Part shown: positions 1 through 64,000 of the stretch, one piece after another
Numbering within the stretch: position 1 is the first letter of the stretch
How the letters are laid out: the number at the start of each line of letters is the position of its first letter
Source: Escherichia phage vB_EcoM_VR7
Strand: one strand, 5' to 3'
DNA length: 64,000 nt
Sequence record: NC_014792.1
The notes under the pieces: generated by a model
What the model saw: the letters and a program-made list of their open reading frames with translations, nothing else
Told to the model about the DNA's origin: nothing
The model's database searches: none
Position numbers and translations under genes: made by a program

Positions 1-1
1 A

Positions 2-781
2 GTTAAATCTAGAAAACTGAAAACCTCTTTAACTGTTGAGCTTGCGCAGGACCTGGAAGCAAATGGTTTCGATGCAACAGACTTCATTGATAATATCCTC
101 GGTATTCAAATGGCAGAGGAAATTAATAAGGACGTACTGCAATCTTTAATTACCGTAAGTTCACGTTTTAAAGTCCAGGGTGTTTCCGAAAAAGGTGTAC
201 TTAATCTTACTGATGCCGCTTATGATAATGCTCAGGACCGTGCTCGAACTCTGTATTATTATATGTGCGAAATGAATTCCGCAGTTCAACGTCAGACTTC
301 GTTCGCTGGTACATATGCAGTCGCTTCTTCCCGTTGTGCAGCTATTTTAGCCGCTTCTGGCTGGGTTGAGAAAAAGGAAGACCAAGATGAATTGGCCTAT
401 GGTGTTCTGAAGAACGGTTTGCCACTTTATGCAGATATGAATAGCCCGTGCGATTATGTTATTGTTGGTGTAAATGCTGATATGGGTGAAGGTCAGACGG
501 TCGCATCTTTGTATTATGCGCCTTATACGGAAGGTCTTAGTGAAGTTGATGATGAAGGTGACACCTCGGTTGGGGAATTCAAGGTTATTGTTGACCCTGA
601 AAGTTTACAGCCTACAGTTGCACTGTTAGCTCGTTATGCACTGACTGCGAACCCTTATACCGTTGCTAAAGACGATAAAGAAGCTCGCATTATTGATGGA
701 GCTGATATGGATAAGATGGCTAACCAAAGCCAATTGAGTTCTTATCTTGGTGTTAAACTTCCACCACTGGAAAAAGAATAA
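2..781 (+). CDS. 24: gp23/gp24-family capsid protein, C-terminal part; most likely head vertex protein gp24 by synteny (5' end outside window)
   Basis: Frame is open from window start to TAA at 779-781; late-gene strand; sits immediately before convergent rnlB as in T4; terminator hairpin follows. Confidence 0.5.
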   Translation, partial: VKSRKLKTSLTVELAQDLEANGFDATDFIDNILGIQMAEEINKDVLQSLITVSSRFKVQGVSEKGVLNLTDAAYDNAQDRARTLYYYMCEMNSAVQRQTSFAGTYAVASSRCAAILAASGWVEKKEDQDELAYGVLKNGLPLYADMNSPCDYVIVGVNADMGEGQTVASLYYAPYTEGLSEVDDEGDTSVGEFKVIVDPESLQPTVALLARYALTANPYTVAKDDKEARIIDGADMDKMANQSQLSSYLGVKLPPLEKE

Positions 782-803
782 GGGCCTTGCGGCCCTTTTT
801 CTT
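782..803 (+). terminator. Rho-independent terminator after capsid gene
   Basis: GGGCCTTGCGGCCC hairpin followed by TTTTTCTT. Confidence 0.6.
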
Positions 804-1806
804 ATGATACTAATTCAACCCATACTGGTCGCAATACTTCTTTGACCATTTCAATTAATTCTTTCTTAACTTCTGATGGGTTATCGGTTTGTTCTAGTGT
901 AATTCCTTCACGAGCCGATTCTTCCAGAATATCCTGGACAGTCAAACCCATTACCTTACCAAAATCTTTAGTAGTTACTTTACCAATCTTACTGATAACG
1001 TTATTAACGCGATTTAATGTAACATAACAAGCCAGAATACTAAGCAAATTATTGTCGATTTCAGACAGTTCTACTTTAGCTTTAATAGGTTTATCAGACT
1101 TTTTCTTTTCACTGAACTTAGAGTTCTTACATTTAATCGCTACGCGATTACCGTTTGGGGCCCATTTAGGATAACATGGCTTTAGAACATAACCTTCGGC
1201 GGTAAATGTCTCGCCTTTAGCTTCAGCTTTCCAAACATGGCTGTTGGCTTCAGTCAATCCGACATTATCAACCATGAAATTATAATCAGGAACAACTGAA
1301 TCTAAGTCATTTGGCAATTGAATAAGGTCTTCAAATTTACCACGCCCTAATAACGGGGCAATTTTAAAACCGAATGATTTACAGAATGAATGCATCATGT
1401 AATCATCGACATAAGTCTCATCACCACTTTCGGTCGTAACGATAATATCGAACACATAAAAGTCTTTTGTGCCATAATCAACGCCTTTCTGGATTCCGCC
1501 GCCCGCAAACTCACCAAATACCTGATAAGATACGGCAGCCGCAGTTTCCATGATTTCTTGTACAGCTTTAATAGAATCAGCGTAATTCTTCAATACAATT
1601 TCATAACCATAAAAGTCTTCAGCTGGAAGAATGGGCCCGGTGCGCTTAGCGCACGTTACTGCATCACGTTCTATGATTAAACTAAAGTTGGTTCCATGAA
1701 TCTTCTCACGTGCTACCCATTCACCATCGGTCATACCATGGGTACGGAGTTTTTCAATGAACTTATTGTTGTAGTGGTTTTCAAGACTCGAATATTTCTT
1801 AAACAT
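802..1806 (-). CDS. rnlB: RNA ligase 2
   Basis: 334 aa; near-identical N-terminus to T4 Rnl2 as recalled ([13 protein letters not shown]...[20 protein letters not shown]); KxHG nucleotidyltransferase motif. Confidence 0.9.
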
Positions 1807-1894
1807 AATTAATTAACCTTATAAATATCATTATAAATTATACCCTCTATACTTTCTTTCTCTGAAAGGAATTAATCGTATCGGAAGGTCTAGA

Positions 1895-1925
1895 ACCATT
1901 ATACCACAATTTTATTTGAAGCAAA
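1895..1925 (-). promoter_or_regulatory. MotA-dependent middle promoter upstream of rnlB
   Basis: Minus strand reads TTGCTTCA, 13 nt, TATAAT, then GGTTCTAGACC. Confidence 0.5.
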
Positions 1926-1929
1926 AAGG

Positions 1930-2193
1930 TCAGAATTTTACATACAATGTTGGCTTGTTTTCTTGCCAATTATAATTCCAGGTAAATGATGTAAATTTTT
2001 CTGCCCGCAGAAAATCAGATATCTTTGCGCGATTTCCTTCTTCATACTCTTTTTCAGAAACTGCCATATTAACAGCATCTTTGCCATTCTCGGCAGCGGC
2101 AATAGCCACTTTGCGAAATATAACAATAAAGTCATTTGCAACTTTATCTTGTGATTCTTTAGCCATTTGGCGTAGTTCTTCTGCGAATGTCAT
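1930..2193 (-). CDS. hypothetical protein (T4 24.2 position)
   Basis: 87 aa ORF, early-gene strand, 4 nt overlap with next ORF. Confidence 0.45.
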   Translation of the reverse strand: MTFAEELRQMAKESQDKVANDFIVIFRKVAIAAAENGKDAVNMAVSEKEYEEGNRAKISDFLRAEKFTSFTWNYNWQENKPTLYVKF

Positions 2194-2393
2194 TTCTTCA
2201 CCTTTTTGTTAAACAACCGCTTGCGGTATACGATTTTCTCTCGTGACTTGAACTTTTCTTTAGCTTGTTCAACATCAACCCAGGCCTTTGCCATTTCTTT
2301 AGCGGTCCCGCCTAATACCTTGGCGATTTCAATAAATGTCATACCAGTTTCATGCAGGAAATGTACTTTAACCTTATCCATAATGATTCCCAT
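2190..2393 (-). CDS. hypothetical small protein with helix-turn-helix-like segment (T4 24.3 position)
   Basis: 67 aa; segment MTFIEIAKVLGGTAKEMAK resembles an HTH; start may be the internal MDKVKV. Confidence 0.4.
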   Translation of the reverse strand: MGIIMDKVKVHFLHETGMTFIEIAKVLGGTAKEMAKAWVDVEQAKEKFKSREKIVYRKRLFNKKVKK

Positions 2394-2530
2394 GGTGAGT
2401 TAGGGAAGCTATCTTAACATGGAATTTTTAACTTGTAAACAGGAGTTTTATGCCAGATATTCTTGAACGTAAAGATTTACTTTACAACCGCCACTACCTT
2501 AATAAATATTAAATTAATAACGGAGGATTT

Positions 2531-3814
<1,284 letters not shown>

Positions 3815-3941
3815 TGCTACTGGGACTACACAACACGCCCACGAAGTAAAATATTTTATAATAGGACGCGACGGTTATACGGAAAATACTTCTGTTGGTG
3901 CTACTGTTACTATTGAAAAACTCTATAACTAAGGACTACAA

Positions 3942-4760
3942 ATGGCTATTACATTAAGTCCATCTTCAATAGACGTAGAATACGGTGACTCTTATACAGT
4001 CACTGCTAATATTCCAGATATTAGCCCTGGTTCATCTATTGTGTATAACTGGACTAAGAATAAAAAATTTATTAGTTCCGGAACTAATGTATTCACTGAA
4101 ATAGCATCATCGGTAGAAACATTCAGTATTGCGTGCCGAATTGAAATTATATCACCGGATAAAAACACTGAATATATTTTATCGGATTCTTGCTTGGTTA
4201 ATGTTAGTAAAAACACAAAAGCGGACGGTATAAATTCTCAGCTAGTTTATTCACCAGATGTTCATAAAATAGGTGACCAAGTTATTCTTTCTGTAGAATC
4301 CCATCATGTAGACCCTGGCTATATTAAAGGAGTTATTTGGAAAGATCCATCGGGTAATGTCGTGTCAATTGGTAAAGAATATACGCATAAGATTAAGACG
4401 ACAGAAGATGTTGTAGATGTAAAAATAGATTTGGCTTCTGAAAATTATGCCTATTACAATAAAACACTTCAAATTGTTCTTAAAGCTGTTGAAGAAGATA
4501 ATTCGGAGTGTAGTGTAAGATATATTCATCCTTTAGACCACAGGGATTCAGGATACATCTGGATGGGTTGGTGGGTTATGGACGAAATTGAAAGGGCGAC
4601 GGTAGAAGGATTAAATTGGAAAGCGCCGGACGGTACTGACCTGAAGTATAAGTGTGACTTGAAAACTCTTTCTATAATGCTTGACTTATATAATAATGTT
4701 GAAGTACAAGAATCAAGGAATGGTTATATTCTAAACAGGGCAGATTTACTTCCAAAATAA
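3942..4760 (+). CDS. Hoc-like paralog: short Ig-like N-terminal region plus Hoc-type C-terminal capsid-binding domain
   Basis: 272 aa; C-terminus (YIHPLDHRDSGYIWMGWWVMDEIERA...VEVQESRNGYILNRADL) matches the C-terminal domain of the neighbouring hoc product and of T4 Hoc as recalled. Confidence 0.7.
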   Translation: MAITLSPSSIDVEYGDSYTVTANIPDISPGSSIVYNWTKNKKFISSGTNVFTEIASSVETFSIACRIEIISPDKNTEYILSDSCLVNVSKNTKADGINSQLVYSPDVHKIGDQVILSVESHHVDPGYIKGVIWKDPSGNVVSIGKEYTHKIKTTEDVVDVKIDLASENYAYYNKTLQIVLKAVEEDNSECSVRYIHPLDHRDSGYIWMGWWVMDEIERATVEGLNWKAPDGTDLKYKCDLKTLSIMLDLYNNVEVQESRNGYILNRADLLPK

Positions 4761-4763
4761 AAA

Positions 4764-4785
4764 AGGGCCGCAAGGCCCTTTATCA
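4764..4785. terminator. Bidirectional terminator between convergent hoc-like and hoc genes
   Basis: GGGCCGCAAGGCCC hairpin with A/T runs on both sides; the minus-strand reading has the stronger T tract. Confidence 0.6.
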
Positions 4786-5889
4786 TTAATAGACGTAATC
4801 GTATATAATACCAGCTTCCAATGCCGAACGGTGGACGATACGACCGTTACGAGATTCCTGTACATCAACTTCCGGGTAATCACTAAGCATTTTGGCTAAT
4901 ACCGCCAGATGACAATAATATGGTGTATCCTCTTTAGTGGCTTTTTTCCAATCTGTACTTTCAGATGTTAATTTCTGAATAGCGTCCATAACCCACCAGC
5001 CACACCAAATATACGCAGTATTACGGACAGGAAGTGGATGTACATAAATTAAAGGGCATTCTTCTGGAATAACAGGCTCTGCTTCTTCCACCGTAACAGA
5101 CTTATTACCTGATTTAACTGAATTTGTAAAGCCTGTTTGCGATGCGGTAACTTCACAAGTATATGACTTCAAGCCTTCAGTGGATTCCGTTATTGCTCTT
5201 GTTGCTTCTGTTGAGTTGTCGTCCCATTTATATGCAAGAGTAGCACCAGGGATAGCAGGAGACACAGAAGCTGTCAAATTGAATGGAACATCAACCGTCG
5301 CAGTAGACGGGCCTGAAATCTCAACAGTGAACTCAGGAAATGTATTGTTTTCGACCGTAACAACTACTGCCTCAGGATTAATAACTTGATTGTCATAATC
5401 TGCAGCAGAAACGGTAATTTGACAAGTTAAAGAAACTGGTCCTGCGACAGTAGCAGTACGAGTAATATCTTTAGTAATTTCACCGGTAGACCACAAATAT
5501 GCTATTGTAGCTCCACCAGGTTCACCTGTTACGTCGGCCGAAGCGTTATATTCCTCGCCAACTTTAACGGTTGGAGTGGAAGTTGTTAATGTTGCAGTTG
5601 CAGACATAGTCTTGTTATTAACTGTAATAGTTGTTTGAGCCTCTGCCGTTTCAGGCTCTCCTTCTTCCGGCGTTGTGGTGGCAACAACTTTAATTACTTT
5701 TGAACCTGCTGGGCCAGCTGCAATATAATCCATAGTAGCAATAACAGAAGCTTGTGGAACATCATCAACGGTCCATACAAAAGATTCGGTACCAGCGACA
5801 GCGGCTCCAGCTCCAGTGGCAGTAAAATTAGTTGTTGCACCTATAACCGCTGTAGGTGTTAAAGGGGCAATTGATACAGTATAAGCCAT
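4786..5889 (-). CDS. hoc: Hoc, highly immunogenic outer capsid protein
   Basis: About 367 aa from MAYTVSIAPLTP; Ig-like repeats plus C-terminal YVHPLPVRNTAYIWCGWWVMDAIQK...YPEVDVQESRNG matching T4 Hoc; GGAG RBS before the internal ATG. Confidence 0.85.
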   Translation of the reverse strand: MAYTVSIAPLTPTAVIGATTNFTATGAGAAVAGTESFVWTVDDVPQASVIATMDYIAAGPAGSKVIKVVATTTPEEGEPETAEAQTTITVNNKTMSATATLTTSTPTVKVGEEYNASADVTGEPGGATIAYLWSTGEITKDITRTATVAGPVSLTCQITVSAADYDNQVINPEAVVVTVENNTFPEFTVEISGPSTATVDVPFNLTASVSPAIPGATLAYKWDDNSTEATRAITESTEGLKSYTCEVTASQTGFTNSVKSGNKSVTVEEAEPVIPEECPLIYVHPLPVRNTAYIWCGWWVMDAIQKLTSESTDWKKATKEDTPYYCHLAVLAKMLSDYPEVDVQESRNGRIVHRSALEAGIIYDYVY

Positions 5890-5916
5890 AAAAATCTCCA
5901 AAAGGCCATAGTGGCC

Positions 5917-6597
5917 TTAGTTTAAACGAATAAAAGATGAGTTACGTGTTTCACGAATAAGAATGGAACCGTCACGATTGATATAGTAAATCAAACTAAA
6001 CAATGTTTGGTGTGCGCTTGCATGAGTAAAAGAAGTAGGGCGTTCTTTCCAGTCCGGGGTCTCTTTAATCCACTGGTAAATCCACCAAGGGAGAGTACAA
6101 TATCCAGGAGCTTTGCCCAGCATAAGCAGATTGGGGCTAAAATTTTTAGGCAGTGTAAATTTAGGAGTTTCAGCTTCGATGATTTGAGCGACAGCTTCTT
6201 CAAAGTCTTCGGAAACAAACGGCACTTCAATTTCAACGAGTTTAACTTCTGATTCAGGAACAACTGCCTGGGTAACTTCGACTACTTCAACGGGTGCTTC
6301 TGGAGCATCAAACAAAAGAACAGCTTCAGGTTTAGCTGATTCTTCACCTTCAAACTTACTACCTGATAATTCATCATCAGCATTAATAAGGTCGGTGATG
6401 CTTAAGCCTTCGTTATCGTCCGGCATAGGCATGTCAGCAAATGCTTTAAGTCCTGCTTCCAGGTCAATCAACATATTATTGAAAGTTTTTGTTTTCTTAA
6501 CATCAACACCAAGCGATGATGCATATTCAGCTAATTTTTCTTTGGCTTCTTTTTTCTCGAGGACACGAATTTCCTCAATATAGTTCTTATCAATCAT
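5917..6597 (-). CDS. inh: probable Inh (prohead protease inhibitor)
   Basis: 226 aa acidic protein at the T4 inh position between hoc and uvsW; call is by length and synteny only. Confidence 0.45.
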   Translation of the reverse strand: MIDKNYIEEIRVLEKKEAKEKLAEYASSLGVDVKKTKTFNNMLIDLEAGLKAFADMPMPDDNEGLSITDLINADDELSGSKFEGEESAKPEAVLLFDAPEAPVEVVEVTQAVVPESEVKLVEIEVPFVSEDFEEAVAQIIEAETPKFTLPKNFSPNLLMLGKAPGYCTLPWWIYQWIKETPDWKERPTSFTHASAHQTLFSLIYYINRDGSILIRETRNSSFIRLN

Positions 6598-6615
6598 AAT
6601 GAACCTCGGTTATTG

Positions 6616-6623
6616 TATAAATA
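6616..6623 (+). promoter_or_regulatory. Late promoter (TATAAATA) upstream of uvsW
   Basis: Exact TATAAATA about 28 nt before the uvsW ATG. Confidence 0.6.
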
Positions 6624-6651
6624 TAGATATATTTATTACCTTGGAATCATC

Positions 6652-8151
6652 ATGGATATCAAAATCAACTTTTTAAATTTTAGTCATGTACATGTTGAAT
6701 GTGAAGATAGTATCTTCTATGAACTCCGTGACTATTTCAGTTTTGAAGCCGAAAACTATCGGTTTAACCCTAAATTCAAAGCGGGAGTTTGGGACGGACG
6801 TATCCGTCTCCTGGATTATAACCGTAAATTACCATACGGCTTAGTTAACCAGATTAAAAAATTCGCTGACCAGTTTGGTTATTCATTTTGGATTGACCCT
6901 CAAATCACCGAGAAAGAGGAAATCTCTCGTGCGGATTTCGATAAATGGGTCGAGTCAAAAGAAATCTATTCAGGCCATACCAAGATTACTCCCCATTGGT
7001 ACCAAACAGACGCCGTATACGACGGTCTGGTCAACAGAAGAAAGATATTGAACTTACCTACGTCTGCAGGTAAAAGCCTCATCCAGGCGCTTCTGGCGCG
7101 ATATTATCTCGAGAACTATGAAGGCAAGGTTCTTATCCTTGTACCTACAACCGCGCTTGTTGACCAGATGATTAACGATTTCGTCGATTACAGATTGTTC
7201 CCTCGAGAAGCTTGTCTCGGTATCCGTTCCGGAACTAAACGTGATTCAGATGCAATGATTTATGTGTCTACTTATCAGACGGCAGTAAAACAACCTAAAG
7301 AATGGTTTTCACAGTTCGGTCAGTTTATGAATGATGAATGCCATATGGCTACTGGTAAATCCATTTCGACTGTTATCGAAGGCCTGACTAATTGTATGTT
7401 TAAATTTGGTCTCTCTGGTTCTCTCCGTGACGGCAAAGCAAACCTTATGCAATATATGGGTCTGTTTGGTGATATCTTTAAACCAGTATCCACATCCCAA
7501 TTAATGGATGAAGGCCAAGTTACTGACCTTAAGATAAATAGTATTTTCCTTCGTTACCCTGATGAATTCACCGTTAAAATGAAAGGCAAATCTTATCAAG
7601 ATGAAATCAAGGTAATTACAAAAGCTACACGTAGAAATAAATGGGTAACAAACCTCGCACTCAAGCTTGCTAAAAAAGATGAAAACGTCTTTTTGATGTT
7701 TAAGAATATCGAGCATGGTAAATCGATGTTTGAAATGCTTAAGGAAGCAGGTCATGAGAACGTGTATTATGTTTCTGGGGAAGTTGATACAGAAACACGT
7801 AACGCATTAAAGGTCATGGCAGAGAATGGAAAGGGAATTATCGTTGTAGCTTCATATGGTGTATTCTCGACGGGGATTTCCGTTAAAAACCTCCATCATA
7901 TTATTTTCGCTCACCCGGTCAAGTCAAAGGTAATTGTACTCCAGACAATTGGTCGTGTACTTCGAAAACATGAATCCAAATCGCAAGCAAACGTTTTTGA
8001 TATCGTGGATGATATGGGTGTTAAACCTAAATCGGCAAATGCTAAAAAGAAATATGTTCATTTGAACTTCGCCCTAAAACATGGCCTTGAACGTATACAA
8101 CGATATGCTGATGAACGTTTTAACTATGTAATTAAACAGGTGGAAATATAA
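6652..8151 (+). CDS. uvsW: UvsW DNA/RNA helicase
   Basis: Strong match to T4 UvsW from MDIKINF; SF2 helicase motifs (LNLPTSAGKS, DECH); the track start at 6613 is rejected as an N-terminal extension. Confidence 0.9.
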   Translation: MDIKINFLNFSHVHVECEDSIFYELRDYFSFEAENYRFNPKFKAGVWDGRIRLLDYNRKLPYGLVNQIKKFADQFGYSFWIDPQITEKEEISRADFDKWVESKEIYSGHTKITPHWYQTDAVYDGLVNRRKILNLPTSAGKSLIQALLARYYLENYEGKVLILVPTTALVDQMINDFVDYRLFPREACLGIRSGTKRDSDAMIYVSTYQTAVKQPKEWFSQFGQFMNDECHMATGKSISTVIEGLTNCMFKFGLSGSLRDGKANLMQYMGLFGDIFKPVSTSQLMDEGQVTDLKINSIFLRYPDEFTVKMKGKSYQDEIKVITKATRRNKWVTNLALKLAKKDENVFLMFKNIEHGKSMFEMLKEAGHENVYYVSGEVDTETRNALKVMAENGKGIIVVASYGVFSTGISVKNLHHIIFAHPVKSKVIVLQTIGRVLRKHESKSQANVFDIVDDMGVKPKSANAKKKYVHLNFALKHGLERIQRYADERFNYVIKQVEI

Positions 8152-8378
8152 TGAAGTCATTTGAAGAAATTATGTATGAAGCGGCAATTGAAAGCTTCAT
8201 GTCTAAGATAGGTTCTTGTCAGACCATGGACGGTCTGAAGGAGCTGGAAGGTTATTATAAAAAGCGCAGCAAAGAAGCTGAATTGAAAGATTCCGATGAT
8301 ATCAGTGTTCGCGATGCTCTAGCAGGTAAACGTGCCGAGCTTGAGGATATGGACGACGAAGAAGACGAAGATTTCTAA
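8151..8378 (+). CDS. uvsW.1: UvsW.1 small acidic protein
   Basis: 75 aa; ATGA overlap with the uvsW stop; same position and size as T4 UvsW.1. Confidence 0.65.
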   Translation: MKSFEEIMYEAAIESFMSKIGSCQTMDGLKELEGYYKKRSKEAELKDSDDISVRDALAGKRAELEDMDDEEDEDF

Positions 8379-8435
8379 ATAAAAAGGCCCCAACCAAAAA
8401 GGAAGGGGCAAAACCAAAATGGTTAACAACACTAG

Positions 8436-8603
8436 CTAAATTAAAAGTTGGGTCTCGTTCAGTTGCTCTTGAGTATTTTCCGTAACTGGCAAACTCTGAA
8501 CATAATTATAACAGGCGCCCGGATGCACCGGACCTTGGTCTGTATCCACAACCAATGCAGAATCGATTGGAGTTTTACAGACAACACAAATCTTATCTGA
8601 CAT
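8436..8603 (-). CDS. small Cys-containing protein (CxxC...C), not in the ORF track (below 60 aa)
   Basis: 55 aa MSDKICVVCKTPIDSALVVDTDQGPVHPGACYNY...; GAGGAGA RBS; hairpin plus T-run terminator just downstream on the minus strand. Confidence 0.4.
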   Translation of the reverse strand: MSDKICVVCKTPIDSALVVDTDQGPVHPGACYNYVQSLPVTENTQEQLNETQLLI

Positions 8604-8635
8604 GATTGTCTCCTCAGTTAAACTTACATATCTAT

Positions 8636-8740
8636 TTAGTGCTTCTTTAATGCGGCATTAATAAACTGTTGAAATTCACGCATCTTCTCTTCAGAAGGTT
8701 TTAATGGTTTTCTAATATTTGCTTTACGACAACCCATCAT
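8636..8740 (-). CDS. small protein translationally coupled to uvsY, not in the ORF track
   Basis: 34 aa MMGCRKANIRKPLKPSEEKMREFQQFINAALKKH; ATGA overlap with the uvsY stop. Confidence 0.35.
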   Translation of the reverse strand: MMGCRKANIRKPLKPSEEKMREFQQFINAALKKH

Positions 8741-9171
8741 TTACCTGCCTCAAATTGTCTTATTTCTAACATATGTTTAAGTGCGAAACTTCGTGACTTA
8801 ACACCATCTAATGCAGCGCTACAGAAGTCCTGGAGCAGTGCCCAATATTGAATTGAAGTATCAATCTTAAGCACGCTTGAATCTGCAGCCATGACTGTTT
8901 TCAATTCTGACTTCTCGTACACATCCATGCATACTTCTTCCCCTGGGTCACCCCTTCCTGTATAATGGTCTAGTCGTTTTTTCAGTGCAGTCTTCTTCTG
9001 AATCTCAAGACGCATTATTTCTTTCTTGCAGTTAGTATACAATCTCAACCATTTGCTATGCAACAAAACGTTGTTTTGTGTTTCATATTGAATTTGTGTA
9101 CCATCAATTTTTAAATCTGCATCCAACTCATCCTGAAATACTTCCAACTTATATTCAATCTCTGTTTTCAT
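8737..9171 (-). CDS. uvsY: UvsY recombination mediator
   Basis: Matches T4 UvsY throughout (YSKWL..EIMRLEIQKKTALKKRLDHYTGRGD..SRSFALKHMLEIRQFEAGK); start taken at MKTEIEY because the upstream ATG lies inside the promoter. Confidence 0.85.
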   Translation of the reverse strand: MKTEIEYKLEVFQDELDADLKIDGTQIQYETQNNVLLHSKWLRLYTNCKKEIMRLEIQKKTALKKRLDHYTGRGDPGEEVCMDVYEKSELKTVMAADSSVLKIDTSIQYWALLQDFCSAALDGVKSRSFALKHMLEIRQFEAGK

Positions 9172-9196
9172 AATGTATCCAATGTAAGGGTCTAGA

Positions 9197-9226
9197 ACCA
9201 TTATACAGCCATAAAATTAAAGCATT
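9197..9226 (-). promoter_or_regulatory. MotA-dependent middle promoter for uvsY
   Basis: Minus strand reads TGCTTTA, 12 nt, TATAAT, then GGTTCTAGACC. Confidence 0.55.
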
Positions 9227-9614
9227 AACCGTTTTGACTTAACTGAATCCTGATTTGTTCGAGGGTGTCAGGGTCATCAACAATGCTGAACTGAACCGTT
9301 ACGATGATGGAGTTATCATCATACATAGGGACAACCGCAACCTGTAGATTGCTTATCCTTGGTTCGAAGTTCCGCACCGCGGAGACGATGTTGCGTTTAA
9401 TAGTATCTGTGATTAATGGAGTGATATTCTCAAAAAGCTGATTACTTATATCACATCCAAATTCAGGCATAAAAGGCCTTGACCCTTTTCTTGTGGTGAT
9501 TATTCCCAGAAGACTGTTCTTAACAGACCTTGCACCAGTTACTTTAGCAACGTCTTTATCCCAACTCATTGACAAGTCGGGAGGCACATCGCTATACATT
9601 TTGTTTATATTCAT
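9225..9614 (-). CDS. 25: baseplate wedge protein gp25
   Basis: 129 aa; strong match to T4 gp25 (NSLLGIITTRKGSRPF.PEFGCD). Confidence 0.85.
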   Translation of the reverse strand: MNINKMYSDVPPDLSMSWDKDVAKVTGARSVKNSLLGIITTRKGSRPFMPEFGCDISNQLFENITPLITDTIKRNIVSAVRNFEPRISNLQVAVVPMYDDNSIIVTVQFSIVDDPDTLEQIRIQLSQNG

Positions 9615-10244
9615 TTACATAAACTTAAACTTAAAGAATTCTTTAAGCCCCTTAATTACATGGACAGAATGCGCTCCACACTCACAAGAGATAGGAATAG
9701 CCATTTGGACCTGTGGCTTGAGAAGTTCTTCCGTTAGTGCATTGATATCATCGAGGGTAATTGCATTGTACAGGTCCTCGATTTCGGCCTCATTTAAGTC
9801 ATCAACAACGATGCGCTCGCCGCCTTCGGTGATAATATATTCAATGCAACAAGCAATCATTTTTCCTTTATCACCGTCTTCAAACAGTCCAGGATAACGG
9901 AATTTGATTTTAAACGACCCAAAATCACGAATAACTTCAGACTCGTCCACGATGCTCGCACGGCTAATCGTTACCGGAATATCTTGTTCCTTTCCACACT
10001 CACATACCCATGTATGCTCGACGTTGACAGCTCCGAGACTATTTGCCCAGAGATTAATAAGAAGCAGCTCGGCTTCCTGTTTGTTTAACCCTTTAGCATC
10101 AGTGCATTTATTAAGCAGTTCAATTATTGCAGGTTCCATACGCTTTTCTAATTTTGCCTGAAGCAAATCTTTATATTCGCGCAAGGTAAAAGCCCTACAA
10201 TTTATAGTTTTATTTTTAATTTGGACAATAAATTCATAAGTCAT
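9615..10244 (-). CDS. 26: baseplate hub protein gp26
   Basis: About 210 aa from MTYEFIV with AAGGAG RBS; T4 gp26 position; start at 10277 is rejected because it lies within the promoter. Confidence 0.65.
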   Translation of the reverse strand: MTYEFIVQIKNKTINCRAFTLREYKDLLQAKLEKRMEPAIIELLNKCTDAKGLNKQEAELLLINLWANSLGAVNVEHTWVCECGKEQDIPVTISRASIVDESEVIRDFGSFKIKFRYPGLFEDGDKGKMIACCIEYIITEGGERIVVDDLNEAEIEDLYNAITLDDINALTEELLKPQVQMAIPISCECGAHSVHVIKGLKEFFKFKFM

Positions 10245-10261
10245 AATTTGCTCCTTTACTG

Positions 10262-10273
10262 TATTTATAAATA
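10262..10273. promoter_or_regulatory. Overlapping divergent late promoters (TATTTATAAATA) for 26/25 (minus) and 51-54 (plus)
   Basis: Plus strand has TATAAATA at 10266-10273; minus strand reads TATAAATA at 10262-10269. Confidence 0.6.
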
Positions 10274-10297
10274 TCAATAAAGATAAAAGGGGATTCT

Positions 10298-11050
10298 ATG
10301 GCCAATATCGTAAGATGTGAAATGCCAGACGGAGTTCATCGTTTCAAACCGTTTACAGTCGCTGATTACCGTGATTTACTGCTTGTGCGAAACGACATGA
10401 ACAACAAACCCGTCGAAGAACAAAAACAATTATTAGACGAACTGTTAGAAGATTATTTTGGAGAGTATCCGAAAGCATGGAGACCTTACATATTCCTGAA
10501 GGTATTCACTTCCTCTATCGGCAAGACGAAAGTCCCGGTAGCGTTCGAATGTCAAAAATGTAAAAAGACAAAGCAGACTTTGTTTAACATGAGCCAAGGT
10601 CCATTGATAAATCCAACGATGGAAACCGCAGGGATAAAAATACAATTTAAGTTCCCTGAAGTGGAATATAAAGATAAGTCGGAGCTTGTTCTAAACACCA
10701 TCCAGACTGTCGAAGACTCGGAACAAAAGTACAATTGGGAAGACCTTCCTGAAGAAACGAAGATGCAGGTTATTGATGCCATTGATATAGAGAGCCTCGA
10801 AGAGCTCCTTAAGAAAATGCACTCGATTTATCTTCCATTTACATATGGTTGTTGCGAAAAGCACAAAACCGAATACACTGACCTGCTTGATGTCTTTAAG
10901 CTCATCCTTAACCCGGATGAAGTCTTTGTATTTTATCAAATTAACCACTTGCTGGTAAAGAATCAATATTCGCTGGATAGCATCATGCAAATGATTCCTA
11001 TCGAACGAGGTATCGCTTTATCGTTAGTTGAGAAGGACTTGAAGAAATGA
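10298..11050 (+). CDS. 51: baseplate hub assembly protein gp51
   Basis: 250 aa at the T4 gene 51 position; clear paralogy to the adjacent gp26. Confidence 0.65.
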
Positions 11051-12216
11051 CAGCTAAATCTATGCAGCGCGAAGGCTTTCCTAATATCAGCATACGCCTT
11101 TATGAAGATTATGATGCCTGGCTTGAACACCGTTTTGTAGAACTGGCTGCAACATTTACAACGTTAACCATGCGTGATTCCCTTTATGGAAGAAACGAGG
11201 GGCTGTTGCAATTCTATGACACAAAGAACTTACATACAAAAATGAATGGCGAACAAATTATTCAGGTCTCCGTTAAGAATGCCAACTCAGACCGAACCCA
11301 ATCCAGGATATATGGAAGCAAGCACTTTGCTGTTTCTGTGGATGCAAAGGGTGATAACATAATTACAATTCAACTGGCGCCCATTCACGAAATTGAAGAC
11401 CTGAAATTTAGTCGTATGTTTTACCCGAGTGTACAAGAAACATTAGTCGAAATGACCGGGGTAATTTATCAGGACCGACCATTACTTGCTCCTCCGATAA
11501 ACGGCATAAACGTTTATGCTCCTAATGTTCCATGGTGTGATTCGATGAACCAATATATGGAATTCATAAGGGAAGTAGGTCTTGCAGTTGAGTCTGATAA
11601 ATTTGTATTTGTATGGGAAGATATCGATGGCATAAGTATTCAGGATTATGAATGGTTAACTACACAAGAGCCGATTAATTTTGTGGTGGGTGAACCTCGA
11701 TTGGTTGGTCAGTTTGTACAAAACCTCGAGACTCCGTTAGCCTTCGATTTTGAATGGTTAACAAAGGCAAACCAACATACAAGAAAACCATATGAAAACG
11801 CAACCGTGTACGCACATTCATTCCTTGACAAGAATGCAACCAGAATAACTTTTGGGGAAGGACAAAACAGCATTCTGGTATCTCGTTCCGGGGGATATTC
11901 GGATTACACATACCGAAATGGTTTCGAGGAAGCACAACGATTAATAACCATGTCTCAATATGATGGTTACGCGCACTGCAAAACATACGGGAACTTTGAA
12001 TTAACCCCGGGTGATAAGATTAACTTCTATGACCCGAAGAACCAATTCAAATATGATTTTTACGTAGACGAAGTTATTCATGAAGTGAGTAACAATACAT
12101 CAATTACAAACCTCTATATGTTTACCAATGGTAAGCCTATCGAAGTTGAAGAACCACCGAAGGTTAAAAATGAACTTAAAACTGATTCTGCCGACGAAGA
12201 AAATACAGCTGGGTGA
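11047..12216 (+). CDS. 27: baseplate hub protein gp27
   Basis: 389 aa; extensive match to T4 gp27 ([32 protein letters not shown]). Confidence 0.9.
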
Positions 12217-12688
12217 TAAAGAGATTCATGTACCTAAGCTTGGACTTAAGCATCACAATCTGATTAAAAACGAACCTAATCCTTATGCTGCATTAAGAAA
12301 GATTATGCAATCGGTATTCCCTAATCTTACAGCAGCCGAATCCGACTTTGTATCTTTACATCTTCTGGAATTCAATGGTAAGCTAAAAGACAAACGCGAG
12401 ATTAATGGATTTACATATAAGCTGGATGATGTTTATATCTGTCAGCGCCTTGAATTCTCTTATCAAGGAAAGACATTTAAATTCCGCTCTAATAAACCGT
12501 ATGAAGAATTCGGACCAGTTGACAATCTCCTGGAGACCCTTTATCTCGGGGAAGATGTTCCAGACTTTCTGGATATGCCTGCTTTTGTTGCTAAGTGGGC
12601 AGACGATATCACAAGCACATTAGCAATCCCGGGTCCAAATGGTCCTGTTAAGGGGTTACTGAAAATAATGGAACTCCTAAATGAATAA
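12170..12688 (+). CDS. 28: baseplate hub distal subunit gp28
   Basis: About 172 aa from [10 protein letters not shown], overlapping the gp27 3' end; the track start at 12128 is rejected. Confidence 0.6.
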
Positions 12689-14426
12689 GAACTCCGAACA
12701 AACGAGCTTCAGACGCGGTGGACCTAATAAAAAGCTTATCGAAGAATTAGCACCACAAAGGAGGGCGGAAGCCCTCTCTGCTGAACAGAATGATGAATTA
12801 TCGAATCTGAATACAACTCTTACAAATACTCAGGCTGCAACCGAACTTGTATCGGAAGCTATTGAGGATAAGGGTAATCAGATTATTGAGAATATCCAGA
12901 CCAACAATGGAGTCCTCCAGGACATCAGTGCTGGGGTTGAACTGACGGCCGAAGCCACCGAGAAGACTCAACAAGGGATTAAAAACCTCACGGATATTCT
13001 CTCGGATAAGCTCGACAAACTCAGTGCAATGATAAGCGGTAAAATAGGCGTCACGTCTCCTGTGGCTGGTTCTGAAAGCCTTAAACCTGTGGAGGACGCA
13101 CTACCAGAGCCTGAAGAGAATAAGCCCACAGCGAGCGTTCCAGCGCTCATACCGCCAGAAGAACAAAAGCCCGACGCTGACTTCATTCCGGAACCAGAGC
13201 AACCAAAAACCGATGCAGAAGGTAAAGAGACTAATACCTGGTCACTTGGCGATAAGCTTGACACACTTTCGAAGATAACCGAAAAAGGATTTAAGGCATC
13301 GATTTCTGTTGCCGACCGAATCTCCGGGATGCTGTTCAAATATACAATTACGGCAGCAGCCGAAGCGGCCAAGCTTATTGGTGGATTATTGTTGTTGGTA
13401 TTCGGTATCGATGCAATACGAGTTTACTTCCAATATTTCATGAAGCAATTCGAAAAAGGATGGGCCGAATTTAATGACAAGTTCAAAGAATGGGGACCGT
13501 TGCTCGAAGGACTAATGACTTGGGCTAAGAATGCTGAAGCAATGTTTAGTGAAAGAAATTGGCTTGGGCTGGCAGAAGCTATTATCCGTGGAATGGTTAA
13601 CTTAACGAAGAATATGGCTCAACTTCTTATGCTTGGCATTTCAAAATTAATCTCGGCTATCTTAAGTAAAATCCCCGGGATGGGTGATTTGGCAGATAAT
13701 GTGGAAGCCTCTGCGTTGATGTCTTATCAGCAAAACACGGGCGCAACCCTTGATGATGAAGACCAAACGAAGATAGCTAAGTATCACGATAAACGTTCGG
13801 CCGAAGCAATGAAAACTGCGGAGAAGATGAATAAGAAGTATAAGGATAAACCTGAACTGATTAATCAAGCCGAAAAATATGGCAACCTTACCAAGGAACA
13901 AGCTGACCAGCTTCGTGCGGGTGGTATTGACACAAGCTTCAGAGACCTTCCAGAAGAAGAACGTCTGGACTATTTCAAGAAGCGTGATAAAACCCAAGCC
14001 GATATTATTCGTTTAACCCAGACTGCAGATAACTTAATGAAGCCAGATGCAACCGATAAAAAGAATGCTGAAGCCTCATATAAAGCAATCCAGGAACAGT
14101 TGGCTGACCCTGTTATGGCAAAAGGTGGAGCCCCGAAAGACCTTAATATGCATGCCCTCCTGGAAAAACTCGATAAGTCTCTTGAGAAGTTCAAAGACGA
14201 ACCGAAAGTTAAACCACCTGATGTTAAGGCTTCTCCGGATGCACAACAAGCTGCGAAGGTTGACGAAGGCATGAAGGCCAAAGAAAATAAATACAAGGAT
14301 GCACCAGCTAATGCGCAAATTAACACGGTCAATAATATTCAGAAGACTTCCAGGACGCAATACAATATGCCTCCTCAAAGTTCAACCCCTGCCCCTGGTA
14401 TGAGACAAGCCACGAGAATTAACTAA
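12681..14426 (+). CDS. 29: baseplate hub/tail length determinator gp29
   Basis: 581 aa; T4 gp29 position and size. Confidence 0.7.
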   Translation: MNKNSEQTSFRRGGPNKKLIEELAPQRRAEALSAEQNDELSNLNTTLTNTQAATELVSEAIEDKGNQIIENIQTNNGVLQDISAGVELTAEATEKTQQGIKNLTDILSDKLDKLSAMISGKIGVTSPVAGSESLKPVEDALPEPEENKPTASVPALIPPEEQKPDADFIPEPEQPKTDAEGKETNTWSLGDKLDTLSKITEKGFKASISVADRISGMLFKYTITAAAEAAKLIGGLLLLVFGIDAIRVYFQYFMKQFEKGWAEFNDKFKEWGPLLEGLMTWAKNAEAMFSERNWLGLAEAIIRGMVNLTKNMAQLLMLGISKLISAILSKIPGMGDLADNVEASALMSYQQNTGATLDDEDQTKIAKYHDKRSAEAMKTAEKMNKKYKDKPELINQAEKYGNLTKEQADQLRAGGIDTSFRDLPEEERLDYFKKRDKTQADIIRLTQTADNLMKPDATDKKNAEASYKAIQEQLADPVMAKGGAPKDLNMHALLEKLDKSLEKFKDEPKVKPPDVKASPDAQQAAKVDEGMKAKENKYKDAPANAQINTVNNIQKTSRTQYNMPPQSSTPAPGMRQATRIN

Positions 14427-14434
14427 GGAATAAC

Positions 14435-15541
14435 ATGAAAGTAAAAGAACTCGATTTCGATTTCGATATTGCGGGTTTATTTAACGGAGGTTCTAAGACC
14501 TCCGCTGGGCAGTCAAAAGCTGCCCAGACTCAAGCTACTATTGTGGCGCAATATCCAGCAGAACGAGCTTCCGGTAATGATTCTTCAGATGATATGCGAG
14601 TTAATGACCTTTATAAAAATGGTCTGTTATTCACGGCATACAATTTCAGTTCAAGAACATCTCCGGAATTACGCTCAGACAGGTCAAGCCAATTGACTTC
14701 ATTAAAGAAAGTTTCCAATGGTGCTTCATTTAACCCGGTTAAAAGTTTAACATCTTTTGCTAAATCAAAATTAACCGGCTCCGGTTCAACAGGTAAAAGT
14801 TTTGATTCAAACGCTGTTGCAAATATCCTGTTGCCTCGTTCGAAGTCTGATGTAGAATCCGTATCGCATCGATTCAACGATGTTGGCGAATCTCTTATTA
14901 CGAAAGGTGGCGGCTCAGCTACTGGTATTCTTAGTAACATCGCATCGACTGCAGTTTTTGGCGCGCTCGAATCAGTTACAAACGGTGTAATGGCCGACCA
15001 TGGTGAACAGATTTACACAACGGCAAGAAGCATGTATGCTGGTCCGGATAACAGGACAAAAGTTTACACATGGGAAATGACTCCACGTAGCGCGCAAGAC
15101 TTAATCCAGATAGTGAAGATATACGAGATTTTCAACTATTATTCTTATGGTGAAACTGGTAAAAGCTCCTTTGCTTCCGAGCTGAAAGATAAAATCGATA
15201 CGTGGTATAAATCCACCTTCCCTTCAAAAAGGAAAGCAATCGATAACTTTGACGGTAAGTTGCTCGGTGAAGAGATAACAAGCTTCTTAACGAACGTTCT
15301 GGTGGTCTCTAACCCTACTATCTGGTATATCCGCAACTTCGGTGATACAAGCTCATACGATGGCCGTGGGGAGCTATTTGGGCCATGTCAGATTCAGAGC
15401 ATAAGATTCGATAAATCTCCGGATGGTCATTTCGGTGGATTAGCTATTGCTCCTAACCTGCCATCGACTTTTGTACTTGAAATCACTTTCCGTGAAATCA
15501 TTACGCTTAACCGTGGCTCACTATATGCGGAAGGTTTCTAA
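14435..15541 (+). CDS. 48: baseplate tail tube cap gp48
   Basis: 368 aa; T4 gp48 position and size. Confidence 0.7.
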   Translation: MKVKELDFDFDIAGLFNGGSKTSAGQSKAAQTQATIVAQYPAERASGNDSSDDMRVNDLYKNGLLFTAYNFSSRTSPELRSDRSSQLTSLKKVSNGASFNPVKSLTSFAKSKLTGSGSTGKSFDSNAVANILLPRSKSDVESVSHRFNDVGESLITKGGGSATGILSNIASTAVFGALESVTNGVMADHGEQIYTTARSMYAGPDNRTKVYTWEMTPRSAQDLIQIVKIYEIFNYYSYGETGKSSFASELKDKIDTWYKSTFPSKRKAIDNFDGKLLGEEITSFLTNVLVVSNPTIWYIRNFGDTSSYDGRGELFGPCQIQSIRFDKSPDGHFGGLAIAPNLPSTFVLEITFREIITLNRGSLYAEGF

Positions 15542-16500
15542 TGTTTACTTTACAAGAATTTCAAACACAAGCGATTAATATCGACTTGCAGAGGAATAAC
15601 CTTTTTAGCGTGGTCTTCGCGACCGCGCCTTCCTCTAAATCTCAGAATCTTCTGGACCAGTTCGGTGGTGCGTTATTCAGCAACCTTCCTGTTAACTCGG
15701 ATTGGTTTGGTTTAACGCAAGGCGACTTAACCCAGGGAATAACAACTCTTGTTACTGCAGGAACTCAAAAGCTTATTCGTAAATCAGGGATAAGCAAATA
15801 TCTTATCGGGGCAATGAGTAACCGTGTTGTGCAATCATTATTAGGGGAATTTGAGGTTGGTACTTACCTGCTTGATTTCTTTAATATGGCTTATCCAACG
15901 GCCGGGCTATTAGTTCACTCCGTTAAGCTTCCGGACAACACATTGAACTACGAAATGGACCTTAACCATAACGCGCCAAATATCAAGATAACAGGGAGAG
16001 AATATTCTCCGTTGGTATTAAGCTTTAGAATGGATTCAGAGGCAGGGAACTTCAGAGCATTTAACGATTGGGTCAACTCTGTACAGGACCCAGTTACCCA
16101 GCTAAGGGCTTTGCCTGAAGATGTTGAAGCAGATATTCAGGTTAACCTTCACTCACGTAATGGATTGCCACACACGGTTGTTATGTTAACTGGTTGTGTT
16201 CCTGTAAGTGTATCTGCACCTGAATTGAGTTATGAAGGGGATAATCAGATAGCTACATTTGATGTGACTTTTGCTTATCGCGTTATGTCAACTGGGGCGG
16301 TGGGAAGAAATGCTGCATTAGAATGGTTGGAAGATAAGGTTATTAAGGGTGTATCTGGTATTAGTTCAGATAACAACTTGAACGCAGAAGTTGCCAAATT
16401 GAGTCGCTTGTCTGGTGCCCAATCTGGATTAACAAGTCTGTACAATACGTTCACTGGTTCTGGAAGAGCCGTCTCTGGTGGAAGTCAACGTATATTATAA
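15541..16500 (+). CDS. 54: baseplate tail tube initiator gp54
   Basis: 319 aa; T4 gp54 position and size; ATGA-type overlap with gp48. Confidence 0.7.
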   Translation: MFTLQEFQTQAINIDLQRNNLFSVVFATAPSSKSQNLLDQFGGALFSNLPVNSDWFGLTQGDLTQGITTLVTAGTQKLIRKSGISKYLIGAMSNRVVQSLLGEFEVGTYLLDFFNMAYPTAGLLVHSVKLPDNTLNYEMDLNHNAPNIKITGREYSPLVLSFRMDSEAGNFRAFNDWVNSVQDPVTQLRALPEDVEADIQVNLHSRNGLPHTVVMLTGCVPVSVSAPELSYEGDNQIATFDVTFAYRVMSTGAVGRNAALEWLEDKVIKGVSGISSDNNLNAEVAKLSRLSGAQSGLTSLYNTFTGSGRAVSGGSQRIL

Positions 16501-16507
16501 AAAGAAA

Positions 16508-16533
16508 GGGACCCGAAGGTCCCTTTTTTATTT
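16508..16533 (+). terminator. Rho-independent terminator after gene 54
   Basis: GGGACCCGAAGGTCCC hairpin followed by TTTTTTATTT. Confidence 0.7.
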
Positions 16534-16820
16534 GCGGAATGAAATGAAACCTGCTACAGTCATTACAGCTTCTTTCTTAACAAAGACTGTAATCGCAATT
16601 GGTGCTTCAGATTCAAGCTGTCCAGTTACTATACCATTAAAAATATTTTCTGTTTGTTCAGAATTTACAAAGTTTTCAACAGGGCGAAGGTCGAATTTCT
16701 TATCTTCACCAAATACACGTCGTAATTCATTACCCACTGCGCTGTCAAACTCTTCTGAAGCTGGGATAACATTCTCAACTACCAGTTCCTGACCATTAAA
16801 GCGAAAAGATGATTTCATTT
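16528..16820 (-). CDS. hypothetical protein downstream of alt
   Basis: About 97 aa from MKSSFRF with GAGGAAA RBS and its own early promoter; the longer track ORF overlapping alt is rejected. Confidence 0.45.
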
Positions 16821-16882
16821 TGTTTTCCTCATGTGCAATTGATATGAACATTGTATCGCACTTCCTTGTGCTTGTAAACCCC

Positions 16883-18934
16883 CTATGAAAGGAATTTAGG
16901 AGGAATACTTTCCAAATTAATACAACTAGCAAGAATACCAAGGCCTTGGTTGACTTTCTTCGTCACCCTGGAGGATGCAAACGATGCGAAGTCAACAGAT
17001 TCTTCTGGTTCCTCGCCTTTATAAACGACAAGCTCGCCAGTTTCCATCAACACATCACCATCATAGATAACTGCATTTTCATCCAGTTGGTCAGTGGTCT
17101 GAATGTCAGGTTCCAGCATTTTGACGTTCGCATTTCCTTGATACGACGCATCCGTAATTTTTGTAATCTTAACTATAGTTCCACGAGGAAGAATAACTTC
17201 TTGCTCGGTCGGGTTTCCTGACAATTCACCAGGAACAATTACGTTAATTAAGTCCGCTCCAGAAATTTTCCAACCGACATGCATCATTACGTGGTCGCGG
17301 CGGGCATCCGGCATATCTGGTAAAACAATTTCGTCATCAGCCTGGAAAGATGTCCCATCACGATAGTCCTGATGAACTGCGGCCATAGCAACGTTCGCCA
17401 CCCAGCCACCAAAGATAATCGGTTTAAACGACGTTGATACATAGTTCCTGAAATAAAATAATTTAGATTTCTTAATTTTATCAAATGTAGGAACGTTTAA
17501 ATATTGACCACGCCAAAGAGTTGTATTAGGCGGCAACTTATGTCCAATTTCAAAGGCCGAATCCAATTCCTTAATTGTTTCGACAACTCTGTCTAGATTT
17601 AGGAATTCAGCTTCTTCTTCATAATATTTGCCCATCAAATAATTATTAATATCGGCATAGTTTGCTCCACAATAATCTGCAATTGCTTCTCGCTGGCCAT
17701 AATGGAAACGGTTGTCAGTATACCCTGCTGTGAAATTAAGAGTATTTTCTGATGCTTCTTCGGCAAAGTCTTTAACTGCAACACGAATGGCGCTTGTGTA
17801 TTCTTTTTCCCAGAGCGAGGCTGCATAAGTGGCTGCATCTAGGTTAGGAGGAGCATCATTCATTTTTCTTTCGATAAATGCGGCTTTGCGAAGGTTAAGA
17901 ATCTCTGCGCATGATTCGGCAAAAATCTGCATCTGCTTCATGCTACCAACTGGGGCACGTTTAAGTTCACGATGCATACGGTTAAAAATTGGGTCAGAGT
18001 CTTCAACACGAATTTCTTCTTTCCAAACACCATTTGCGCGCATAGCCGTATCCGCGGCGCGCATACGAGCCATAGTATTCGTTTCGGAAGGTCGAACAAA
18101 AATTTCCAGTTCTTCGGCATCATCAATTAATTCAGCAGTTGCAGGTCGACTAAACTTAGCAGCTTCTGCATCAATTTCGTCCCAACCTTCTGGCACGGAA
18201 TCACTTGGTGCGTACTGGGCTTGTGCAATAGCTCGGCGACTGATTTTAGTTTTCTGGGCAACAGCAGCGTCGGTCTTTTTGTTTGCTGCGTCAATCAGAA
18301 CTTCGGCTGCGATTTCTTGTTTGGAGACTTGCGCACCGTTATCTTTATTAGTGAATACGTCGCCAACTTTTGTTGTGACTTTTTGATATTTCTCAGGGAC
18401 AGGTGGCATACCATCAACCGACAGCAGGTCAACGCCCTTTTTGTACATAATTACATAAGCGTTCTTTTTACCGAGACCAGAAGCATTCGGAAGAACATGA
18501 TAACGCCCGGAAGTTTTCATTTGAATCAGTCGATTCATAATACGAATAACAGCTTGCTCTTGACCTTTCATCTTTTTGGAAGGGAAACGGAACAAGACTA
18601 CATCAGGTTTGCCTAGTTTGATACTTTCCCAGACTGTGGTAAAAATCAGGTTAATCGCATCAAGAGGTTTTTCACCTAGGCCACCCTTCAGAGGAACAGC
18701 ATGGCCGTGTGAAGTCCCAGAGAGCAGGAATACCTCGGCAATTGCATCACCACGTTTATATTGTTTAACAGTTTCTTTGCCCGTGAATTGCATTAAACGG
18801 GCCATAAGAGAATTGGTCCCAGGAACACCGAATTGCCAAACCTGCGGGACCTTGTATTTTGGATTCATATTAATGACAGGATAACCGAAGGCTTCGATAT
18901 ATTTGTCAAAGAGTTCATTTAATTGTTCAGACAT
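16883..18934 (-). CDS. alt: Alt ADP-ribosyltransferase (virion-packaged)
   Basis: 683 aa; T4 alt position; R-S-E ART signature readable (RGQYL...YVSTS...EVILPRGT); KISRRAIAQAQ segment as in T4 Alt. Confidence 0.8.
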   Translation of the reverse strand: MSEQLNELFDKYIEAFGYPVINMNPKYKVPQVWQFGVPGTNSLMARLMQFTGKETVKQYKRGDAIAEVFLLSGTSHGHAVPLKGGLGEKPLDAINLIFTTVWESIKLGKPDVVLFRFPSKKMKGQEQAVIRIMNRLIQMKTSGRYHVLPNASGLGKKNAYVIMYKKGVDLLSVDGMPPVPEKYQKVTTKVGDVFTNKDNGAQVSKQEIAAEVLIDAANKKTDAAVAQKTKISRRAIAQAQYAPSDSVPEGWDEIDAEAAKFSRPATAELIDDAEELEIFVRPSETNTMARMRAADTAMRANGVWKEEIRVEDSDPIFNRMHRELKRAPVGSMKQMQIFAESCAEILNLRKAAFIERKMNDAPPNLDAATYAASLWEKEYTSAIRVAVKDFAEEASENTLNFTAGYTDNRFHYGQREAIADYCGANYADINNYLMGKYYEEEAEFLNLDRVVETIKELDSAFEIGHKLPPNTTLWRGQYLNVPTFDKIKKSKLFYFRNYVSTSFKPIIFGGWVANVAMAAVHQDYRDGTSFQADDEIVLPDMPDARRDHVMMHVGWKISGADLINVIVPGELSGNPTEQEVILPRGTIVKITKITDASYQGNANVKMLEPDIQTTDQLDENAVIYDGDVLMETGELVVYKGEEPEESVDFASFASSRVTKKVNQGLGILASCINLESIPPKFLS

Positions 18935-18959
18935 AATAGGTTCCTTATAAAATATGATG

Positions 18960-18967
18960 TATTTATA
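18960..18967 (-). promoter_or_regulatory. Late promoter (TATAAATA on minus strand) for alt
   Basis: Minus strand reads TATAAATA 25 nt before the alt ATG, with AAGGAA RBS; consistent with Alt being a packaged late protein. Confidence 0.55.
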
Positions 18968-18992
18968 CTAAAAAAGGGCCGAAGCCCTTTTG
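18968..18992 (-). terminator. Rho-independent terminator after gene 30
   Basis: GGGCCGAAGCCC hairpin with T-run on the minus strand. Confidence 0.6.
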
Positions 18993-20525
18993 TTATTTTA
19001 ACCCCGTCTGTGACCAGTCGCCAAATACTTCTTCGAAAGTATCTGCCTTATCTTTATCGAATCTGAACCCTTTGATAATCGGAAGGAACAGTTTAACAGT
19101 ATTATCTTTACGAGTTTCAGAAGTCAACCAACCATTACATTCACAGTCAGCAATCATTCCAACCAATTCACCTTTACGAGCCTTAATCATAAGAGCTTCG
19201 CGGTCCATTTCATGACGCTCATCAATTGGGATAATAGCCCATTTCTTAGTCTTCGGGTCTTTGACTTGTGTTGTATCTTTGAAGCCTGACCCACAATTGG
19301 TAACAATTTTACCGCAAGAAGATTGAAGCACAACACCACCAATTTTATTTGGGTCTTTCTCGTGCTCATAGAATCCGATAATTTCCAAAGCGATGTCAAT
19401 AACTTCTTTGAACTTGTACATATTCTTAGAACGCTTGTTTTCCCAAGGAGCTGCAGTGTTTTTAAGAATAATACCTTCGAGCTTTAAAGCAATATATTTC
19501 TTATAGATGGCTTTGGCTTCTTCGAGGTTATTAACCACGTGGTTTTCAATCAGAATCATGCGGTCGTAGCCATGAAGCACCACGTTATCTGCAATCATCT
19601 TCTCTAATACCGCGAACCGCACATCATATTTCAGAGGGTTAAGAATTTTAACATCTGAATACACTTCAATCAACGGAACATAATCCCAGACCTGGAATTT
19701 CATGCCAGCTGCTTCAACCGCAGTGATAGTTCCTTTTAATGATTTGTTCGCTAGACCGTTTGACTTAGTACGAGATTCCGCAGATTCAATTTGAGTCTCG
19801 GCTTGCTCTGTATCATCAAAAAGGAAGGCCAACCCATCATCCTGGACAACTGTTTTCTGTTCATGGTATACTAACTCACCATCAATCAAAACGCCCTCAG
19901 GATGTCTCTCACGCGCTTCACGGGTGGCTTCAATCAATTCCTTTTTAAGAAGGTCAAGCTTAAGATACTCATTTCCAGCGCGGGATAACAATCGAACATC
20001 ATCCAACTCATCGCCACGAACTTCTGCAAAACACCGGGCGCCATCGGCTTTCAATTGTGCAAAGGCCGGGAACTTAATGTTTTTAGCAATACCTGCTTCA
20101 TCGTAAGAAGAAGCAAGCATCTGTGGCTGTTCAGGAATTAAACCTTTCCAAACTTTATTCGCAATCGATACGGATGCCCCACATTCCAGGTCACGCATCA
20201 TCACACGACGCAGGACTTCAACATCATCTTTTTTACCATCAGCAATATAGCCAGATAATTCCTCGATTGCCGCATTACCTGTTAATTTACGAGGGGCTAA
20301 TGTAAATTCGATAAAGTCAAGCATATCACTTATATTCAACATGCCAAAGCTTTGAGTCGTTGTCCCAGGTTTTGGCCATTTCTTGATATAGAACTGAATG
20401 CCTTTGGAATATGTCAAACGATACACACGTTTAAGCGTTTCATTTTCAGAATACGATTCCAGGATAGCTTGTTTCTCTTTCGTAGAATCGGTTGCAGCAA
20501 TTTCATTTAAAATATCTAAAATCAT
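18993..20525 (-). CDS. 30: ATP-dependent DNA ligase gp30
   Basis: 510 aa; strong match to T4 DNA ligase across the protein (MILDILNEIA..., QLKADGARCFAEVRGDELDDVRLLSRAGNEY, C-terminal FEEVFGD). Confidence 0.95.
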   Translation of the reverse strand: MILDILNEIAATDSTKEKQAILESYSENETLKRVYRLTYSKGIQFYIKKWPKPGTTTQSFGMLNISDMLDFIEFTLAPRKLTGNAAIEELSGYIADGKKDDVEVLRRVMMRDLECGASVSIANKVWKGLIPEQPQMLASSYDEAGIAKNIKFPAFAQLKADGARCFAEVRGDELDDVRLLSRAGNEYLKLDLLKKELIEATREARERHPEGVLIDGELVYHEQKTVVQDDGLAFLFDDTEQAETQIESAESRTKSNGLANKSLKGTITAVEAAGMKFQVWDYVPLIEVYSDVKILNPLKYDVRFAVLEKMIADNVVLHGYDRMILIENHVVNNLEEAKAIYKKYIALKLEGIILKNTAAPWENKRSKNMYKFKEVIDIALEIIGFYEHEKDPNKIGGVVLQSSCGKIVTNCGSGFKDTTQVKDPKTKKWAIIPIDERHEMDREALMIKARKGELVGMIADCECNGWLTSETRKDNTVKLFLPIIKGFRFDKDKADTFEEVFGDWSQTGLK

Positions 20526-20535
20526 TAATCACCTC

Positions 20536-20817
20536 TTAGTCGTTGGCTCTATTATATGCCACGTCTTCCAAAAGCAAATCCAGACGCTTATGATAAGTGA
20601 ACACAAATTTCGTGGCACCGTCTGGTTTCATTTTAGTCATGAAGTGAACATAAATGAATCCTTGCTCAACACATTCACGCCAAACGGGATTATCTTTAGC
20701 CGGATTAATATCAAACGAGTAATCATGATTCACATGACGAATAAACTGGTTAACATGACCATAATCCATCGTGGTGGTTGGACCACGGTCAGAAATAGTA
20801 TGAACGACAAACATATT
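20536..20817 (-). CDS. hypothetical protein (T4 30.1 position)
   Basis: About 93 aa from MFVVH; short overlap with the upstream ORF. Confidence 0.4.
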   Translation of the reverse strand, partial: NMFVVHTISDRGPTTTMDYGHVNQFIRHVNHDYSFDINPAKDNPVWRECVEQGFIYVHFMTKMKPDGATKFVFTYHKRLDLLLEDVAYNRAND

Positions 20818-21628
20818 AACCCCTTCCACAGGTCGGTTGATTATACCAGTATTCAATACCAGTACCTACGCCATATTGGTATGGATATGCTGGATTATAT
20901 CCAGGAGTCCATGGCTGACCTGGCTGCCAGCCTTGTTGCATTTGTTGCTGAAGACGTCGAGTTTCACGAAACAGTTCTTCCAGTTTACGGAGTTCATCTG
21001 GTGTGAATTCTGGTTTGGTCGGTTCATCTTTGTGTTTCAGTTTAAGCTGTCCAGCAACATCGTCCCAATTAAAAACTTTGGAAGCTGTTTTAGGAATAGC
21101 ATCACGTTCACCACGAGCCATCCAATAAACCGGAACTGCAAGGATTTCACTCGCATGGTCGCAATGGTGAGCAAGGTCATCAATATAACAAATGACATTA
21201 TATTTGTCTTTTGCCTTCTGGAACAACTCCTCTTTAGAGGCTGTATGACCACACATCATAACTTCTTTAAACGCACCAGGGAACAAAGCATTCAGGTTGA
21301 ATTGACGATTCAGGCGGGCGTCAATGGAATCACCCAGGGCTGTAACGGCCACAAAATCATATTGTTCTTTGAGGTTATTAATAACCCTTAACGCATCTGC
21401 ATAAGGAGACAAATAACGAATAAAATCCGAACAGTTATATTTCTCAATCAACTGTGCGCCCAACTCTTCATCACAATTGAACAGTTTGCCCGGGGTCACA
21501 AATTTTTCATCCTGAATCATCTTAAGGATATGTTCCAGGGGTAAATTGTATTTTTGAGCGAAATAAGGCAAGCCAGATTGCCATGACAAACATACGCCAT
21601 CAATGTCTGTTAAAATAACGGGTTTCAT
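20816..21628 (-). CDS. HAD-like hydrolase/phosphatase (T4 30.2 position)
   Basis: 270 aa; N-terminal LTDIDGV motif typical of HAD phosphatases; Q/P/Y-rich C-terminal tail. Confidence 0.5.
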   Translation of the reverse strand: MKPVILTDIDGVCLSWQSGLPYFAQKYNLPLEHILKMIQDEKFVTPGKLFNCDEELGAQLIEKYNCSDFIRYLSPYADALRVINNLKEQYDFVAVTALGDSIDARLNRQFNLNALFPGAFKEVMMCGHTASKEELFQKAKDKYNVICYIDDLAHHCDHASEILAVPVYWMARGERDAIPKTASKVFNWDDVAGQLKLKHKDEPTKPEFTPDELRKLEELFRETRRLQQQMQQGWQPGQPWTPGYNPAYPYQYGVGTGIEYWYNQPTCGRG

Positions 21629-22092
21629 AATGCATCTCTCAATTGGTTAAGTATGTCAATAAATTCTTGTTCAGTCAATATTGTATCATGAACAGTAAGG
21701 TGGCTCGCCATCGAATGCTTTAAAACTTTGCCCTTTGTAGCTTGTAATGCGTCGCGGAATCCTTTGTTTTGGAGAGCTGCTTCAAAATATGCACTTGTAT
21801 ACAACTCTTTCCATGCTGCAGAGTATCTTGAAAAGGGAATTCCAAGCCAGAAAAGCGTCCCACGGTCCGCAGCTCTTGCATAAGCTCTTCCAGTTTGTTG
21901 TGCGACCAGCCCGGACATCCCAAATATACGTTTTTGTTGTTCATAATTTCTCACCTTGCACCCTTGTAGGAAGCCTTCAAGACCTCCAAACTGGATACCA
22001 TCCATAACAAAAGGCCATTTGGCAAAGTTACTTAATGCGCATGATGGCCACGGGAAATTGCTTCTGATTTCTAACTCAGACATCTTTGACAC
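21625..22092 (-). CDS. probable YbiA/NADAR-family protein (T4 30.3 position)
   Basis: 155 aa; SNF..W and GxxFxxxE...Q..K-like pattern and synteny; weak inference. Confidence 0.4.
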   Translation of the reverse strand: MSKMSELEIRSNFPWPSCALSNFAKWPFVMDGIQFGGLEGFLQGCKVRNYEQQKRIFGMSGLVAQQTGRAYARAADRGTLFWLGIPFSRYSAAWKELYTSAYFEAALQNKGFRDALQATKGKVLKHSMASHLTVHDTILTEQEFIDILNQLRDAL

Positions 22093-22288
22093 TTATAATT
22101 TCGACATCAGCCCAATGGCCATAACCCGGTAGACGGTCCGCAATGGATAATCCGCCGTCAGTTTTGAGCATTTTAATTGTCTTAGTATATGGTTCAATAT
22201 TTCGGGCCCATGGACTTACGTCAGTCACGCGATAAGTCACTTCAACCATTTCTGTGCCCAAAATTTTCTGAATCAATTTCTTAAACAT
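22076..22288 (-). CDS. hypothetical protein
   Basis: 70 aa ORF in the 30.x early block. Confidence 0.4.
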   Translation of the reverse strand: MFKKLIQKILGTEMVEVTYRVTDVSPWARNIEPYTKTIKMLKTDGGLSIADRLPGYGHWADVEIISVKDV

Positions 22289-22289
22289 A

Positions 22290-22484
22290 TTATCCTCGCT
22301 TTAAACATTTGATTACAGACAATTCTTGCCCCATGCGGACGTCTTCAGTTCCATCAACCCACAGGACTGCATAGGCTTCTTTAATGGAAATATTACTCAA
22401 TTTGAAAGCAGGCAGGACCTTGGAAATCATTCCAGGAATACCCACACCTTTTAACTGAACAGTTTGTGATAAGAATAGTTGCAT
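22290..22484 (-). CDS. hypothetical protein
   Basis: 64 aa ORF, tightly packed. Confidence 0.4.
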   Translation of the reverse strand: MQLFLSQTVQLKGVGIPGMISKVLPAFKLSNISIKEAYAVLWVDGTEDVRMGQELSVIKCLKRG

Positions 22485-22771
22485 TAGAACCTCATCTGGA
22501 AACCATGTGATTTGACATTCTTGCCATTAATATCAGATGAATTAATTTCACGTGCCGCGATTGGGTCAATATCAATGTCACGACTAAGCTTGGTGATTGC
22601 CAGAGTATCGCGCCCATTAACAGTCCTGAATTCAACTGGGCAAACTATATCCACATAGTTTTTAATGGATTCTTTAGTTGGTTGCTTATCAGCAGGTACA
22701 CCTGGACCAGCTTTGGAGAAAACAACTTCACAGAAATTTTTACGTGTATCAAAGTAAGTAGTCATAAACAT
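22484..22771 (-). CDS. hypothetical protein
   Basis: About 95 aa from MFMTTYF with GAGGAAAA RBS. Confidence 0.45.
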   Translation of the reverse strand: MFMTTYFDTRKNFCEVVFSKAGPGVPADKQPTKESIKNYVDIVCPVEFRTVNGRDTLAITKLSRDIDIDPIAAREINSSDINGKNVKSHGFQMRF

Positions 22772-22807
22772 AGTATTTTCCTCAAGGGGCTTTCGCCCCA
22801 TTTAAGA

Positions 22808-23173
22808 TTAGATATCAAATTCATTAAGAACTACATCAAAGATTGCTTCCAGGTGTTCAGGTTTTGCTTTGTTGCTCAGAATATGGCGAATCCAAGTTTT
22901 AACCAACAGCTTGCGATTAACACCATTCCAGCAAGGATGAGTACCTAAATCACGTTCGCGGAAATCATCATCTAAAGCAATTTTAAAGTTAGAACCAGTC
23001 ATAGTGATTGAAAGAGTGATACCATTTTCAAATCGCATATAAACGTAGTTGGGAGTCATATACTGTTCAATTTCACACACTGAACCATTTTTATGTTTCC
23101 ATAAACAAATAACTTCAGAAGAACCTGGGATACAGTTAGAAACATATTTGCGTTCAAAGTTGATGTAGTTCAT
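22808..23173 (-). CDS. hypothetical protein
   Basis: 121 aa; RBS and early promoter upstream. Confidence 0.5.
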   Translation of the reverse strand: MNYINFERKYVSNCIPGSSEVICLWKHKNGSVCEIEQYMTPNYVYMRFENGITLSITMTGSNFKIALDDDFRERDLGTHPCWNGVNRKLLVKTWIRHILSNKAKPEHLEAIFDVVLNEFDI

Positions 23174-23244
23174 TTTATTCTCCAGTTGTTTTCATTTGTT
23201 GGTACAGGTCTATAATATCATAACCTGTACCAAAGTAAACTGTT

Positions 23245-23613
23245 TTATGCGACTTTAATCCAATTATCTAAATTTAATTCACCCTTAGCTTTCATTTTTT
23301 CAATCAGATTATCTGCAGTGGTGCGACCATTTTGATACCAGGTTACATCTTCAGAATAACCAGTTTCTTCATCTTCATAGGTCTTACAACGAATCTTACC
23401 AAGAATTAAAGTTTTCAGTTCGTAGGTATCACCAGTAAAAAAGTTTGTTACCATAATTTTCCAGGAGAAGTCATCAGAAGGACCTTCTGGAGTCATGCAA
23501 GAAACGAATTCAAATTGTTCTTTATACAAGTGCCATTGCATTTCTTTAGTTTCAATGGCTTTGTAACCGTCGTGGTCTTTACCTTTGATGTATGAGTTAA
23601 GATTGATTTTCAT
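23245..23613 (-). CDS. hypothetical protein
   Basis: 122 aa; early promoter-like sequence upstream (23620-23690). Confidence 0.5.
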   Translation of the reverse strand: MKINLNSYIKGKDHDGYKAIETKEMQWHLYKEQFEFVSCMTPEGPSDDFSWKIMVTNFFTGDTYELKTLILGKIRCKTYEDEETGYSEDVTWYQNGRTTADNLIEKMKAKGELNLDNWIKVA

Positions 23614-23729
23614 TTTATTCTCCAGTGTTTTATTGTGTAACTCAGTATGGAATCATTATGCACTGGACCAACCCTGTTGTAAACCCCTTTATGGAAAATA
23701 AAAAAAGGGACTCCGAAGAGTCCCTGAAC

Positions 23730-23891
23730 TTATGCTTTCGGCTTACCAAAGCAAGCTGCATCGGCACGCAATACCGCACGAGCACGAGCCTGAAGTTTAT
23801 CAGTTACCTGATTGATTCGCTTGTTGGACGCACGCTTGTAACCAGCGCGTTTGGAGGAGCCATCAACAACTTTAACTTCTTTCTTAGCCAT
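23730..23891 (-). CDS. small highly basic protein (53 aa), not in the ORF track
   Basis: MAKKEVKVVDGSSKRAGYKRASNKRINQVTDKLQARARAVLRADAACFGKPKA; hairpin plus T-run terminator immediately after the stop on the minus strand. Confidence 0.3.
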   Translation of the reverse strand: MAKKEVKVVDGSSKRAGYKRASNKRINQVTDKLQARARAVLRADAACFGKPKA

Positions 23892-23922
23892 ATTAAATTC
23901 TCTTTAAAATAGAATGCAGGAC

Positions 23923-24117
23923 TTATTGACATTGCCTGCGCAAGCCCTCGAAGGGAACATTAGGTTTCGGATATTTAACGACAGGATAACCATAAACCTC
24001 GTCATCATACCAACCACGACTTAGACAGATAACCTTTTTCTGACGCGGGGTAGTACAAAATACATTCAAGAGGTACACCACAAAATTATCGGGGTCTAAA
24101 ACTATAATGATTCGCAA
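23923..24117 (-). CDS. hypothetical protein
   Basis: 64 aa ORF. Confidence 0.3.
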   Translation of the reverse strand: MRIIIVLDPDNFVVYLLNVFCTTPRQKKVICLSRGWYDDEVYGYPVVKYPKPNVPFEGLRRQCQ

Positions 24118-24187
24118 ATCATTAATCAGATAATTCGGTGGCTCCTCGATTTTCTAGCCGCACTTAAGGTAGCGAATCACCTACAGC

Positions 24188-24442
24188 TTACTTCAGGGTT
24201 ACGACAAAATGGCGAACAGCTTTGCGCGCAGCAGATGCCAGCGGCTTAGCAAATTTCAGTTCATCTTTTGCTTCGAGCACTGCGCGAAGGTCGGTTTGAA
24301 TCGGGTTAAGATGTTTGAAATACTGCAGAATTTCCAGTGCTTCGGCTTCAACATCAATAGATGCGCCGTAGTTTTCGTGACCGTTATTCCATGCAGTGCG
24401 TTGCAGTTCGAGAGCGTGTTGTAATTGTTTGTTTAAAGACAT
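24188..24442 (-). CDS. rIII: rIII lysis inhibition accessory protein
   Basis: About 84 aa from MSLNKQLQHALELQRTAWNNGHENYGASIDVEAEALEIL; close match to T4 rIII as recalled. Confidence 0.8.
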   Translation of the reverse strand: MSLNKQLQHALELQRTAWNNGHENYGASIDVEAEALEILQYFKHLNPIQTDLRAVLEAKDELKFAKPLASAARKAVRHFVVTLK

Positions 24443-24599
24443 TTTAGAAGCCTCAATATGAGGTGAATATTTGGTGGACACGTTCTTCTGAATTTCACTT
24501 CCTTTCGGCAAGTCTCTCAGTTGTAGTCCACCGTTTAGGATTCTCCGGGTAACTAACTGGTCCGGCAGCCAATCCATATTATTATTTATAACGCTAATT

Positions 24600-24947
24600 T
24601 TACTTATAAAGACAAGGAACAGCTTTATAATGACAGGTCACAAATTTCTGCTTAACTTCTTTAGCCTGCTTAAGTCCCAGAGCAACCAGAGGATGTGGAA
24701 CGTTTGCAATCTTGCCAACCGGAAGAGGAGTCAAATCACCTACTTCACAGAAGCCTTCAGGAACATCTGGACCAATCGAAAATACTTCACACATCTCTGG
24801 GATTTCACCCTGATGGAGTTTTCCGATAACAATACCTGATGCCGTAGTTTCTTCATCGCCAGCTTGCTTTGGCTCAGAAACCAAAATAATATATTCACCT
24901 ACTGCTTTAATTGGTAATTCCATATTTAATCCATGTTGTTTGGTCAT
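24600..24947 (-). CDS. 31: gp31 co-chaperonin (GroES-like) for capsid folding
   Basis: Strong match to T4 gp31 ([21 protein letters not shown]...CEVGDL..LPVG...[30 protein letters not shown]); the exact start (24947 or the internal MELP) is uncertain. Confidence 0.9.
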
Positions 24948-24978
24948 GTATTAATAATAACACGCGTTGTTTGAAGCA

Positions 24979-25278
24979 TTAAAGGACGAGCAGAGTCTCG
25001 GTCTGTAATCCATTCACAGAAATCAATTTATTGAAACAGAATGAACGCCACTCATTAAGCTTGGTATCAAATACCCTGATATAGCTAACCGGTTCTTTAC
25101 TAGCTTCTGGGCCAGGGGCCTGGATTTCTTTATACGGCAACAGGTCCAGGTCGCGAGTGCAAGTCATACGACGGATACTTCCATCTGCTTTTTCAAACAG
25201 AACTTCGTGAAAACCAACAGACAAGATAGTCTTGACTTTTTCACGGAGGCGAATTGTTTCTTGTTCAGTTAAAATCAT
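24979..25278 (-). CDS. hypothetical protein (T4 31.1 position)
   Basis: 99 aa ORF. Confidence 0.45.
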   Translation of the reverse strand: MILTEQETIRLREKVKTILSVGFHEVLFEKADGSIRRMTCTRDLDLLPYKEIQAPGPEASKEPVSYIRVFDTKLNEWRSFCFNKLISVNGLQTETLLVL

Positions 25279-25280
25279 AA

Positions 25281-25514
25281 TTATTCCAAAACAGTTTTAA
25301 TGGTGGTTGTACCGCGCGATTTTAAAGCGCTCAACAGGTTTTTACATTTTTCAAAAACTGGGTCCGTTTTATACCGGATGCTTTCATCAATCCATTCGGA
25401 TTTATAGTAAGACTTCCAGCGAGAGAAAAAGTTCTTTTTGTATTCTACTGAAAAAGCAATTATACCAGTTCCTCTTGAACTAAGCCCGGATATTTTAACC
25501 ATACGAAATTTCAT
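25281..25514 (-). CDS. hypothetical protein (T4 31.2 position)
   Basis: 77 aa ORF. Confidence 0.4.
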   Translation of the reverse strand: MKFRMVKISGLSSRGTGIIAFSVEYKKNFFSRWKSYYKSEWIDESIRYKTDPVFEKCKNLLSALKSRGTTTIKTVLE

Positions 25515-26095
25515 TATTCACCACAAAATTCGTTAATGTTTTCCCAGTTCAATTTGTCTAGACTACGCTTAGGCACATTGAACACCTCAATTCCTGCATT
25601 CTTCAAGATATCATCCCAACCAGGAATATTCTTGTCATACGTTTCACAGTAAACCAATTTCTTGATTCCTGATTGAGAAATTGCCTTCGCACAATCAGGG
25701 CAAGGAGAAAGCGTTACATACATAGTCGCTCCCTCAATTGACGAACCCATTCTTGCTGCAAACAGAATCGCATTAAGTTCTGCGTGGATTTCGTTGTTCT
25801 TTGACCATGCAGAATGTTCTTCACGATGAGCTTTCGCCAATACAAAACGGTCAACCTTACTGAATCTCACACATTCTGGCTTGTGGCCAGGGACGAGAAC
25901 AGGTTTAGGTTTATTCAGTAACCAACCTTGCTCCTCTGCATGCTCGCAACAGTTAACCCCACCTGCAGGGGAACCATTATACCCTGTAGAAATAATGCGA
26001 CCATTCTTTTCAATAACAGCTCCCACTTTCCAGGAGCAACATTTTGATTCTTGAGATACAAGGTATGCGATTTGCAGAACAGTAGTTGGTTTCAT
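25514..26095 (-). CDS. cd: dCMP deaminase
   Basis: 193 aa; zinc-binding deaminase motifs HAE and PCPDC (CEHAEEQG...HAELNAI...TLSPCPDCAKAI). Confidence 0.9.
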   Translation of the reverse strand: MKPTTVLQIAYLVSQESKCCSWKVGAVIEKNGRIISTGYNGSPAGGVNCCEHAEEQGWLLNKPKPVLVPGHKPECVRFSKVDRFVLAKAHREEHSAWSKNNEIHAELNAILFAARMGSSIEGATMYVTLSPCPDCAKAISQSGIKKLVYCETYDKNIPGWDDILKNAGIEVFNVPKRSLDKLNWENINEFCGE

Positions 26096-26434
26096 TTACA
26101 TCACCATGATATAGGCAGATTTATCAGTTTCAACACGATATAATTCATGTCGCAATTTCGTGATTGATTTAACACGTGAGGTTAATATACCATAACCATC
26201 TTTAAAGCGTTTTTTCTTATCAAAGAATACCACGCCTGCTAATGAATTACCGATTTCAACTGGTAACATAGTCAACAACACGCCATCATAATCAGCTGGG
26301 CTAATGCTTTTAAACAAAGTATCATTCATCAACAAAGCCCGGATAAATTGTATAGCACCATCAGAGAGACCGCGATGGTCTCCATCCTTGTCTTCCTGTA
26401 ATGCAGTGGTAATAGCTTCTACTAAACTAATCAT
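26096..26434 (-). CDS. hypothetical protein (cd.x block)
   Basis: 112 aa ORF. Confidence 0.45.
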   Translation of the reverse strand: MISLVEAITTALQEDKDGDHRGLSDGAIQFIRALLMNDTLFKSISPADYDGVLLTMLPVEIGNSLAGVVFFDKKKRFKDGYGILTSRVKSITKLRHELYRVETDKSAYIMVM

Positions 26435-26664
26435 TGAATATACACTCGCTGCGCTTCAACCAGACCATCAGAACCCAATTTCAATTGAGTAAACTGGTCA
26501 CCATCTTTTGGATTAATGACAATCATAAAACTGCGTGCAGATTCCTGAATAACTTTCAAAGTTGCATCAGGAAATCGCTGTGATACGCGGTTAATCATCG
26601 CTTGAGCAAATGCCTTCACTTTTTCATGGAACTCTTCAACAGTAATTGGGGTTTCGCTAAGCAT
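26431..26664 (-). CDS. hypothetical protein (cd.x block)
   Basis: 77 aa ORF, 4 nt overlaps with neighbours. Confidence 0.45.
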   Translation of the reverse strand: MLSETPITVEEFHEKVKAFAQAMINRVSQRFPDATLKVIQESARSFMIVINPKDGDQFTQLKLGSDGLVEAQRVYIQ

Positions 26665-27206
26665 CAGATTGTCTCCTGTTTTACTTGTTTAACGATAGAA
26701 GCTTTTGTTATATCGCCTTTGATAATATAACAATCTTCTGCAGTACCACGGTTTAACAGGCGCTCTGCTTCGTCTTCCGCATATTCTTTTGACACATGAC
26801 GAGAGTTAATCTCAATCTTGCCATTTTTAACCACAAGCAATTTCCAAACTGATGCAAGTTTTACTGGCACAGGTTCAACTTCTGGCTTAACACCAACTTC
26901 CGCCTGGATGAAATAATCAAATTCATCAGACAATGGACCAGCAGAAACAAACAGCGCACCATGATGCCTGTTCTGTGTGCTAGATATTTTTGCCAAATCC
27001 ACAAAATCATTTTCATCAATCAAACGAATCTCACAAACTTTTCTTCCACCGCTGATGGTATCAGGTACAATTTTCACTTCAAACGGAGTCATACCGATGT
27101 ATCCAGCAATTTGGTAATTAGCTGCCCAGCCTCCGGCAATAAATTGTTTTTTGGCATTTTCAGACGTGAACTTGTAAAACTTACCTTCTTCAAAGAAATC
27201 ACTCAT
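26664..27206 (-). CDS. hypothetical protein (cd.x block)
   Basis: 180 aa; GAGGAAAA RBS and early promoter-like sequence upstream. Confidence 0.5.
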   Translation of the reverse strand: MSDFFEEGKFYKFTSENAKKQFIAGGWAANYQIAGYIGMTPFEVKIVPDTISGGRKVCEIRLIDENDFVDLAKISSTQNRHHGALFVSAGPLSDEFDYFIQAEVGVKPEVEPVPVKLASVWKLLVVKNGKIEINSRHVSKEYAEDEAERLLNRGTAEDCYIIKGDITKASIVKQVKQETI

Positions 27207-27272
27207 TTTGTTTTCCTCATGTGTTGATGAAATTCATTATACACCATCCATGGTGAAAGTAAACACTTTAAA

Positions 27273-27551
27273 TTAAATTGCTTCTGCAATTGCAGTTTGA
27301 TTCTGGAAGTCAACCTTACAAGAAACAGTCAAGGTAGCTCCATCAATTTTGAATGGAACAATTGCAAATGCTGCACCAGGGTGGAGCTGGACAGTGATTG
27401 CATCAACTGCATCCGGGAACATGATTTCCAGAATAGCAGACAAACGACCATGCACTTTTAGTTCAGTCGACACGTCGACGATTTCGTATAGATAATCAGA
27501 TACAATCTGACTAAAAACTAATTTAACAATTTCAGAATATGTAGGAAACAT
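27273..27551 (-). CDS. hypothetical protein
   Basis: 92 aa ORF downstream of a middle promoter. Confidence 0.45.
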   Translation of the reverse strand: MFPTYSEIVKLVFSQIVSDYLYEIVDVSTELKVHGRLSAILEIMFPDAVDAITVQLHPGAAFAIVPFKIDGATLTVSCKVDFQNQTAIAEAI

Positions 27552-27593
27552 TTCTTTTCTCGCTTAGTTATTGGGGTTATCCAAAGGACCTAG

Positions 27594-27623
27594 ACCCATT
27601 ATAACATAAAATTTTTAAAGCAT
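27594..27623 (-). promoter_or_regulatory. MotA-dependent middle promoter
   Basis: Minus strand reads TGCTTTA, 12 nt, TATAAT, then GGGTCTAGGTCC. Confidence 0.5.
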
Positions 27624-27838
27624 TAATGGACGGTGTGAACCCGAACATCAACAACGAATCGGTCGGTGATTTCGACCATCGGTGCAAACTCTACATGATA
27701 TTCACCTTTATATCTTGTGTTCATATCATTACGAATTTTTACCAGCTCATTAATCAGGGCAGGTGACATTCCTTGCCCAGCTAGTTTGTTAAGGAAGCCG
27801 TATGCTTCCTCTTTAATTTCATCGTGTTTATCGTACAT
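27623..27838 (-). CDS. hypothetical protein
   Basis: About 71 aa from MYDKHDEIKEE; start choice uncertain. Confidence 0.35.
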   Translation of the reverse strand: MYDKHDEIKEEAYGFLNKLAGQGMSPALINELVKIRNDMNTRYKGEYHVEFAPMVEITDRFVVDVRVHTVH

Positions 27839-28040
27839 AATGCTCTTCCAGGAAGTCCAGGAGGGCCGTGGCGGAGGTAAAGATACCACCATCAACCTTG
27901 TCTTCATCTTGATAGTCCATCACATCCAGACCGATACGTCCATCAGTTAGCGGCCATACGCTGAAAAAGTATTCATAACCTTTTTCAATTTCTTCAATCT
28001 TGCGAAAAATCTTTTCGATATTGTTCATAGGTTTCCACAT
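27828..28040 (-). CDS. hypothetical protein
   Basis: About 70 aa from MWKPMNNIEK; start choice uncertain. Confidence 0.35.
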   Translation of the reverse strand: MWKPMNNIEKIFRKIEEIEKGYEYFFSVWPLTDGRIGLDVMDYQDEDKVDGGIFTSATALLDFLEEHYVR

Positions 28041-28054
28041 CTCTACTACTTGAG

Positions 28055-28062
28055 TATAAATA
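28055..28062 (+). promoter_or_regulatory. Late promoter (TATAAATA) driving the HNH endonuclease gene
   Basis: Exact TATAAATA 27 nt before the ATG, with GAGGA RBS. Confidence 0.55.
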
Positions 28063-28088
28063 TAGTATATCACCAAAGAGGACATACA

Positions 28089-29928
<1,840 letters not shown>

Positions 29929-29932
<4 letters not shown>

Positions 29933-30411
29933 ACACCAAGCTCCTTATAAAGTTCTTCGCGACAAGTTTTCAGAATTTTACCAGTTTCATAAGCTGTGCT
30001 TTCAGAAACATCACCAAGTGCAGCGGCAGCTTGCATTTGGCCATGGCGTTTAGCAGCATATTCAAAACTTTTTACTAGCTCACGAATACGTTCTTTTTCA
30101 TTGTATTCTTCAATAAATTCTGGATATTCCCAAACAGGTCGCATCATACGATACCACAGTTGGATGGTAATATAATTACTTCCATCCAGATTAATAATTT
30201 GTGAAGGCTTAATAGCGCCAGGAGCATAAAAAGTTACCTGTCTTACTACATCAATACCATCCACAATAGCCCAAGCAAAATCGAAGGTGGCCTTCTTTTC
30301 AATTGGCGTGCTCGCACAAGACCCTAACTTTAAGAGCTTTTGTAATACAGGAGATTTAACTCCTGAAATGTACACAGGATTAGCTACAAAGCTGTTATCA
30401 CGTAATGACAT
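29929..30411 (-). CDS. hypothetical protein
   Basis: About 160 aa from MSLRDNSF; GAGGAAA RBS and early promoter upstream. Confidence 0.45.
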
Positions 30412-30576
30412 AATAGTTTCCTCAAATATTTTATAATCCGTAGGAGCATTATACTCTGCTCCCAAGAGTTTGTAAACTACTTACCAAAAAGACCATCAAT
30501 ACACATGCTGAATACAATTCCAAAACAAAAGCATGCAAAACCCAATCTAAAAACATCCCAGCCATCGATACAGGCT

Positions 30577-30870
30577 TCAATCATGGCAACGCTCCTCTTT
30601 TAGTTCAGAACGATAATAACATAACATACCTTTTTGGTCATGTACATATCTTTTTACATCATTCATCCAAATCCTGAATTCTTGCGATGCTTCAAAAGGC
30701 ATACCAACCCAGGCTTGACCGTCAATAACCTTCACTTCCCATTGCTGACGGTATTCCATTAATGTCTGTGGCCAATTAGGATGAACTTGAATTGTGGGCT
30801 CCGCAACGGGCTTCTGGGCACATGAAACGAGTCCAATAGCCAAACATACTGCCATGATAGATTTCATCAT
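30577..30870 (-). CDS. o-spanin (outer membrane lipoprotein, Rz1-like; T4 pseT.2 equivalent)
   Basis: 97 aa; signal peptide with lipobox LVSC; directly downstream of, and overlapping, the i-spanin gene. Confidence 0.65.
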   Translation of the reverse strand: MMKSIMAVCLAIGLVSCAQKPVAEPTIQVHPNWPQTLMEYRQQWEVKVIDGQAWVGMPFEASQEFRIWMNDVKRYVHDQKGMLCYYRSELKEERCHD

Positions 30871-31220
30871 TTGGTGAGCTCCTGGAAGTCCTGGGCGAAC
30901 TTATCAAAGGACTGATTAATCTGTTTTTCAACTAATTTAGGCTTAGCTGCCACAACCTTAGTACGTTTTGCATCTACACGAAGTTTATCATTTTCCTTCT
31001 GCAGAAGTTCAACATATTCCTGGCGCTCCTGGTCAAGGAGATTAATTTGATTAACCTGGTCTTTTACTGATTGCAGATTTTTCGCGTTATCTTCTGCAAC
31101 TTTGGTGACCGCAGCCACCTCTGTCTTGAGATTATCCACTTTTGCTTTTAGATAGAAACCACTACCAGCAGTTACTACCAGGGCGAGCATAAGCCCCGCA
31201 GTGATATTACTTATTTGCAT
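30867..31220 (-). CDS. i-spanin (inner membrane, Rz-like; T4 pseT.3 equivalent)
   Basis: 117 aa; N-terminal transmembrane helix then a charged coiled-coil-like periplasmic domain. Confidence 0.65.
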   Translation of the reverse strand: MQISNITAGLMLALVVTAGSGFYLKAKVDNLKTEVAAVTKVAEDNAKNLQSVKDQVNQINLLDQERQEYVELLQKENDKLRVDAKRTKVVAAKPKLVEKQINQSFDKFAQDFQELTK

Positions 31221-31711
31221 AACTTGATGATTACCTCAACAATATCATCCTGGGATAAACCATTCAGGAGGATGTGATTTGTACTGTCAGATGCTGAAAT
31301 GCGGAACTGATTACCAACTTCATCCGCCATATCATCCTGGGTTAACACTGGATGTTTAATTCCCAGGCGGTGTTGAAGTGTCAGGGGTTCAACCACAACA
31401 TAACAAACACATCCATTGATATGCACATTAGGTTGGGTCTGATTGATGAACACTTCTGCATCATATTTAACCAAATGGTTCTTTAAGAAGTCAACCATTT
31501 CAGGAACAGATTCATGAAGTGCTTCTTTACGCTCTTCTGATTTCTTATTGCGATATTCCTTCTGTTTGGTCTTCAACTTATTATCAGACGCCAGTTTCTT
31601 TCTTAAGTCAGTAAGGAACCCAACATTTTTGGAACCTTTATAAACATAGATTCCGTCATGGCGGTCACCATATACATCAACAATCATTTCATTTGAAATC
31701 AGTTGCATATT
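31211..31711 (-). CDS. alc: Alc (inhibitor of host transcription on cytosine-containing DNA)
   Basis: 167 aa from MNMQLISNEM, the same length as T4 Alc; position between rnlA and the pseT block; the track start at 31813 is rejected. Confidence 0.55.
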   Translation of the reverse strand, partial: NMQLISNEMIVDVYGDRHDGIYVYKGSKNVGFLTDLRKKLASDNKLKTKQKEYRNKKSEERKEALHESVPEMVDFLKNHLVKYDAEVFINQTQPNVHINGCVCYVVVEPLTLQHRLGIKHPVLTQDDMADEVGNQFRISASDSTNHILLNGLSQDDIVEVIIKLCK

Positions 31712-31724
31712 CATAATATTTTCC

Positions 31725-31958
31725 TCAATAGCGGTTATAACCTCTAGGACCAAAAGAGTTTGCACCCAGGCGCTCATCTTTCTTTTTGGCTCTTGCTCTA
31801 AACCCAGAATCACCTGTTTGGTCTTTCAGTTCTTTTAACAATTTGGCCTTCAGGTCAGTAATGAAACCAATCCGGCGGTCTCCCTTGTAGACATAGATTC
31901 CATCATTTCTGTCACCATATGCCTTTGTAACTCTGTCATTTGAAATTAAGTTTAACAT
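31725..31958 (-). CDS. truncated Alc N-terminal-domain paralog
   Basis: About 77 aa; LISNDRVTKAYGDRNDGIYVYKGDRRIGFITDLKAKL closely parallels alc residues LISNEMIVDVYGDRHDGIYVYKGSKNVGFLTDLRKKL; similarity is also visible at DNA level. Confidence 0.45.
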   Translation of the reverse strand: MLNLISNDRVTKAYGDRNDGIYVYKGDRRIGFITDLKAKLLKELKDQTGDSGFRARAKKKDERLGANSFGPRGYNRY

Positions 31959-32029
31959 GTTTTGGTCCTCATCAGTAGTTGATGGAACCATTATGTATAG
32001 AAAGAAGGGGCTTGTACACCCCTTTTTTA

Positions 32030-33166
32030 TTATTCAGGCAGGATTACATCCGCTTGGTAGTCCGCTGGGATGTAAAGTTTATGATTTTTAAGGAAAACAT
32101 TATTGATTTGAGCGATGGTTTGCTCTGTTTCCTGGGGACGTTGATACGTGTTCATTAATACGGAGAACAAACCCGGATATGGTTTACACAGTTCTTGACC
32201 TTTAATCGCAAACTCGCGTCGGTCTTTTCCTGCCAACTGTTTCTGGGCATCAAGCAACAGTCCCAGGGTATTGGACAGATAATCCAGATGGGTCAAAGTA
32301 AAGGCATTAACTTTTTCACGAGCATAATCATCGCCAGTAAACATGGCAATAACATCATCTGCACCGCCTGCGACAACAACTTCAAAAAGACGCTGGTTAT
32401 TGTTAACAGAATCCTTTGTATGGTGTAAAGCACAATACCATTCTGTCTTAACTTTAAATTTGCGACCATCGACCAGCTCATAGACAAAGCCTTCAATCTC
32501 TTTCATATCACGGACGTTTTCAATTGTAGCCGGGTCATATGCTTCAACCAGGAATGGGCGAAGCGCGGCATCTTTAAACAAATCCCGATAAGGGATATAT
32601 TCACCAGTTTCATTATGGCGAACGTTCAGTAAAATCAGGTCACGTTCCTGGTAAGGCAAAACAATGCGGTTGGTTGGCGCAACATATTCCATATTGCATG
32701 TATAACCAGCTTCAGTAATTTCAGTTACACGCTCACGGAAAGCTATACGGTGTTCTTGTTTGAATACCTGCAGGGCTTCTGCTGCCTGGGAGCTTTTGAT
32801 TGACCCTTTGGATTTAAAAGCAATATTGGTCTGGTCCATATAAGTGGAGACAAGAGAGCCATCAGCCTTGGTCATGACCAGCGCAACTTCATCCATATTG
32901 ATATCCATGGTCAACGGATTTTCGCCCAAGTTAAAGAACTTTTCCATAGGACGAGCCGCAATACGAACTGGACCATCTGCATCCATTTCAAACATAATGC
33001 CACGGCACTCTAATGCATCATCAAGGAGCCAATCACTATAGGAAGCATAGTTATAGCTAAAGATGCGGAACTTAGTTTCAAATGGAGAAACGAAATCAGT
33101 ATAGAAAAACTTACCTTTTTCAGATTCAGCGCACAGCTTCATTAAGTTGTCATATAATTCAATCAT
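32030..33166 (-). CDS. rnlA: RNA ligase 1
   Basis: 378 aa; strong match to T4 Rnl1 (FRIFSYNYASYSDWLL.DALECRGIMFEMD...TKADGSLVSTY). Confidence 0.95.
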   Translation of the reverse strand: MIELYDNLMKLCAESEKGKFFYTDFVSPFETKFRIFSYNYASYSDWLLDDALECRGIMFEMDADGPVRIAARPMEKFFNLGENPLTMDINMDEVALVMTKADGSLVSTYMDQTNIAFKSKGSIKSSQAAEALQVFKQEHRIAFRERVTEITEAGYTCNMEYVAPTNRIVLPYQERDLILLNVRHNETGEYIPYRDLFKDAALRPFLVEAYDPATIENVRDMKEIEGFVYELVDGRKFKVKTEWYCALHHTKDSVNNNQRLFEVVVAGGADDVIAMFTGDDYAREKVNAFTLTHLDYLSNTLGLLLDAQKQLAGKDRREFAIKGQELCKPYPGLFSVLMNTYQRPQETEQTIAQINNVFLKNHKLYIPADYQADVILPE

Positions 33167-33579
33167 TTCTTCACCTTATGTTGGTAGTTCCACGGGGGAT
33201 TAAAAAGCTTTATGAACATCGGCTCTTCCAGAGACATAGTTTCGACTGACATCGTACCAAGTTCATTGGTCATTGATAGATTGAAACATTGTCGTGCATA
33301 GAATACCACCTTTTGACCTGCATGTAAAGCTTCATGTATCATCCGGGATTTGTTTGAATCACTCGTTTGTTCTATACGATTGATTGCAGTCCGGTAATAA
33401 TTGATTCGCTTCTTCAGGTTGTTCGTCTTACCAATATACACTAGTTCATCGTCAACTGAAATAGCGTAGATAACATTTTTCTTGTTCGCGAGTGTAAGGG
33501 TAGGGATTTTACCATCGACTAACTCTAACTCCGCATATTTTATAAAACTGTATTCGTCAGCGATTTGTTTCATAGACAA
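33163..33579 (-). CDS. denA: endonuclease II (GIY-YIG nuclease)
   Basis: 138 aa; GIY-YIG-like motif VIYAISVDDELVYIGKTNNLKKRINYY; T4 denA position between rnlA and nrdB. Confidence 0.7.
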   Translation of the reverse strand: MSMKQIADEYSFIKYAELELVDGKIPTLTLANKKNVIYAISVDDELVYIGKTNNLKKRINYYRTAINRIEQTSDSNKSRMIHEALHAGQKVVFYARQCFNLSMTNELGTMSVETMSLEEPMFIKLFNPPWNYQHKVKK

Positions 33580-33581
33580 AA

Positions 33582-33598
33582 AGGGCCGAAGCCCTTTC
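33582..33598 (-). terminator. Hairpin terminator between nrdB and denA
   Basis: GGGCCGAAGCCC hairpin with T-run on the minus strand. Confidence 0.5.
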
Positions 33599-33599
33599 C

Positions 33600-34778
33600 T
33601 TATAGATATTTACGGAAACCAGCAAGAACATTCTCATCGACGTCATTGTCAATCTGGGCTACCAGGTAAGCGGACAACTCAACTTCTTGTGGCGCAGATT
33701 GCACATTATCAGAATTGAGATATTCGCGAATCCATGGAATCGGGTGCTTAGTAGATTCTAACACGATTTCACAAGGGAGACCGCATTGCTTCATACGAGA
33801 AACTGTCAGGTAATCGATGAACCGGTTAAGAATCTCGACGCTCAGCCCGGGGAGTCCACCATCTTTAAACAGATGCACAGCCCATTCTTTTTCCTGACGA
33901 TTGACTTCCATGAAAATAGCTGCGGCTTCTGCTTCACATTCGTGAGCAATTTTAACCCATTCGTCACCGTCAACACCAGTCTGCAGCTGACGAAGAATAT
34001 ATTGGGTTCCCTTAAGGTGGAGCTGCTCATCACGTGCGATGAACTTCATTATCTTCGCATTGCCTTCCATGATTTCCATGTTCTTATGGAAGTTGAAAGT
34101 ACAAGCAAAAGATACATAAAAACGAATTGCTTCCAGGGCGTTAATGACATGCAGGCAGAGATAAAGAGATTTCATCAATGCTCGTTTGGCAATAGCTTCT
34201 TGTTTGATAGCTCGTTCCAAACGTTGGTCCACTTCGGGAGTTTCTTTGGCCAGTTCAACAAAAGCAATCTGGTTTTGCCATTGACGAGTTTTATTCAGAA
34301 CATCATCATAGTAATAGCCAATTGATTCGGCTCGCTTCATGATTGCATCATCTAACAGGATTTCGTCGAATACCTTCGCCGGGTCTGTATAGAGATTTCG
34401 CATGATGTGTGTATAAGAACGAGAGTGAATTGTCTCGCTGAATGTCCAGGTCTGAATCCATGTATCAAGACTCGGGTCAGAAACTAATGCGGCTAATGCT
34501 GCAGCCGGAGCACGACCCTGGATACTGTCCAGAAGTGATTGGTACTTCAGGTTATTGGTAAAAATATTTTGTTGATGTTCAGGAAGCTTATTAAATTGAG
34601 CTCCGTCCATCATCAGGTTTACTTCCTCGGGCCGCCAGAAGAATGACAATTGCTTTTCTGTTAATTCTTCAAAAACTTTATGACGCTGGATATCATAACG
34701 GGCGATGCCCAATCCTGAACCAAAAAACATCGGCTCGGCTAAAACATCCACCGGAGTGGTATTAAAAACTGTACTCAT
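33600..34778 (-). CDS. nrdB: ribonucleotide reductase small subunit (uninterrupted, no intron)
   Basis: 392 aa continuous ORF; strong match to class Ia R2 and T4 NrdB. Confidence 0.95.
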   Translation of the reverse strand: MSTVFNTTPVDVLAEPMFFGSGLGIARYDIQRHKVFEELTEKQLSFFWRPEEVNLMMDGAQFNKLPEHQQNIFTNNLKYQSLLDSIQGRAPAAALAALVSDPSLDTWIQTWTFSETIHSRSYTHIMRNLYTDPAKVFDEILLDDAIMKRAESIGYYYDDVLNKTRQWQNQIAFVELAKETPEVDQRLERAIKQEAIAKRALMKSLYLCLHVINALEAIRFYVSFACTFNFHKNMEIMEGNAKIMKFIARDEQLHLKGTQYILRQLQTGVDGDEWVKIAHECEAEAAAIFMEVNRQEKEWAVHLFKDGGLPGLSVEILNRFIDYLTVSRMKQCGLPCEIVLESTKHPIPWIREYLNSDNVQSAPQEVELSAYLVAQIDNDVDENVLAGFRKYL

Positions 34779-34816
34779 TTTATTTCCTCAATAGCTCATC
34801 CATGAGCATAATTATA

Positions 34817-37072
34817 TCAAAGTTTACAAGCGGAGCAGTCTTCTGCTTTAGGAGCTTCGATTTCGTAATCGTCTGTTCCGGAACCGTCTCTAGTGTTATG
34901 ATAATAAAGGTTTTTTCCACCAAAATACCAGAAGTACATCAAGTCGTCAAGCATAACTGACATCGGAACTTTTCCTTTCGGAAAAATCTGTGGGTCATAG
35001 TATGTGTTTGCTGAAGCTGATTGACATACCCATTTCAACATAATAGCTACCATCGTAAGATAAGGTTTATTACCTTTCTTAGCTAGCACCCATGCATAAT
35101 CGTACAATCCTTTATTGTGCTCAATATTGGGCACGACTTGATTAAAGGAACCCTCTTTTGACTCTTTAATAGAGACTGGTCCACGCGGAGGTTCGATACC
35201 GTTTGTACTGTTAGAAACTTGGGAAGATGACTCACAAGGCATAAGTGCTGATAATGTGCTATTACGGATGCCATATGCAACCAGGTCTTCCCGCAACTGC
35301 GCCCAGTCACAAACGTAGTTTGGAGCTGCGATTTGGTCAATCTTTTTATTGTACCAGTCGATAGGTAATTCGCCTCGAGCCCAACGAGTGTCTGAATAAT
35401 ATTCGCAAGGTCCTTTTTCTTTGGCGAGCTTGATTGATGCTCGGATAAGGCCATATTGTAATCTCTCAAATAATTCATGGGTTAAATCGTTTGCATCAGC
35501 GTAAGAAGCGAAATTGCTTGCCAGCCATGCAGCATAGTTAGTAACCCCAACACCCAGGTTACGGCGTTTTTTGGCTTTCAGAGCTTCTTTAACCGGATAA
35601 CCTTGGTAGTCCAACAGGTTATCAAGAGCACGAACTTGAACTTCAGCCAGCTCGTTAATCTTGTCTTGGTCCTGCCAGTCAAAACTATCCAGAACAAATG
35701 CAGACAATGTGCACAATCCGATTTCAGCGTCTTCACTGTTTACATCAGTAGTCGGGATTGCAATTTCACAACATAAATTCGATTGACGAATCGGAGCCTT
35801 ATCGCGGATGAACGGAGTATAGTCATTCACATTATCAACGAACTGCGGATAAACTCGGGCAGTGCCGGAACGTTCGGTCATGAATAATTCGAACAGGTCT
35901 TTTGCTTTGATGCGCTTCTTACGAACTGTCGGGTCTTTTTCCAAGGCTTCGTATAACTCACGGAATTTATCCGGGTTATCAAAATATGAATAATACAATT
36001 CACCACCGGCTTCGTGTGGACTAAACAGAGTGATGTAATCATTCTTAGCCAGTCGTTCCATCATCAGGTTATTCAACTGAACACCATAGTCCATATGTCT
36101 GATGCGGTTTTCTTCAACGCCCTTGTTGTTCTTCAGAACGAGTAAATTTTCAACTTCCAAATGCCATAAAGGATAATAAGCAGTAGCAGCGCCGCCACGG
36201 ATTCCACCTTGTGAACAGGATTTAACAGCCGTTTGGAAATGTTTCCAGAACGGAATAACACCAGTATGCTTGACTTCACCCATACCGATTTTCGAACCTT
36301 CAGCACGAATCATGCCAACGTTGATACCGATACCCGCCCGCTTACTGATATATTCGATGATTGAATTGGCGGTCTTATTGATTGACTTCAGGGAGTCAGC
36401 AGCTTCGATAACCACACAGGAACTGAACTGCCGGGTAGGTGTTCTGGCGCCCGCCATGATAGGTGTGGGCAACGAAACCTGTCTTGTGGATACTGCATCA
36501 TAAAAACGGCAAACGTGCTTCAGACGGTCCGTTGGTTCATCCTGGTGCAGTGCCATGCCGATAGCCATGATAGCGAATTGCGGAGTCTCGTAGATTTTAC
36601 CGGTGGTTTTATCTTTAACCAGGTATTTCTCTTTCAACTGCATCGCGCCTGCATAAGTCAGGTCAAAATCACGTTCGTGTTTGATACGAGATTCCAGATA
36701 AGTAATCTCTTCGGCGGAGTAGCTTGACAACAGTTCCGGGTCATATTTGCCTTCATTGACACAATAAGAAATCTGGTCAATAAAAGAACGTGGCTCGAAC
36801 TGACCATAGACATCTTTACGCAGAGCAAACATCGTAGCTTTGGCCGCAACATATTGGTAATCTGGTTCTTCAACCGAGATAAGTCCAGCAGACACTTTGA
36901 TGATAACCGTCTGAATATCGCGAGTAGTCATACCATCGCGCAGATGTGGTTTGATTGTTTCGTATAATTCATACGGGTCGATATTAGTTCCTTCACATGA
37001 CCAGGAAAGAACTTTAATAATTTTCTGGCCATCAAAATCTTGAGATACGCCACTACTTTTTTGTACTTGCAT
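34817..37072 (-). CDS. nrdA: ribonucleotide reductase large subunit
   Basis: 751 aa; near-identical to T4 NrdA over long stretches (GIGINVGMIRAEGSKIGMGEV, C-terminal CSACKL). Confidence 0.95.
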   Translation of the reverse strand: MQVQKSSGVSQDFDGQKIIKVLSWSCEGTNIDPYELYETIKPHLRDGMTTRDIQTVIIKVSAGLISVEEPDYQYVAAKATMFALRKDVYGQFEPRSFIDQISYCVNEGKYDPELLSSYSAEEITYLESRIKHERDFDLTYAGAMQLKEKYLVKDKTTGKIYETPQFAIMAIGMALHQDEPTDRLKHVCRFYDAVSTRQVSLPTPIMAGARTPTRQFSSCVVIEAADSLKSINKTANSIIEYISKRAGIGINVGMIRAEGSKIGMGEVKHTGVIPFWKHFQTAVKSCSQGGIRGGAATAYYPLWHLEVENLLVLKNNKGVEENRIRHMDYGVQLNNLMMERLAKNDYITLFSPHEAGGELYYSYFDNPDKFRELYEALEKDPTVRKKRIKAKDLFELFMTERSGTARVYPQFVDNVNDYTPFIRDKAPIRQSNLCCEIAIPTTDVNSEDAEIGLCTLSAFVLDSFDWQDQDKINELAEVQVRALDNLLDYQGYPVKEALKAKKRRNLGVGVTNYAAWLASNFASYADANDLTHELFERLQYGLIRASIKLAKEKGPCEYYSDTRWARGELPIDWYNKKIDQIAAPNYVCDWAQLREDLVAYGIRNSTLSALMPCESSSQVSNSTNGIEPPRGPVSIKESKEGSFNQVVPNIEHNKGLYDYAWVLAKKGNKPYLTMVAIMLKWVCQSASANTYYDPQIFPKGKVPMSVMLDDLMYFWYFGGKNLYYHNTRDGSGTDDYEIEAPKAEDCSACKL

Positions 37073-37203
37073 GTTTTCCTCTGTTATAAAATGGGGTCAT
37101 GCTTATACTAACACATGACCCCTGGAGCGGAATCGTATTTATAGAAGGAAGTTAAGTCCGACCATTACGACCAAAAATAAAATGCCAGCAATTTGAATTT
37201 TCA

Positions 37204-38862
<1,659 letters not shown>

Positions 38863-38866
<4 letters not shown>

Positions 38867-39204
38867 TTTAATTCCTTAACTGCCTTTTTAATGGCAGTAA
38901 AATCTTTGCGAATATCGAGAACCAATTTGTAAAGATGTTTAATTGTATCTGTATCAAAATATGATACCGCGCAACGTGATTGGCGAATATCTTCTAATGA
39001 ATATTTGCTTTCGCTTGTGCCATATCCAATGATACCACTAATGCACTTGTCATTAAGCGTATACTTCTGGGGGACATCAATAATATTTTTAGGATAGATG
39101 TAAAGGCTCCAATCAAATTTTTGTTCAAGCGTATTAACCTTAACTTCAAGAACCAGTTCAGGATGCGCATCATCTTTAGCAAAACAAGTGTATTCAACAA
39201 GCAT
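38863..39204 (-). CDS. hypothetical protein (frd.2 position)
   Basis: About 113 aa from MLVEYTCF with GAGGAAAA RBS; the longer track ORF is rejected. Confidence 0.45.
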
Positions 39205-39214
39205 TATATTTTCC

Positions 39215-39454
39215 TCACGCTTTCTTAGCGATTTTCCAGTCAGCTTTAAATTGGTCAACATCAGAGTGGTGAATCCAGAAACCAGATGAGCTACCATCTT
39301 CATAAAGAGGACAACCATCACACTCATCTTTCCAACCCATTGCACACAAAGTTTCTTCTGCTTTTTCCAGAGCTTCTGGATTGTTACCTTGGATTGTGAA
39401 GTACCATTTGCCTTTAACTTCTGAATCTTTGATGCTCTCACGTTTTAATTTCAT
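39215..39454 (-). CDS. hypothetical protein (frd.3 position)
   Basis: 79 aa; Cys/His-containing (CAMGWKDECDGCP). Confidence 0.45.
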   Translation of the reverse strand: MKLKRESIKDSEVKGKWYFTIQGNNPEALEKAEETLCAMGWKDECDGCPLYEDGSSSGFWIHHSDVDQFKADWKIAKKA

Positions 39455-39513
39455 TTTATTCTCCTCAAGTTGGTAAGGCTATAGTATCACTACCATAGCC
39501 CTGTTGTAAACAT

Positions 39514-39741
39514 TTATTTTTGAATTAAGCCCATATAAAATTCAGCATCTTCAACATGCATACCATCACAATACTCGTCAGTCATAAAACGAGTCAGGTC
39601 TTCAAGAGGGCCTTGAACTTCAATTTGGATACTAAAGAATTGAGTATCTTTTATGTAAGTCATACTCAAAGAAGGATAACGATTACGGATAACTTCGTAA
39701 GTGTATTCAAAATCAACAATATCAATATTAACTTTAGCCAT
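39514..39741 (-). CDS. hypothetical protein
   Basis: 75 aa; RBS and early promoter upstream. Confidence 0.45.
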
Positions 39742-39805
39742 TTTATTTTCCTCATGTAGTTGATAGGTCTATAGTATCTCAACCATAGACAGTGTACACT
39801 ACTTT

Positions 39806-40072
39806 TTAAATTTTATCAAGCCATTTGCCAAGTTTAGTCATTTCTTTAGTAGCTTTTTCTAGACTTCTGAACTTGACTAACAAAGGATAAGTATCTACAC
39901 CCATAACTAAAGTGGTTACAAGACTATGCTCGCCTACAAGCCATAGAGAATACGTTTGAACATCAAGTCCGTAATTTCGGTCTTTATGAACACGTACACC
40001 CATCACTTCAAACTGTTCGCTGGCTTTTTCTACTGCATCCAGGAAATCATCTTTAGTCATATTAAATTCCAA
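39806..40072 (-). CDS. hypothetical protein
   Basis: 88 aa ORF. Confidence 0.4.
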   Translation of the reverse strand: MEFNMTKDDFLDAVEKASEQFEVMGVRVHKDRNYGLDVQTYSLWLVGEHSLVTTLVMGVDTYPLLVKFRSLEKATKEMTKLGKWLDKI

Positions 40073-40433
40073 AGGTAGCTTTAATCAAGGCAATGACTTC
40101 CGCTGCATTTTTGTGATTAACCTGCACATGAATGGTTTGCGTGTCAACAACAGGAGCTGGAGCTTCATCCACTTCTAAGAAGTATTGGAATTCACCTTCA
40201 GCGAGCTCGAAATAGTATTCACCTTTCATGTCCATGGAAGTAAAGATTGTCCCGTCTTTCATTTCAATCATTTCAACAAAATACTCACCATAATAGCATC
40301 CCATATCCAGAACTTTAAAGGTGTCACCACACTCTGCCATCCGCTTAACCATAAGTGCATTATCATCTGGACAGTCAGCGATGAAACGTTTTTTAGCAGC
40401 GGGGTCTAATACGTAAGTTTTACCAGTTTCCAT
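40062..40433 (-). CDS. hypothetical protein
   Basis: 123 aa; RBS and early promoter upstream. Confidence 0.45.
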   Translation of the reverse strand: METGKTYVLDPAAKKRFIADCPDDNALMVKRMAECGDTFKVLDMGCYYGEYFVEMIEMKDGTIFTSMDMKGEYYFELAEGEFQYFLEVDEAPAPVVDTQTIHVQVNHKNAAEVIALIKATFGI

Positions 40434-40510
40434 TTTTATTTCCTCAGTTGTTATCAGCAGTTGATGGAATCATTATGCCTTAGCTCAAGGAGCTTGTACA
40501 CTACTTTTTG

Positions 40511-40540
40511 AAAATAAAAAAGGGACCCGAAGGTCCCCTT
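40511..40540 (-). terminator. Rho-independent terminator after gene 32
   Basis: GGGACCTTCGGGTCCC hairpin followed by TTTTTTATTTT on the minus strand. Confidence 0.7.
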
Positions 40541-40543
40541 ATA

Positions 40544-41455
40544 TTAAAGGCCAGCCAGAAGGTCGTCAAGACCATCATCAGAAGGCTCTGGAGTGCTTGG
40601 AGCAGTCGCAGTGCGTTCAGACTTAGCAGGTTTGTTGGAAGTGAAGTCTTCCATATCTTTATCAAAATCGTCCAGGTCAGCGCCCAGTTTATCAGCTTGT
40701 GCAGCAGCTTTAGAAGCAGCACCGCCGAGAGCAGCCGTACCCATTACTTTAGAGAATTTCTTCTGATTCTCTTCAAGGGATTTAAACACCAGCAATTCAT
40801 TCAGGTCAGACATTTCGTCCCAAAGTTTTTTCTGGAACGCTTCATCATTGATGCCAGCGATTTCAGACTGGTTCATGAATTTGGAATCATCGTAGTTTTT
40901 ATAACCGGAAACCATTTTAGATTTCAGTACGAAGTTCGCACCTTCAAAAGGACAAGTTACATCAATAGCTGTTTCGCCCATGTCAACATCGACTTCAACC
41001 ATCTGGTTGATTTTGTCCATGATTTTCTTACCGAAGCGGTATTTGAATACTTGACCTTCGTTAGACGGAACAGCAGGGTCTTTAATGACCAGGATGTTAG
41101 CCCAGTAAGAAGTATTACGCTTCAGTTTACGATATTCGGATTCGTTTGTATTGTACAGGTCATTCTTATTCATGTACGCACACACAGGACAGTTTTCATA
41201 GTCGCCGTGAGTAGAAGTACAGTTTTCAATATACCATTGACCAGCATTTTTAAAGCCGTGGTTAACCAACTTAATGAACGGAGATGGATTTTCTTCATTC
41301 TTAGAAGGCAGGAAACGAATAACCGCAGAGCCGACGCCATCAGTATCTTTCAGTTTCCATTCTTTTTTATCGTCAGAAGAGAAACCGGCACCACCTTTCA
41401 GAGCGTTCAGGGAAGCGGCGAGGTCAGCTGGGTTACGACGTTTAAACATAGACAT
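40544..41455 (-). CDS. 32: gp32 single-stranded DNA-binding protein
   Basis: 303 aa; strong match to T4 gp32 (AVIRFLPSK...HGFK..G.WYIE.C.STHGDY; acidic C-terminal tail). Confidence 0.95.
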
Positions 41456-41525
41456 AGTGATTTCCTTAGATTATTTGATTTTAACAGTTGTTTTGATTAC
41501 GTATTAATTATACTACTTTTTATTT
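41456..41525 (-). promoter_or_regulatory. gene 32 leader: middle-promoter-like element plus A/U-rich 5' UTR (probable gp32 translational operator)
   Basis: Minus strand reads GCGCTTTA, 12 nt, TATAAT, then an A/U-rich leader of about 45 nt before the ATG; operator function is inferred from T4 biology. Confidence 0.4.
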
Positions 41526-41636
41526 AAAGCGCATTTATCACGGTGACGTTTTAAATGATTTATAGATGTTTCATATCCACATAAATCACAAATGGCCCTT
41601 GGTAATTTTTTACCTTTAAACCCTTTGGGATGAATA

Positions 41637-42185
41637 TTATCTGGGTTTGAGTAACGGCGCTTTAGCAGAATCACTAAGAGTTTTTATCACTTCAATACCT
41701 CTGATATTATTTATTTTATCATCTTTTTCATAAAAGCGATTTAAGCCTTCAGAAATTGATTTCTTATGCTCCGTGCTTTTTGGAACATCCTTTTGTGCTT
41801 CCGAAATACATTGATTTGTGTATATGGAATTTTTCATTCCATATCTTGGTGCGCGTTCACCGGCACCACCAAATGCACCATGAGCTGTTGCTTTATTAAA
41901 GAATAGCGGTGATTTTGGTATATTATAATGAGAGTGGTACCACTCTTCCTCGTCCAAAACATCTTCACAGACATCGAGTATTTTAACTGTCGGCTTTTCG
42001 AGTTGAATAGCTTCAAGAAAATCAGCTTGCTCACATGAGGACCAATATTCTCTTCTTGAAGTATATTTCAAATCAATTATAACACCATTTTCAAAAGCGC
42101 AATTATGCTTTGACCCAATGTAAAAATAAGGAGGTGTTTTATTTTTCAGACGAGTTTCAAATGTAAACCAATATACAACATTCAA
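41637..42185 (-). CDS. segG: GIY-YIG homing endonuclease (SegG-like)
   Basis: 182 aa; N-terminal VVYWFTFETRL...PYFYIGSK GIY-YIG-like motif; sits between genes 32 and 59 like T4 segG. Confidence 0.55.
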   Translation of the reverse strand: MNVVYWFTFETRLKNKTPPYFYIGSKHNCAFENGVIIDLKYTSRREYWSSCEQADFLEAIQLEKPTVKILDVCEDVLDEEEWYHSHYNIPKSPLFFNKATAHGAFGGAGERAPRYGMKNSIYTNQCISEAQKDVPKSTEHKKSISEGLNRFYEKDDKINNIRGIEVIKTLSDSAKAPLLKPR

Positions 42186-42835
42186 AACTTACACCCTTTA
42201 ACAGTCTCGATGAACAATTTACGAGCTTCAAGAGCATCTATATTTAAGATTTTCTTATAAGCATTTAGTTTGGTTGAATACTTATCCCAAACCAAATCGT
42301 TAGTCTGTTCATCATGTTTATTTATTATATGCAAAAATGAGTCAAGCAAACAAAACGTTTCAAATGAGATAACATTCGATTGGAGAAGTTTGAAAATATA
42401 ACTTGTGTTCACTTTAGTATTATACTCAAAAATCTCTTGAAGCGATTTGACTTCACTTTTCTTACTAAAGTAATAGATGTTCTTTATATCATCTTCGTAT
42501 ACTTGTTTAATTCTTTTAAGTCTGCCGATGTATTCCCTATAAAATATCAGAGCATCGGCATCACTTATATCACCTATCCATGCATCCTGGTTCGCGACCA
42601 GGTTTGACATGAATATTAACGTTAATTCTTTGAGAGTGTACTTATCGCTAAGCTTTTCGAAAAAATACTTGTCACGACGTTTTTGATAAGCACTATCGGA
42701 GATTCGCATGGTCCAGTTATATTTGATAATATCATAACGACCCGAAAAATGCTGTTTGATGGATAAGTACAGTTGATATACTGATTTACCATTTATGTAT
42801 CGGTTGTTATTTGGAGGCATGCGAATCGTAATCAT
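42182..42835 (-). CDS. 59: gp59 helicase loader
   Basis: 217 aa; near-identical to T4 gp59 (YNWTMRISDSAYQKRRDKYFFEKLS...ANQDAWIGDISDADALIFYREYIGRLK). Confidence 0.9.
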   Translation of the reverse strand: MITIRMPPNNNRYINGKSVYQLYLSIKQHFSGRYDIIKYNWTMRISDSAYQKRRDKYFFEKLSDKYTLKELTLIFMSNLVANQDAWIGDISDADALIFYREYIGRLKRIKQVYEDDIKNIYYFSKKSEVKSLQEIFEYNTKVNTSYIFKLLQSNVISFETFCLLDSFLHIINKHDEQTNDLVWDKYSTKLNAYKKILNIDALEARKLFIETVKGCKF

Positions 42836-43125
42836 AACAAAAAGTCCAGCGTATTAGTTTTCTGTGTACGAGACATACTTGGACGAAGCAGGTTATCATC
42901 ATATGCTTCGTTCATAATCTTATCAATGATTCCTGCCGGGATATATCGAGCAAAATTACCCTCAGGAACACCACGTTCTTCTAACCAGGCAGTCGTAGCT
43001 TCCAGATAAGACATTTCAGTTGACTCAACCATGGCTTCAATATCAAGCCCGTTTTGCTGTTTACTAATCGCCCCGGAAGGCGATTCAGTTTTCTGTGTAT
43101 CAAAATTAACTAAAGAGGACATCAT
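42832..43125 (-). CDS. 33: gp33 late transcription co-activator
   Basis: C-terminal two-thirds matches T4 gp33 (MSYLEATTAWLEE...NLLRPS...KTNTLDFLL); start is uncertain (43122/43125 or 43152) and overlaps the dsbA 3' end. Confidence 0.75.
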   Translation of the reverse strand: MMSSLVNFDTQKTESPSGAISKQQNGLDIEAMVESTEMSYLEATTAWLEERGVPEGNFARYIPAGIIDKIMNEAYDDNLLRPSMSRTQKTNTLDFLL

Positions 43126-43375
43126 AGAGCTCCACAGCTTCGGTTTTTTCATCTTCAAAACGCTCACGAGTACCTTTATGATACAGGCCGAGCTGTGTAT
43201 TGAACATCTTACCGTCAACACCTAATTCAGTTTTTGCCTTATCTTTAAGGTCTTTAATTTCGTCTGCATATGCTTCCATTTTTAATTTAGTATCGGAAGC
43301 AGCTTTAATCAGCTTGGCCAGTTCAGCACCGTGAGTATCAGGACAAAATTCAACTTTCACTTTTTTCTCTTTCAT
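43106..43375 (-). CDS. dsbA: DsbA double-stranded DNA-binding protein (late transcription)
   Basis: 89 aa; T4 dsbA position between rnh and 33. Confidence 0.65.
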   Translation of the reverse strand: MKEKKVKVEFCPDTHGAELAKLIKAASDTKLKMEAYADEIKDLKDKAKTELGVDGKMFNTQLGLYHKGTRERFEDEKTEAVELYDVLFS

Positions 43376-43383
43376 AATATACC

Positions 43384-44328
43384 TTAATAAAATTCAGCAA
43401 TATTTGCAGTTAGTTTAGACAGACCAGACTTAACAAAGTAAGGATAAACTTTACTTTTGGCTGGGATAGTGTAGTTATTATATCGTTCTAAGATTGAAGC
43501 GGATATTTCCGTTGGGATAAAGTCCATATCAATCAACAATTGGTTTTCACAGAATCTATTATATTGCTCTTCTGTTAAAAGCGTTTTCAGGACGTCATGG
43601 TCGTAATAGTTGAGCGCAATTTGTTCAAGCTCAGCAGCACGGGTCGGTGGAGTACGTTCACCTTCTTCGTGAGTGTAATAAAAATCACCACGAACTTTGA
43701 TGCTTGACACGTTATCTTTTTTGTCGCCTTTAACAACTTTTGTTACGCAATCCATAAGGGCATCGCCAGATTTTGTTTTTACATATTTTTTCTGCATCGG
43801 GGACCATTGTTTTACCCCAGGGAATTTATGCAACTGGGTAAAGTCACCATCCGAAGAAACAATCATAACCGGATGTCCGAGACCGGTGAGCAACTTCGTT
43901 AATACTGCAATATGGTCGTCTGCCTCAACTTTATCCATATTCATCACGATGTAAGGCATGTATTTTTCCATTTCATCAATGATGATGTGCATGGCAGCAT
44001 GTAGACCTTCCCAATCGAATTGAGACTCTTCACGAGCTTTCGCACGGTTTTTCTTATAATAATAAGATTTCGTCCGGCGCCAATAACCATTCTTCGAGTT
44101 ATCAACACAAATAATTGGAATCGTATAACCGAGCTTCTTGAACTGCACAATATTTTTTCTGATGGAGTTCAGAACCAGGTGGCGGGTCATTGCGGTTGTT
44201 ACCTTTGGATAACCAGCGTCTTTGCCGAATTCCTGGAATGCCGCAGCCATGATTAGCTGACTAAAATCGAGTAACTGAAAACCTTCTTTTTGACGGTCTT
44301 CTTCAGGGAGTAAAAAATCTAAATTCAT
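43384..44328 (-). CDS. rnh: RNase H (5'-3' exonuclease, FEN-like)
   Basis: 314 aa; strong match to T4 RNase H (YMPYIVM..DK.EADDHIAVL, SSDGDFTQLHK.P.VKQWSPM.KK). Confidence 0.9.
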   Translation of the reverse strand: MNLDFLLPEEDRQKEGFQLLDFSQLIMAAAFQEFGKDAGYPKVTTAMTRHLVLNSIRKNIVQFKKLGYTIPIICVDNSKNGYWRRTKSYYYKKNRAKAREESQFDWEGLHAAMHIIIDEMEKYMPYIVMNMDKVEADDHIAVLTKLLTGLGHPVMIVSSDGDFTQLHKFPGVKQWSPMQKKYVKTKSGDALMDCVTKVVKGDKKDNVSSIKVRGDFYYTHEEGERTPPTRAAELEQIALNYYDHDVLKTLLTEEQYNRFCENQLLIDMDFIPTEISASILERYNNYTIPAKSKVYPYFVKSGLSKLTANIAEFY

Positions 44329-44357
44329 ATGAACCTCTGTTCAATTAGTTGACTCGA

Positions 44358-44386
44358 TTATATTAGCATAAAATTTTTAAAGCAAT
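44358..44386 (-). promoter_or_regulatory. MotA-dependent middle promoter for rnh
   Basis: Minus strand reads TGCTTTA, 12 nt, TAATAT; GAGG RBS before the rnh ATG. Confidence 0.5.
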
Positions 44387-44393
44387 ATAAATA
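44386..44393 (+). promoter_or_regulatory. Late promoter (TATAAATA) for gene 34
   Basis: Exact TATAAATA 30 nt before the gene 34 ATG; divergent from the rnh promoter. Confidence 0.65.
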
Positions 44394-44423
44394 CACGTAT
44401 ACCAATCAATAAGGATAAAGCAC

Positions 44424-47400
44424 ATGGCCGATATTTTAAAACCAGCATTCAGAGCAACATCCGGTCTCGATGCTGCTGGTGAGAAAGTCATTAATGTCGC
44501 TAAAGCTGATTACTCAGTTTTGTCAGACGGCGTGAACGTAAACTTCTTTATAGAAGAAAACACAATTCAACAATATGATGCAACACGCGGATATAAGAAA
44601 GATTTTGCAGTTATTTATGATAACCGTATTTGGGTTTCCCAACGCGAAATCGCAGAACCAGCAGGCTCATTTGTTCAGCAATATTGGACTGCAACCCGTA
44701 CTGACCCGAAATGGGAAACTGTTGCATCACCGACTCGTCAGCTTAATTCCGGGGAATTTATCGCGGTCGACTCAGCTGCAAGCTTTACCACATTTACATT
44801 GCCTCCGAACCCGACTGATGGTGATACCATCGTTATTAAAGATATCGGCGGCAATACCGGTTATAATGAAATCAAAGTTCAATCTAGCAATGTGCCGGGG
44901 CAAGGTAACCAAAAAATTGTTCGTTTTGGTAATCAGTATTCAGAAGTTTTAATTACCAAACCGTTCTCTTATAACATGCTTATTTTCTCCAACCGTTTAT
45001 GGCAGTTCTGGGAAGCAGGGAACGAAGAACGTGGAATAAGAATTGAACCAAGCTCTGGTAAATATCGTGCTCAGGCTGCAGACTTTATTATGCGCCGCTA
45101 CACGACTGCAGAGAAGATTACATTTGTTCTTCCTAAGTATGCTAACCAAGGTGATATTGTCAAATCGGTAGATATAGATGGATTAGGGCCATTATATCAC
45201 CTGGATGTTGAAACGTTTGACGAGTCAAGCTCTCTGGGTAAACAGGGACAGCACAGTATGGAATTCCGTACAACTGGTGATGGCTTCTTCGTTTATAATG
45301 CCACTGAAAAACTGTGGGTGACTTGGGATGGTGATAACAAAACTCGCCTGCGTGTAATCCGTGACAGTGTGAAATTGCTGCCAAACGAAAGCATTATCGT
45401 ATTTGGTAATGATAACAGCACTCCACAGACAATTAACATCGACCTTCCAACGGGTGTTCGTCCTGGGGACGTAGTTAAGATTGCTCTGAACTATCTTCGC
45501 AAGGCACAGACTGTTAATATTAAGGCCACCGCGCTTGATAAAATCGCGTCTTCTGTTCAGCTGCTTCAGTTCCCGAAACGTTCGGAATATCCACCTGACA
45601 CTGAATGGGTATTGGTTGACTCTTTGACTTTCAATGGCAACATAAGTTATACGCCGGTTATCGAATTAAGTTATCTTGAAGATACGGTTAAGAACATTAA
45701 CTATTGGGTTGTTGCACAAAACGTTCCGACTGTTGAGCGTGTTGACTCAAAAGATGATTTGACCCGAGCTCGTCTGGGTGTTATTGCACTGGCTAACCAG
45801 GCTCAGGTTAACGTTGACCATGAAAATAACCCTGAAAAAGAATTAGCAATTACCCCGCAAACTTTAGCTAACCGTGTGGCTACTGAATCACGCCGCGGTA
45901 TTGCACGAATCGCTAACACAGCACAGGTTAACCAGGATACGACTTTTGCTTTCCAGGATGATATTATCGTTTCTCCGAAAAAGTTAAACGAACGTACAGC
46001 TACAGAAACAAGACGTGGGCTCGCAGAAATCGCCACACAGCAAGAAACTGATGCAGGTATAGATGATACCACAATCATCACTCCACGCAAGCTACAAGCT
46101 CGCCAGGGCTCCGAAAGCTTATCGGGTATTGTCAAGTATGTTCCTACTACTGGGACTACTCCAGCTGCAAGTCGTATAACTGTTGGGACTAACGTTTATA
46201 ATAAGAACACAACTAATTTAGTTATTTCTCCTAAAGCTTTAGACCAATATAAAGCTGACCAGAATAACCAAGGTGCTGTATATCTAGCAACTCAGTCAGA
46301 AGTTAACGCAGGGGCAACAAATACAGGATTCAGTAACTCGGCAGTAACTCCTGAAACATTAGGTGCTCGCAGAGCAACAGATTCAAACCACGGTTTAATC
46401 GAGATTGCAACTCAGGTTGAAACTAATGCCGGTACTGATTATACCAGAGCTGTAACTCCTAAAACGTTGAATGACCGTAAAGCAACAGAATCATTATCCG
46501 GCATAGCCGAGATTGCTACGCAATCAGAATTTGATACTGGAACTGATGATACTCGTATTGCAACGCCATTAAAAATTAAAACTAGATTTAATAATACTGC
46601 TCGTACTTCTGTTATTGCAGCAAGTGGTTTAGTAGAAACAGGGACGCTCTGGGACCATTATACGCTGAATATTCTTGAAGCAAATGAGACTCAACGTGGC
46701 ACCGCAAGACTGGCTACTCAGTTGGAAGTAAACACGGGTACTGACGATAAAACAATCGTTACTCCGCTTAAGTTGATGTCGAAAAAAGCTACAGAAGGCA
46801 CCGAAGGTATTGTTCGCATCGCTACTCGCGCAGAAACCATCGCAGGAACAAGTTCAGTTCTGGCTGTTTCTCCGGTAAGTCTGAAATGGATTGTACAGTC
46901 CGAACCAACATGGGCAGCAACCACGACGACACGCGGCTTTGTTAAGATGTCTGAAGGCGCAATTACTTTTGTCGGTAATGCAACCGCAGGTTCCACTCAG
47001 GCTCTTGACCTGTACGAGAAAAATAGCTATGCTATTTCGCCATACGAGTTAAACAAAACCCTTGGTAACTTCCTGCCGCGTTTGGCAAAAGCGGTAGACT
47101 CTGATAAATTGGACAACCTGGACAGTACGCAGTTCGTTCGTCGTGATGTAGCCCAGGATATTAACGCTGCTATGACATTTAAACAGCCTGTAAGAATTGA
47201 AAGTACTTTAACCGTTACAGGTGTGGTTAATTTGAGTGGTTCTATTACTTCAAATAATACTACATTAACCGGTTCTACTACAATCAATAGCAATTCTACA
47301 GTAGGTGCTCTGAATTACATTGAGTTTACTTCAGAATCTCAAGGCTCCGGTACTTGGAACTCCCAACATGATAGTAATGTTAAAGCTCCTGTATTTTTAA

Positions 47401-48299
47401 ATATAACTACTCCGGTAGGCTCATCTAGATATGTTCCTTTAATTAAGCAACGTTATAAAGATGGGACATTTACCTTTGGTACATTGATAAATGAACCCAC
47501 CTCAAATGATGAGGGTGCTTTTATTCTTCACTATATAGATGCGGTAAAACCCCAGCGCAAATGGACCTTTAGACGTAACGGCGATTTAGAAATAACTGCA
47601 GGTAATTTCGTTCTTGGTAATGGGTCTGCTATAATTAACGGGGGTCTTAGTGTTACTAAAGCTTCAGGTATCACAACCACCGGGCTAGTTGCTAATAGTG
47701 AATCTAGATTCGAAGGCGCTGTTACTATTAACAACTTCCTTACGGTAAGCAACAAAGCTACACTTAACAACGGCTTAGCTGTTCAGAAATATGCAAGGGT
47801 TGCAGGAGATAAGACTTCTGATATCTATAGTAGAAAACCTACAATGGATACCGCAGGTTTTTGGTCTGTTGACATTAATGATTCAGCCACATATAATCAG
47901 TTCCCGGGTTATTTCAAAATGGTTGAAAAGACCAACGAAGTAACTGGTCTGCCTTATTTGGAGCGTGGTGAAGAAGTTAAATCACCGGGTACATTAACTC
48001 AGTTTGGTAACACACTGAATTCACTCTATCAAGATTGGATTACTTATCCGAATACGACCACGGCAAGCACCACTCGCTGGACTCGTACATGGCAGCAGAA
48101 CAAAAATGCATGGTCTGGTTTTGTTCAGGTCTTTGATGGTGGTAACCCACCGCAGCCTTCGGATATCGGTGCATTGCCTGCTGATAACGCTTCGATGAGC
48201 AACCTGACTATCAGAGATTGGTTAAGAATCGGTAACGTACGTATTGTTCCGGACCCAGTAACTAAATCCGTTAAATTCGAATGGATTGATACACCATAA
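44424..48299 (+). CDS. 34: long tail fibre proximal subunit gp34
   Basis: 1291 aa; long stretches near-identical to T4 gp34 (SSVQLLQFPKRSEYPP, ATETRRGIARIA repeats, C-terminal FVQVFDGGNPPQPSDIGALP). Confidence 0.95.
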   Translation: MADILKPAFRATSGLDAAGEKVINVAKADYSVLSDGVNVNFFIEENTIQQYDATRGYKKDFAVIYDNRIWVSQREIAEPAGSFVQQYWTATRTDPKWETVASPTRQLNSGEFIAVDSAASFTTFTLPPNPTDGDTIVIKDIGGNTGYNEIKVQSSNVPGQGNQKIVRFGNQYSEVLITKPFSYNMLIFSNRLWQFWEAGNEERGIRIEPSSGKYRAQAADFIMRRYTTAEKITFVLPKYANQGDIVKSVDIDGLGPLYHLDVETFDESSSLGKQGQHSMEFRTTGDGFFVYNATEKLWVTWDGDNKTRLRVIRDSVKLLPNESIIVFGNDNSTPQTINIDLPTGVRPGDVVKIALNYLRKAQTVNIKATALDKIASSVQLLQFPKRSEYPPDTEWVLVDSLTFNGNISYTPVIELSYLEDTVKNINYWVVAQNVPTVERVDSKDDLTRARLGVIALANQAQVNVDHENNPEKELAITPQTLANRVATESRRGIARIANTAQVNQDTTFAFQDDIIVSPKKLNERTATETRRGLAEIATQQETDAGIDDTTIITPRKLQARQGSESLSGIVKYVPTTGTTPAASRITVGTNVYNKNTTNLVISPKALDQYKADQNNQGAVYLATQSEVNAGATNTGFSNSAVTPETLGARRATDSNHGLIEIATQVETNAGTDYTRAVTPKTLNDRKATESLSGIAEIATQSEFDTGTDDTRIATPLKIKTRFNNTARTSVIAASGLVETGTLWDHYTLNILEANETQRGTARLATQLEVNTGTDDKTIVTPLKLMSKKATEGTEGIVRIATRAETIAGTSSVLAVSPVSLKWIVQSEPTWAATTTTRGFVKMSEGAITFVGNATAGSTQALDLYEKNSYAISPYELNKTLGNFLPRLAKAVDSDKLDNLDSTQFVRRDVAQDINAAMTFKQPVRIESTLTVTGVVNLSGSITSNNTTLTGSTTINSNSTVGALNYIEFTSESQGSGTWNSQHDSNVKAPVFLNITTPVGSSRYVPLIKQRYKDGTFTFGTLINEPTSNDEGAFILHYIDAVKPQRKWTFRRNGDLEITAGNFVLGNGSAIINGGLSVTKASGITTTGLVANSESRFEGAVTINNFLTVSNKATLNNGLAVQKYARVAGDKTSDIYSRKPTMDTAGFWSVDINDSATYNQFPGYFKMVEKTNEVTGLPYLERGEEVKSPGTLTQFGNTLNSLYQDWITYPNTTTASTTRWTRTWQQNKNAWSGFVQVFDGGNPPQPSDIGALPADNASMSNLTIRDWLRIGNVRIVPDPVTKSVKFEWIDTP

Positions 48300-48307
48300 G
48301 AGGTATT

Positions 48308-49444
48308 ATGGAAAAATTTATGGCTGAATTTGGACAGGGATATGTCCAGGTTCCCGTGCTTTCTGAAAATAACGCAGTAAGATATAAATTGTCGATTGCA
48401 GGGACTTGTACTAAATCGCCAAACTATCCCTACGTTAAGTTTCAAGATGAGGCCTTCGGGCCTCAGAACTTCCAGAATGGATTAAACCTTATTGAAATCG
48501 ACCCGGTAACAAATACAATTACAGCAACCAAAAACTATGGTTTCACAAAGGATTATGATGTAATTTCACAAGCTTTTGTGACTTACATTAATTCAATCCC
48601 GGCTGGTAGAATTGTTTGTTTGATATCACAGGGTAAATTAAATGCATCACAGACTTTAATAAATTGGTTTCGTACCCATGGTTCGACTGCATTCCCAGAT
48701 AAGTGGTTAATCGACCAGGTTGACACATCTTATGCAGCCTTTTATATCTCAGGTCGAAATGCAATCGTTAAAGAACATGTGCTGTATAATGATGGGGTAA
48801 CTGTTGAGGATGTATTGACTCCATTGGAAATGGTGTACGACGACTTTGCTGATGTGGGTGGCACAGGCTTCCCTGTACGAGTCGTGGAAGACGAAAATAC
48901 ATATTACAATAATGTTACACAAGAAATAAAACGCTTCCCCACAGACGACCCTATCACTCCTGTGGCCGCATATAATATGGCTCCTGGTGATACATTTTAT
49001 CTGAAGTTTCAATTGACATATGACCAGGCCCTTAAAGACCTTGGGACAACTCAAATGTCTGTACGATTCTTTACTGGTCAGACAATGATTCAGTCAAATG
49101 ATTATGATATCCCGGCGACTGGTCAGGCAAGTCCGCCAGCTGGTGCATGGATGACGTTTGAACGTTATGTAGTTGTTCCACCGAATGCTGATGGATTTAC
49201 ATTATATGCAAGGAAGACTGTAACCGCAGGTCAGGGTGGAGTAAGGAATATTTTCTTCACAGAAATAGCGAGACAAGAAACTCAAGCCAAATCTGCTGAA
49301 ATCGGTGTCAACGGTATAAGAATGGTTGTTGCCGGAGAACCAGGTAATATGGGTAATGTCATTGCACAATTGAATGATAAAAATGCAACAAGGTCCAGTC
49401 AAGCTGGATTCGTATTTGCGGCTGAATTCAGAGAAAAACAATAA
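48308..49444 (+). CDS. 35: long tail fibre hinge protein gp35
   Basis: 378 aa; T4 gp35 position and size. Confidence 0.75.
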   Translation: MEKFMAEFGQGYVQVPVLSENNAVRYKLSIAGTCTKSPNYPYVKFQDEAFGPQNFQNGLNLIEIDPVTNTITATKNYGFTKDYDVISQAFVTYINSIPAGRIVCLISQGKLNASQTLINWFRTHGSTAFPDKWLIDQVDTSYAAFYISGRNAIVKEHVLYNDGVTVEDVLTPLEMVYDDFADVGGTGFPVRVVEDENTYYNNVTQEIKRFPTDDPITPVAAYNMAPGDTFYLKFQLTYDQALKDLGTTQMSVRFFTGQTMIQSNDYDIPATGQASPPAGAWMTFERYVVVPPNADGFTLYARKTVTAGQGGVRNIFFTEIARQETQAKSAEIGVNGIRMVVAGEPGNMGNVIAQLNDKNATRSSQAGFVFAAEFREKQ

Positions 49445-49467
49445 GGGCCTTCGGGTCCTTTTTTCGT
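49445..49467 (+). terminator. Hairpin terminator after gene 35
   Basis: GGGCCTTCGGGTCC hairpin followed by TTTTTT. Confidence 0.55.
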
Positions 49468-49475
49468 TATAAATA
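49468..49475 (+). promoter_or_regulatory. Late promoter (TATAAATA) for genes 36-37-38
   Basis: Exact TATAAATA 25 nt before the gene 36 ATG. Confidence 0.65.
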
Positions 49476-49500
49476 CTCCTATCTAATAAGGGGAACTAAT

Positions 49501-50160
49501 ATGGCCGATTTAAGAGTAGGCTCAACGACTGGCGGGTCAGTAATATGGCACCAGGGTAATTTTCCGTTGACGCCGGTTAGCAACGATGTTTTTTACAAAA
49601 CATACAAAGTATACACAGAATTCAATAAACCACAAGCAGCAGATAACGACTTTGTTTCTAAAGCAGCAGGTGGGACATATCTGAACACTGTAGGGTTTGA
49701 TAAAGATTTACAGTTTAAAGACACCGATGGGTATTGGGTTAAATTAGGACGTAAAGTAAACAACTCCCCAATGTCTGCTACATATTCTTTCTCTTTTAGA
49801 ATGAGTAAAGGAATGGGCCTTGAGACATCTGATGGTACTCCGTTTGTAATTTTTGACCCGACTACTGTTGTAGGTGCAAACCGTCTTACTGTAATGGGCG
49901 ATATCCTTGGTCGTCAAATTAAAGACGAATCAGGTCGAGTGTTTTCTCCAGGGAATACTCCGTCAAAAGCACAAGTTGGCTTGAGTGATGTGGATAACGC
50001 CAAACAGGTCCAAATAAATAATAGTAACATACAATCAATGGCTGGTGTTCTTTCAGCCCCAAATTTTATATCTAGGAACCCAGGTACGTTGAACGAACAC
50101 GTTCCTCGTATTGACCAGGTTGTTCTTAGAGGTACATACGAAGATTTTGGATATTATTAA
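49501..50160 (+). CDS. 36: long tail fibre distal connector gp36
   Basis: 219 aa; N- and C-termini match T4 gp36 ([22 protein letters not shown]; C-terminal DFGYY). Confidence 0.9.
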
Positions 50161-50168
50161 GAGGCAAT

Positions 50169-53100
50169 ATGGCTACTTTAAAAGCGATACAATTTAAAAG
50201 AAGTAAGACAGCTGGTGCCAAGCCTACTGTAGACCAGTTGGTTGAAGGTGAACTGGCTATTAACTTACGCGACCGTACTATTTTTACCAAGTCTGACCAG
50301 AACCAGATTATTGACCTTGGTTTTGCTAAAGGTGGTCAGGTTGACGGCAACGTTACTATTAACGGACTTTTGACCCTTAATGGCGATTACACCCAAACTG
50401 GTGGGATGCAAGTAACTGGTGATATTTACTCTGGTGCAGGCGTTAGCGCCTTAGTTTATCGAGCAAGAAATGGCTCTTTTTATTCAAGAGCATCAAATGA
50501 GACGTCTAACGCCCACATGTGGTTTGAAAATGCAAATGGTTCTGAACGTGGTGTTTTATATGCCAAACCACAGCTTGAAAATGAAGGTACTATTACCATG
50601 CGAGTTAAGCAGGGTACAGCAGCAGGTGCCGGCAATATAGAATTCCATTTTATTTCTTCAGGTGGTGGTATTTTTCAGGCCCCTATTTTAAAGGCTACGA
50701 CATCTATCACCACTCCTACTATTACGGTTAACCTGGTCAATCATGATTTCAAAGCGTTTGGTCAATACGACAGTCAGTCTTTAGTTAACTATGTTTATCC
50801 TGGAACCGGCGAAACGAATGGTGTAAACTATCTTCGTAAAGTTCGCGCTAAGTCCGGTGGCACTATGTGGCATGAGCTTTGTACTGCTCAATTAGGCCAA
50901 GCTGATGAAATTTCTTGGTGGACAGGTAATACTCCACAGTCAAAACAGTATGGTATTCGTAACGACGGACGAATGGCCGGCCGTAATAGCCTTGCATTAG
51001 GTACATTCACTGAAGGTTTCCCATCTAGTGATTATGGTAGCTTCGGTGCAATGGGCGATAAGTATCTTGTTCTCGGTGACATTGCAACTGGTCTGAAATA
51101 TATCAAACAAGGTAATTTTGATTTAGTTGGCGGCGGATATTCTGTTGCGTCAATTACCACAGACGGGTTCCGTGGCACAAGTAAAACCTTATTTGGCCGT
51201 AGTAATGACCAAGGTTTAACATGGCTTCTTCCCGGCCAAAACTCCTCAATGGTTTCAATTCGTACAGAAATTGATGGTAATAACTCCGGTGACGGACAAA
51301 CCCACCTTGGTTATAACAGTAATGGTAAACTTTATCACTATTTTCGTGGTACAGGTCGTGTAGCTATTTCAATGGCTGAGGGGCTTATTGTTGAGCCAGG
51401 AATTTTAGATATTAAAACCGGTTCCAATGGCGTTGCTATTAGAGCGGACGGAACAGTATCTTCAATACAAAGAATTAAATTTGATAACGGATTAGTTCTT
51501 ACTGGTGCTAGACCCGACGGTATTCAACTTGACGCTCCTACAGCAGCAGATGGCACTAAAACTATACTGTGGGCTGGTGGTACTCGCACAGGTCAGAATA
51601 AAAGTTATGTATCTATTAAAGCGTGGGGTAATTCATTTAATGCCACTGGTGATAAATCTCGTGAATCTGTTTTCGAGGTTGCTGATGGTAACGGTTATTA
51701 TTTTTATGCTCAACGCGTAGCTCCTACTGGTGTTGAAACGGTTGGTCCTGTGGTTATGCAATTAGCGGGTAGTTTATTGGCCCGTGGTACATTAAACACT
51801 GATAGCAATCTTTATGTGAAAGGATTGAGTACACATGAAGGTGCTGTGACCATGAATAATGGTCTTCGCTTAGTCGGTGGTTCTTCTATTACCGGCCAAG
51901 TTAAAATCGGCGGAACTGCTAATGCATTAAGAATTTGGAATGCCGAATACGGTGCTATTTTCCGTCGTTCTGAAAGTAACTTTTATATTGTTCCAACCAA
52001 TCAAAATGAAGGCGAAAGTGGAGACATTCACAGCTCTTTAAGACCAGTGAGAATAGGATTAAGCGATGGTGCAGTTGGGTTAGGAAGAGATTCTTTTATA
52101 GTAGATCAAAATAATGCTTTAACTACGATAAACAGTAACTCTCGCATTAATGCTAACTTTAGAATGCAATTAGGACAATCCGCTTATATTGATGCTGAAT
52201 GTACTAACACAGTTAGCCCGGCTGGTGCAGGGACTTTTGCTTCACAAAATAATGAAAACGTTCGTGCTCCATTCTATATGAATATTAATCGTACAGATAC
52301 AAGTACTTACGTTCCTATTTTGAAACAACGATATGTCCAAGGAAACAGTTGTTATTCTCTGGGAACTCTACTTAACGGCGGTAACTTCAGAGTTCATTAT
52401 CATGAAGGCGGCGACAATGATTCAACAGGCCCTTTAGTTAAATACTATGGGTGGGAATTCAATAGAACAGGCGATTTTATTTCCCCTGGTAAATTAGGTG
52501 CTGGTGCGGTTCGTATTGGTACTGACGGTAATATTACAGGTGGTTCTGGCAACTTTGCTAACTTGAACAGTACAATCGAATCGCTTAAAATCGATATTGT
52601 ATCAAGCTATCCAATTGGTGCCCCTATTCCATGGCCAACAGATACTCCTCCTGCTGGTTATGCTTTAATGACGGGTCAAACCTTTGATACCGGAGCTTAT
52701 CCTAAACTGGCTGTTGCGTATCCTAGTGGGGTTATTCCGGATATGCGTGGACAAACTATCAAAGGTAAACCAAGTGGTCGAGCTGTGTTGAGTGCGGAAG
52801 CTGATGGTATTAAGTCTCACAACCATGGCGGCTCTGTTGCGAGTACTGATTTAGGTACTAAGACCACCTCATCATTTGATTATGGTACTAAGACCACCTC
52901 ATCATTTGATTATGGTACTAAAACCAGTAACACAACAGGTAACCATAACCATAGCGTTAGTGGTACTACTAGCTCGGCTGGTGCTCATACCCATACACTT
53001 ACATTTCATAATGGCGCTTCCAGCGGTGGTTCTGTGGTCGGTGCAAGTCCTTCCGATTATACGGCAAAAACTACAACTACTAGTTCAGCCGGTGCTCATA

Positions 53101-53309
53101 CTCATACTTGGTCAGGTACTACCAACACTACCGGTAACCATGCCCACACCGTTGGTATTGGTGCTCATAGCCATTCGGTCGGCATTGGTGCTCATACGCA
53201 CACAGTAGCAATCGGGTCCCACGGTCATGGTCTTACCATAAATAGTACAGGTAATACAGAAAACACGGTTAAAAACATTGCTTTTAACTATATCGTTCGT
53301 TTAGCATAA
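50169..53309 (+). CDS. 37: long tail fibre distal subunit gp37 (receptor-binding tip)
   Basis: 1046 aa; N-terminal, central and C-terminal blocks near-identical to T4 gp37, including His-box motifs ([21 protein letters not shown]) and terminal [11 protein letters not shown]. Confidence 0.95.
52854..52913 (+). repeat. Perfect 30 bp tandem duplication in the gp37 tip region (encodes [10 protein letters not shown] twice)
   Basis: ggtactaagaccacctcatcatttgattat occurs twice back to back, followed by a degenerate partial copy. Confidence 0.85.
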
Positions 53310-53336
53310 GGAGAGGGGCTTCGGCCCCTTCTGAAT

Positions 53337-53882
53337 ATGAAAATTTATCACTTTTATTTTGACACAAAAGAATTTTACAAAGAAGAAAATTATAAACCCA
53401 TTAAAGGTCTTGGTCTTCCTGCTCATTCAACAATTAAAAAACCTTTAGAACCTAAAGAAGGTTTCGCTGTTATATTTGATGAACGCACTCAAGACTGGAT
53501 TTATGAAGAAGACCATCGAGGCAAACGTGCATGGACTTTTAATAAAGAAGAAATCTTAATAAATGACATAGGAAGTCCGATTGGTATAACTTTCGATAAA
53601 CCTGGTGAGTTTGATATATGGACAGATGATGGCTGGAAAGAAGACGAAACATATAAACGAGTAATGATTCGTAATCGGAAAATCGAGGGGTTTTATAAAG
53701 AATTCCAGGTATTAAGTAATATGGTTGAAGCCTCTGTTGCTGATAAGAAAGAAAAATTCTATCACCAGAATCTTAAACGTTTCTTTGCTCTTTTAGAAAA
53801 ACACGAACACTTAGGTGGTGAATTTCCGGCTTGGCCAGAGAAAGAGAAAAAATCCTTTTTCAAAAGATTGTTTAAAAAATAA
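53337..53882 (+). CDS. 38: gp38 tail fibre assembly chaperone (T4-type)
   Basis: 181 aa; near-identical to T4 gp38 (MKIYH.YFDTKEFYKEENYKP.KGLGLPAHSTIKKPLEPKEG). Confidence 0.9.
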   Translation: MKIYHFYFDTKEFYKEENYKPIKGLGLPAHSTIKKPLEPKEGFAVIFDERTQDWIYEEDHRGKRAWTFNKEEILINDIGSPIGITFDKPGEFDIWTDDGWKEDETYKRVMIRNRKIEGFYKEFQVLSNMVEASVADKKEKFYHQNLKRFFALLEKHEHLGGEFPAWPEKEKKSFFKRLFKK

Positions 53883-53896
53883 TAACGCAAAAGCAT

Positions 53897-53904
53897 TATA
53901 AATA
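53897..53904 (+). promoter_or_regulatory. Late promoter (TATAAATA) for holin gene t
   Basis: Exact TATAAATA 19 nt before the t ATG, with AAGGAG RBS. Confidence 0.65.
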
Positions 53905-53922
53905 TCTTTAAAGGAGAAAAGT

Positions 53923-54576
53923 ATGGAACCAAAAGTAGGAATCTCAATTCCCGACCTACTTTTTGGACTTCTTGATAGAATTTTTAAAGATAATGCAACC
54001 GGGAAAGTTGTTTTTTCCCGGGTACTAGTTATTGTTCTATTATTTTTAATGGCGGTAATCTGGTATAAAGGTGATGCAATTTTAGATGCGTATAGGGATG
54101 CTTCATATGCCTCGTACACAGAAATGATAAGGCAAGACCAGGATAACAGATTTAAAATTGCAGCTATCGAGCAAATCCAGATAGTTCACTCATCAAGCGG
54201 AGCAGACTTTACAGCGATATATTCCTTTAGACCCACTAACCTTAACTACTTCGTGGATATGGTGGGGTATGAGGGGATATTACCTGAATCAGTTGACGAA
54301 AAAAATTTGGGTGGGTTTCCAATAGATAAGACTTCAGCGGAATATTTGGCGGGGGTTAATGGTAATTATTTTGAATCTGGTACGGAATCTGTATTCTTAC
54401 CAACAAAGAAAAAAAGCAGCTTCGCATATATGTTCAGCTGCCCATTCTTTAATTTGGAAAACGTTTATGCTGGCACGGTTTCGCTGTACTGGTATAAGCA
54501 AAAACCCGACCTTGGTTTTGATAGACTTTCTGCTATGTGTGGACAAGCAGGTCGTACGCTCGGGCGTACACGTTAG
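53923..54576 (+). CDS. t: holin T
   Basis: 217 aa; strong match to T4 holin (LLFGLLDRIFKDNATGKV, single TMD, large periplasmic domain). Confidence 0.9.
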   Translation: MEPKVGISIPDLLFGLLDRIFKDNATGKVVFSRVLVIVLLFLMAVIWYKGDAILDAYRDASYASYTEMIRQDQDNRFKIAAIEQIQIVHSSSGADFTAIYSFRPTNLNYFVDMVGYEGILPESVDEKNLGGFPIDKTSAEYLAGVNGNYFESGTESVFLPTKKKSSFAYMFSCPFFNLENVYAGTVSLYWYKQKPDLGFDRLSAMCGQAGRTLGRTR

Positions 54577-54848
54577 AATCCGGAGGTATACATCATCAGA
54601 TATCGGTGTATATCTTCGAATCCTTCGTTAAATTGTTCAATGATTTGTTCAATTTCATCTTCAGATAAACTTTTAAACAACTTGTTAAACGATACATTGT
54701 TTAACTCATTCCCATTCTCATTCCTCAATCCCAACTCATTCAAAAACGCGATAAACACATCACGCTTCATCGTAATATCTTCCCGGTCGGTTTTAATCAA
54801 AATAGATGTAACGGTAACAATTTCAGAAACGATTTCAAATTTAGTCAT
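54573..54848 (-). CDS. asiA: AsiA anti-sigma70 factor
   Basis: 91 aa; match to T4 AsiA (EIVTVTSILIK..REDI...R..FIAFLNE.G; C-terminal DEFNEGFE..YRYL.MYT). Confidence 0.85.
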   Translation of the reverse strand: MTKFEIVSEIVTVTSILIKTDREDITMKRDVFIAFLNELGLRNENGNELNNVSFNKLFKSLSEDEIEQIIEQFNEGFEDIHRYLMMYTSGF

Positions 54849-54906
54849 TTTATTTTACTCAAGTATTCAATAAGACATTCAATTATTCAGTAAGGATATT
54901 GTACTA

Positions 54907-55071
54907 TTATTCCTCTGGGTTGTACACATGATTTTCCATGTGTACAGCATATTCCTGATACATATCTTCAATTGGTTCCTGGAACTTAAAATCAGCTCCA
55001 AGAAATTCCTCAAAGCAAGCCTGCTCGCGTGTACGCTGACCAGTGATGGTGTTCTCTAAGTTATGACTCAT
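54907..55071 (-). CDS. small acidic protein (54 aa), not in the ORF track
   Basis: MSHNLENTITGQRTREQACFEEFLGADFKFQEPIEDMYQEYAVHMENHVYNPEE; weak RBS; between asiA and motA. Confidence 0.3.
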   Translation of the reverse strand: MSHNLENTITGQRTREQACFEEFLGADFKFQEPIEDMYQEYAVHMENHVYNPEE

Positions 55072-55172
55072 AGCCTTTACCCTTATGTTTCTGTTTACGA
55101 GTTGACTCTTTAAAGTTTTTCTTCTTGTCCTTATGGACAGAAGCCTTATTGAAATCGTGCTTAGCTACTAGA

Positions 55173-55370
55173 TTATTCATAATGTGCAATTACCTCTCTT
55201 AAACATCCACCTGTAAGACTGAAACGCTTGGCTACCCCACACTCAATGATATGTTCTGAAAGCATATTCACATCAGTATAACCCAGCTCGACGATGAAGT
55301 ATTTTATAGTTTCCTTATCACGAGAATTTAAACTATTGAAATACTCTGATTTTGAATTAAGAGTCTTCAT
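55173..55370 (-). CDS. hypothetical protein
   Basis: 65 aa ORF. Confidence 0.4.
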   Translation of the reverse strand: MKTLNSKSEYFNSLNSRDKETIKYFIVELGYTDVNMLSEHIIECGVAKRFSLTGGCLREVIAHYE

Positions 55371-55632
55371 GTAATTTCCTTAATTGATATTCTAAAGAGC
55401 TAATAATTTCTTTATTAGTTGCTATATACATATCACGCAGGAAAGGCTTCAATCCTACCATGCTTTCATAAAATGTCTTAGAACTAATATCCTTTATATA
55501 TTCGTGGTCTAAAGCATCCCAGGCGGGTTGGTTAACATAAGTTCCCCAGTTATCTTCCATCATAGCATTCAGACGTTTGATATGATTAATATGACCTTCG
55601 ATTGCATCAATTTGGAGTTGTTTAAGGTTCAT
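55357..55632 (-). CDS. hypothetical protein
   Basis: 91 aa ORF, 1 nt start/stop overlap with the upstream ORF. Confidence 0.4.
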   Translation of the reverse strand: MNLKQLQIDAIEGHINHIKRLNAMMEDNWGTYVNQPAWDALDHEYIKDISSKTFYESMVGLKPFLRDMYIATNKEIISSLEYQLRKLHEDS

Positions 55633-56093
55633 TAGTAAAGGTCCTCTGAATAAAGTTCGTCTTCGCGACCGCCACGTTCAATACGTACCTGGCCTGCATA
55701 AGTAGCAATAATCATGGCTTCTTTACGAGTCCAATAATTGCTGTATTGGTCGATAAATCCTTGGTCGTCACCACATACCTGACATGAAACCACTTTGTCT
55801 TCAACTGCATCCAATACTGCAGCCATGTCTTTAGAATAATGACGAGCACCCGGAATAACGAGTGTTCCACCTTCCTTTAATTTAAAACGGTTCGCTGCCG
55901 AAACAATACGTCGTTGGAATTTCTGGTCATTACACCAGTACCCGAGCTCCCAACAGATTTCTGGGACTTCATCCAGGACATCTTGTTCTGTATATTCACC
56001 ACCATAAGAAGCTAATTTAGCAGCAAGACTTTCAGGAGTCTCACGTGATAGAGCCAGGTCTAATAGTTCAAGGCGTTCTTTGAAGGTTTTCAT
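55632..56093 (-). CDS. hypothetical protein (possible nucleotide-binding fold)
   Basis: About 153 aa from MKTFKERL; ATGA coupling with the upstream ORF; no confident family assignment. Confidence 0.45.
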
Positions 56094-56422
56094 TTGAACC
56101 AACCTTTAACACGTTGCCACAGACTTTTCTGTTGAGCTTTATTAACACCAATTGAGCGAATAACTGGTTGTGATTCCTGGTATTCTTTGTAGTCAGCTTT
56201 ATAGACTTCATATGCCGCTGGAACAAAGGCACCAATCGCCGCCATGAAGTTCTTGCGAATACCAAACGGAGCTGCTGCATCATCTTGGCGGTGGATAAGA
56301 TACTGACCAGCTTTGACCTTGACAATAGTTCCAAGGTAAGCGCCATGATACCAAACATCCCAACCCTCTTGAGTAGGTTCTACACAAGCACGCAAGTCAT
56401 TAACAATATTCAGCTTATTCAT
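56090..56422 (-). CDS. hypothetical protein
   Basis: 110 aa ORF. Confidence 0.45.
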
Positions 56423-56429
56423 AATTTCC

Positions 56430-57038
56430 TCACTTTAAGATGTTAATAACATGCTGAATGTTTTCAGTTGACATATGATTGTCAATGTAGGTATTCAATC
56501 CACCTACTTTAACGCTAAATCCCACGTCTGTAAACTGTTTTACTATCTTTTGTTCAGTATTATATGCATGCACGCGAATCTGACCATCACGTCGCACATC
56601 AATCTGTTTTAATGTCTTGACACGCTTGAACTTCACAATCAAATTACTGCGGTCTTCTGAAATGCTCTTAAAGTCAATACCAATGGACAACAATTGCTCT
56701 TTGATATATTCTGCAGTCGCTTCCATTTCATCAGTCACACCGCGTTTTGTTCTTGTCTTCTTTACTTCCAGAAGGTCAGGATTATTTTCATTTGCCCAAA
56801 GTTCAGCTGCATCCAGAATAAGGTCAACACCCTTTTCTGTAATCATCAAACCATCACCAGAAGCTTCAACATAGTTGTTATTCAACAATGTCTGTACGCT
56901 ATCAATTGATGTGTTCTGCTGGTCTAAAACAACCTCAGGACGAACAAAGTTGTTTTTGTATACAAACACCAGAGCATTAACATCAGTCTCGTGTAGAGCG
57001 TTCTGGGAGCATTTAACGATATAATTTAACTTGTTCAT
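56430..57038 (-). CDS. motA: MotA middle-transcription activator
   Basis: 202 aa; T4 motA position; partial motif match (E.SGDGL.IT..G); call is moderate. Confidence 0.65.
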   Translation of the reverse strand: MNKLNYIVKCSQNALHETDVNALVFVYKNNFVRPEVVLDQQNTSIDSVQTLLNNNYVEASGDGLMITEKGVDLILDAAELWANENNPDLLEVKKTRTKRGVTDEMEATAEYIKEQLLSIGIDFKSISEDRSNLIVKFKRVKTLKQIDVRRDGQIRVHAYNTEQKIVKQFTDVGFSVKVGGLNTYIDNHMSTENIQHVINILK

Positions 57039-57040
57039 AA

Positions 57041-57268
57041 TTATCCCTTGATGGATTTCATGTAATTTGATGCATATGATTGTACCACAGTACGCTTCAT
57101 ATGGGAAGTAGAAACAACAACATCAATCGCTTGTTTACGTTCTTCTTTAGAATTCGCCAGTTTGAACATGTCAAAGTAGTAATAGCAAGCTTCTTTGTTA
57201 GATTTGAATTTAGCGTTGATGTATTCTTGACCTTCATTCTGTTGTGCAGTAAACATTTTATTCTCCAA
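57041..57268 (-). CDS. hypothetical protein (motA.1 position)
   Basis: 75 aa; early promoter and RBS upstream. Confidence 0.45.
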   Translation of the reverse strand: MENKMFTAQQNEGQEYINAKFKSNKEACYYYFDMFKLANSKEERKQAIDVVVSTSHMKRTVVQSYASNYMKSIKG

Positions 57269-57348
57269 AGTTTTTGTGATTCAGTGTGTAACTCAGTATG
57301 GAATCATTATGCATCAGGTCAAGGGTCTTGTACACTACTTTTTAAAAT

Positions 57349-57372
57349 AAAAAAGGACCCCGAAGGGTCCTA
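57349..57372 (-). terminator. Rho-independent terminator downstream of gene 52
   Basis: GGACCCTTCGGGGTCC hairpin followed by TTTTTTATTTT on the minus strand. Confidence 0.65.
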
Positions 57373-57462
57373 GTTTTTAAGAATCAATCACTTTGCCAAT
57401 AACCCAGGCAATCAACAGGCCAACTACAGCAGCACAAATCACTGCATATTCATTTTCTATGC

Positions 57463-58842
57463 TCATAGAGCCTCCAAGTCATTAAGGTATTCAGTTTTAA
57501 CATCAGTTGCCTTCCAGTACTCATGCTCAGCTTTCTTAGCCTTTGCTTCGTCTGCAAGCTTCTTGGCTTCGTCAGAGGTCATATGGTAGATGTTCATCGC
57601 CACTAACTTCTCTGCATAATCGCCATATATTTCGCTTGCCTGGAGCTCCTCAATCAACTTCTTACGAGGTTTCCCCTGGATAACAACCTTGCCGTCAATC
57701 ACTTCTTTAATAAAGAAGACTTTCGCCCGGGCCAGTTTAAATGCTGCTTCAGTTTCTTTAATCTTGCTATCAATTCGCACTTGGACATAAGTCTTACGGA
57801 CATCAACGAAATCGCGAATCAGGTCAAGCGTGTTGGTGTATTCAGCCAGTTTACCTTTGTGATTAAGCACTGTTAAATTCTGGGAGAGCTTTTCAATCAG
57901 ACCAAAGTCTTTCATGATTTTCTCATGATTCTCTTCTTCAGTGCCGTCCAGCTTGTATTCTTTACGGAATTTAATCTTAAACCCAAAACCATGTTCGCCG
58001 CAGTTATCTTTCCAGGTGATAAAACCTTTCTCTTCCAGCGGGTCCAGGATTTTACTTGTATACTTTTCCAGGTTCCATTGAACCGGGATTTCAGTAATTT
58101 CCATTTGAGTCCTGGAAGTCATTTTGTACGTGCCATGAAGCTCATACTTACCAGGCTCTTCCAGCTCAACCACTTCACCGCGGAATTCTGGATATTTTAC
58201 TTTCGGAGCAACCGGCTCACGACCTTCCACGATAGCTTTAACAGCTTCCTTGACATCCTGGAACGAATGAGGAAGAATATCAGTAGCGAAGCCAACAGCA
58301 ATCCCAGAAGTGGCGTTAAGTAATACAGTAGGAATAACAGGAAGATAAAAAGCAGGAGGCTTATGTTCTTCATCAGGATGGACCGGAGCATATTCTGTAT
58401 CCTTAAACAAGTTGTAAAAGTTCTTTGAAACCCTTGCGAATACATAACGAGCTGATGATGCTTCTGGAACCATTCTGGAACCAAAGTTGCCCTGTCCATC
58501 AAACATAGGGTATTCATTTTTATATGTTGCGACCAAACCAGAAGTTGCTTCTTCAGCTGATGCTTCACCATGGTGATAACCATAATCAGCTACGCCACCT
58601 GCGATGGATGCAACCTTGTGGAATTTATTCTTATCGCCACGAGCCAGGTCTAATGCTCTCGCCATAACAAATCTGTGAACTGGTTTAAAACCATCAATCA
58701 TGTTTGGGATGGCGCGACCTTCCACAGTGTAGATAGCATATGACAATGCTTCCACATCAATAATGTCTTTTAGACTACGTGGGTTAAGGGACCCCATGGA
58801 ATCACTGAACTGTTTGGACATCATACTTAAAACGTCAGACAT
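57463..58842 (-). CDS. 52: DNA topoisomerase II medium subunit gp52
   Basis: 459 aa; strong match to T4 gp52 (AIPNMIDGFKPV.RFV.ARALDLARG.K.KFHK.ASIAGGVAD.GYHHGE). Confidence 0.9.
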   Translation of the reverse strand: MSDVLSMMSKQFSDSMGSLNPRSLKDIIDVEALSYAIYTVEGRAIPNMIDGFKPVHRFVMARALDLARGDKNKFHKVASIAGGVADYGYHHGEASAEEATSGLVATYKNEYPMFDGQGNFGSRMVPEASSARYVFARVSKNFYNLFKDTEYAPVHPDEEHKPPAFYLPVIPTVLLNATSGIAVGFATDILPHSFQDVKEAVKAIVEGREPVAPKVKYPEFRGEVVELEEPGKYELHGTYKMTSRTQMEITEIPVQWNLEKYTSKILDPLEEKGFITWKDNCGEHGFGFKIKFRKEYKLDGTEEENHEKIMKDFGLIEKLSQNLTVLNHKGKLAEYTNTLDLIRDFVDVRKTYVQVRIDSKIKETEAAFKLARAKVFFIKEVIDGKVVIQGKPRKKLIEELQASEIYGDYAEKLVAMNIYHMTSDEAKKLADEAKAKKAEHEYWKATDVKTEYLNDLEAL

Positions 58843-58983
58843 ATATCACCTTACCAGATTAACGAATGTACTGCCATTATAGCATCAGAAATAAAAAGCA
58901 CAACCTGCACTAGTGCAAACATAACTCCATAATACAGCGCTACCAATAAGGTAGCAAGGGCTAACGAGTAGCCCAAGATTTTC

Positions 58984-59172
58984 TTAATCATTGCTCACCG
59001 CGGAAACCATAAATTTAACAAAGGCATCAACTACAAACCATCCACACAAGAAATAAACAAACCACATAGGCGGGATGAAGACACCTGCGACAAAAAGAGT
59101 TACTAAAACAATGACCGCCACTAGATAAATGAATGAAAAGACTGATGTCATATTTTCCTCAAGGGCGTCCAA
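58984..59172 (-). CDS. small membrane protein
   Basis: 62 aa with two hydrophobic helices; T4 ac/stp region. Confidence 0.4.
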
Positions 59173-59240
59173 AGACGCCAGTTAATTTCAGATTATGACG
59201 ATGCCATTGCATCACATGTTCATTATGGAAATTACTCATA

Positions 59241-59690
59241 TTAATAGCTCTGTAGAATGAATTTAAAGTTATCAGCAAGCATGCGATTCATTTCTGAAAG
59301 GGTCTGGCAATCAGAACTATGCGAGCGAGTGAACGCCATCGCAATTTGACCTTTACCATAACCAGTTGTCAGAGGTTTCATTTTAGAAACCGGGACAAAC
59401 AGGACTTCATAGATAACCCCATTGTTCGCCATTGTGCGAGACAGTTGTGAACGCTGTTTGCGGATGTGACTTAATACAGTGTCAAACCCTTGTTGTGAAC
59501 GTTGGTTACCAACATAAAAACGTGCAGCAACAATACGTGATTCGCCTTCACCTTTGACCACGAAATAAAAACCTGGTTGGGTGATAGCTTCTTTAGTTGG
59601 ACGACCCGCAACATAATTACCATTATGGATGTAAGCAATAGTGGTAGCGCCAGCATTCAGTACGTCACGACGAGTCATGTAAGTAGTCAT
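59241..59690 (-). CDS. hypothetical protein; positional candidate for Ndd
   Basis: 149 aa, close to T4 Ndd size and position; no sequence recall to confirm. Confidence 0.4.
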
Positions 59691-59763
59691 ATTAATTTCC
59701 TCAGTAAGTTAAAGTTTTGTGCTCCAGTGGGGTCATTATACTCTGACCCCAAGAGTTTGTACA

Positions 59764-60108
59764 CTATTTTTGAAGCTGTTCTAAAATAAATCCGCTGGTG
59801 TAAAGGCTTGCATTATAAAGGCGGTCAAGAGACAATGAATCCAATCCATAAGCTTCGCGAATTGCATTGATAGCACTTTCGTAACTGGTATAATAAACAT
59901 CGCGATAATCACGGTCCATAGTCATGCGGAACTTAATAAATTTATAGAAACCAGTTTCAGGGTCCTGATAGAATGCAAATTCTGCAGACATCAAATTTTT
60001 AAGGTGAACAACTTTTGTGCCACCTGAATAACTTAAATCAAAGGCTTCTGATACGCTAATTTGTTTAAAGAACATAATGTTGCGATTGCCAAAAAAGACT
60101 TTAGACAT
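59764..60108 (-). CDS. hypothetical protein
   Basis: 114 aa; GAGGAAA RBS. Confidence 0.4.
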   Translation of the reverse strand: MSKVFFGNRNIMFFKQISVSEAFDLSYSGGTKVVHLKNLMSAEFAFYQDPETGFYKFIKFRMTMDRDYRDVYYTSYESAINAIREAYGLDSLSLDRLYNASLYTSGFILEQLQK

Positions 60109-60124
60109 AATGATTTCCTCAATT

Positions 60125-60370
60125 TTATTCAGGGTCTACCGCGCTATCCCACAAGTCAACTTCTTCTGATGATTCCATCAGTTCATCGACCGTAAAACAT
60201 TCAGTATTATTTTCAATTGCAAAGCGCTTGCGATACCAGGGGTAATCCAAACAGTTTTCAGTGCGCACAGGGCGTTCACTGTTATCCATCAAAGGTGAAA
60301 TGCGAATCAGTTGTTGACCATTACCCAGGACAAATTTTTCACCAACTACAATGTCTTTAAAAAGTTTCAT
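60125..60370 (-). CDS. hypothetical protein
   Basis: 81 aa; GGAG RBS. Confidence 0.4.
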   Translation of the reverse strand: MKLFKDIVVGEKFVLGNGQQLIRISPLMDNSERPVRTENCLDYPWYRKRFAIENNTECFTVDELMESSEEVDLWDSAVDPE

Positions 60371-60573
60371 TGCTTAGCTCCATTCCAAATTACGTCAACA
60401 ACAGACTTCAGACCATTATCCTGGATTTGCGTGAACACTTCAGCAGCAATCCAGACCTGGAAACCAATCATTACAATGGCACCAATGAAAATCAGGATAA
60501 TCATCGCCACAATAAACTTGAACATAAAGTCAAAGCGACGATTGGATTTTTTAAATTGTGATTGGTAATTCAT
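60367..60573 (-). CDS. small membrane protein
   Basis: About 68 aa from MNYQSQ with GAGGA RBS; one clear transmembrane helix. Confidence 0.4.
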   Translation of the reverse strand: MNYQSQFKKSNRRFDFMFKFIVAMIILIFIGAIVMIGFQVWIAAEVFTQIQDNGLKSVVDVIWNGAKQ

Positions 60574-60839
60574 AATATTATCCTCAAAAGAAATAGTTAA
60601 AGTAAACACGCACATGGTCAATCATAAAAACAATTGGGAAAATGCTCAGGACAACAAACAGTACAAACATGTTCCAAATGGCTTTAAGTAACTTTTTCAT
60701 AATCATCTCCAGTAGTTGATAGGTTCATTATACTACAACCACCGGAGATGTACACTCTTTTATGCTGTTATTAATAAACTAAAACACACACAAATCATTG
60801 GAATGGATAATACCCAGATAAGACACCAATTTTTGCTGC

Positions 60840-61106
60840 TCAAAATATCACCTCTTTGATTTCAATCAATCCCCTGTACAATGCAGTGCGGAGGTCATAA
60901 AGAATATCTATGCCATCAACATTATCCAGCTTGCCATCAATAAGCTTTTCCAAATCTTCCTTTGATGCAACCAATGGGCGAAGAAATTTACAATCAGAAA
61001 GAGATAACTCTGTAGTAACATCATCACCATCACCTGACGCATCATACATAGCGGCAATAACCCATACCTGTACTTTGTGTTTGGCGTAGTATAATTTAAT
61101 ATCCAT
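60840..61106 (-). CDS. hypothetical acidic protein
   Basis: About 88 aa from MDIKLYY with GGAG RBS; early promoter upstream. Confidence 0.4.
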   Translation of the reverse strand: MDIKLYYAKHKVQVWVIAAMYDASGDGDDVTTELSLSDCKFLRPLVASKEDLEKLIDGKLDNVDGIDILYDLRTALYRGLIEIKEVIF

Positions 61107-61181
61107 TTTTTCTCCAGTTGTTTGGTAACTCAGTATGGAATCATTATACATAGACTCCATACTGATGTACACTATTTTTAA

Positions 61182-61457
61182 TTAATTGTGCATTTGTTCT
61201 TTAACTTCTTTGTATGCACCAACTGCACTCACGACCCCAGTAAAATCTGCAGTCCCACGATAGAGATAGAAAGCAATTTCAGTCAGGTGGTAGACTTCAA
61301 ATTCTGAAAGATAAACGATAACGTCATAATAGGCAACTTGACCCTGGACTTCATTGAATACTACATCAAAAATTTCATGGGTTGGAAAATTGATGTTGTT
61401 GTTTTTGAGTGCTTGAATGAGAATTTGTTTGATGTGGTGAGTAGTAACGTGTTCCAT
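61182..61457 (-). CDS. hypothetical protein
   Basis: About 91 aa from MEHVTTHH with GAGGA RBS. Confidence 0.4.
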   Translation of the reverse strand: MEHVTTHHIKQILIQALKNNNINFPTHEIFDVVFNEVQGQVAYYDVIVYLSEFEVYHLTEIAFYLYRGTADFTGVVSAVGAYKEVKEQMHN

Positions 61458-61504
61458 GATAATGTCCTCATTTGTTGGTGTGAGGACATTATTACACAGT
61501 TGGT

Positions 61505-62098
61505 TCAGCTTGTAAACCGGTGATAGGGAAATTTTTCTTCTGAACAAGAACGGAGGTACCAACCATCCCCTTGTGACTTCTGCACAAGTCCAGACTCAGG
61601 AACGAAAGCACCAGGTCCAGCAAGGAATTTTGGTTTAAATCTATAACCTTTGATAGTCTCTTTTACATTAAACATAATCATAAGGTCAGCAAGCTTGTGC
61701 TGCATAAAGGGTCCAAGATTAACTCCGTAACCATGTGGATAATCGCCCTGGTGACCAGTATGCACGGATATCCATTTGGAGCCAGATTGGTGAGTCTTAA
61801 CTTCGATTCTTACCCCTTCCTGGGAGACTACATCGAATGCAAAAGAGAATGGGTTATTGTAATCTTCATCGCCGCCACATAAGAAACCGGAGGTCCATTT
61901 GGCAATAGCTTGTTCGGCCATTGTAGCTACCATACATCTTTGCATGACTTGCTCATGGTCCTGGGCTGGGTCTTTACGCAATGAATACCTGGCAGTGTCT
62001 ACAATCTTTTGCAGGGATTCGGGGGTTAAGTCTTCCTTTGTATAAAGAAAGGAGGGCATCTTTTTCAGATGCTCCCATGTTTTACTCTTCTGAATCAT
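61505..62098 (-). CDS. putative PD-(D/E)xK-like nuclease; positional candidate for denB
   Basis: About 197 aa from MIQKSK with GAGG RBS; D...E.K pattern (FAFDVVSQEGVRIEVKT); near rIIB as T4 denB is. Confidence 0.4.
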   Translation of the reverse strand: MIQKSKTWEHLKKMPSFLYTKEDLTPESLQKIVDTARYSLRKDPAQDHEQVMQRCMVATMAEQAIAKWTSGFLCGGDEDYNNPFSFAFDVVSQEGVRIEVKTHQSGSKWISVHTGHQGDYPHGYGVNLGPFMQHKLADLMIMFNVKETIKGYRFKPKFLAGPGAFVPESGLVQKSQGDGWYLRSCSEEKFPYHRFTS

Positions 62099-62351
62099 CT
62101 TGAACCTCATCGATACCGACGATTCCTCGGATATGAAGCTCGCCATAGTACAAACGGTCATTAGCATCAAATGTATCGGAATCCGGGTCAGGGAATTCCC
62201 CAACAACTACTTCATCACATTCCAACCAGCCATAGTGAACATCACCTTCATGCTTGATGAGCTTACCACAGTAAACTGTTCCTGCATAATGATGACCCCG
62301 GAGATTTGAAACTTTGATGTCACGGTCTGACACATTGAAATGCTTAATCAT
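62082..62351 (-). CDS. hypothetical acidic protein
   Basis: 89 aa ORF. Confidence 0.4.
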   Translation of the reverse strand: MIKHFNVSDRDIKVSNLRGHHYAGTVYCGKLIKHEGDVHYGWLECDEVVVGEFPDPDSDTFDANDRLYYGELHIRGIVGIDEVQDDSEE

Positions 62352-62354
62352 AAT

Positions 62355-62564
62355 TTATTCACCAAAATAAGAAATACGGATTGCCAGTACATGAGCGTAA
62401 GCGCTCATTGCATCTAACTGGGCATTCAAAAGACCTTGCTGACGATTATCGAGAGTTTCAAAAACACCACCTTTAATAAACTCTTCAAGAGCATTGATTT
62501 TCAGGACCAGTTGGTCATATTCTTCAACTACACGTGCTTGGAAACCTAACATTTCTTTAGACAT
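62355..62564 (-). CDS. hypothetical protein
   Basis: 69 aa ORF. Confidence 0.4.
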   Translation of the reverse strand: MSKEMLGFQARVVEEYDQLVLKINALEEFIKGGVFETLDNRQQGLLNAQLDAMSAYAHVLAIRISYFGE

Positions 62565-63048
62565 TGTGTTCTTCCATATATTTTAATCGAGCTTCATTTG
62601 CTTCTTCTGGAGTTGCAAAAGCTCCGACTTGAGTTTGTTTTTTATTTCGCATAATAGTGGCTCGCCATGGTTTATTCAAAGCTCGTTTATCAAACGAGAC
62701 TCCTTTAAATCCAGACTTGTTGTTATTATACGGGCGCTTATTTAAAGCATTCTCACCTGGACTAACCCATCTGCAGTTATCGGGAGAGTACCCTTTATCG
62801 TTATCTGTTCGGTCAAGTTGATGTTTGTCAGTGGGTCGTGACCCCATATCTGTATAAAATCTTTCAAAATCATGCAGCCATTCATCGCAAACAGTGATAC
62901 CCCGCCCGCCATATCGAGAATAACTAATATGTGTTGGATTGCAACACCGAGCTTTCATGCCAATCCATACAATGTATTCAGGCGTGTGACCTAGCCCGTG
63001 GACAATACCACGAGCCGAGCCATCTTTAGCAATTGTTTGTTTAATCAT
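62557..63048 (-). CDS. HNH endonuclease with C-terminal AP2-type DNA-binding domain (homing endonuclease-like)
   Basis: 163 aa; HNH core (DRTDNDKGYSPDNCRWVSPGEN) then AP2-like segment (SGFKGVSFDKRALNKPWRATIMRNKKQTQVGAFATPEEA). Confidence 0.7.
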   Translation of the reverse strand: MIKQTIAKDGSARGIVHGLGHTPEYIVWIGMKARCCNPTHISYSRYGGRGITVCDEWLHDFERFYTDMGSRPTDKHQLDRTDNDKGYSPDNCRWVSPGENALNKRPYNNNKSGFKGVSFDKRALNKPWRATIMRNKKQTQVGAFATPEEANEARLKYMEEHNV

Positions 63049-64000
63049 TGAAACGTTCGGTCACATCTTCAAGAACCAGGTAACCACAAACCCTCATCTT
63101 ACTATCGGAATAATCCACCGGGATACTTACAACATCACGTGGGTGAACTTTACAGGATACGATACGGCCATCACCATGACCAAAACCGCTTCCGATATAA
63201 CCTTTAGAGCAAACATGCAGTCCAGTTGAACAGGTCTGTTCGTCATTGTCATTCACACGAGAGCGCGGCATTTTAACATATTGACCAGGGCTGTTGTCAA
63301 ATGTATTTGAGTGACAATCTTTGTAGGTTGAACGAACCATTTTCCAGGCGATGAAATGACCGTCTTCAGTGATTTCGATATCGTTCGCAACCAGGAAGTC
63401 AAACAAACGCTGTACTGCTTTCTCGCTTGGGTTCTCAAGGAGATTCTCAAGGAACGGCAGATAGAATTCAAAATCTTCGCCATTTTGCATTGAATTGATG
63501 ATACGAGTAACCAGACCGGAGCGCAGTTCAATTCCCTGATAGAACAGACTACCGCCTTCAATACGCACATCGCCTTTCACATATTTTTGCACCGCAGCTT
63601 TGATAGAGATAAACTCGATAGCATCATCAAAACGAGATTCTTTGAGTGCCTGGATAATAGCATCAAAGTGTTTATGGTCTTTTGTTGCGTTCCAGACTGT
63701 ACGACCTTCGGTGATGGAAACGAATTTGCTTGATGCGTTCCATACGATTTCCGGTCGGCTTCCACCAATTGTATCAGTAACTGGGACCACTTGAGGTTCA
63801 TTAGGAACCGTTACTGTAATATTTCCGGTAATAACTACTTCAGAAGGCTTAAATTCTTTATCATTTTTCAAAACGCGACGAATGGTATCAACTGAAATAT
63901 TGTACCAGTCAGCTAGTTCCTGCTGTGTATAGTTACCTGAAGCATACAGAGAAACAATTTGTTTTTGTTCGTATTCAGAGACGCATTTAATATTGTACAT
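63041..64000 (-). CDS. rIIB: rIIB lysis inhibition protein
   Basis: 319 aa; strong match to T4 rIIB (MYNIKC...YTQQELADW...DTIRRVLKN...ENLLENPS.KAV.RLFDFLVANDIEITEDG); start codon is the last three bases of the window, so the promoter is outside. Confidence 0.9.
   Translation of the reverse strand: MYNIKCVSEYEQKQIVSLYASGNYTQQELADWYNISVDTIRRVLKNDKEFKPSEVVITGNITVTVPNEPQVVPVTDTIGGSRPEIVWNASSKFVSITEGRTVWNATKDHKHFDAIIQALKESRFDDAIEFISIKAAVQKYVKGDVRIEGGSLFYQGIELRSGLVTRIINSMQNGEDFEFYLPFLENLLENPSEKAVQRLFDFLVANDIEITEDGHFIAWKMVRSTYKDCHSNTFDNSPGQYVKMPRSRVNDNDEQTCSTGLHVCSKGYIGSGFGHGDGRIVSCKVHPRDVVSIPVDYSDSKMRVCGYLVLEDVTERFND

Follow-up and report, generated by a model that had tools for sequence, protein, structure and literature searches.

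The middle promoters of bacteriophage T4 are the textbook example of sigma appropriation. Their consensus, which is taken to stop at the -10 element, combines a MotA box, (a/t)(a/t)(a/t)TGCTT(t/c)A, with a sigma70 -10 hexamer at a distance of 12 +/- 1 bp, and start positions for 58 T4 middle promoters are given in the 2010 review by Hinton (PMC2988021). The T4 replication origins have been reviewed by Kreuzer and Brister (PMC3016281): oriF and oriG show little homology, no motif is common to the origins, and R-loops form independently of sequence. For the start region of sigma70 promoters, the described determinants are a purine-rich GGG discriminator, which is read by sigma and places the start at position 7, and a preference of the polymerase for a non-template G immediately 3' of the start, the core recognition element (PMC5730371).

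The DNA analysed here, referred to as the window, is a stretch of 64,000 nucleotides; the phage is T4-like and belongs to the genus Gaprivervirus. The closest complete genome is that of Escherichia phage vB_EcoM_VR25 (VR25), to positions 106,812-170,821 of which the window aligns, for the most part with about 97.6% identity. The VR25 annotation and tblastn with T4 proteins served to check the gene identities; orthologues of both MotA and AsiA are present (Table 1). An earlier note on this DNA had pointed out that the promoters of rnlB, uvsY and the ORF at 27551 (the cd.3 homologue) have in common a MotA box, a -10 element and a nearly identical block behind it, and we found this to be correct, including the positions; all three sites are on the minus strand. 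All three sites have a MotA box that matches the consensus, a TATAAT hexamer and a spacer between them (13, 12 and 12 bp, respectively). The block is real at all three, and it goes beyond the published consensus, as the note had said: the consensus stops at the -10 element, and the block adds a further 12 bases. It is carried by three of about ten middle promoters in the window; the TATAAT middle-type promoters at 62749, 58900, 44384, 42348 and 20576 do not have it. The promoter at 46682, which is the orthologue of T4 P34i and a looser relative of the family, has a partial block after its -10 element, with a start region reading GGTCCC/AGAG. The uvsY promoter of the window is the positional orthologue of T4 PuvsY, the primer promoter of oriF, and the T4 annotation has oriF at this position. 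The ORF-finder start of uvsY at 9201 lies inside TATAATGG and is an artefact; the true start is the ATG at 9171.

Table 1. Promoter elements, genes and block copies in the window and in related phages. Sequences of uvsY orthologues are the 12 bases after TATAAT.
Genome	Feature	Position	Strand	Sequence	Remarks
Window	rnlB promoter, MotA box	1917..1926	-	TTTTGCTTCA	
Window	rnlB promoter, -10 element	1898..1903	-	TATAAT	TGG before hexamer (extended -10, TGn)
Window	rnlB promoter, block	1886..1897	-	GGTTCTAGACCT	Spans -6 to +6; predicted +1, A at 1891; -10 plus block, 1886-1903
Window	rnlB (RNA ligase 2)	802..1806	-		ORF served by first promoter; 83% identity to T4 RnlB (tblastn)
Window	uvsY promoter, MotA box	9218..9227	-	TAATGCTTTA	
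Window	uvsY promoter, -10 element	9200..9205	-	TATAAT	Read in sequence
Window	uvsY promoter, block	9188..9199	-	GGTTCTAGACCC	Predicted +1, A at 9193; -10 plus block, 9188-9205
Window	uvsY	8737..9171	-		Served by second promoter; 61% identity (tblastn with T4 UvsY)
Window	cd.3 promoter, MotA box	27616..27625	-	TAATGCTTTA	
Window	cd.3 promoter, -10 element	27598..27603	-	TATAAT	TGT before hexamer (TGn)
Window	cd.3 promoter, block	27586..27597	-	GGGTCTAGGTCC	Predicted +1, A at 27591; -10 plus block, 27586-27603
Window	cd.3 homologue	27273..27551	-		DUF7355 (Pfam), 92 aa; served by third promoter; 43% identity to T4 Cd.3 (tblastn)
Window	P34i orthologue	46645..46685	-	TTTGCTTCA, 13 nt, TATAAT, GGTCCCAGAGCG	Inside gene 34; looser family relative; predicted +1, A at 46650
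Window	MotA orthologue	56439..57038	-		34% identity, E 2e-28 (tblastn with T4 protein)
Window	AsiA orthologue	54582..54830	-		53% identity, E 4e-23 (tblastn with T4 protein)
VR25	Block members at uvsY, rnlB and cd.3 promoters				Score at least 10/12
VR25	Block member	73694	+		Between gene 3 and mobB-like gene/gene 2
VR25	Block member	11029	+		Between srd and modA
VR25	Diverged copy				Before nrdC.6; one-base deletion
VR25	Diverged copy				Between genes 18 and 19; antisense
T4	PuvsY (oriF primer promoter)			TATAATGAATCTAAGTCC	Score 12/12
T4	PnrdC.7			TATAATGGTTCTAAGCCC	Score 12/12
T4	Block member	11885	+		srd/modA intergenic, antisense into modA; not in published promoter list
T4	Block member	75988	+		Gene 3/gene 2 intergenic, antisense into gene 2; not in published promoter list
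This phage	uvsY orthologue			GGTTCTAGACCC	
JS98	uvsY orthologue			GGTCCTATGGTT	
VR5	uvsY orthologue			GGTCCTACGGTC	
T4	uvsY orthologue			GAATCTAAGTCC	
Other lineages	uvsY orthologue			GGGTCTATGGGT, GGGACTAGTCCT, GGTTCTAGTTCC	

The 18-mer TATAATGGKTCTAGRYCC gave three matches with at most one mismatch, compared with 0.00 expected from 100 shuffles, and allowing three mismatches returned the same three matches only (0.20 expected). The 12-mer block alone was not enriched in the window at up to two mismatches (18 found, 13.6 expected); its good copies there are the three promoter copies only. The block contains CTAG, a tetramer that is depleted four- to fivefold in the genome (100 observed and 463 expected, counting both strands). 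No copies away from a -10 element, or in another register relative to it, were found in the window and the close relatives scanned. The block was likewise not found off promoters in the window, VR25 and T4, the kind of stray occurrence that the earlier note had proposed to look for, and it is present at the same promoters of the close relatives VR25, VR26 and VR20.

The note had also proposed that the block covers the predicted transcription start, and homology with the mapped T4 starts agrees with this. Placing the positions from Table 1 of the Hinton review on the T4 sequence puts +1 of PuvsY at 115371 and +1 of PnrdC.7 at 53325. In both promoters this is the A directly 3' of TCT, the seventh base after TATAAT. 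P34i, the oriG promoter, starts at the equivalent A (153011) and reads TATAATGGTCCC/AGAGAG. By the same alignment, transcription in the window is predicted to begin at the central A of each block. Because +1 falls on the central A, the block would consist of the discriminator (-6 to -1) and the initial transcribed sequence (+1 to +6). A CT/A start is also frequent among T4 middle promoters in general.

To place the three sites among all comparable ones, the complete VR25 and T4 genomes were assembled and every TATAAT-like hexamer was scored by the fit of the next 12 bases. The scores show a sharp gap. Five sites reach at least 10/12 in VR25, and none of the others exceeds 9. In T4, four sites score 12/12; next comes a single site with 10, which has no MotA box, and no further site exceeds 9. 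All nine high-scoring VR25 and T4 sites have a MotA box (TGCTT, with CGCTT in three of the nine) and a perfect TATAAT. PuvsY and PnrdC.7 are experimentally identified T4 middle promoters, so that the block occurs at two of the 58 mapped middle promoters of T4 and at two further sites that are not listed. The latter are predicted from their sequence to be conserved antisense MotA-type promoters, one opposite modA/modB and the other opposite genes 2 and 4. Both of these plus-strand promoters have an orthologue in JS98. A scan of IMG/VR returned the same four T4 loci in both complete T-even genomes and subsets of them on partial T-even contigs, as well as the window-type block at the rnlB, uvsY and cd.3 promoters of VR20, VR25, VR26, VR5 and JS98-like phages. 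There are three to seven copies per genome. The block is the mark of a discrete subclass of MotA-type middle promoters across the Tevenvirinae. The genes served are heterogeneous (mRNAs of uvsY, rnlB, cd.3 and nrdC.7, and antisense transcripts without an ORF), and the shared denominator is therefore the promoter. Which promoters are present differs by lineage. The comparison with orthologous T4 promoters that the earlier note had suggested was accordingly mixed: PuvsY has the block, but PrnlB of T4 is located elsewhere and lacks it, and T4 has no promoter before cd.3. A description of the block was not found in the accessible literature, by which measure it is an apparently undescribed extension of middle promoters, MotA/AsiA promoters themselves being known.

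We gathered 29 distinct block variants from many lineages. The 5' half is highly conserved: G-6 is present in 29 of 29 variants, G-5 in 27, T-3 in 24, C-2 in 23, T-1 in 27 and A+1 in 25, and positions +2 to +6 are variable. The uvsY orthologues of about 17 lineages show the same pattern, keeping GGNYYTA while the 3' half changes (Table 1). The earlier note had described the block as palindromic. This is approximately true of the window copies, in which four (rnlB), five (uvsY) and four (cd.3) of the six symmetric pairs are formed, but the palindrome is imperfect and its symmetry is not conserved across lineages. The T4 version is non-palindromic (TCTAAGTCC), and the uvsY copies of T4 and JS98 are asymmetric. 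The 29 variants have a mean of 2.52 of six pairs, compared with 2.51 when the right halves are shuffled among the sequences. This test rules out the palindrome as a selected feature, and since the symmetry equals that of the shuffled control, the TCTAGA palindrome is particular to this lineage, an incidental by-product. A different internal regularity was seen in the same set: the tetramer at -6 to -3 is repeated exactly at +3 to +6 in seven of the 29 variants, where shuffling gives a mean of 2.4 (P about 0.0004, uncorrected for relatedness).

Block copies within one genome resemble each other over about 30 bp centred on the -10 element and the start, but not in their spacers and leaders. In T4, PuvsY and the plus-strand site at 11885 are identical from TGGTATAAT through +6 and nearly so to +14, with unrelated spacers; their common tract is TGGTATAATGAATCTAAGTCC(A/T)TCCA(A/T)TA, and the T4 site at 75988 (plus strand) reads TGGTATAATGGGTCTAAGTCCCTTCCATTC. 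In VR5, the rnlB and cd.3 promoters agree at 18 of 18 positions, again with different spacers and leaders. In the window, the likeness of the rnlB promoter to its paralogues continues past the block as TTCC, to about 1882, and the cd.3 block is followed by TTTGGATAA, which is common to other copies of the VR25 lineage. The copies of that lineage have TT after the block, often as TTTGGWTAA. The 3' half of the block comes in lineage versions: CTAAGTCC (CTAAGYCC) in T4, mostly CTAGGTCC in JS98 and mostly CTAGACC in this phage, with four copies of CTAAGYCC in T4 and three to four of CTAGACC in VR25. A hand count over three loci in three genomes, which is suggestive only, gave 8.8 of 12 block positions shared between paralogues and 7.0 of 12 between orthologues. 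Two related genomes contain four and two copies of a cassette of >100 bp comprising a MotA promoter and a conserved leader, to which the diverged VR25 copy between genes 18 and 19 also belongs. The existence of these multi-copy cassettes indicates that promoter modules multiply in T4-like phages.

The reading we prefer, to which we give about an even chance, is that the block is a core-promoter module read by RNA polymerase, with a lineage-specific 3' part that is co-inherited among promoter copies. It would lie next to the start in a separate and conserved subclass of MotA/AsiA-dependent middle promoters, at which initiation would occur at the central A, seven bases past TATAAT. The discriminator would be formed by the 5' half (GGK TCT), and transcripts would begin with the six bases of the 3' half (A R R Y C C). 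Contact of the G-rich discriminator with sigma region 1.2 would fix the start at position 7; T-1/A+1 would make a pyrimidine/purine start, and G+2, as found in this lineage, would suit the preference of the core recognition element. GG..TCTAG would be accounted for in this way, because the conserved positions coincide with RNA polymerase determinants and with the common CT/A starts. A unit of about 30 bp (-16 to +15) may have been duplicated, or kept alike, among paralogous promoters; such copying or homogenising is suggested by a 3' half that, to about +14, differs between lineages and is alike among paralogues.

Some observations lie outside a polymerase-read core. The likeness at +3 to +14 and the tetramer repeat are not accounted for by it. 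The likeness of paralogues, to about +14, extends past the sequence-specific polymerase contacts (-6 to +2), and the tetramer of -6 to -3 recurs at +3 to +6. All these phages use an E. coli-type polymerase, yet the 3' half is lineage-specific, where a pure optimum would be expected to be uniform; and the block is found at a minority of middle promoters.

The earlier note had suggested a shared operator, an RNA 5' hairpin or a processing site. An operator would be the block itself, or the GGKY tetramers around +1, bound by a phage or host protein that co-regulates the subset, for instance in a timed shut-off. The note's suggestion draws on the dyad symmetry of the window copies, a near-palindrome lying over the start site in this lineage. 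Furthermore, the lineage versions are common to the paralogues of a genome, as co-evolution with a trans-acting factor would give, the tetramers at -6 to -3 and +3 to +6 covary, and the likeness reaches +14. The symmetry did not hold up beyond this lineage, being absent from T4, JS98 and other lineages and no higher in the 29 variants than in the shuffled control. The register to the -10 element is absolutely fixed and there are no copies elsewhere, which is the prediction for a polymerase element and not for a free-standing operator, and no candidate protein was identified. We therefore regard an operator as unlikely, though deserving of some weight. The 5' hairpin fared worse. The DNA is self-complementary in this lineage, but transcripts that begin at the central A, as homology with T4 predicts, contain the 3' arm only, which makes a hairpin of the whole block impossible in them. 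Even read-through RNAs carrying the complete block fold more weakly than shuffles (z +0.2 to +0.9), the short RNA beginning at +1 has a z of -0.25, which is not significant, and the palindrome is absent in T4 and JS98. We consider this reading extremely improbable.

The likeness that continues into the transcript could have a purpose of its own, if the bases from +1 to about +14 (A-R-R-Y-C-C-(C)-U-U...) were a 5' signal for stability, processing, translation control or priming. Otherwise unrelated transcripts would have identical 5' ends, AAGTCC(C)TTCCATT in T4 and AGACC(Y)TT... / TTTGGATAA in the VR25 lineage. A leader signal of this kind seems to us rather improbable: the best-conserved positions, -6 to -1, are not transcribed, conservation across lineages is lowest in the 3' half, and the transcripts are partly mRNAs and partly antisense RNAs that lack an ORF. 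No structure is predicted for the leader, nothing in the window matches Rfam, and no known RNA family or tRNA was found near the related cassettes. We strongly doubt that the block is instead a signature of oriF/oriG-type primer or R-loop promoters, which would make the rnlB, cd.3 and antisense copies additional or cryptic origins. Such a role would fit the orthology of the uvsY promoter with T4 PuvsY (oriF), the TATAATGGTYCYAGA shared by the oriG promoter P34i, and the three family members that, like P34i, are antisense and have no gene to express. Each of the three other T4 copies (11.9, 53.3 and 76.0 kb) has one of the origins oriA, oriC and oriE at a distance of 3-6 kb, an arrangement that by our rough estimate would arise by chance about 3-4% of the time. 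Against it, oriF and oriG have little homology, the origins share no motif and R-loop formation is independent of sequence (PMC3016281); the oriA promoter P56 of T4 has no block; and the oriE iterons, which were compared with the 12-mer, proved unrelated to it, consisting of GTTGAAGGTAAT repeats in the coding sequence of gene 5. The 50 bp downstream of the start are no more A+T-rich or G-poor than at other T4 middle promoters (A+T over +1 to +50 of 0.62-0.72 for the VR25 copies, 0.62-0.68 for the three window promoters and 0.68 +/- 0.06 for the 58 T4 middle promoters). In the window, only the uvsY promoter and the P34i orthologue are middle promoters at the position of a mapped T4 origin; the rnlB and cd.3 promoters have no T4 origin counterpart. 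It is very unlikely, finally, that the block is simply an undiverged, functionless remnant of recent promoter copies. Multi-copy promoter cassettes in related genomes, and a promoter presence that varies by lineage (T4 cd.3 and PrnlB), would agree with shared ancestry only. Against this, paralogues have retained the G+C-rich block although their spacers and leaders are no longer related, orthologous sites in three or more genera have it too, and it holds the otherwise depleted CTAG. By an informal comparison, positions in the block seem to change more slowly than those in the intergenic DNA around it.

Several more specific candidates were considered and rejected. UvsY.-2, which is encoded in the uvsY operon and is zinc-ribbon-like, was considered as a TraR/DksA-like factor, but Pfam returned only DUF2685 for it. 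Read in reverse complement, the T4 blocks (GCTTAGA and ACTTAGA) superficially resemble a MotA box, but the window version does not, and the idea of a second MotA box was dropped on inspection. A DnaA box in the cd.3 leader, whose reverse complement, TTATCCAAA, equals the oriC R3 box, is not common to other copies and was judged to be due to chance. The consensus of NAD-capping promoters is HRRASWW, and positions -2/-1 of the block do not fit it. A sigma-dependent pause at a -10-like element in the transcribed part was dismissed, since none of the hexamers there combines A at position 2 with T at position 6. A leaderless ORF starting from the ATG in direct-repeat variants was also rejected, being in frame with uvsY in one lineage only.

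If a conserved extension from -6 to +14 sets a defined subset apart, middle promoters are no longer one uniform class. Members of this subset, T4 PuvsY/oriF and PnrdC.7 among them, occur in several genera, and the extension is a concrete, mutable sequence that may bear on timing, strength, promoter escape and origin competence. Shut-off of modA/modB, which are early ADP-ribosyltransferase genes, might be due to the predicted T4 antisense promoters, which might alternatively bear on the T4 origins. There is a small but real chance that the sites form a middle-promoter regulon, made up of the oriF primer promoter and other members, among them the conserved, hitherto unlisted antisense promoters directed at modA, gene 2 and gene 18, and controlled through the start region (GGKY twice around +1) by a phage factor or a special initiation mode. 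Such a mode could be escape-limited, primer-generating or R-loop-prone initiation by the appropriated polymerase. If there is such a regulon, some of its sites might act as T4-type origins that have gone unrecognised, or as antisense switches for shut-off.

Several known systems resemble these promoters in part. Operators that overlap a start site, such as those of dimeric repressors or the I-TevI autorepressor site in T4, resemble the near-palindrome centred on +1 in this phage, but here the symmetry is not kept in relatives and the register to the -10 element is invariant. PeSLs, mobile regulatory cassettes reportedly described for T4-type phages by Arbiol, Comeau and Krisch in 2010, consist of an early promoter and a stem-loop; like the block promoters, they are short, multi-copy intergenic promoter modules that recur within a genome at the boundaries of variable gene sets. 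The block promoters do not belong to that class: they are MotA-type middle promoters without a stem-loop and share only their core, and their multi-copy behaviour is analogous only. oriF (PuvsY) and oriG (P34i) of T4 have counterparts here in the positional orthologue of PuvsY and in the P34i orthologue with its related start region. However, the block is also found at ordinary gene promoters (rnlB, cd.3 and nrdC.7), the origins are reported to lack a common motif, and the origin downstream element is independent of sequence. The lambda PR discriminator, GGTTGC, is similar to the 5' half of the block. More generally, GG(G/T) after TATAAT, a start at position 7, T-1/A+1 and G+2 are shared with the G-rich discriminator and core recognition element of sigma70 promoters (PMC5730371), which span only -6 to +2, whereas here positions +3 to +14 are conserved as well, in lineage-specific versions. 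The MotA/AsiA middle promoters of T4 have the same architecture, with a MotA box at -30, a 12-13 bp spacer, a perfect sigma70 -10 element and often TGn. Their published consensus ends at the -10 element, and a minority, the promoters described here, has 12-20 bp more that are conserved (-6 to +6, and more weakly to +14).

Two MotA-type promoters on the plus strand of T4 are conserved in Escherichia phage vB_EcoM_VR25 (VR25), the closest complete genome, and in JS98 (see table). Neither is among the 58 T4 middle promoters of Hinton's list (PMC2988021), and neither is annotated in the T4 records. At one of them the predicted start would fall 11 nt past the modA stop codon, and its transcript would run antisense into modA/modB; the transcript of the other is predicted to be antisense to genes 2 and 4. 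Starting at TGGTATAAT, the modA-side promoter matches PuvsY, the T4 uvsY promoter, at every base as far as +6, and the two stay nearly identical up to +14.

Coordinates of promoters and of one small ORF in the window and in related phages
Feature	Genome	Position	Strand	Location or remark
Orthologue of P34i, the T4 oriG primer promoter	window	46645-46685	-	inside gene 34 (44424-48299 +)
UvsY.-2, 55 aa, DUF2685	window	8436-8603	-	encoded in uvsY operon
Two conserved MotA-type promoters	T4 (NC_000866)	11861-11902; 75964-76005	+	
Counterparts of the two T4 promoters	VR25	11029; 73694	+	
Counterparts of the two T4 promoters	JS98	L135:1685-1730; L136:3880-3925		
Diverged antisense cassette copy	VR25	98520-98590	-	between genes 18 and 19

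A promoter cassette of more than 100 bp, with a MotA box, caaaattttgatg, TATAAT and GGTTCTACCGGTTCACCGCTCTAATTATATCT, is repeated within genomes: there are four copies in one T4-like phage (L217-L220; IMG/VR 2974608788) and two in another (L179, L180; IMG/VR 2974656882). One copy lies after gene 25, the position of the uvsY promoter. Two copies contain no ORF and reach a bidirectional terminator after 130-170 nt, an sRNA-like arrangement; the cassette matches neither Rfam nor tRNA. VR25 has a diverged copy in antisense orientation. In another lineage, the sequence directly behind the cassette encodes a homologue of UvsY.-2, a small protein with an acidic tail and a CxxC-x17-HxxxC pattern. In the window, the longest uvsY ORF (8737-9201, -) begins at an ATG inside TATAATGG that is in frame with uvsY, but the start at 9201 is an ORF-finder artefact, since transcription is predicted to begin downstream of it; uvsY really starts at 9171.

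The tetramer CTAG is strongly depleted, with observed/expected counts of 100/463 (window), 218/1238 (VR25) and 512/1101 (T4), and the block, the 12 bases directly after TATAAT, is one of the places that keep it despite this scarcity. In a phage of ~167 kb, a stretch rich in CTAG (ctagttctagataatcactagttgac) comes after a MotA-type promoter with TATAATGGGTCTAGGTCC (L023, L031, L033). This promoter diverges from the start of the neighbouring gene, with no ORF directly downstream and no tRNA or Rfam match at the locus. Within the block, the tetramer at -6 to -3 recurs exactly at +3 to +6 in seven of 29 variants collected from many loci (GGTT, GGTC, GGGT, GGCT), as if ATGGKYYY had been tandemly duplicated and its second copy began at +1; in other variants the copy is inverted rather than direct.

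Two parts of the window, 2676-4754 and 50344-53097, show little or no alignment to VR25, whose annotation identifies them as hoc-like/collagen-repeat ORFs and the tail-fibre tip region. Modules have been replaced here in a genome otherwise 97-98% identical to VR25.

Although the MotA orthologue (56439-57038, -) has just 34% identity to its T4 counterpart, the MotA boxes cannot be told apart from the T4 consensus. The rnh (44384, -) and cd.3 (27622, -) promoters have the MotA box and spacer in common (TGCTTTAAAAATTTTATG) and differ in their start regions, the reverse of the pattern in the block family. The P34i orthologue, TTTGCTTCA-13 nt-TATAAT-GGTCCCAGAGCG, shares GGTYCYAGA with the block, and the mapped +1 of T4 P34i is the A after GGTCCC.

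Follow-up and report, generated by a model that had tools for sequence, protein, structure and literature searches.

A second Hoc-type gene convergent with hoc in Escherichia phage VR7 and its putative role in capsid decoration

The genome of Escherichia phage vB_EcoM_VR7 (NC_014792.1) carries two convergent genes of the Hoc type whose products share the capsid-binding C-terminal domain. This was the central claim of an earlier note on this DNA, and sequence, predicted fold, contact residues, synteny and terminator all agree with it. Positions refer to the window, i.e. the whole stretch of 64,000 nucleotides that was analysed. The additional protein, referred to here as Hoc2, is probably a second functional Hoc-type decoration protein, cassette-borne, produced late and competing with Hoc for the hexamer centres. 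The two genes and the hairpin that separates them are located as follows.

3942 to 4760, plus strand: Hoc2, i.e. VR7 gp197, 272 aa with an ATG start, exact match to YP_004063878.1
4762 to 4781, both strands: bidirectional terminator-like hairpin common to hoc and Hoc2, 20 nt, GC, 8-bp stem
4786 to 5889, minus strand: canonical hoc, 367 aa with its ATG at 5889, exact match to the VR7 Hoc YP_004063879.1

Homology and gene order identify the ORF at 4786-5889 as the canonical hoc orthologue. Its product consists of three Ig-like domains and the capsid-binding domain, matches PHROG 1149 (2.5e-115) and aligns over its full length with T4 Hoc (residues 1-365 to T4 residues 1-375, E 9.3e-79). The synteny hoc-inh-uvsW is conserved and the gene order is the same as in VR5, VR26 and SP18. 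The mechanical ORF reaches further, to a TTG at 5901. When the two VR7 proteins were compared by pairwise BLASTP, 29% identity was found across 258 aa (E 1e-31). Their C-terminal modules alone, in which the motif quoted in the earlier note was found in both cases, align significantly by tblastn (49% identity over 81 aa, E ~1e-25), and these are the only two copies of the module detected by tblastn in the 64-kb window.

The domains of Hoc2 could be delimited along its gene.

3942 to 4217, plus strand: Ig-like domain 1 (aa 1-92)
4218 to 4499, plus strand: Ig-like domain 2 (aa 93-186)
4500 to 4757, then the stop codon, plus strand: Hoc capsid-binding domain (aa 187-272)

Hoc2 matches PHROG 1149 'Hoc-like head decoration' (1.8e-57) and, among PDB entries, T4 Hoc (E 2.3e-29). 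A weak Ig_2 match was obtained in Pfam, and Hoc itself was not matched because the Pfam copy used contains no Hoc model. The N-terminal region, described previously as shorter and different from that of Hoc, is indeed shorter, but it is not simply different, since it comprises two Ig-like domains, and for the first of these homology is detected to domain 2 of Hoc (E 3e-5) and to domain 3 of T4 Hoc. In the AlphaFold2 model (pLDDT 86), aa 1-90 and 97-183 form two beta-sandwich domains. The Hoc anchor domain consists of a sheet of four strands with a helical bundle on top, and the strands and helices predicted for residues 194-272 of Hoc2 are ordered as in Hoc. By Foldseek, this C-terminal domain superimposes on the experimental structure of the T4 Hoc C-domain in complex with gp23* (8t1x_X), with a TM score of 0.77 and an rmsd of 1.8 A (83 columns, 52% identity). 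The model also matches RB49 Hoc (3shs, E 7e-8) as well as two-Ig receptors. Hoc-type proteins are acidic, with a pI of about 4-5; Hoc2 is acidic like the other Hocs (pI 4.88 vs 4.35 for the resident Hoc).

The T4 Hoc residues reported as gp23* contacts or as shaping the docking loop are Y293, H295, H299, R300, Y304, W306, W309, W310, D313, Q354, E355-S-R-N-G359 and Y360 (PMC10385173). In the alignment, 15/15 are identical in Hoc2, among them Y194, H196, R201, W210, W211, D214 and E257-G261 of its own numbering, and 13/15 in the resident Hoc. On the other side of the contact, the stretch of gp23 used for docking (T4 G326-R344, with D336 and R344 among its residues) is identical at 18 or 19 of its 19 positions in five relatives (VR5, SP18, VR20, KIT01 and Kosakonia phage 305), the gp23 gene of VR7 lying outside the window.

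The convergence of the two genes on a common hairpin, also put forward in the earlier note, was borne out. The hairpin, AAAGGGCC-GCAA-GGCCCTTT, occupies most of the 25-nt spacer (4761-4785) and its RNA fold is stable on either strand, at -15.3 kcal/mol (z -4.5) on the plus strand and -21.8 kcal/mol (z -5.0) on the minus strand. The U-tract 3' of it is strong and clear on the hoc side (UUUUUUAUUUU) and weak on the Hoc2 side, with just three U followed by mixed sequence (UUUAUCAUU). In SP18 and VR20, which lack the cassette, an equivalent hairpin is found 3' of hoc; in VR26, KIT01, L010 and Kosakonia phage 305 it is found 3' of Hoc2.

Hoc2 is the second gene of a two-gene cassette of ~2.3 kb located between gene 24.3 and the hoc terminator, the first gene coding for a collagen-like protein.

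2500 to 2509, plus strand: candidate late-promoter variant TAATAAATAT, 22 nt 5' of the collagen-like gene start
2531 to 3932, plus strand: collagen-like fibre gene, first gene of the cassette, homologue of the gene called VR7 gp196 in RefSeq notes
3757 to 3760, plus strand: T-run with one T more than in VR5 (CCAATTTTCGG vs CCAATTTCGG, DNA alignment with VR5)

The collagen-like gene matches Pfam Collagen (9e-42) and PHROG 5073 (2.7e-118). In the window it is broken by a +1 frameshift, caused by the extra T, into ORFs 2531-3814 and 3744-3932; the unbroken VR5 protein counts 433 aa and its gene ends 9 nt ahead of Hoc2. Any translational coupling to Hoc2 would therefore be lost in the window. Hoc2 has its own ribosome site, an AAGGA Shine-Dalgarno sequence 7 nt 5' of its ATG. 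The T4 late promoter is TATAAATA, about 6 nt 5' of the transcript start. The sequence AATAAATA at 2500-2509 matches it at 7 of 8 positions, the 7-mer occurring at chance frequency in the window, and the 10-mer recurs 5' of inh (6629-6638, minus strand). In VR26, Kosakonia phage 305 and L010 as well, ATAAATA is found ahead of the cassette. A late promoter may lie at 2500-2509. A separate Hoc2 promoter, TATAACTA at 3925-3932, was discarded as too near the ATG, since it would exclude the Shine-Dalgarno sequence.

The earlier note had asked whether the paralogue exists in related phages. The cassette is also present in VR5, VR25, VR26, ESCO10, KIT01, Kosakonia phage 305 and one metagenome contig, and at least seven phages and one metagenome contig have an unbroken Hoc2 ORF of 272-287 aa. 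When the Hoc2 alleles are compared, the identity of the Ig domains falls to 27-37% and that of the C-domain is still 57-74%. The latter domain is 53-68% identical to the Hocs of Serratia phages and 47% identical to the resident Hoc. Hoc2 therefore represents a separate lineage, closer in its C-domain to other Hoc2 proteins than to the resident Hoc, and its origin as a recent duplicate of hoc was rejected on the same comparison. In Kosakonia phage 305, canonical hoc is reduced to a remnant of ~360 nt and Hoc2 is the sole intact Hoc. Cassette alleles have been swapped between genera, and the cassette is horizontally mobile. When viral contigs were searched for the pattern of the collagen N-terminus, this retrieved VR5, VR25, VR26 and Vequintavirinae-like contigs only, and no new T4-like cassette. 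A link of Hoc2 to duplicated gp24 vertex genes was also discarded, KIT01 having one gp24 and Hoc2 and VR20 two gp24 and no Hoc2.

The association of the two genes raises an alternative in which Hoc2, rather than being a decoration protein in its own right, would anchor the co-transcribed collagen-like fibre to the capsid or be its partner, the cassette acting as one unit by which the head acquires a long collagen fibre. Both genes are adjacent, Hoc2 beginning 9-29 nt past the collagen-like gene, wherever a T4-like genome has either of them, in three genera and with several very divergent alleles, and the Vequintavirinae homologue of the collagen-like gene is located in a head-neck module. We nevertheless consider this alternative unlikely. 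The two proteins do not co-vary: when the window is compared with VR26, the collagen N-terminal domain is identical at 44/44 positions and the Hoc2 Ig domains share just 27-35% identity; KIT01 and VR26 have Hoc2 proteins 93% identical and unrelated collagen C-terminal domains. No Hoc2-like sequence was found in the vicinity of the Vequintavirinae collagen-like homologues, and a monomeric Hoc anchor would mismatch the stoichiometry of a trimeric collagen fibre. Direct Hoc2-collagen binding is thus unsupported by co-variation.

The C-terminus of the VR7 protein also deserves attention. The allele of VR7, VR5 and ESCO10 ends in 'RADLLPK', without the 'E-x-G-x-I-Y' tail that closes the other Hoc C-domains examined, except for two short ones from metagenomes (P0017 and P0018). 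This absence could weaken folding or binding. Since the loss is specific to this allele among Hoc2 proteins, and since the frameshift in the adjoining collagen-like gene hints at relaxed selection on the cassette, Hoc2 of VR7 and VR5 might be a decaying gene or a weak binder, perhaps expressed and contributing little to the virion. This appears quite improbable, however, as the ORF is intact and 99% conserved among VR7, VR5, ESCO10 and three metagenome members, most of the changes being synonymous (6 against 2 non-synonymous when the window is compared with VR5), the contact residues are all kept, residues 201-270 are modelled with a pLDDT of 86-91, and the tail is likewise missing in the two metagenome Hoc proteins.

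The analysis establishes the homology of Hoc2, its fold, its conserved contact residues, the conserved gp23 segment of relatives, the structure of the cassette and the retention of the gene across divergent alleles. That Hoc2 is expressed late, occurs in virions, binds where Hoc binds and competes with it is inferred. In the preferred model of a second functional decoration protein, Hoc2 would be a short acidic fibre with two Ig-like domains atop a Hoc capsid-binding domain, which the VR7 genome would have gained as the second gene of the mobile ~2.3-kb cassette. It is probably transcribed late with the collagen-like gene, transcription ending at the hairpin common with hoc. After capsid expansion, its C-domain would dock at the centres of gp23* hexamers. 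As both proteins would use the single Hoc site per capsomer, they would compete for it, and virions would carry a mix of long (three-Ig) and short (two-Ig) fibres differing in their surface-binding properties. The Hoc of another phage, RB49, is able to decorate T4 capsids in vitro (PMC10385173, section 3.7), and diverged C-domains can therefore share one site. That the two proteins compete for capsid sites or partition them, as previously suggested, may reasonably be expected from the conserved anchor. Binding of Hoc2 elsewhere, for instance to some of the capsomers only or to a different component of the virion, and hence partition with Hoc rather than competition, would fit a C-domain of separate lineage only 47% identical to that of the resident Hoc and T4 vertex-proximal hexamers that already differ from the others in Hoc binding (PMC10385173), but is very improbable given that the contact residues are fully conserved, that the gp23 docking segment is practically invariant and that in Serratia phages X20 and 92A1 a Hoc2-type C-domain is borne by the sole Hoc, whose gene occupies the canonical position.

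The neighbouring gene inh may carry a remote relative of the same anchor.

5917 to 6597, minus strand: inh, inhibitor of prohead protease (PHROG 1051, 3.8e-88)
about 5920 to 6120, minus strand: C-terminal ~65 aa of Inh with a predicted Hoc-like fold (profile and fold comparison)

The Hoc C profile aligns with the Inh profile in hhalign (E 3.1e-4). By Foldseek, the best PDB match of the Inh model is 8t1x_X, and in BFVD Hoc proteins rank right behind Inh orthologues. Inh proteins were not retrieved among 1.84 billion representatives by the Hoc C-domain HMM, so that the relation is supported by profile-profile and fold evidence only. The Inh C-terminal domain thus appears to share the Hoc capsid-binding fold, which, if confirmed, would be a clue to the association of Inh with the head. 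A broader and rather doubtful reading is that the hoc region constitutes a hub in which one capsid-docking fold occurs in three adjacent genes, the cassette being an exchanged 'capsid display module' and Inh carrying a remote anchor homologue. The cassette would then be a competitor of the resident Hoc, able in the end to take its place as seen in Kosakonia phage 305, and Inh would keep the WW, DWK and E-S/T-R-N motifs of the Hoc anchor. If true, this would imply that Inh docks on gp23 capsomers via the same fold.

Hoc-type decoration proteins occupy the hexamer centres of expanded capsids and are dispensable for infectivity. Hoc is the standard T4 display platform and is thought to tune the adherence of virions to surfaces such as mucus, and their dispersal. 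A phage with two natural Hoc fibres, unlike in length and sequence and sharing one anchor, offers a ready-made system in which to study mixed decoration and competition for sites, and the mobile collagen-plus-Hoc2 cassette illustrates how phage genera exchange such surface properties. The discovery itself is modest: the second Hoc of VR7 is already known under the RefSeq name 'Hoc-like head decoration' and two-Hoc phages are published (PMC10385173). The arrangement, which the earlier note considered unusual relative to T4, is so with respect to T4 itself but not among T4-like phages, 173 additional copies being found among the 1342 phage records that carry a Hoc C-domain.

Hoc2 resembles T4 Hoc, the highly immunogenic outer capsid protein (8t1x, 5vf3), in its anchor with all reported contact residues, its fold, its string of N-terminal Ig-like domains, its acidic pI and its location in the hoc-inh-uvsW region. 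It differs in having two Ig-like domains instead of three, in being encoded on the opposite strand within an inserted cassette behind a collagen-like gene, in a C-domain of another lineage (RYIHPLDHR...KYKCDL...NVEVQESRNG) and in the absence of the last ~10 residues (E-x-G-I-I-Y tail). Second Hoc-like proteins were described in Serratia phage Muldoon (314 aa, two Ig domains) and Enterobacter phage PG7 (Fokine et al. 2023, PMC10385173). As in VR7, the second protein is shorter, has fewer Ig domains and the same anchor, and its gene lies beside the main hoc. The two hoc genes of Muldoon are however in tandem on one strand and without a collagen-like partner, whereas the VR7 pair is convergent and its second gene is part of a mobile two-gene cassette; PG7 has a C-domain at the N-terminus, an architecture absent from VR7. 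The C-domain lineage nearest to Hoc2 is that of the single Hocs of Serratia phages X20 (179 aa) and 92A1 (273 aa) and Shigella phage vB_SdyM_006, with 53-68% identity in the matched region, although in these phages it belongs to the sole hoc, in canonical position and orientation after inh.

VR7, a T4-like Straboviridae phage (genome 169,285 bp), has a backbone closest to that of VR25 (Gaprivervirus), with 97.6% identity over window 30000-50000. The coordinates that the earlier note claimed for its two convergent Hoc-type genes are correct. The features of the locus are:

3942-4760, plus strand: Hoc2 ORF, 272 aa
4786-5889, minus strand: hoc, 367 aa
4762-4781: hairpin with an 8-bp stem, within the 25-nt spacer between Hoc2 and hoc
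5900-5916, minus strand: small hairpin GGCCACTATGGCC, past the inh stop codon and ahead of the hoc start, just before the hoc Shine-Dalgarno

Public records hold identical proteins for Hoc2 (VR7_gp197, ADR32572.1 / YP_004063878.1) and for its 3' neighbour hoc (YP_004063879.1). The true hoc orthologue is the minus-strand gene, which matches T4 Hoc over its full length (E 9.3e-79) and is followed, as in T4 relatives, by inh, the prohead protease inhibitor gene, and uvsW. The two proteins are alignable with 29% identity over 258 aa (E 1e-31), and the common C-terminal module proposed for both ORFs was recovered by tblastn (E ~1e-25), these being its only two copies in the window. As to the proposed shared terminator, the 4762-4781 hairpin folds much more strongly than shuffled controls on both strands, with a U-tract that is strong on the hoc side and weak on the Hoc2 side. 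The folding energy of the 5900-5916 hairpin is no different from that of shuffles (z -1.4).

Hoc2 matches PHROG 1149 'Hoc-like head decoration' (1.8e-57), and T4 Hoc is its sole match in a PDB sequence search (E 2.3e-29). Its AlphaFold2 model (25-sequence alignment, mean pLDDT 86) comprises beta-sandwich domains at aa 1-90 and 97-183, then a C-domain at aa 194-272. The N-terminal region, which had been called different, is thus Ig-like too, since Foldseek matches this part of the model to RB49 Hoc (3shs) and two-Ig receptors; within this region, the first domain shows homology to Hoc domain 2 (E 3e-5). The protein is acidic (pI 4.88), as are other Hocs. The C-domain, the putative capsid anchor, superposes on the gp23*-bound T4 Hoc C-domain 8t1x_X (TM 0.77, rmsd 1.8 A, 52% identity).

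The T4 Hoc residues touching gp23* or holding the docking loop are Y293, H295, H299, R300, Y304, W306, W309, W310, D313, Q354, E355-S-R-N-G359 and Y360 (Fokine et al. 2023, PMC10385173). Hoc2 is identical at 15/15 listed residues and the resident Hoc keeps 13/15, with the changes H299V and Y360R. The Hoc-receiving segment of gp23 (T4 G326-R344, including D336 and R344) is identical at 18-19 of 19 positions in VR5, SP18, VR20, KIT01 and Kosakonia phage 305, the VR7 gp23 gene lying just outside the window. T4 capsids can be decorated by RB49 Hoc (PMC10385173), so that one site is usable by diverged anchors. Hoc occupies hexamer centres at one molecule per gp23* hexamer (PMC10385173). Having the same anchor and contact residues, Hoc and Hoc2 should compete for these centres, and the resulting decoration would be mixed, with long and short fibres.

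The paralogue is also found in related phages. In VR7, an insertion of ~2.3 kb carries first a collagen-like fibre gene (2531-3932, plus strand) and then Hoc2, and the two genes adjoin, with a gap of 9-29 nt, in VR5, VR25, VR26, ESCO10, KIT01, Kosakonia phage 305 and the metagenome contig L010. SP18 and VR20, without the insertion, share sequence up to window ~2452 and then pass directly to the hoc terminator. In the C-domain, these identities were obtained:

Hoc2 vs resident Hoc: 47%
Hoc2 vs T4 Hoc: 52%
VR7 Hoc2 vs Hoc2 of VR26, KIT01, Kosakonia phage 305 and L010: 57-74%
Canonical Hocs vs one another: 67-100%

A recent duplication of hoc is rejected, as the Hoc2 C-domain is only 47% identical to the resident Hoc vs 57-74% to other Hoc2 proteins. 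Serratia phages X20 and 92A1 each have a single Hoc, in the canonical place, and it bears the Hoc2-type anchor (RYIHPLDHR...KYKCDL...NVEVQESRNG). Cassette alleles are discordant with phage backbones: VR7 (Gaprivervirus) and VR5 (Dhakavirus) carry a 99%-identical allele, and that of VR25 and VR26 (Gaprivervirus) is common to KIT01 (Dhakavirus). The strict linkage of both genes would fit a role of Hoc2 as anchor for the collagen fibre, against which stand identical collagen N-termini alongside Hoc2 Ig domains only 27-35% identical, a Hoc2 common to KIT01 and VR26 whose collagen tip is not, and Vequintavirinae collagen-like homologues without any Hoc2 nearby.

The first cassette product itself matches Pfam Collagen (9e-42). 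Two of its features are:

2531-2662, plus strand: N-terminal domain (aa 1-44), conserved in all cassette alleles
3757-3760, plus strand: T-run one T longer than in VR5

Among T4-like phages in the collection searched, the N-terminal domain was found in no others than cassette carriers. It also occurs in 'tail fiber' homologues of Vequintavirinae, whose genes lie between those for capsid and neck. It resembles a single EF-hand (NCS-1 1fpw_A, E 2.4e-5) and may thus be an attachment motif, Ca-binding or EF-like, that precedes the triple helix. The extra T, either a homopolymer sequencing error or a genuine truncation, splits the gene into ORFs 2531-3814 and 3744-3932, replacing or removing the last ~58 aa of the C-terminal domain. 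The 427-aa product is absent from the protein collection.

This frameshift and the truncated C-terminal tail of Hoc2 might suggest a decaying copy. The VR7/VR5/ESCO10 allele ends in 'RADLLPK' without the E-x-G-x-I-Y tail of nearly all other Hoc C-domains examined, a tail also absent from the short metagenome proteins P0017 and P0018. Sequence conservation and the intact contact set argue against decay. In favour of a working gene, the ORF is intact in every carrier (272-287 aa), although across carriers the Ig domains have drifted to 27-37% identity, against 57-74% for the anchor, and between VR7 and VR5 six codon changes are synonymous and two non-synonymous. Two further loci bear on the matter:

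L004 4835-5196 (NC_070776.1 about 119606-119967): hoc remnant of Kosakonia phage 305, between Hoc2 and inh
L010 3372-9462 (ENA ERZ27245996 k123_278436): three Hoc-type genes in one locus of a 173-kb metagenomic T4-like contig

In Kosakonia phage 305, the cassette Hoc2 outlived the resident hoc: it is the only intact Hoc, beside a ~360-nt remnant in whose reverse complement the tail '...LEAGTIYSYVY*' is still readable. The L010 genes encode a cassette Hoc2 (282 aa), a Hoc of 960 aa with a divergent anchor and a one-Ig Hoc (185 aa). Binding of Hoc2 at a site other than that of Hoc is a less likely possibility, with no positive support.

Two tandem gp24 (vertex protein) paralogues are present in VR5, VR26, VR20 and Kosakonia phage 305 (L001 1-1621, L002 1-1376, L009 2810-5374 and L008 3428-5990) and a single copy in SP18 and KIT01; window 1-780, which starts inside a gene, is by synteny the end of a second copy. 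A tie between Hoc2 and gp24 duplication was rejected, the two being uncorrelated.

Hoc2 is probably expressed late, jointly with the collagen-like gene; a promoter of its own does not fit in front of Hoc2. The 10-mer TAATAAATAT, which matches the T4 late box at 7/8 positions, stands upstream of the cassette (2500-2509) and of inh (6629-6638, minus strand), and ATAAATA lies ahead of the cassette in other alleles too. Since the window shows no enrichment of the 7-mer alone, the late-promoter assignment is tentative.

Inh (5917-6597, minus strand) also seems to have the Hoc capsid-binding fold in its C-terminal domain. Its last ~65 aa (especially ~5920-6120, minus strand) can be aligned with the anchor profile of Hoc (hhalign E 3.1e-4), with the WW, DWK and E-S/T-R-N motifs kept. 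The AF2 model is confident there (pLDDT 82-90), and its top match among 350,542 PDB chains is T4 Hoc C-domain 8t1x_X (probability 1.00, TM 0.59, rmsd 2.9 A), the runner-up reaching only E 1.3. In BFVD, Inh orthologues are followed mostly by Hoc/outer-capsid proteins, e.g. 44RR2.8t Hoc (E 2e-4, rmsd 1.4 A). The relation is remote, as the Hoc anchor sequence HMM did not retrieve Inh from 1.84 billion representatives.

In the literature, no description was found of the collagen-plus-Hoc2 cassette, its inter-genus exchange or the hoc replacement in Kosakonia phage 305. The second Hoc-type gene of VR7 is correct, but known in kind: RefSeq already names Hoc2 of VR7, VR5, VR25 and VR26 'Hoc-like head decoration', second Hoc-like proteins were described in Muldoon and PG7 (Fokine et al. 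2023, PMC10385173), tblastn with the Hoc C-domain hits 1515 sites across 1342 phage records, i.e. 173 extra copies, and an anchor profile search of 1.84 billion representatives yields 152 clusters of varied architectures, including N-terminal anchors.

Follow-up and report, generated by a model that had tools for sequence, protein, structure and literature searches.

Seven small genes of a T4-like coliphage, among them a conserved, probably zinc-binding UvsY.-2 and a 34-residue ORF coupled to uvsY

Introduction

In bacteriophage T4, the small gene uvsY.-2 is located downstream of the recombination mediator gene uvsY, convergent with uvsW and uvsW.1, and is preceded by uvsY.-1. Its 55-residue product (NP_049797) belongs to the Pfam family DUF2685 (PF10886) and to phrog_1043, and knock-down of the gene by CRISPRi-ART was reported to reduce plating and impair infection, which complementation rescues (PMC11879866). 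The neighboring UvsY.-1 (NP_049798) is a protein of 74 residues coupled to the uvsY stop codon, while in Kanagawavirus and Dhakavirus phages other small uvsY-coupled proteins occupy the same slot (CIP9_010, QHS01546.1; Kosakonia phage 305, QYN80360.1; PSD2002_0129; KIT01_191; phrog_25483). Our search of the literature on T4 ribosome profiling or small proteins found nothing relevant.

This study analyzed a 64-kb stretch of phage DNA, hereafter the window, which belongs to a T4-like coliphage of the genus Gaprivervirus and has a DNA identity of 95-98% with Escherichia phage vB_EcoM_VR25 (Straboviridae, Tevenvirinae, Gaprivervirus), namely 98.2% across 1.2 kb around uvsY and 94.9% in a second sampled stretch. 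The genes around positions 8436-8740 encode UvsW, UvsW.1, UvsY, gp25, gp26 and gp51. A sequence-only reading of the window had listed seven ORFs shorter than 60 aa as small genes, and we find that these are already known, mostly named small genes of the T4 family.

Results

Seven small ORFs carry a gene-like coding signal

All the seven listed ORFs were found, all on the minus strand, and each has either a ribosome-binding site or an overlap with the upstream gene; the coordinates given for four of them were exact, while the three marked as approximate were off by 1-19 nt. Because 47 ORFs of at least 25 aa occur within 4.5 kb of the window, a short ORF alone is not evidence for a gene. Log-likelihood scores of codon usage were computed from a model built on the 48 ORFs in the window that reach 150 aa or more, and 160 small "shadow" ORFs, which lie out of frame within long genes, served as the control. 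The seven ORFs scored +0.06 to +0.50 bits/codon, compared with means of -0.17 bits/codon for the shadow ORFs (sd 0.155, n=160) and +0.32 for the long genes, and their individual values were attained by 0 to 5.6% of the shadow ORFs (n=160). The lowest scores were those of the membrane peptides, which are skewed in composition. Codon usage is gene-like for all seven.

Database comparisons agree with this. Six of the seven match PHROGs at E 1e-23 or better, six are present as exact sequences with accessions in public databases, five are annotated in VR25 (VR25_202, 224, 269, 279 and 286), and five have named T4 homologues (uvsY.-2, 30.9, asiA.1, 52.1 and ndd.4). Phage VR7 has identical copies of five of the small proteins, one of which occurs in VR7 alone, so the window probably represents VR7 or a phage nearly identical to it, although VR7 was not itself among the hits in the phage collection. 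Conservation of the reading frame in relatives, the check that the sequence-only reading had itself proposed, was found for every one of the seven, and an Rfam gathering scan of the whole window gave no match to known RNA elements. Judged from their sequences, the seven ORFs are genuine small genes.

UvsY.-2 retains an invariant C2HC motif

The ORF at 8436..8603 (minus strand) had been described as encoding a CxxC protein; it does contain C6-x2-C9 and is the 55-aa homologue of uvsY.-2, with a GAGGAG Shine-Dalgarno sequence at 8610..8615 (minus strand), 6 nt upstream of its ATG. The protein matches DUF2685 with 99.9 bits (cut-off 25; E=9e-29) over profile positions 1-54 of 55, VR25 and SP18 both have its gene annotated, and public databases contain the exact protein sequence. 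It shares 80% identity and the same length with T4 UvsY.-2, and both carry the motif C-x2-C-x17-H-x3-C and the tail EEQLNETQLL. The gene also has the same place downstream of uvsY and convergent with uvsW and uvsW.1; a 34-aa ORF precedes it in the window where uvsY.-1 does in T4, and otherwise nothing material differs.

The residues C6, C9, H27 and C31 never vary among 26 homologues whose identity falls as low as 38%, nor do K10, I13, G24 and G29, and the tail keeps its acidic stretch and its hydrophobic C-terminus. Across four genera the identity of UvsY.-2 is 76-98%, usually above that of UvsY: 80% versus 59% in T4-type loci, and 84% versus 52% in L028 (loci L012-L037). In the AlphaFold2 (AF2) model, residues 1-40 have block means of pLDDT 79-87, and the tail is of low confidence. 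A Foldseek search of the PDB with this model returned mostly zinc-binding folds (LIM, GATA, RING, PHD and L24e) among its top 50 matches, with a best E of 0.45 and TM of 0.45-0.55, values that are not significant, and a sequence search of the PDB gave no solved-structure relative at E <=1. The zinc-finger assignment therefore relies on the invariant motif together with a qualitative trend of the fold, from which UvsY.-2 is probably zinc-binding.

In the most distant loci, those of Acj9 (L038) and a distant metagenomic locus (L039), uvsY.-2 is not adjacent to uvsY, and in the latter it is still near uvsW.1 and uvsW. Adjacency of uvsY and uvsY.-2 as a functional argument fails in both, and thus synteny by itself does not support a functional link to UvsY.

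In public records, the name "major capsid protein" attached to the 55-aa UvsY.-2 is likely wrong, and HemW proteins of 396 aa are co-clustered with UvsY.-2 in a public protein cluster.

A 34-aa ORF is coupled to uvsY and under constraint as a protein

The slot that holds uvsY.-1 in T4 is occupied in the window by a basic 34-aa ORF, MMGCRKANIRKPLKPSEEKMREFQQFINAALKKH, at 8636..8740 (minus strand). The uvsY gene upstream of it (8737..9201, minus strand) encodes a protein 100% identical to VR25 UvsY, and the coupling of the two genes proposed earlier is borne out: the uvsY stop codon at 8737-8739 and the start codon of the small ORF at 8738-8740 form a 4-nt ATGA overlap, and the upstream 30 nt contain a GAGG Shine-Dalgarno sequence (8748..8751, minus strand) within the uvsY 3′ end, 7 nt before that start. 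The same GAGG is found in SP18, there ahead of uvsY.-1. As for uvsY itself, its longest ORF has 154 aa from the ATG at 9201, as annotated in SP18, and the VR25 annotation has 144 aa (435 nt) with a start at ~9171, so the start-site annotation is inconsistent among relatives.

A 100% identical copy of the 34-aa ORF occurs in VR25, uncalled there in both GenBank and RefSeq, and VR25 and TH15 are the sole sharers of this allele in the phage collection; the exact protein sequence was absent from a collection of ~15 billion proteins. Syntenic homologues abutting uvsY were detected by tblastn, so that three genera are represented when the Gaprivervirus-type window is counted: in Kanagawavirus, CIP9 (E=6e-5), Entb_45, IME523 and Kosakonia phage 305 (E=5e-4), and in Dhakavirus, PSD2002, UGJNEcP3, KIT01, JS98 and others. 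The family, of 29-35 aa with the core ...KPSEERMRKFQEFINAAL..., is annotated as "hypothetical protein" in these two genera, specifically in CIP9, Kosakonia phage 305, PSD2002, UGJNEcP3 and KIT01, and the window's member matches phrog_25483 weakly (E=1e-4). An exhaustive profile search of 1.84 billion representatives retrieved six small proteins of the family (E 7e-18 to 7e-9), including the near-identical representative P0053, along with two long proteins that were taken as spurious. By these searches, this is a narrow family confined to T4-like phages. Its members follow the pattern x-RK-x4-5-K-x-PKPSEE(R/K)M-x-(K/E)(F/L)Q(E/Q)FINAAL-x2-NK, their start overlaps the uvsY stop, and their end lies ~28-32 nt upstream of uvsY.-2; their lengths are 29, 32, 34 and 35 aa, and in-frame indels account for all the differences.

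Compared with the other genera, the 34-aa ORF gave a saturated pS of 0.73-0.80 and a pN of 0.23-0.37, with the limited power of 34 codons (pS 0.76 and pN 0.23 versus CIP9; dN/dS 0.13 versus PSD2002), and the codons of FQ(E/Q)FINAAL vary at third positions across the family. The N-terminal half has a dN/dS of 0.7-1.0 within Dhakavirus and between Dhakavirus and Kanagawavirus. The saturated pS, the low pN and the third-position changes in FINAAL thus point to constraint on the protein, mainly on its C-terminal half.

These values bear on the alternative that the ORF encodes no functional peptide and is either a translational spacer from uvsY to uvsY.-2 or a signal at the nucleotide level, such as a promoter, a ribosome-binding site or an origin-associated element. 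The very small size of the ORF and its overlap with the uvsY stop are in line with that alternative, as is the near neutrality of its N-terminal half in some comparisons. However, KPSEE...FQEFINAAL is kept across three genera despite the saturated synonymous sites and with third-position changes inside the motif, the length changes in the family are all in frame, the codon usage is gene-like at 0.30 bits/codon, a value reached by 0 of the 160 shadow ORFs, and the Rfam scan offers no match for an RNA element.

In the AF2 model the peptide has a disordered basic N-terminus and one helix at residues 17-32 (pLDDT ~95), and this helix is amphipathic, with a hydrophobic moment above that of 97.7% of shuffles (2.3% attain it). 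The peptide is probably an accessory factor, one that may bind nucleic acid or an acidic protein partner; because it is absent from many relatives and its slot is empty in five loci, it would be dispensable.

The slot between uvsY and uvsY.-2 is swappable

A plastic genome periphery is a familiar trait of T4-type genomes, and the swapping of genes in a slot is no new phenomenon. Among 28 IMG/VR loci surveyed around uvsY.-2, uvsY adjoins uvsY.-2 in 26. The slot between them holds uvsY.-1 in ten of these 26, at times together with a 36-aa MKNISK... ORF or another 30-aa ORF, and the KPSEE family in seven; a 38-aa MKNISK... ORF stands alone in one (VR20), a 222-aa homing-endonuclease-like ORF is found in two, two unrelated ORFs in one, and in five the slot is empty, with a gap of 13-41 nt. 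Never do uvsY.-1 and the KPSEE family occur together in the 26 loci. Within Gaprivervirus the flanks of the slot are at least 95% identical, and the cassette switches exactly between the uvsY stop and the final 2-3 codons before the uvsY.-2 ribosome-binding site.

The survey bears on the spacer or nucleotide-signal reading from both sides. The slot may be empty, and the last codons with the downstream ribosome-binding region are kept as DNA even across unrelated cassettes, as might be expected if these nucleotides mattered in themselves; yet the five loci with a gap of 13-41 nt indicate that uvsY.-2 needs no spacer ORF. Taken with the constraint on the peptide, we regard it as quite unlikely that the 34-aa ORF lacks a functional product, and consider it a protein-coding cassette.

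Another alternative is that this ORF is a decayed remnant, either of uvsY.-1 or of a former homing endonuclease. In T4, SP18 and VR26 it is indeed uvsY.-1 that occupies the slot, and two Dhakavirus loci have the 222-aa endonuclease-like ORF there, with its stop at the position where the small ORF also ends. But the 34-aa family profile gave no signal to T4 UvsY.-1 (-2.3 bits), to the slot endonuclease (0.1 bits) or to the MKNISK-type ORFs of 36-38 aa (~0-1 bits), and the 30-aa ORF of L024 likewise showed no homology signal to it. The DNA alignment with SP18 indicates a replacement between uvsY.-1 and the 34-aa ORF. An origin of the small ORF from the endonuclease, which the shared stop position and an "RKFQ" string could suggest, was also rejected, as the DNA alignment points to wholesale replacement and only the last ~10 nt are shared. 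An intact frame and a motif conserved over three genera would be unexpected of a remnant, which makes descent by decay extremely improbable. The preferred reading is that of a cassette exchanged as a unit.

Homing-endonuclease-like ORFs were also observed elsewhere in this region. One is located between uvsW and uvsW.1 in SP18 (L002 1645-2244), and those between uvsY and uvsY.-2 in the two Dhakavirus loci lie at 804-1472 of L018 and L019. The uvsW-uvsY neighborhood is a recurrent target of mobile endonuclease genes.

Transcription signals around the small genes

The genes uvsY, 34-aa ORF and uvsY.-2 are arranged head to tail on the minus strand, with the Shine-Dalgarno sequences GAGG and GAGGAG ahead of the latter two. 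Between uvsY.-2 and the convergent uvsW.1, a hairpin (GCCCC...GGGGC) followed by a U-run (8381..8409, minus strand; -17 kcal/mol, z = -2.2) is the probable terminator of this unit, and its sequence is kept in VR25 and SP18. The promoter/terminator scan had missed it because of its 13-nt loop, and it was recovered by folding. A sigma-70 promoter scan over 8100-9400 gave fewer matches than in shuffles and was thus uninformative.

Two others of the seven, the 30.9 homologue and the 29-aa ORF described below, are each the last gene ahead of a strong terminator. The 53-aa ORF of 30.9 had been credited with a terminator of its own, which was located at 23706..23725 (minus strand); it consists of an 8-bp stem closed by a UUCG loop and then a T-run, and an early-promoter-like block comes after it. 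The 29-aa ORF is followed by GGACCC-UUCG-GGGUCC + U6 (57348..57371, minus strand). A 21-nt block, G(C/T)ATAATGATTCCATACTGAG, occurs in three copies on the minus strand (23641-23661, 57292-57312 and 61129-61149) with 0-1 mismatch, where none would be expected by chance. The copies at 23641-23661 and 57292-57312 are just downstream of a terminator, and the block resembles the -10/start region of early promoters in T4-type phages.

The other five small genes and the annotation of the set

The very basic protein of 53 aa (23730..23891, minus strand), for which a pI of 10.8 agrees with that description, is the gp30.9 homologue; it is 100% identical to VR25_224, matches phrog_1427 (E=3e-26) and shares 70% identity over 43 aa with T4 gp30.9 (E=1e-19), in the same position between 30.8 and rIII. 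The acidic protein of 54 aa (54907..55071, minus strand; pI 4.5, as anticipated) is AsiA.1-like and lies directly downstream of asiA. It matches VR7 gp269 exactly, VR25_269 at 93% and phrog_5245 at E=3e-34, and it shares 36% identity across 42 aa (E=1e-5, 12 sequences searched) with T4 AsiA.1, which has the same slot and orientation. At ~55061-55189, the window has ~100 nt with a very basic 42-aa ORF that begins with TTG and overlaps the AsiA.1-like start, whereas VR25 has there the 93-aa VR25_270 (JS10 gp0246-like), which amounts to an indel difference between close relatives.

The three remaining ORFs had been called short membrane peptides, and each does have a 17-residue stretch with a Kyte-Doolittle hydropathy of 2.3-3.0. 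The first, listed at 57386-57475, is actually at 57377..57466 (minus strand) and encodes a 29-aa single-pass membrane peptide whose ORF overlaps the gene 52 stop through ATGA. It is an exact match to VR7 gp278, matches phrog_28787 (E=2e-23) and has an annotated counterpart in VR26_275. T4 MotA.1 (49 aa) has the same slot and the same 4-nt overlap with gene 52, but its similarity to the peptide is weak, 18 hydrophobic residues aligning at 44% identity (E=0.03 when 12 sequences were searched). The peptide is best taken as a positional and compositional analogue of MotA.1, its true family being that of VR7 gp278/phrog_28787. In VR25 its counterpart has 32 aa, is strongly diverged and is unannotated (L011 ~5650-5746), while VR25 and the window hardly differ in the gene 52 end, the terminator and the promoter downstream of it; from this comparison, the peptide alone appears to be a hotspot where local divergence or allele exchange has taken place.

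The second membrane ORF, listed at 58860-58994, runs over 58851..58991 (minus strand) and encodes the 46-aa gp52.1 homologue. This protein matches DUF7396 (73.2 bits, cut-off 27; E=2e-20), is 100% identical to VR25_279 and shares 87% identity, position and orientation with T4 gp52.1. The third, listed at 60603-60707, spans 60584..60706 (minus strand; 40 aa) and is the Ndd.4 homologue (VR25_286; phrog_3098). A start at 60700 is likelier and gives 38 aa; a GGAG is found 6 nt upstream of it, and the VR25 annotation and the phrog_3098 alignment (from residue 3) both begin there. T4 Ndd.4, at the same position of the ndd.x cluster, is 61% identical over 36 aa (E=1e-16).

Several further observations were made in this region. 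The 26-aa product of the 59159-59239 ORF (minus strand) is clearly homologous to T4 Stp, which activates the host anticodon nuclease PrrC, and is annotated only as "hypothetical" in VR25 (VR25_281); the ORF is one more gene below 60 aa, outside the list of seven. At 58984-59172 (minus strand), a hydrophobic 62-aa ORF (55 aa if begun at an internal ATG, as in VR25_280) occupies the slot of the T4 acridine-resistance gene ac and overlaps the 52.1 start by 8 nt, exactly like T4 ac/52.1. Two further database names are likely wrong, the 54-aa AsiA.1-like protein being called "RNA polymerase sigma factor" and the 46-aa gp52.1 "recombination endonuclease subunit".

Are these ORFs, then, unrecognized genes that public annotation has missed, as the description "unannotated small genes" would have it? 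The description is apt insofar as they fall under the 60-aa cut-off of the ORF track. For the 34-aa ORF it also fits that VR25 has no call of the gene and that the protein collection lacks the exact sequence, and the 32-aa gene-52-coupled version is uncalled in VR25 too. Against this, the accessions of the exact sequences refute it for six of the seven and VR25 annotates five, and even the seventh belongs to a family annotated in five other phages, with P0053 near-identical and a weak phrog_25483 match. As a reading of the list it is very unlikely. The one gap left in the annotation concerns the uvsY-coupled 34-aa ORF of the VR25-like lineage, its family being already annotated elsewhere.

Discussion

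Based on the coding signal, conservation, family membership and operon anatomy observed here, we propose, with a probability of about 90%, that the seven ORFs are real small protein-coding genes of an ordinary kind and belong to the accessory set of T4-type phages. Around uvsY, the three minus-strand genes uvsY, 34-aa ORF and uvsY.-2 would form one unit ending at the hairpin and U-run (8409-8381), in which translation of the 34-aa ORF would be coupled to that of uvsY by means of the ATGA overlap and the Shine-Dalgarno sequence inside uvsY. This ORF would represent one of several unrelated, interchangeable cassettes of a hypervariable slot. The other five would be homologues or positional equivalents of T4 30.9, asiA.1, motA.1, 52.1 and ndd.4; of their products, one is basic, one is acidic, and the remaining three are membrane peptides with a single pass.

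As to zinc binding, partners and biological roles, we infer the following. UvsY.-2 may consist of a single C2HC zinc-knuckle domain, treble-clef-like, and a disordered acidic tail whose hydrophobic C-terminus is conserved, and we hypothesize that it could act through this tail as a small protein-protein adaptor for efficient infection. It is conceivable, if unlikely, that the slot holds interchangeable, unrelated partners (UvsY.-1, the MKNISK peptides and the KPSEE...FINAAL peptide) that tune a UvsY.-2-based machine, in which case the 34-aa peptide would be an analogue of UvsY.-1 that pairs with UvsY.-2; the net charges of the two are +5.6 and -5.4, respectively. If so, this machine might be, for example, an accessory of recombination or replication restart, or a counter-defense module.

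Since relatives already have six of the seven genes on record and the seventh is a member of a known small family, the sequence-only reading was correct and its finding ordinary. A 60-aa ORF cut-off hides many genuine T4-type genes, those described here being already catalogued, and the 34-aa uvsY-coupled gene, missing in the VR25 annotation, could be added to the Gaprivervirus records. UvsY.-2, being unusually conserved, probably zinc-binding and reportedly important for T4 infection, is a reasonable biochemical target.

Compared with the known systems, the spacing of the putative zinc ligands in UvsY.-2 is nearly that of the LIM-type/treble-clef zinc fingers (C-x2-C-x16-23-H-x2-C), from which UvsY.-2 differs in having H-x3-C instead of H-x2-C and a single knuckle rather than a double LIM module. 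The 34-aa ORF shares with T4 UvsY.-1 the slot and the coupling to the uvsY stop, whereas UvsY.-1 is twice as long, acidic instead of basic and without detectable sequence relationship to it. The closest counterparts of the 34-aa protein are the Kanagawavirus and Dhakavirus uvsY-coupled proteins, which are 45-67% identical to it, have the KPSEE(R/K)M...FQ(E/Q)FINAAL motif and the basic N-terminus in common with it, overlap the uvsY stop by 1-4 nt and end ~28 nt before uvsY.-2, while the window's version is distinguished by a doubled Met start and a C-terminus of ...KKH in place of ...NK.

Follow-up and report, generated by a model that had tools for sequence, protein, structure and literature searches.

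The genes considered here lie at the standard gene 25-26 / 51-27-28 baseplate-hub junction of a T4-like phage, where two sets of genes point away from each other across a short non-coding spacer. Over the 2.2 kb around gp26 and gp51, identity is 98.7% with Escherichia phage vB_EcoM_VR25 and 95% with Shigella phage SP18, both of which belong to the Straboviridae (Tevenvirinae, genus Gaprivervirus), and the window, by which we mean the whole stretch of 64,000 nucleotides that was analysed, comes from a T4-like coliphage of the same genus. Genes 25, 26, 51, 27 and 28 each match their own Pfam family, and the gene names and coordinates proposed in an earlier sequence-only reading of this DNA are correct when set beside the open reading frames and the Pfam matches. 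On the minus strand runs gene 26 (9615-10244), whose 209-residue product is described as a 'baseplate hub subunit / hub assembly chaperone' and matches both PF12322, over its full length (E 2.6e-57), and PHROG 150; its residues 1-206 are 100% identical to gp26 of VR25. The start codon is the ATG that gives MTYEF and is preceded by AAGGAG. A longer frame opening with TTG, and reaching to 10277, was ruled out, since the ATG equivalent to the one at 10244 is the start in all homologues. Downstream in the same leftward unit, with its ATG directly after the gp26 stop codon, lies gene 25 for the baseplate wedge subunit (9225-9614, minus strand; Pfam PF04965 GPW_gp25, E 5.8e-17), which is named gp25 in both VR25 and SP18.

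In the other direction, on the plus strand, gene 51 occupies 10298-11050 as a whole, and its residues 1-201 (10298-10900) make up a PF12322 domain (E 3.6e-58) that is paralogous to gp26. Next in the rightward unit is gene 27, which encodes a baseplate hub subunit (11047-12216, plus strand; PF09097, E 2e-87, and PF09096, E 4e-76) and whose start overlaps the gp51 stop codon in the sequence ATGA; gene 28 (12128-12688, plus strand) comes after it. The spacer between genes 26 and 51 measures 53 bp and contains, on both strands, the 12-bp palindrome TATTTATAAATA (10262-10273), which holds two T4-type late-promoter motifs. The arrangement will be familiar from T4 itself (AF158101 / NC_000866), which has the same gene order, with uvsY, 25 and 26 leftward and 51, 27 and 28 rightward, and the identical palindrome in a 50-bp spacer. 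The T4 proteins share 50% (gp26) and 53% (gp51) identity with those of the window, and the distance from motif to ATG is 17 nt for gp26 and 24 nt for gp51 here, as against 21 and 17 nt in T4. In addition, the internal AUU start of gp26' in T4 corresponds to ATC in gp26 of the window, which, unlike its T4 counterpart, carries a 6-bp duplication at the 3' end of the gene.

Paralogy of gp26 and gp51

That gp26 and gp51 are ancient paralogs is beyond doubt. BLASTP joins the two in one colinear alignment of 181 residues, with 24% identity and an E value of 4e-8, and the four pairs of short motifs that the sequence-only reading had quoted as signs of common descent are all present in the translations and all fall inside this alignment. 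Comparison of family profiles by hhalign, using 12 gp26-type and 10 gp51-type proteins from different genera, raises the match to a probability of 99.6% (E 1.5e-23 over 183 columns). Both proteins are matched by PHROG 150, and both score far above the gathering score of 24.5 bits that, over most of the model, sets membership in PF12322 (T4_baseplate): gp26 reaches 194.4 bits (model positions 3-219) and gp51 197.3 bits (positions 1-219). The family is sizeable: at E <= 1e-3 it numbers 3417 representative clusters, whose length is mostly 230-240 residues. AlphaFold2 models built on the family alignments (pLDDT 95.7 for gp26 and 95.8 for gp51; pTM 0.89 and 0.90) have the same order of elements, namely two strands, three helices and then a beta-rich part with interspersed helices, and they differ by one extra short strand at 97-99 in gp26 and three added C-terminal helices in gp51. 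The shared part, as modelled, is a predicted N-terminal beta-hairpin and three-helix domain followed by a beta-rich domain. A pairwise identity of only 24% might tempt one to see the resemblance as convergent or compositional instead of homologous, but this view is effectively refuted by the colinear profile match, by the single curated Pfam model that takes in both proteins at full length (approximately 1e-57), by the matching predicted topologies and by cysteine pairs that sit at equivalent positions in gp26 and gp51.

These cysteines are of particular interest. In gp26 they form two zinc-knuckle-like pairs, Cys81-x-Cys83 (9996-10004, minus strand), which the model places at the turn from strand 74-80 to strand 86-92, and Cys187-x-Cys189 (9678-9686, minus strand), placed at the turn from strand 178-186 to strand 192-198. 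The corresponding pairs in gp51, Cys85/Cys88 (10550-10561, plus strand) and Cys185/Cys186 (10850-10855, plus strand), are each predicted to lie in a hairpin turn. Within the gp26-type alignment, C81, C83, C187 and C189 are nearly invariant across the Straboviridae, and all four positions are retained in 81 of the 98 family representatives. The gp51 pairs are equivalent to those of gp26 in T4-type phages, the first pair is lost in lineages where the two genes lie in tandem, and the homologue in cyanophage S-N03 lacks all four cysteines. Judging from the models, the four residues probably come together as a split zinc-ribbon-like site interrupted by an insertion of about 100 residues, and we regard this as a probable, predicted zinc site; matches to zinc-ribbon Pfam families are sub-threshold in many family members. 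Searches for a solved structural relative, with sequence profiles against the PDB and with Foldseek, gave nothing significant.

The sequence-only reading had treated the two hub proteins as duplicates of one another, and here the paralogy stands while the idea of gp51 as a simple copy of gp26 does not, given an extra PHROG 634 module at the end of gp51. This C-terminal module of about 50 residues (10898-11050 including the stop codon, plus strand) is absent in gp26, falls outside the Pfam model, and is predicted as three helices (residues 208-249 in the AlphaFold2 model). Taken alone, the last 50 residues of gp51 match PHROG 634, 'baseplate hub assembly catalyst', with an E value of 1.5e-10, and the same profile matches the 62-residue, stand-alone 'gp51' of cyanophage S-N03 (E 3.3e-17). 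The small S-N03 gene lies directly downstream, on the same strand, of the sole PF12322-type gene annotated in the 10.7-kb stretch examined, and the protein encoded by that neighbour is closer to gp26 (BLASTP E 1e-8) than to gp51 (E 0.09). BLASTP found no match between the small S-N03 protein and gp51 of the window, and the link between them rests on the PHROG 634 profile. Read through these sequence profiles, T4-type gp51 combines a gp26-like domain with a module that is found elsewhere as a separate gene. A review by Petrov et al. counts gp26 among the core genes of T4 relatives and leaves gp51 unmentioned (PMC2993671), which is consistent with such a composition.

Gene order and the age of the duplication

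How the two genes came to face away from each other is a separate question, and the proposal that had been made from the sequence, that of an ancient inverted duplication, fares differently in its two halves. The survey covered 59 related IMG/VR loci, in which open reading frames were sorted by HMMs for the gp26 and gp51 paralog groups. The divergent arrangement, with 26 leftward and 51 rightward, is found in 48 loci, whereas ten have the genes in tandem, 51 and then 26, and one is cut off before gene 26. Among annotated phages the tandem form occurs in Citrobacter phage Miller (Pseudotevenvirus), Klebsiella phage KP1 (Slopekvirus) and Pectobacterium phage POP12, all three of which have the order 48-54-51-26-25 on one strand. 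Both paralogs are found in every Straboviridae lineage sampled, which bears out the word 'ancient'; indeed, both paralog groups are recognisable in both types of arrangement, and the duplication must therefore be older than the split of these lineages. That it was inverted is not established, in view of the tandem genes of Pseudotevenvirus, Slopekvirus and POP12.

An inverted duplication is one possibility, and the data are just as compatible with a tandem duplication and a later rearrangement. In the latter scheme the genes would have been duplicated on the same strand, as they would still stand in Pseudotevenvirus, Slopekvirus and POP12, and the divergent orientation, together with the palindromic promoter, would have come later, by inversion or rearrangement in the T4 lineage. 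We take this seriously and put it a little short of an even chance. The common gene order of Miller, KP1 and POP12 and the ten tandem IMG/VR loci favour it, as does the presence of both recognisable paralog groups in either arrangement, and S-N03, with its family member and its small homologue of the gp51 tail side by side on one strand, points the same way. The divergent form is nevertheless the commoner one (48/59 loci), and the NJ tree of the family is crude, with a gp26 group that is not a clean clade. Within the 26/51 spacer, a search for an extended inverted repeat brought up one weak 9-nt pair besides the 12-bp palindrome, and nothing else. Mirror-image Shine-Dalgarno sequences, which are seen in many relatives, were considered as evidence of a duplicated spacer and rejected, because they are explained by function.

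A palindrome with two overlapping late-promoter motifs

The spacer does carry TATAAATA on both strands between gp26 and gp51, just as the sequence-only reading had said, with the plus-strand copy at 10266-10273, the minus-strand copy at 10262-10269 and an overlap of 4 bp. The 64 kb hold 11 copies of the motif where 4.7 +/- 2.1 would be expected, and in 100 shuffles the count always stayed below 11; eight of the copies are followed, 17-30 nt downstream, by the ATG of a long open reading frame. At the junction, where the two ATGs each have a Shine-Dalgarno sequence, the geometry is the same as at six other sites in the window. The exact 12-mer, in comparison, is unique in the window, and the other late promoters there are single, unlike the overlapping pair at 26/51. 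The site resembles T4-type late promoters in general in that the consensus is exact on either strand, the segment downstream is AT-rich and the short leader includes a Shine-Dalgarno sequence; it departs from them in that two promoters facing opposite ways have 4 bp of their recognition elements in common.

The definition of late promoters and the machinery that reads them are set out in earlier work (PMC1524935, PMC2988020), according to which the T4 motif spans -13 to -6 (PMC1524935) and T4 late transcripts may have either polarity (late-transcription review, PMC2988020). Applying the -13/-6 rule here, the predicted leftward leader, for genes 26 and 25, would be 12 nt long (10245-10256, minus strand), with an A at 10256 as +1 and AAGGAG at 10256-10251, so placed that the first transcribed base would also be the first of the Shine-Dalgarno sequence. 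The predicted rightward leader, for genes 51, 27 and 28, would measure 19 nt (10279-10297, plus strand), with an A at 10279 as +1 and AAGGGGA at 10287-10293. The two predicted starts, 10256 and 10279, lie 23 bp apart.

It should be said that an AT-rich 12-bp palindrome built around TATAAATA has the motif on both strands automatically, and its symmetry is for that reason no independent evidence of function on two strands. The comparison between phages bears on this point. An identical palindrome is found in Serratia phage 4S, Acinetobacter phage Henu6 (Twarogvirinae) and Klebsiella phage KP179, and 42 of the 49 non-tandem IMG/VR loci (the 48 divergent ones and the one cut off) have the palindrome letter for letter. 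The flanks around it come in 24 distinct variants, with a mean of approximately 0.5-0.6 bits per position; since these variants were anchored on the palindrome, its own 2.0 bits arise by construction and only the divergence of the flanks is informative. Retention of the exact palindrome in so many loci despite diverged flanks is more than chance. Departures from the exact sequence are also revealing. In Aeromonas phages the element is TATTTAAATA, still a palindrome although 2 bp shorter, and at locus L051 each strand has its own, separate TATAAATA, the two motifs standing 7 bp apart; both variants indicate selection for the motif on each strand. RB49-type phages have TATTTTATAAATA, in which the perfect motif faces rightward only, and tandem loci have no TATAAATA upstream of gene 51, with a terminator-like hairpin after gene 54 instead. 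This pattern of sequence variation argues that the late-promoter motif is selected on each strand wherever genes 26 and 51 diverge.

The RB49-type sequence is the natural starting point for a different explanation, in which the rightward promoter of gene 51 is the only one that works, the leftward TATAAATA is a by-product of the palindrome, and genes 26 and 25 are read from minus-strand promoters inside or beyond gene 51. We think this quite improbable, while noting that phages of the RB49 type manage without a perfect leftward motif and that the GenBank record of RB49 annotates, within gene 51, a sigma-70-type -35/-10 pair directed at gene 26, which agrees with further leftward transcription and means that expression of genes 26 and 25 need not depend on the palindrome alone. 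A leader of 12 nt is, moreover, unusually short, and the window has a sigma-70-like site of similar appearance (TTCACA-17-TAGAAT, 10321..10293, minus strand), although this is no better than chance and a sigma-70 scan of the region gave no excess over shuffles. A leftward by-product sits badly with the finding that in the 42 of 49 loci both halves of the palindrome are equally invariant while the bases next to it vary, and with the Aeromonas variant, which lost its 2 bp symmetrically and kept the palindrome; locus L051, where the motifs have separated, still retains one full TATAAATA per strand. The GenBank records of T4, VR25 and SP18 have no promoter features at this locus. In T4, whose element is identical, overlapping late promoters for divergent transcription of the baseplate cluster at 26/51 were reportedly mapped in 1989, with both divergent starts, and genes 25 and 26 are said, in a report of 1991, to be transcribed from additional upstream promoters as well.

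We are thus left with an explanation that we hold, as a whole, with high confidence: a hub junction with paralogs of the PF12322 family, a palindrome that would act as a gp55-dependent late promoter on each strand, and firing of both units from the shared site. For the DNA studied here, transcription of the two strands from the palindrome is what we infer from motif, geometry and conservation together with the reported mapping in T4. Late in infection, after replication begins, host RNA polymerase with gp55 and gp33 would be activated by the gp45 sliding clamp and would recognise TATAAATA without a -35 element, as is the case in T4 biology (PMC2988020). The polymerase would bind the AT-rich palindrome in either orientation and open the site, so that a leftward start at about 10256 would serve genes 26 and 25, and a rightward start at about 10279 would serve genes 51, 27, 28 and onward. 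Because the motifs overlap by 4 bp and the predicted starts are so close together, one polymerase should exclude the other, and with mutual exclusion the two hub-assembly units would be expected to fire alternately from the site that they share.

Possible roles and wider significance

What gp26 and gp51 actually do during hub assembly is a tempting subject for speculation, and one lead is a weak, unconfirmed resemblance of both to phage tail assembly chaperones. The proteins and families in question are HK97 gp13 (PDB 2ob9), YqbN (PDB 3klu), and Pfam PF06222 and relatives. When two alignments from the gp26/gp51 family were run by hhalign against a purpose-built alignment of the HK97 gp13 family, the probabilities were 0.5% and 0.2%, which amounts to no similarity, and neither the table for the first member nor the list of the 25 Pfam families matched most often by the 98 members includes one of tail assembly chaperones. 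It therefore seems unlikely to us that gp26 and gp51 are the T4-type tail assembly chaperones, with a gpG/HK97-gp13-like N-domain and a split zinc ribbon, acting on the gp27-gp29 hub/tape-measure complex. The same doubtful scheme would derive gp51 from a gp26-like gene fused to a small cyanophage-type 'gp51', and would have the mutually exclusive promoter couple the output of the two units; genes 27 and 28 come after gene 51 in the rightward one.

It is only fair to add that neither of the two main features is new. The paralogy is already known, in the sense that gp26 and gp51 stand together in PF12322 and in PHROG 150, and so is the palindromic late promoter, which T4 itself has. A search of the literature for an explicit statement of gp26/gp51 paralogy, or for work on PF12322, found nothing usable. 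For genome annotation the locus carries little weight, as a textbook T4 junction in a near-identical relative of published phages. Its interest lies elsewhere: across several genera, few non-coding elements of the region are as conserved as the palindrome, and the two alternative arrangements of the paralogs bear on how this gene cluster evolved. In addition, a confidently predicted fold and a probable zinc site, in a family with no significant solved relative, could help to address the biochemical role that gp51 and gp26 play in assembly of the baseplate hub.

Promoter-like matches at the gene 26-51 junction and elsewhere in the window

In the RB49 record (AJ489481; L002 1528-1554 in our comparison), a sigma-70 -35/-10 pair is annotated within gene 51 and directed at gene 26, and we find a sigma-70-like match on the same strand in the window, at 10293-10321 (-), which spans the start of gene 51 and agrees at 10 of 12 positions; such matches, however, are not enriched relative to shuffled sequence. 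Of the late-promoter motif TATAAATA, which the palindrome between genes 26 and 51 holds on both strands, there are also three copies elsewhere in the window that depart from the usual geometry, at 1820-1827 (+), 24583-24590 (-) and 37136-37143 (-). One of the three has no ORF start within 120 nt (when ORFs of at least 50 aa are required), one has an ATG just 5 nt downstream, and the remaining one precedes a GC-rich hairpin (GGGGTCATG...CATGACCCC) and lies 63 nt from the next long ORF.

Gene order and gene 51 in related loci

Pseudotevenvirus, Slopekvirus and POP12 loci (L006, L010, L013 and L062-L072) carry genes 51, 26 and 25 in tandem behind 48 and 54. Immediately 5' of gene 51 these loci have a GC-rich hairpin and T-run, resembling a terminator, and no TATAAATA was found near gene 51 in any of them. 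Two IMG/VR contigs vary in other ways. At about 2440-2500 of L051, this lineage has, in place of the palindrome, one full TATAAATA motif on each strand, the two separated by 7 bp; the transcripts predicted from this arrangement would overlap at the 5' end by a few bases. Gene 51 of L061 (2483-3255) is broken into two overlapping ORFs of 120 and 148 aa, the cause being a frameshift or else an error in the sequencing. In Synechococcus phage S-N03 (L011 4971-5872), a homologue in PF12322, the Pfam family common to gp26 and gp51, has none of the four conserved cysteines; the gene annotated there as 'baseplate hub assembly catalyst' encodes only 62 aa, the counterpart of the C-terminal tail of T4-type gp51.

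The 3' end and a possible internal start of gene 26

At its 3' end gene 26, which is coded on the minus strand, contains a 6-bp tandem duplication (9621-9632; AAACTT twice on the plus strand), which gives gp26 an extra C-terminal Lys-Phe relative to VR25 and SP18. The duplication adjoins the junction with gene 25, where a split ribosome-binding site with a hairpin in between has been described in T-even phages (PMC3014915). In T4, an in-frame product from within gene 26, gp26', is annotated as starting at ATT (IKFRYP...), whereas the equivalent codon in the window, Ile113 of gp26 at 9906-9908 (-), is ATC and is preceded by a weaker purine run than in T4; judging from these two differences, the internal start of gp26' may therefore not be conserved in VR7.

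Follow-up and report, generated by a model that had tools for sequence, protein, structure and literature searches.

Immediately upstream of alc in the window (the whole 64-kb stretch of DNA analysed here) lies a short open reading frame, alcB, which raises the question of whether it is a gene in its own right and, if so, what a protein that keeps only the N-terminal part of Alc might do. Alc, which is produced early in infection, causes termination by the RNA polymerase (RNAP) of E. coli on dC-DNA but not on modified DNA; its action requires dispensable region I of the RNAP beta subunit, and its mechanism is unresolved (PMC2988021). A sequence-only reading of this DNA had described the ORF as a tandem truncated paralog of alc, and had proposed that its product could act on Alc as a dominant-negative protein or decoy, or that it could be a decaying duplication.

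The 951-bp region around alcB and the full-length alc gene, alcA, is 99.3% identical to Escherichia phage vB_EcoM_VR25 (Gaprivervirus) and 93–99% identical to 31 other Gaprivervirus-type records (Straboviridae, Tevenvirinae), and the window is colinear with VR25 from ~107 kb of the VR25 record to the end of the record. The order on the minus strand is denA, rnlA, alcB, alcA, pseT.3 and pseT.2 (the spanin genes), two hypothetical ORFs, and pseT (Table 1); neither of these hypothetical ORFs had a match in Pfam. alcB ends 10 nt upstream of alcA, and the succession of rnlA and then alc (or alcB where present) is common to every relative examined. Colinearity with the VR25 annotation also places a MobE-like homing endonuclease gene at ~28090–28815 on the plus strand, converging on pseT (28728–29636, minus strand) and overlapping its 3' end by ~87 nt, and, at window positions ~3900–5900, two adjacent Hoc-like head-decoration genes on opposite strands beside a collagen-repeat 'tail fiber' gene.

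Table 1. Features of the alcB–alcA locus, in window coordinates.
Feature	Position	Strand	Description	Basis
alcB	31725..31958	minus	77 aa; ATG at 31958, TGA at 31727-31725	ORF list, BLASTP, Pfam ALC, phrog_17715, pN/pS, homologs in diverged lineages, AF2 model
alcA	31211..31714	minus	167-aa full-length Alc, inhibitor of host transcription	Pfam ALC, phrog_1253, AF2 mean pLDDT 93.2, alc/alca annotation in VR25 and SP18
alcB-alcA junction	31715..31727	minus	alcB stop TGA overlaps alcA Shine-Dalgarno GAGGA (31726-31722), 7 nt before alcA ATG (31714)	
Early-promoter-like site upstream of alcB	31990..32018	minus	TGTACA, 17 nt, CATAAT	Consensus scan
Terminator-like hairpin 3' of rnlA	32005..32024	minus	AAGGGGTGTACAAGCCCCTT then CTTTCT; overlaps the -35-like hexamer	
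Leader hairpin	31963..31990	minus	alcB Shine-Dalgarno (GAGGA, 31970-31966) paired with sequence immediately past the -10	
rnlA (RNA ligase 1)	32030..33166	minus	Upstream neighbour	
pseT.3 (Rz-like i-spanin)	30867..31220	minus	Downstream neighbour; 10-nt overlap with the 3' end of alcA	

The sequence-only reading had placed an ORF of about 77 codons at 31725–31958, adjoining alc, and both the ORF list and the sequence confirm its position. Aligning the two ORFs, as that reading had suggested, confirmed their homology: BLASTP gave 48% identity between AlcB and AlcA across 62 residues (E=6e-18), and AlcB is 51% identical to the T4-type Alc over residues 2–56. AlcB alone passed the gathering cutoff of the Pfam ALC family (PF17527; curated cutoff, 25 bits), with 37.1 bits (E=3e-9) across positions 3–62 of the 177-position profile, and AlcA scored 174.5 bits (E=2e-51) across positions 1–176. 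Profile-profile comparison matched AlcB residues 2–57 to Alc residues 3–58 (probability 99.5%, E=4e-22). AlcB residues 1–77 matched positions 1–77 of the 77-position profile of phrog_17715, a short 'inhibitor of host transcription' family (E=3e-54), and AlcA was assigned to phrog_1253. The invariant residues of the Alc N-module (I5, G15, D19, G20, I21 and G31) are all kept in AlcB. BLASTP, Pfam and profile-profile comparison thus agree that the short ORF is a paralog of alc, arranged in tandem with it and truncated to the N-terminal part.

The extent of the duplication differs from what had been proposed. The duplication is real at the protein level, but the homology reaches residues ~57–62 rather than ending after 35–40 residues. 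It is also detectable at the DNA level, but weakly so: alcB and alcA share ~62% nucleotide identity over the first 40 codons, and residues common to the two proteins are mostly encoded by different codons, indicating an old duplication rather than a recent repeat. Recent gene conversion between the 5' ends of alcB and alcA was rejected, since the identity is ~62% within and between genomes alike. In a neighbour-joining tree of the N-module (46 positions), AlcB sequences cluster apart from AlcA with 41% bootstrap support, and the tree did not resolve the placement of the AlcB group among Alc sequences.

The alcB ATG is preceded by a Shine-Dalgarno sequence, GAGGA, at a spacing of 7 nt. An alternative start that would give an 88-aa product (ATG at 31991) was rejected because the extension contains an in-frame TAA in SP18, P896 and DCP80. 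We also rejected, as a gene-calling artefact, a longer alcA of 188–200 aa (GTG at 31813) or an AlcB–AlcA frameshift fusion: the extended frame has a pN/pS of 0.85–1.35, its residues are not conserved, and in the metagenomic locus L024 it is closed by a stop codon 7 codons upstream of the ATG of alcA. The extended form is called in P8, DCP80, M719, P0003 and P0004, and appears in the window as a 200-aa ORF at 31211–31813 on the minus strand.

As a gene, alcB is already known from GenBank and PHROGs. The record of Shigella phage SP18 (GQ981382) names the pair alcb and alca, with the note 'similar to N-terminal region of bacteriophage JS98 Alc inhibitor of host transcription' for alcb, and RefSeq VR25 labels both genes 'inhibitor of host transcription'. 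Our literature search found no paper on the alcb/alca pair or analysing alcB.

We next considered how widely alcB is distributed. A tblastn search with AlcB matched 789 phage records, always at alc. Only 33–34 of these, all of Gaprivervirus type, have two alc-like places, and a diverged AlcB query gave the same result. Among the phages listed with a single place are T4, RB32 and JS98; the earlier statement that T4 has one alc was therefore correct, and the suggested comparison with other T4-like genomes limits the second place to Gaprivervirus-type records. A single alc lies ~60 nt past rnlA in T4-type phages, JS98 (Dhakavirus), Mosigvirus, Winklervirus, Kanagawavirus and Gelderlandvirus, and the nearest single-alc relatives, whose AlcA is 63% identical, lack alcB. 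By contrast, the alcB ORF is intact in all of the Gaprivervirus-type records (32–33). A disrupted alc, unrelated to alcB, occurs in the Tequatrovirus Escherichia phage Shinka, where it is annotated as two CDS (151 aa and 39 aa).

Beyond the isolates, the metagenomic loci L022, L023 and L024 each carry a 77–78-aa ORF between rnlA and alcA. In the two metagenomic lineages for which the locus was seen, AlcA is 78–80% identical to that of the window, and AlcB only 47–50%. A third diverged lineage, P0041, is known from the protein alone and has a 78-aa AlcB. Across these three lineages AlcB is 77–78 aa long with 46–50% identity. When 1.84 billion representative proteins were searched with an HMM, eight matched, of which the short ones are AlcB or frameshifted variants; this search found no further short relatives besides frameshifted singletons. 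A search of IMG/VR returned VR25, VR26 and VR20 only. The limitation of alcB to Gaprivervirus and a few uncultured relatives indicates a single origin in their ancestor.

If alcB were a decaying duplication or recombination scar, that is, an eroding and non-functional remnant, we would expect a broken ORF and a pN/pS near 1. alcB has neither. Across 12 Gaprivervirus-type loci its pN/pS is 0.12–0.13, close to the 0.11 of alcA, and for codons 41–77 it is 0.06 (pS ~0.2). Read in its other two frames, the alcB sequence gives pN/pS values of 1.35 and 8.2, and variable sites are distributed 5/2/17 over the three codon positions. We found no overlapping element that could be the source of this signal by site scan, frame comparison or Rfam scan. 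AlcB is truncated, its last ~20 residues have no detectable similarity to Alc, and one metagenomic sequence, the variant P0002, is frameshifted in the tail, all of which would fit decay; however, the ORF is intact at 77–78 aa in 32–33 isolates and three diverged lineages, purifying selection (pN/pS 0.13) acts in its own frame only, a tail motif is kept at 46–50% overall identity, and a good Shine-Dalgarno sequence has been retained. We therefore abandon the suggestion of decay, which we consider scarcely credible, and conclude that alcB is very probably a functional protein-coding gene and not a pseudogene.

Comparison of the window with the diverged lineages, for which synonymous sites are saturated, gave a dN of 0.49–0.59 for alcB and 0.15–0.18 for alcA, indicating that AlcB is evolving ~3x faster than AlcA. 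Within the genus, a local divergence hot spot extends over ~31540–31780, from alcB codon ~60 to alcA codon ~58. Here window/SP18-type and VR20/RZ-type sequences differ at up to 30% of nucleotides, with 0–5% difference in the flanks. The AlcA N-module occurs in two allelic versions within the genus (~10 amino-acid differences, pS 0.32), and the C-terminal 105 residues of AlcA are nearly invariant (pN/pS 0.01). The hot spot looks like a recombination mosaic.

AlcB consists of the Alc N-module (residues 1 to ~49) and a basic, Gly/Pro-rich tail that ends in ...RLGANSFGPRGYNRY. The divergence into a basic tail had been noticed from the sequence alone, and residues 37–77 indeed contain 12 K/R against 5 D/E. 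The ~20 terminal residues are unrelated to Alc. The tail reads GFRARAKKKDERLGANSFGPRGYNRY in the window, GFGWKKPQRPVRRHGANSFGPGTENKF in L022, GFGWRKPKPVRRLGRNSFGPDGLNKF in L024 and CFSRPKVKPFRRGQANTFGPNGENKF in P0041, and a C-terminal motif, R-x-G-x-x-N-S/T-F-G-P...N-K/R-F/Y, is kept across the AlcB lineages; we found no occurrence of this motif elsewhere in the window. An origin of the tail from frameshifted alc was unsupported: when the last ~22 AlcB residues from three lineages were compared with the three frames of 11 alc genes, the scores equalled the median of shuffled controls, with no similarity above those controls in any frame.

Structure prediction is consistent with this division. 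An AF2 model of AlcA, built from a 35-sequence alignment (mean pLDDT 93.2), comprises an N-module (helix 8–15, hairpin 23–33), a helix of ~47 residues (34–80) and an alpha/beta domain (87–166). The AF2 model of AlcB comprises the Alc N-module and a helix at 33–49, with pLDDT of ~91–93 in blocks 11–40, and thus holds the helix and the beta-hairpin together with ~15 residues from the start of Alc's long helix. The model and the alignment agree that ~110 of the 167 residues of Alc have no counterpart in AlcB, namely most of the long helix and the entire C-terminal alpha/beta domain. The tail, modelled with pLDDT of 51–58, is probably disordered. With these parts missing, AlcB is unlikely to be a terminator by itself, and since the three-part architecture of the Alc terminator (N-module, long helix, C-terminal domain) is not present in AlcB, the name Alc-type terminator is not appropriate for it.

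A sequence search of the PDB found no Alc structure, a fold search with the AlcB model gave no match, and fold searches were uninformative on the N-module. The AlcB profile also matched two large repeat proteins that resemble surface proteins, P0038 (1414 aa) and P0039 (1163 aa), with E-values of 7e-5 and 1e-3 that are inflated by 3–7 repeats. Their repeats (...TNNGDGTYTYVNERGVSVIIDVPADV...) weakly resemble the N-module hairpin motif of Alc, DGIYVYKG..R.GF..DL. The resemblance is probably beta-hairpin convergence; the repeats could be a distant source of the N-module.

We then looked for signals that might govern expression of the pair. In single-alc phages, a Shine-Dalgarno sequence and an early promoter of the T4 type (GTTTACA, 17 nt, TAnnnT) lie in the spacer between rnlA and alc, and an early promoter occurs at this position in T4-like, JS98, CHI14, CIP9, Melville and moha phages. 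In alcB phages, a corresponding early-promoter-like/Shine-Dalgarno cassette precedes alcB, with a canonical GTTTAC in L022 and L024. The corresponding site in the window, TGTACA-17-CATAAT (32018–31990), looks like a candidate ancestral early promoter. A promoter-pattern scan returned 10 sites against 8.2 expected, so that as a pattern the window match is no better than chance and the candidate is backed solely by its position and by comparison with relatives. The site is embedded in the terminator-like hairpin past rnlA.

The predicted RNA fold of 31930–32040 has a z-score of -2.46. The 5' arm of the leader hairpin lies mostly upstream of the inferred transcription start, suggesting that the alcB Shine-Dalgarno sequence would be hidden only in read-through RNA from rnlA. 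Hairpins of different sequence that likewise sequester the Shine-Dalgarno sequence precede alcB in L022 and L024, and alc in single-alc phages. The pairing partner is promoter-spacer sequence in RB32/T4-type phages, JS98, CHI14, CIP9, Melville and the P0007 contig, and sequence on or past the -10 in the window, L022 and L024. This conserved design is seen among loci L014–L020, L022, L024 and L028, with arms that vary yet stay complementary; the pairing was not seen in moha or in the P0008 contig.

The spacer between alcB and alcA is 10–13 nt long, and the layout TGAGGA-N7-8-ATG is also found in the diverged loci L022, L023 and L024, such that the overlap of stop codon and Shine-Dalgarno sequence is kept in all lineages for which the locus was seen. 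A consensus scan found no promoter-like site on the minus strand inside alcB, inspection by eye found no MotA box (TGCTT) or late promoter (TATAAATA) inside it, and an Rfam scan of 29500–33700 returned nothing relevant. Because the alcA Shine-Dalgarno sequence overlaps the alcB stop, the two genes are probably co-expressed, and the arrangement of these signals points to a bicistronic early alcB–alcA mRNA. The same conserved overlap would be expected if alcB were a leader ORF, the translation of which opens or couples translation of alcA while the peptide itself is irrelevant. However, alcB is constrained at the amino-acid level and conserves a motif, RNA structure at the junction is not unusual (z=+0.77), leaving no particular structure to open, and alc is expressed without such a leader in single-alc relatives. 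A role as leader ORF alone is hardly tenable, and we regard this reading and the pseudogene reading as essentially excluded.

What might a conserved protein of this kind do? The best-supported reading, to which we give roughly even weight as a whole, is that AlcB is a selected early accessory or modulator within the pathway of Alc. A second copy of approximately the first 57 codons of alc would have been gained by the common ancestor of Gaprivervirus and its few uncultured relatives. This copy would have held the ancestral alc position behind rnlA, with what appear to be the original early promoter and Shine-Dalgarno-sequestering leader, and full-length alcA would have come to lie directly downstream, its ribosome-binding site overlapping the alcB stop. 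A single early mRNA would then supply both AlcB and AlcA within minutes of the start of infection. The most likely mode of action is that AlcB binds whatever the Alc N-module binds, either the elongation complex of host RNA polymerase or Alc, with the tail perhaps making a further contact, to a host protein or to nucleic acid, and in this way AlcB might tune or assist the Alc-dependent shutoff of host transcription. That AlcB reaches the same partner as the Alc N-module is an extrapolation, and we hold any particular direction of effect, helping or antagonising Alc, much less firmly.

The fast divergence of AlcB and its new tail are equally compatible with a function that has moved away from Alc. 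The main rival to a role as accessory or modulator is that AlcB is a neofunctionalised paralog, in which the N-module serves only as a scaffold and the task of the tail has nothing to do with Alc termination; the tail might bind nucleic acid, for instance, or act on the nucleoid, a defence system or some other host protein. We consider this possible, though short of probable. The tail is unrelated to Alc yet bears the most distinctive conserved motif of the protein, AlcB diverges ~3x faster than AlcA, and the separate AlcB clade in the N-module tree (bootstrap 41%) is consistent with a distinct function. By contrast, the tight and conserved coupling to alcA, through both the promoter region and the stop/Shine-Dalgarno overlap, suggests a common pathway, and all of the invariant residues of the Alc N-module have been retained.

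One particular form of modulation is the dominant-negative or decoy action raised in the sequence-only reading, in which AlcB would fill the docking site of the N-module and so limit or delay AlcA. An N-module that comes without the helix and the C-terminal domain is what such an antagonist might look like, and the inferred co-expression from the same mRNA, with alcB upstream of alcA, would supply it alongside its target. However, an antagonist that is translated first from its target's own early mRNA has no obvious advantage, there is no indication of which Alc module docks on RNA polymerase, and a pure decoy leaves the conserved tail motif unexplained. We therefore consider this subcase of the modulator reading unlikely.

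The restricted distribution of alcB also coincides with a putative peculiarity of DNA chemistry. By the T4 gene order, gene 42 and beta-gt are expected between uvsX and imm, and alpha-gt between genes 47 and 55. In VR25 (19000–36000), neither gene 42 nor beta-gt is annotated in the uvsX–imm interval, which is occupied by an unrelated hypothetical ORF of 167 aa; a Pfam search with this ORF, which lies at the expected gene 42 site, gave no match. The VR25 annotation likewise has no alpha-gt between genes 47 and 55. This agrees with two comparative studies, which report that Gaprivervirus has none of the known enzymes of hmC synthesis but retains Alc, DenA, DenB and dCTPase (PMC8056088, PMC12115623). 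Possession of alcB thus goes together with the reported lack of this pathway, which is a correlation only. Conceivably, AlcB adapts the Alc system of this lineage to a changed DNA chemistry, in which case an extra N-module protein may retune or shield the discrimination by Alc between host and phage templates; we think this distinctly improbable.

Beyond the existing annotation, our analysis adds evidence of conservation and selection for alcB, its probable co-expression with alc, and a conserved tail motif peculiar to its product. Together, these properties make alcB a legitimate experimental target rather than annotation noise. A natural protein that consists of the N-module without the rest of Alc, in a clade reported to be without the hmC pathway, would be a cheap probe of the binding partner of the N-module. 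If AlcB does reflect a change in DNA chemistry, this natural 'split' of Alc would show which module docks on RNA polymerase, and would offer a handle on a mechanism that has gone unexplained for ~30 years.

With respect to known systems, SP18 alcb (GQ981382, SP18gp241), VR25 gp201, 'VR7 gp243' and phrog_17715 are the same gene as alcB, with nothing different; they are 94–100% identical, and likewise lie between rnlA and alca. AlcB resembles T4 Alc (PF17527, phrog_1253), a dC-DNA-specific terminator, in its N-terminal ~57 residues, its place behind rnlA and its candidate early-promoter context. Unlike T4 Alc, it is without most of the long helix and without the C-terminal domain, and has a new conserved tail. 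Other truncated regulatory isoforms or paralogs are Tn5 Inh, the lambda S107 antiholin and the eukaryotic 'microproteins'; these are products of the same gene as their partners, made via alternative starts, and their antagonism has been demonstrated. By analogy only, AlcB is like Tn5 Inh, the S107 antiholin and the microproteins in being a short protein that keeps one interaction module of a larger effector and is, probably in its case, co-expressed with it. By contrast with all of these, alcB is a separate, diverged cistron that encodes its own tail.
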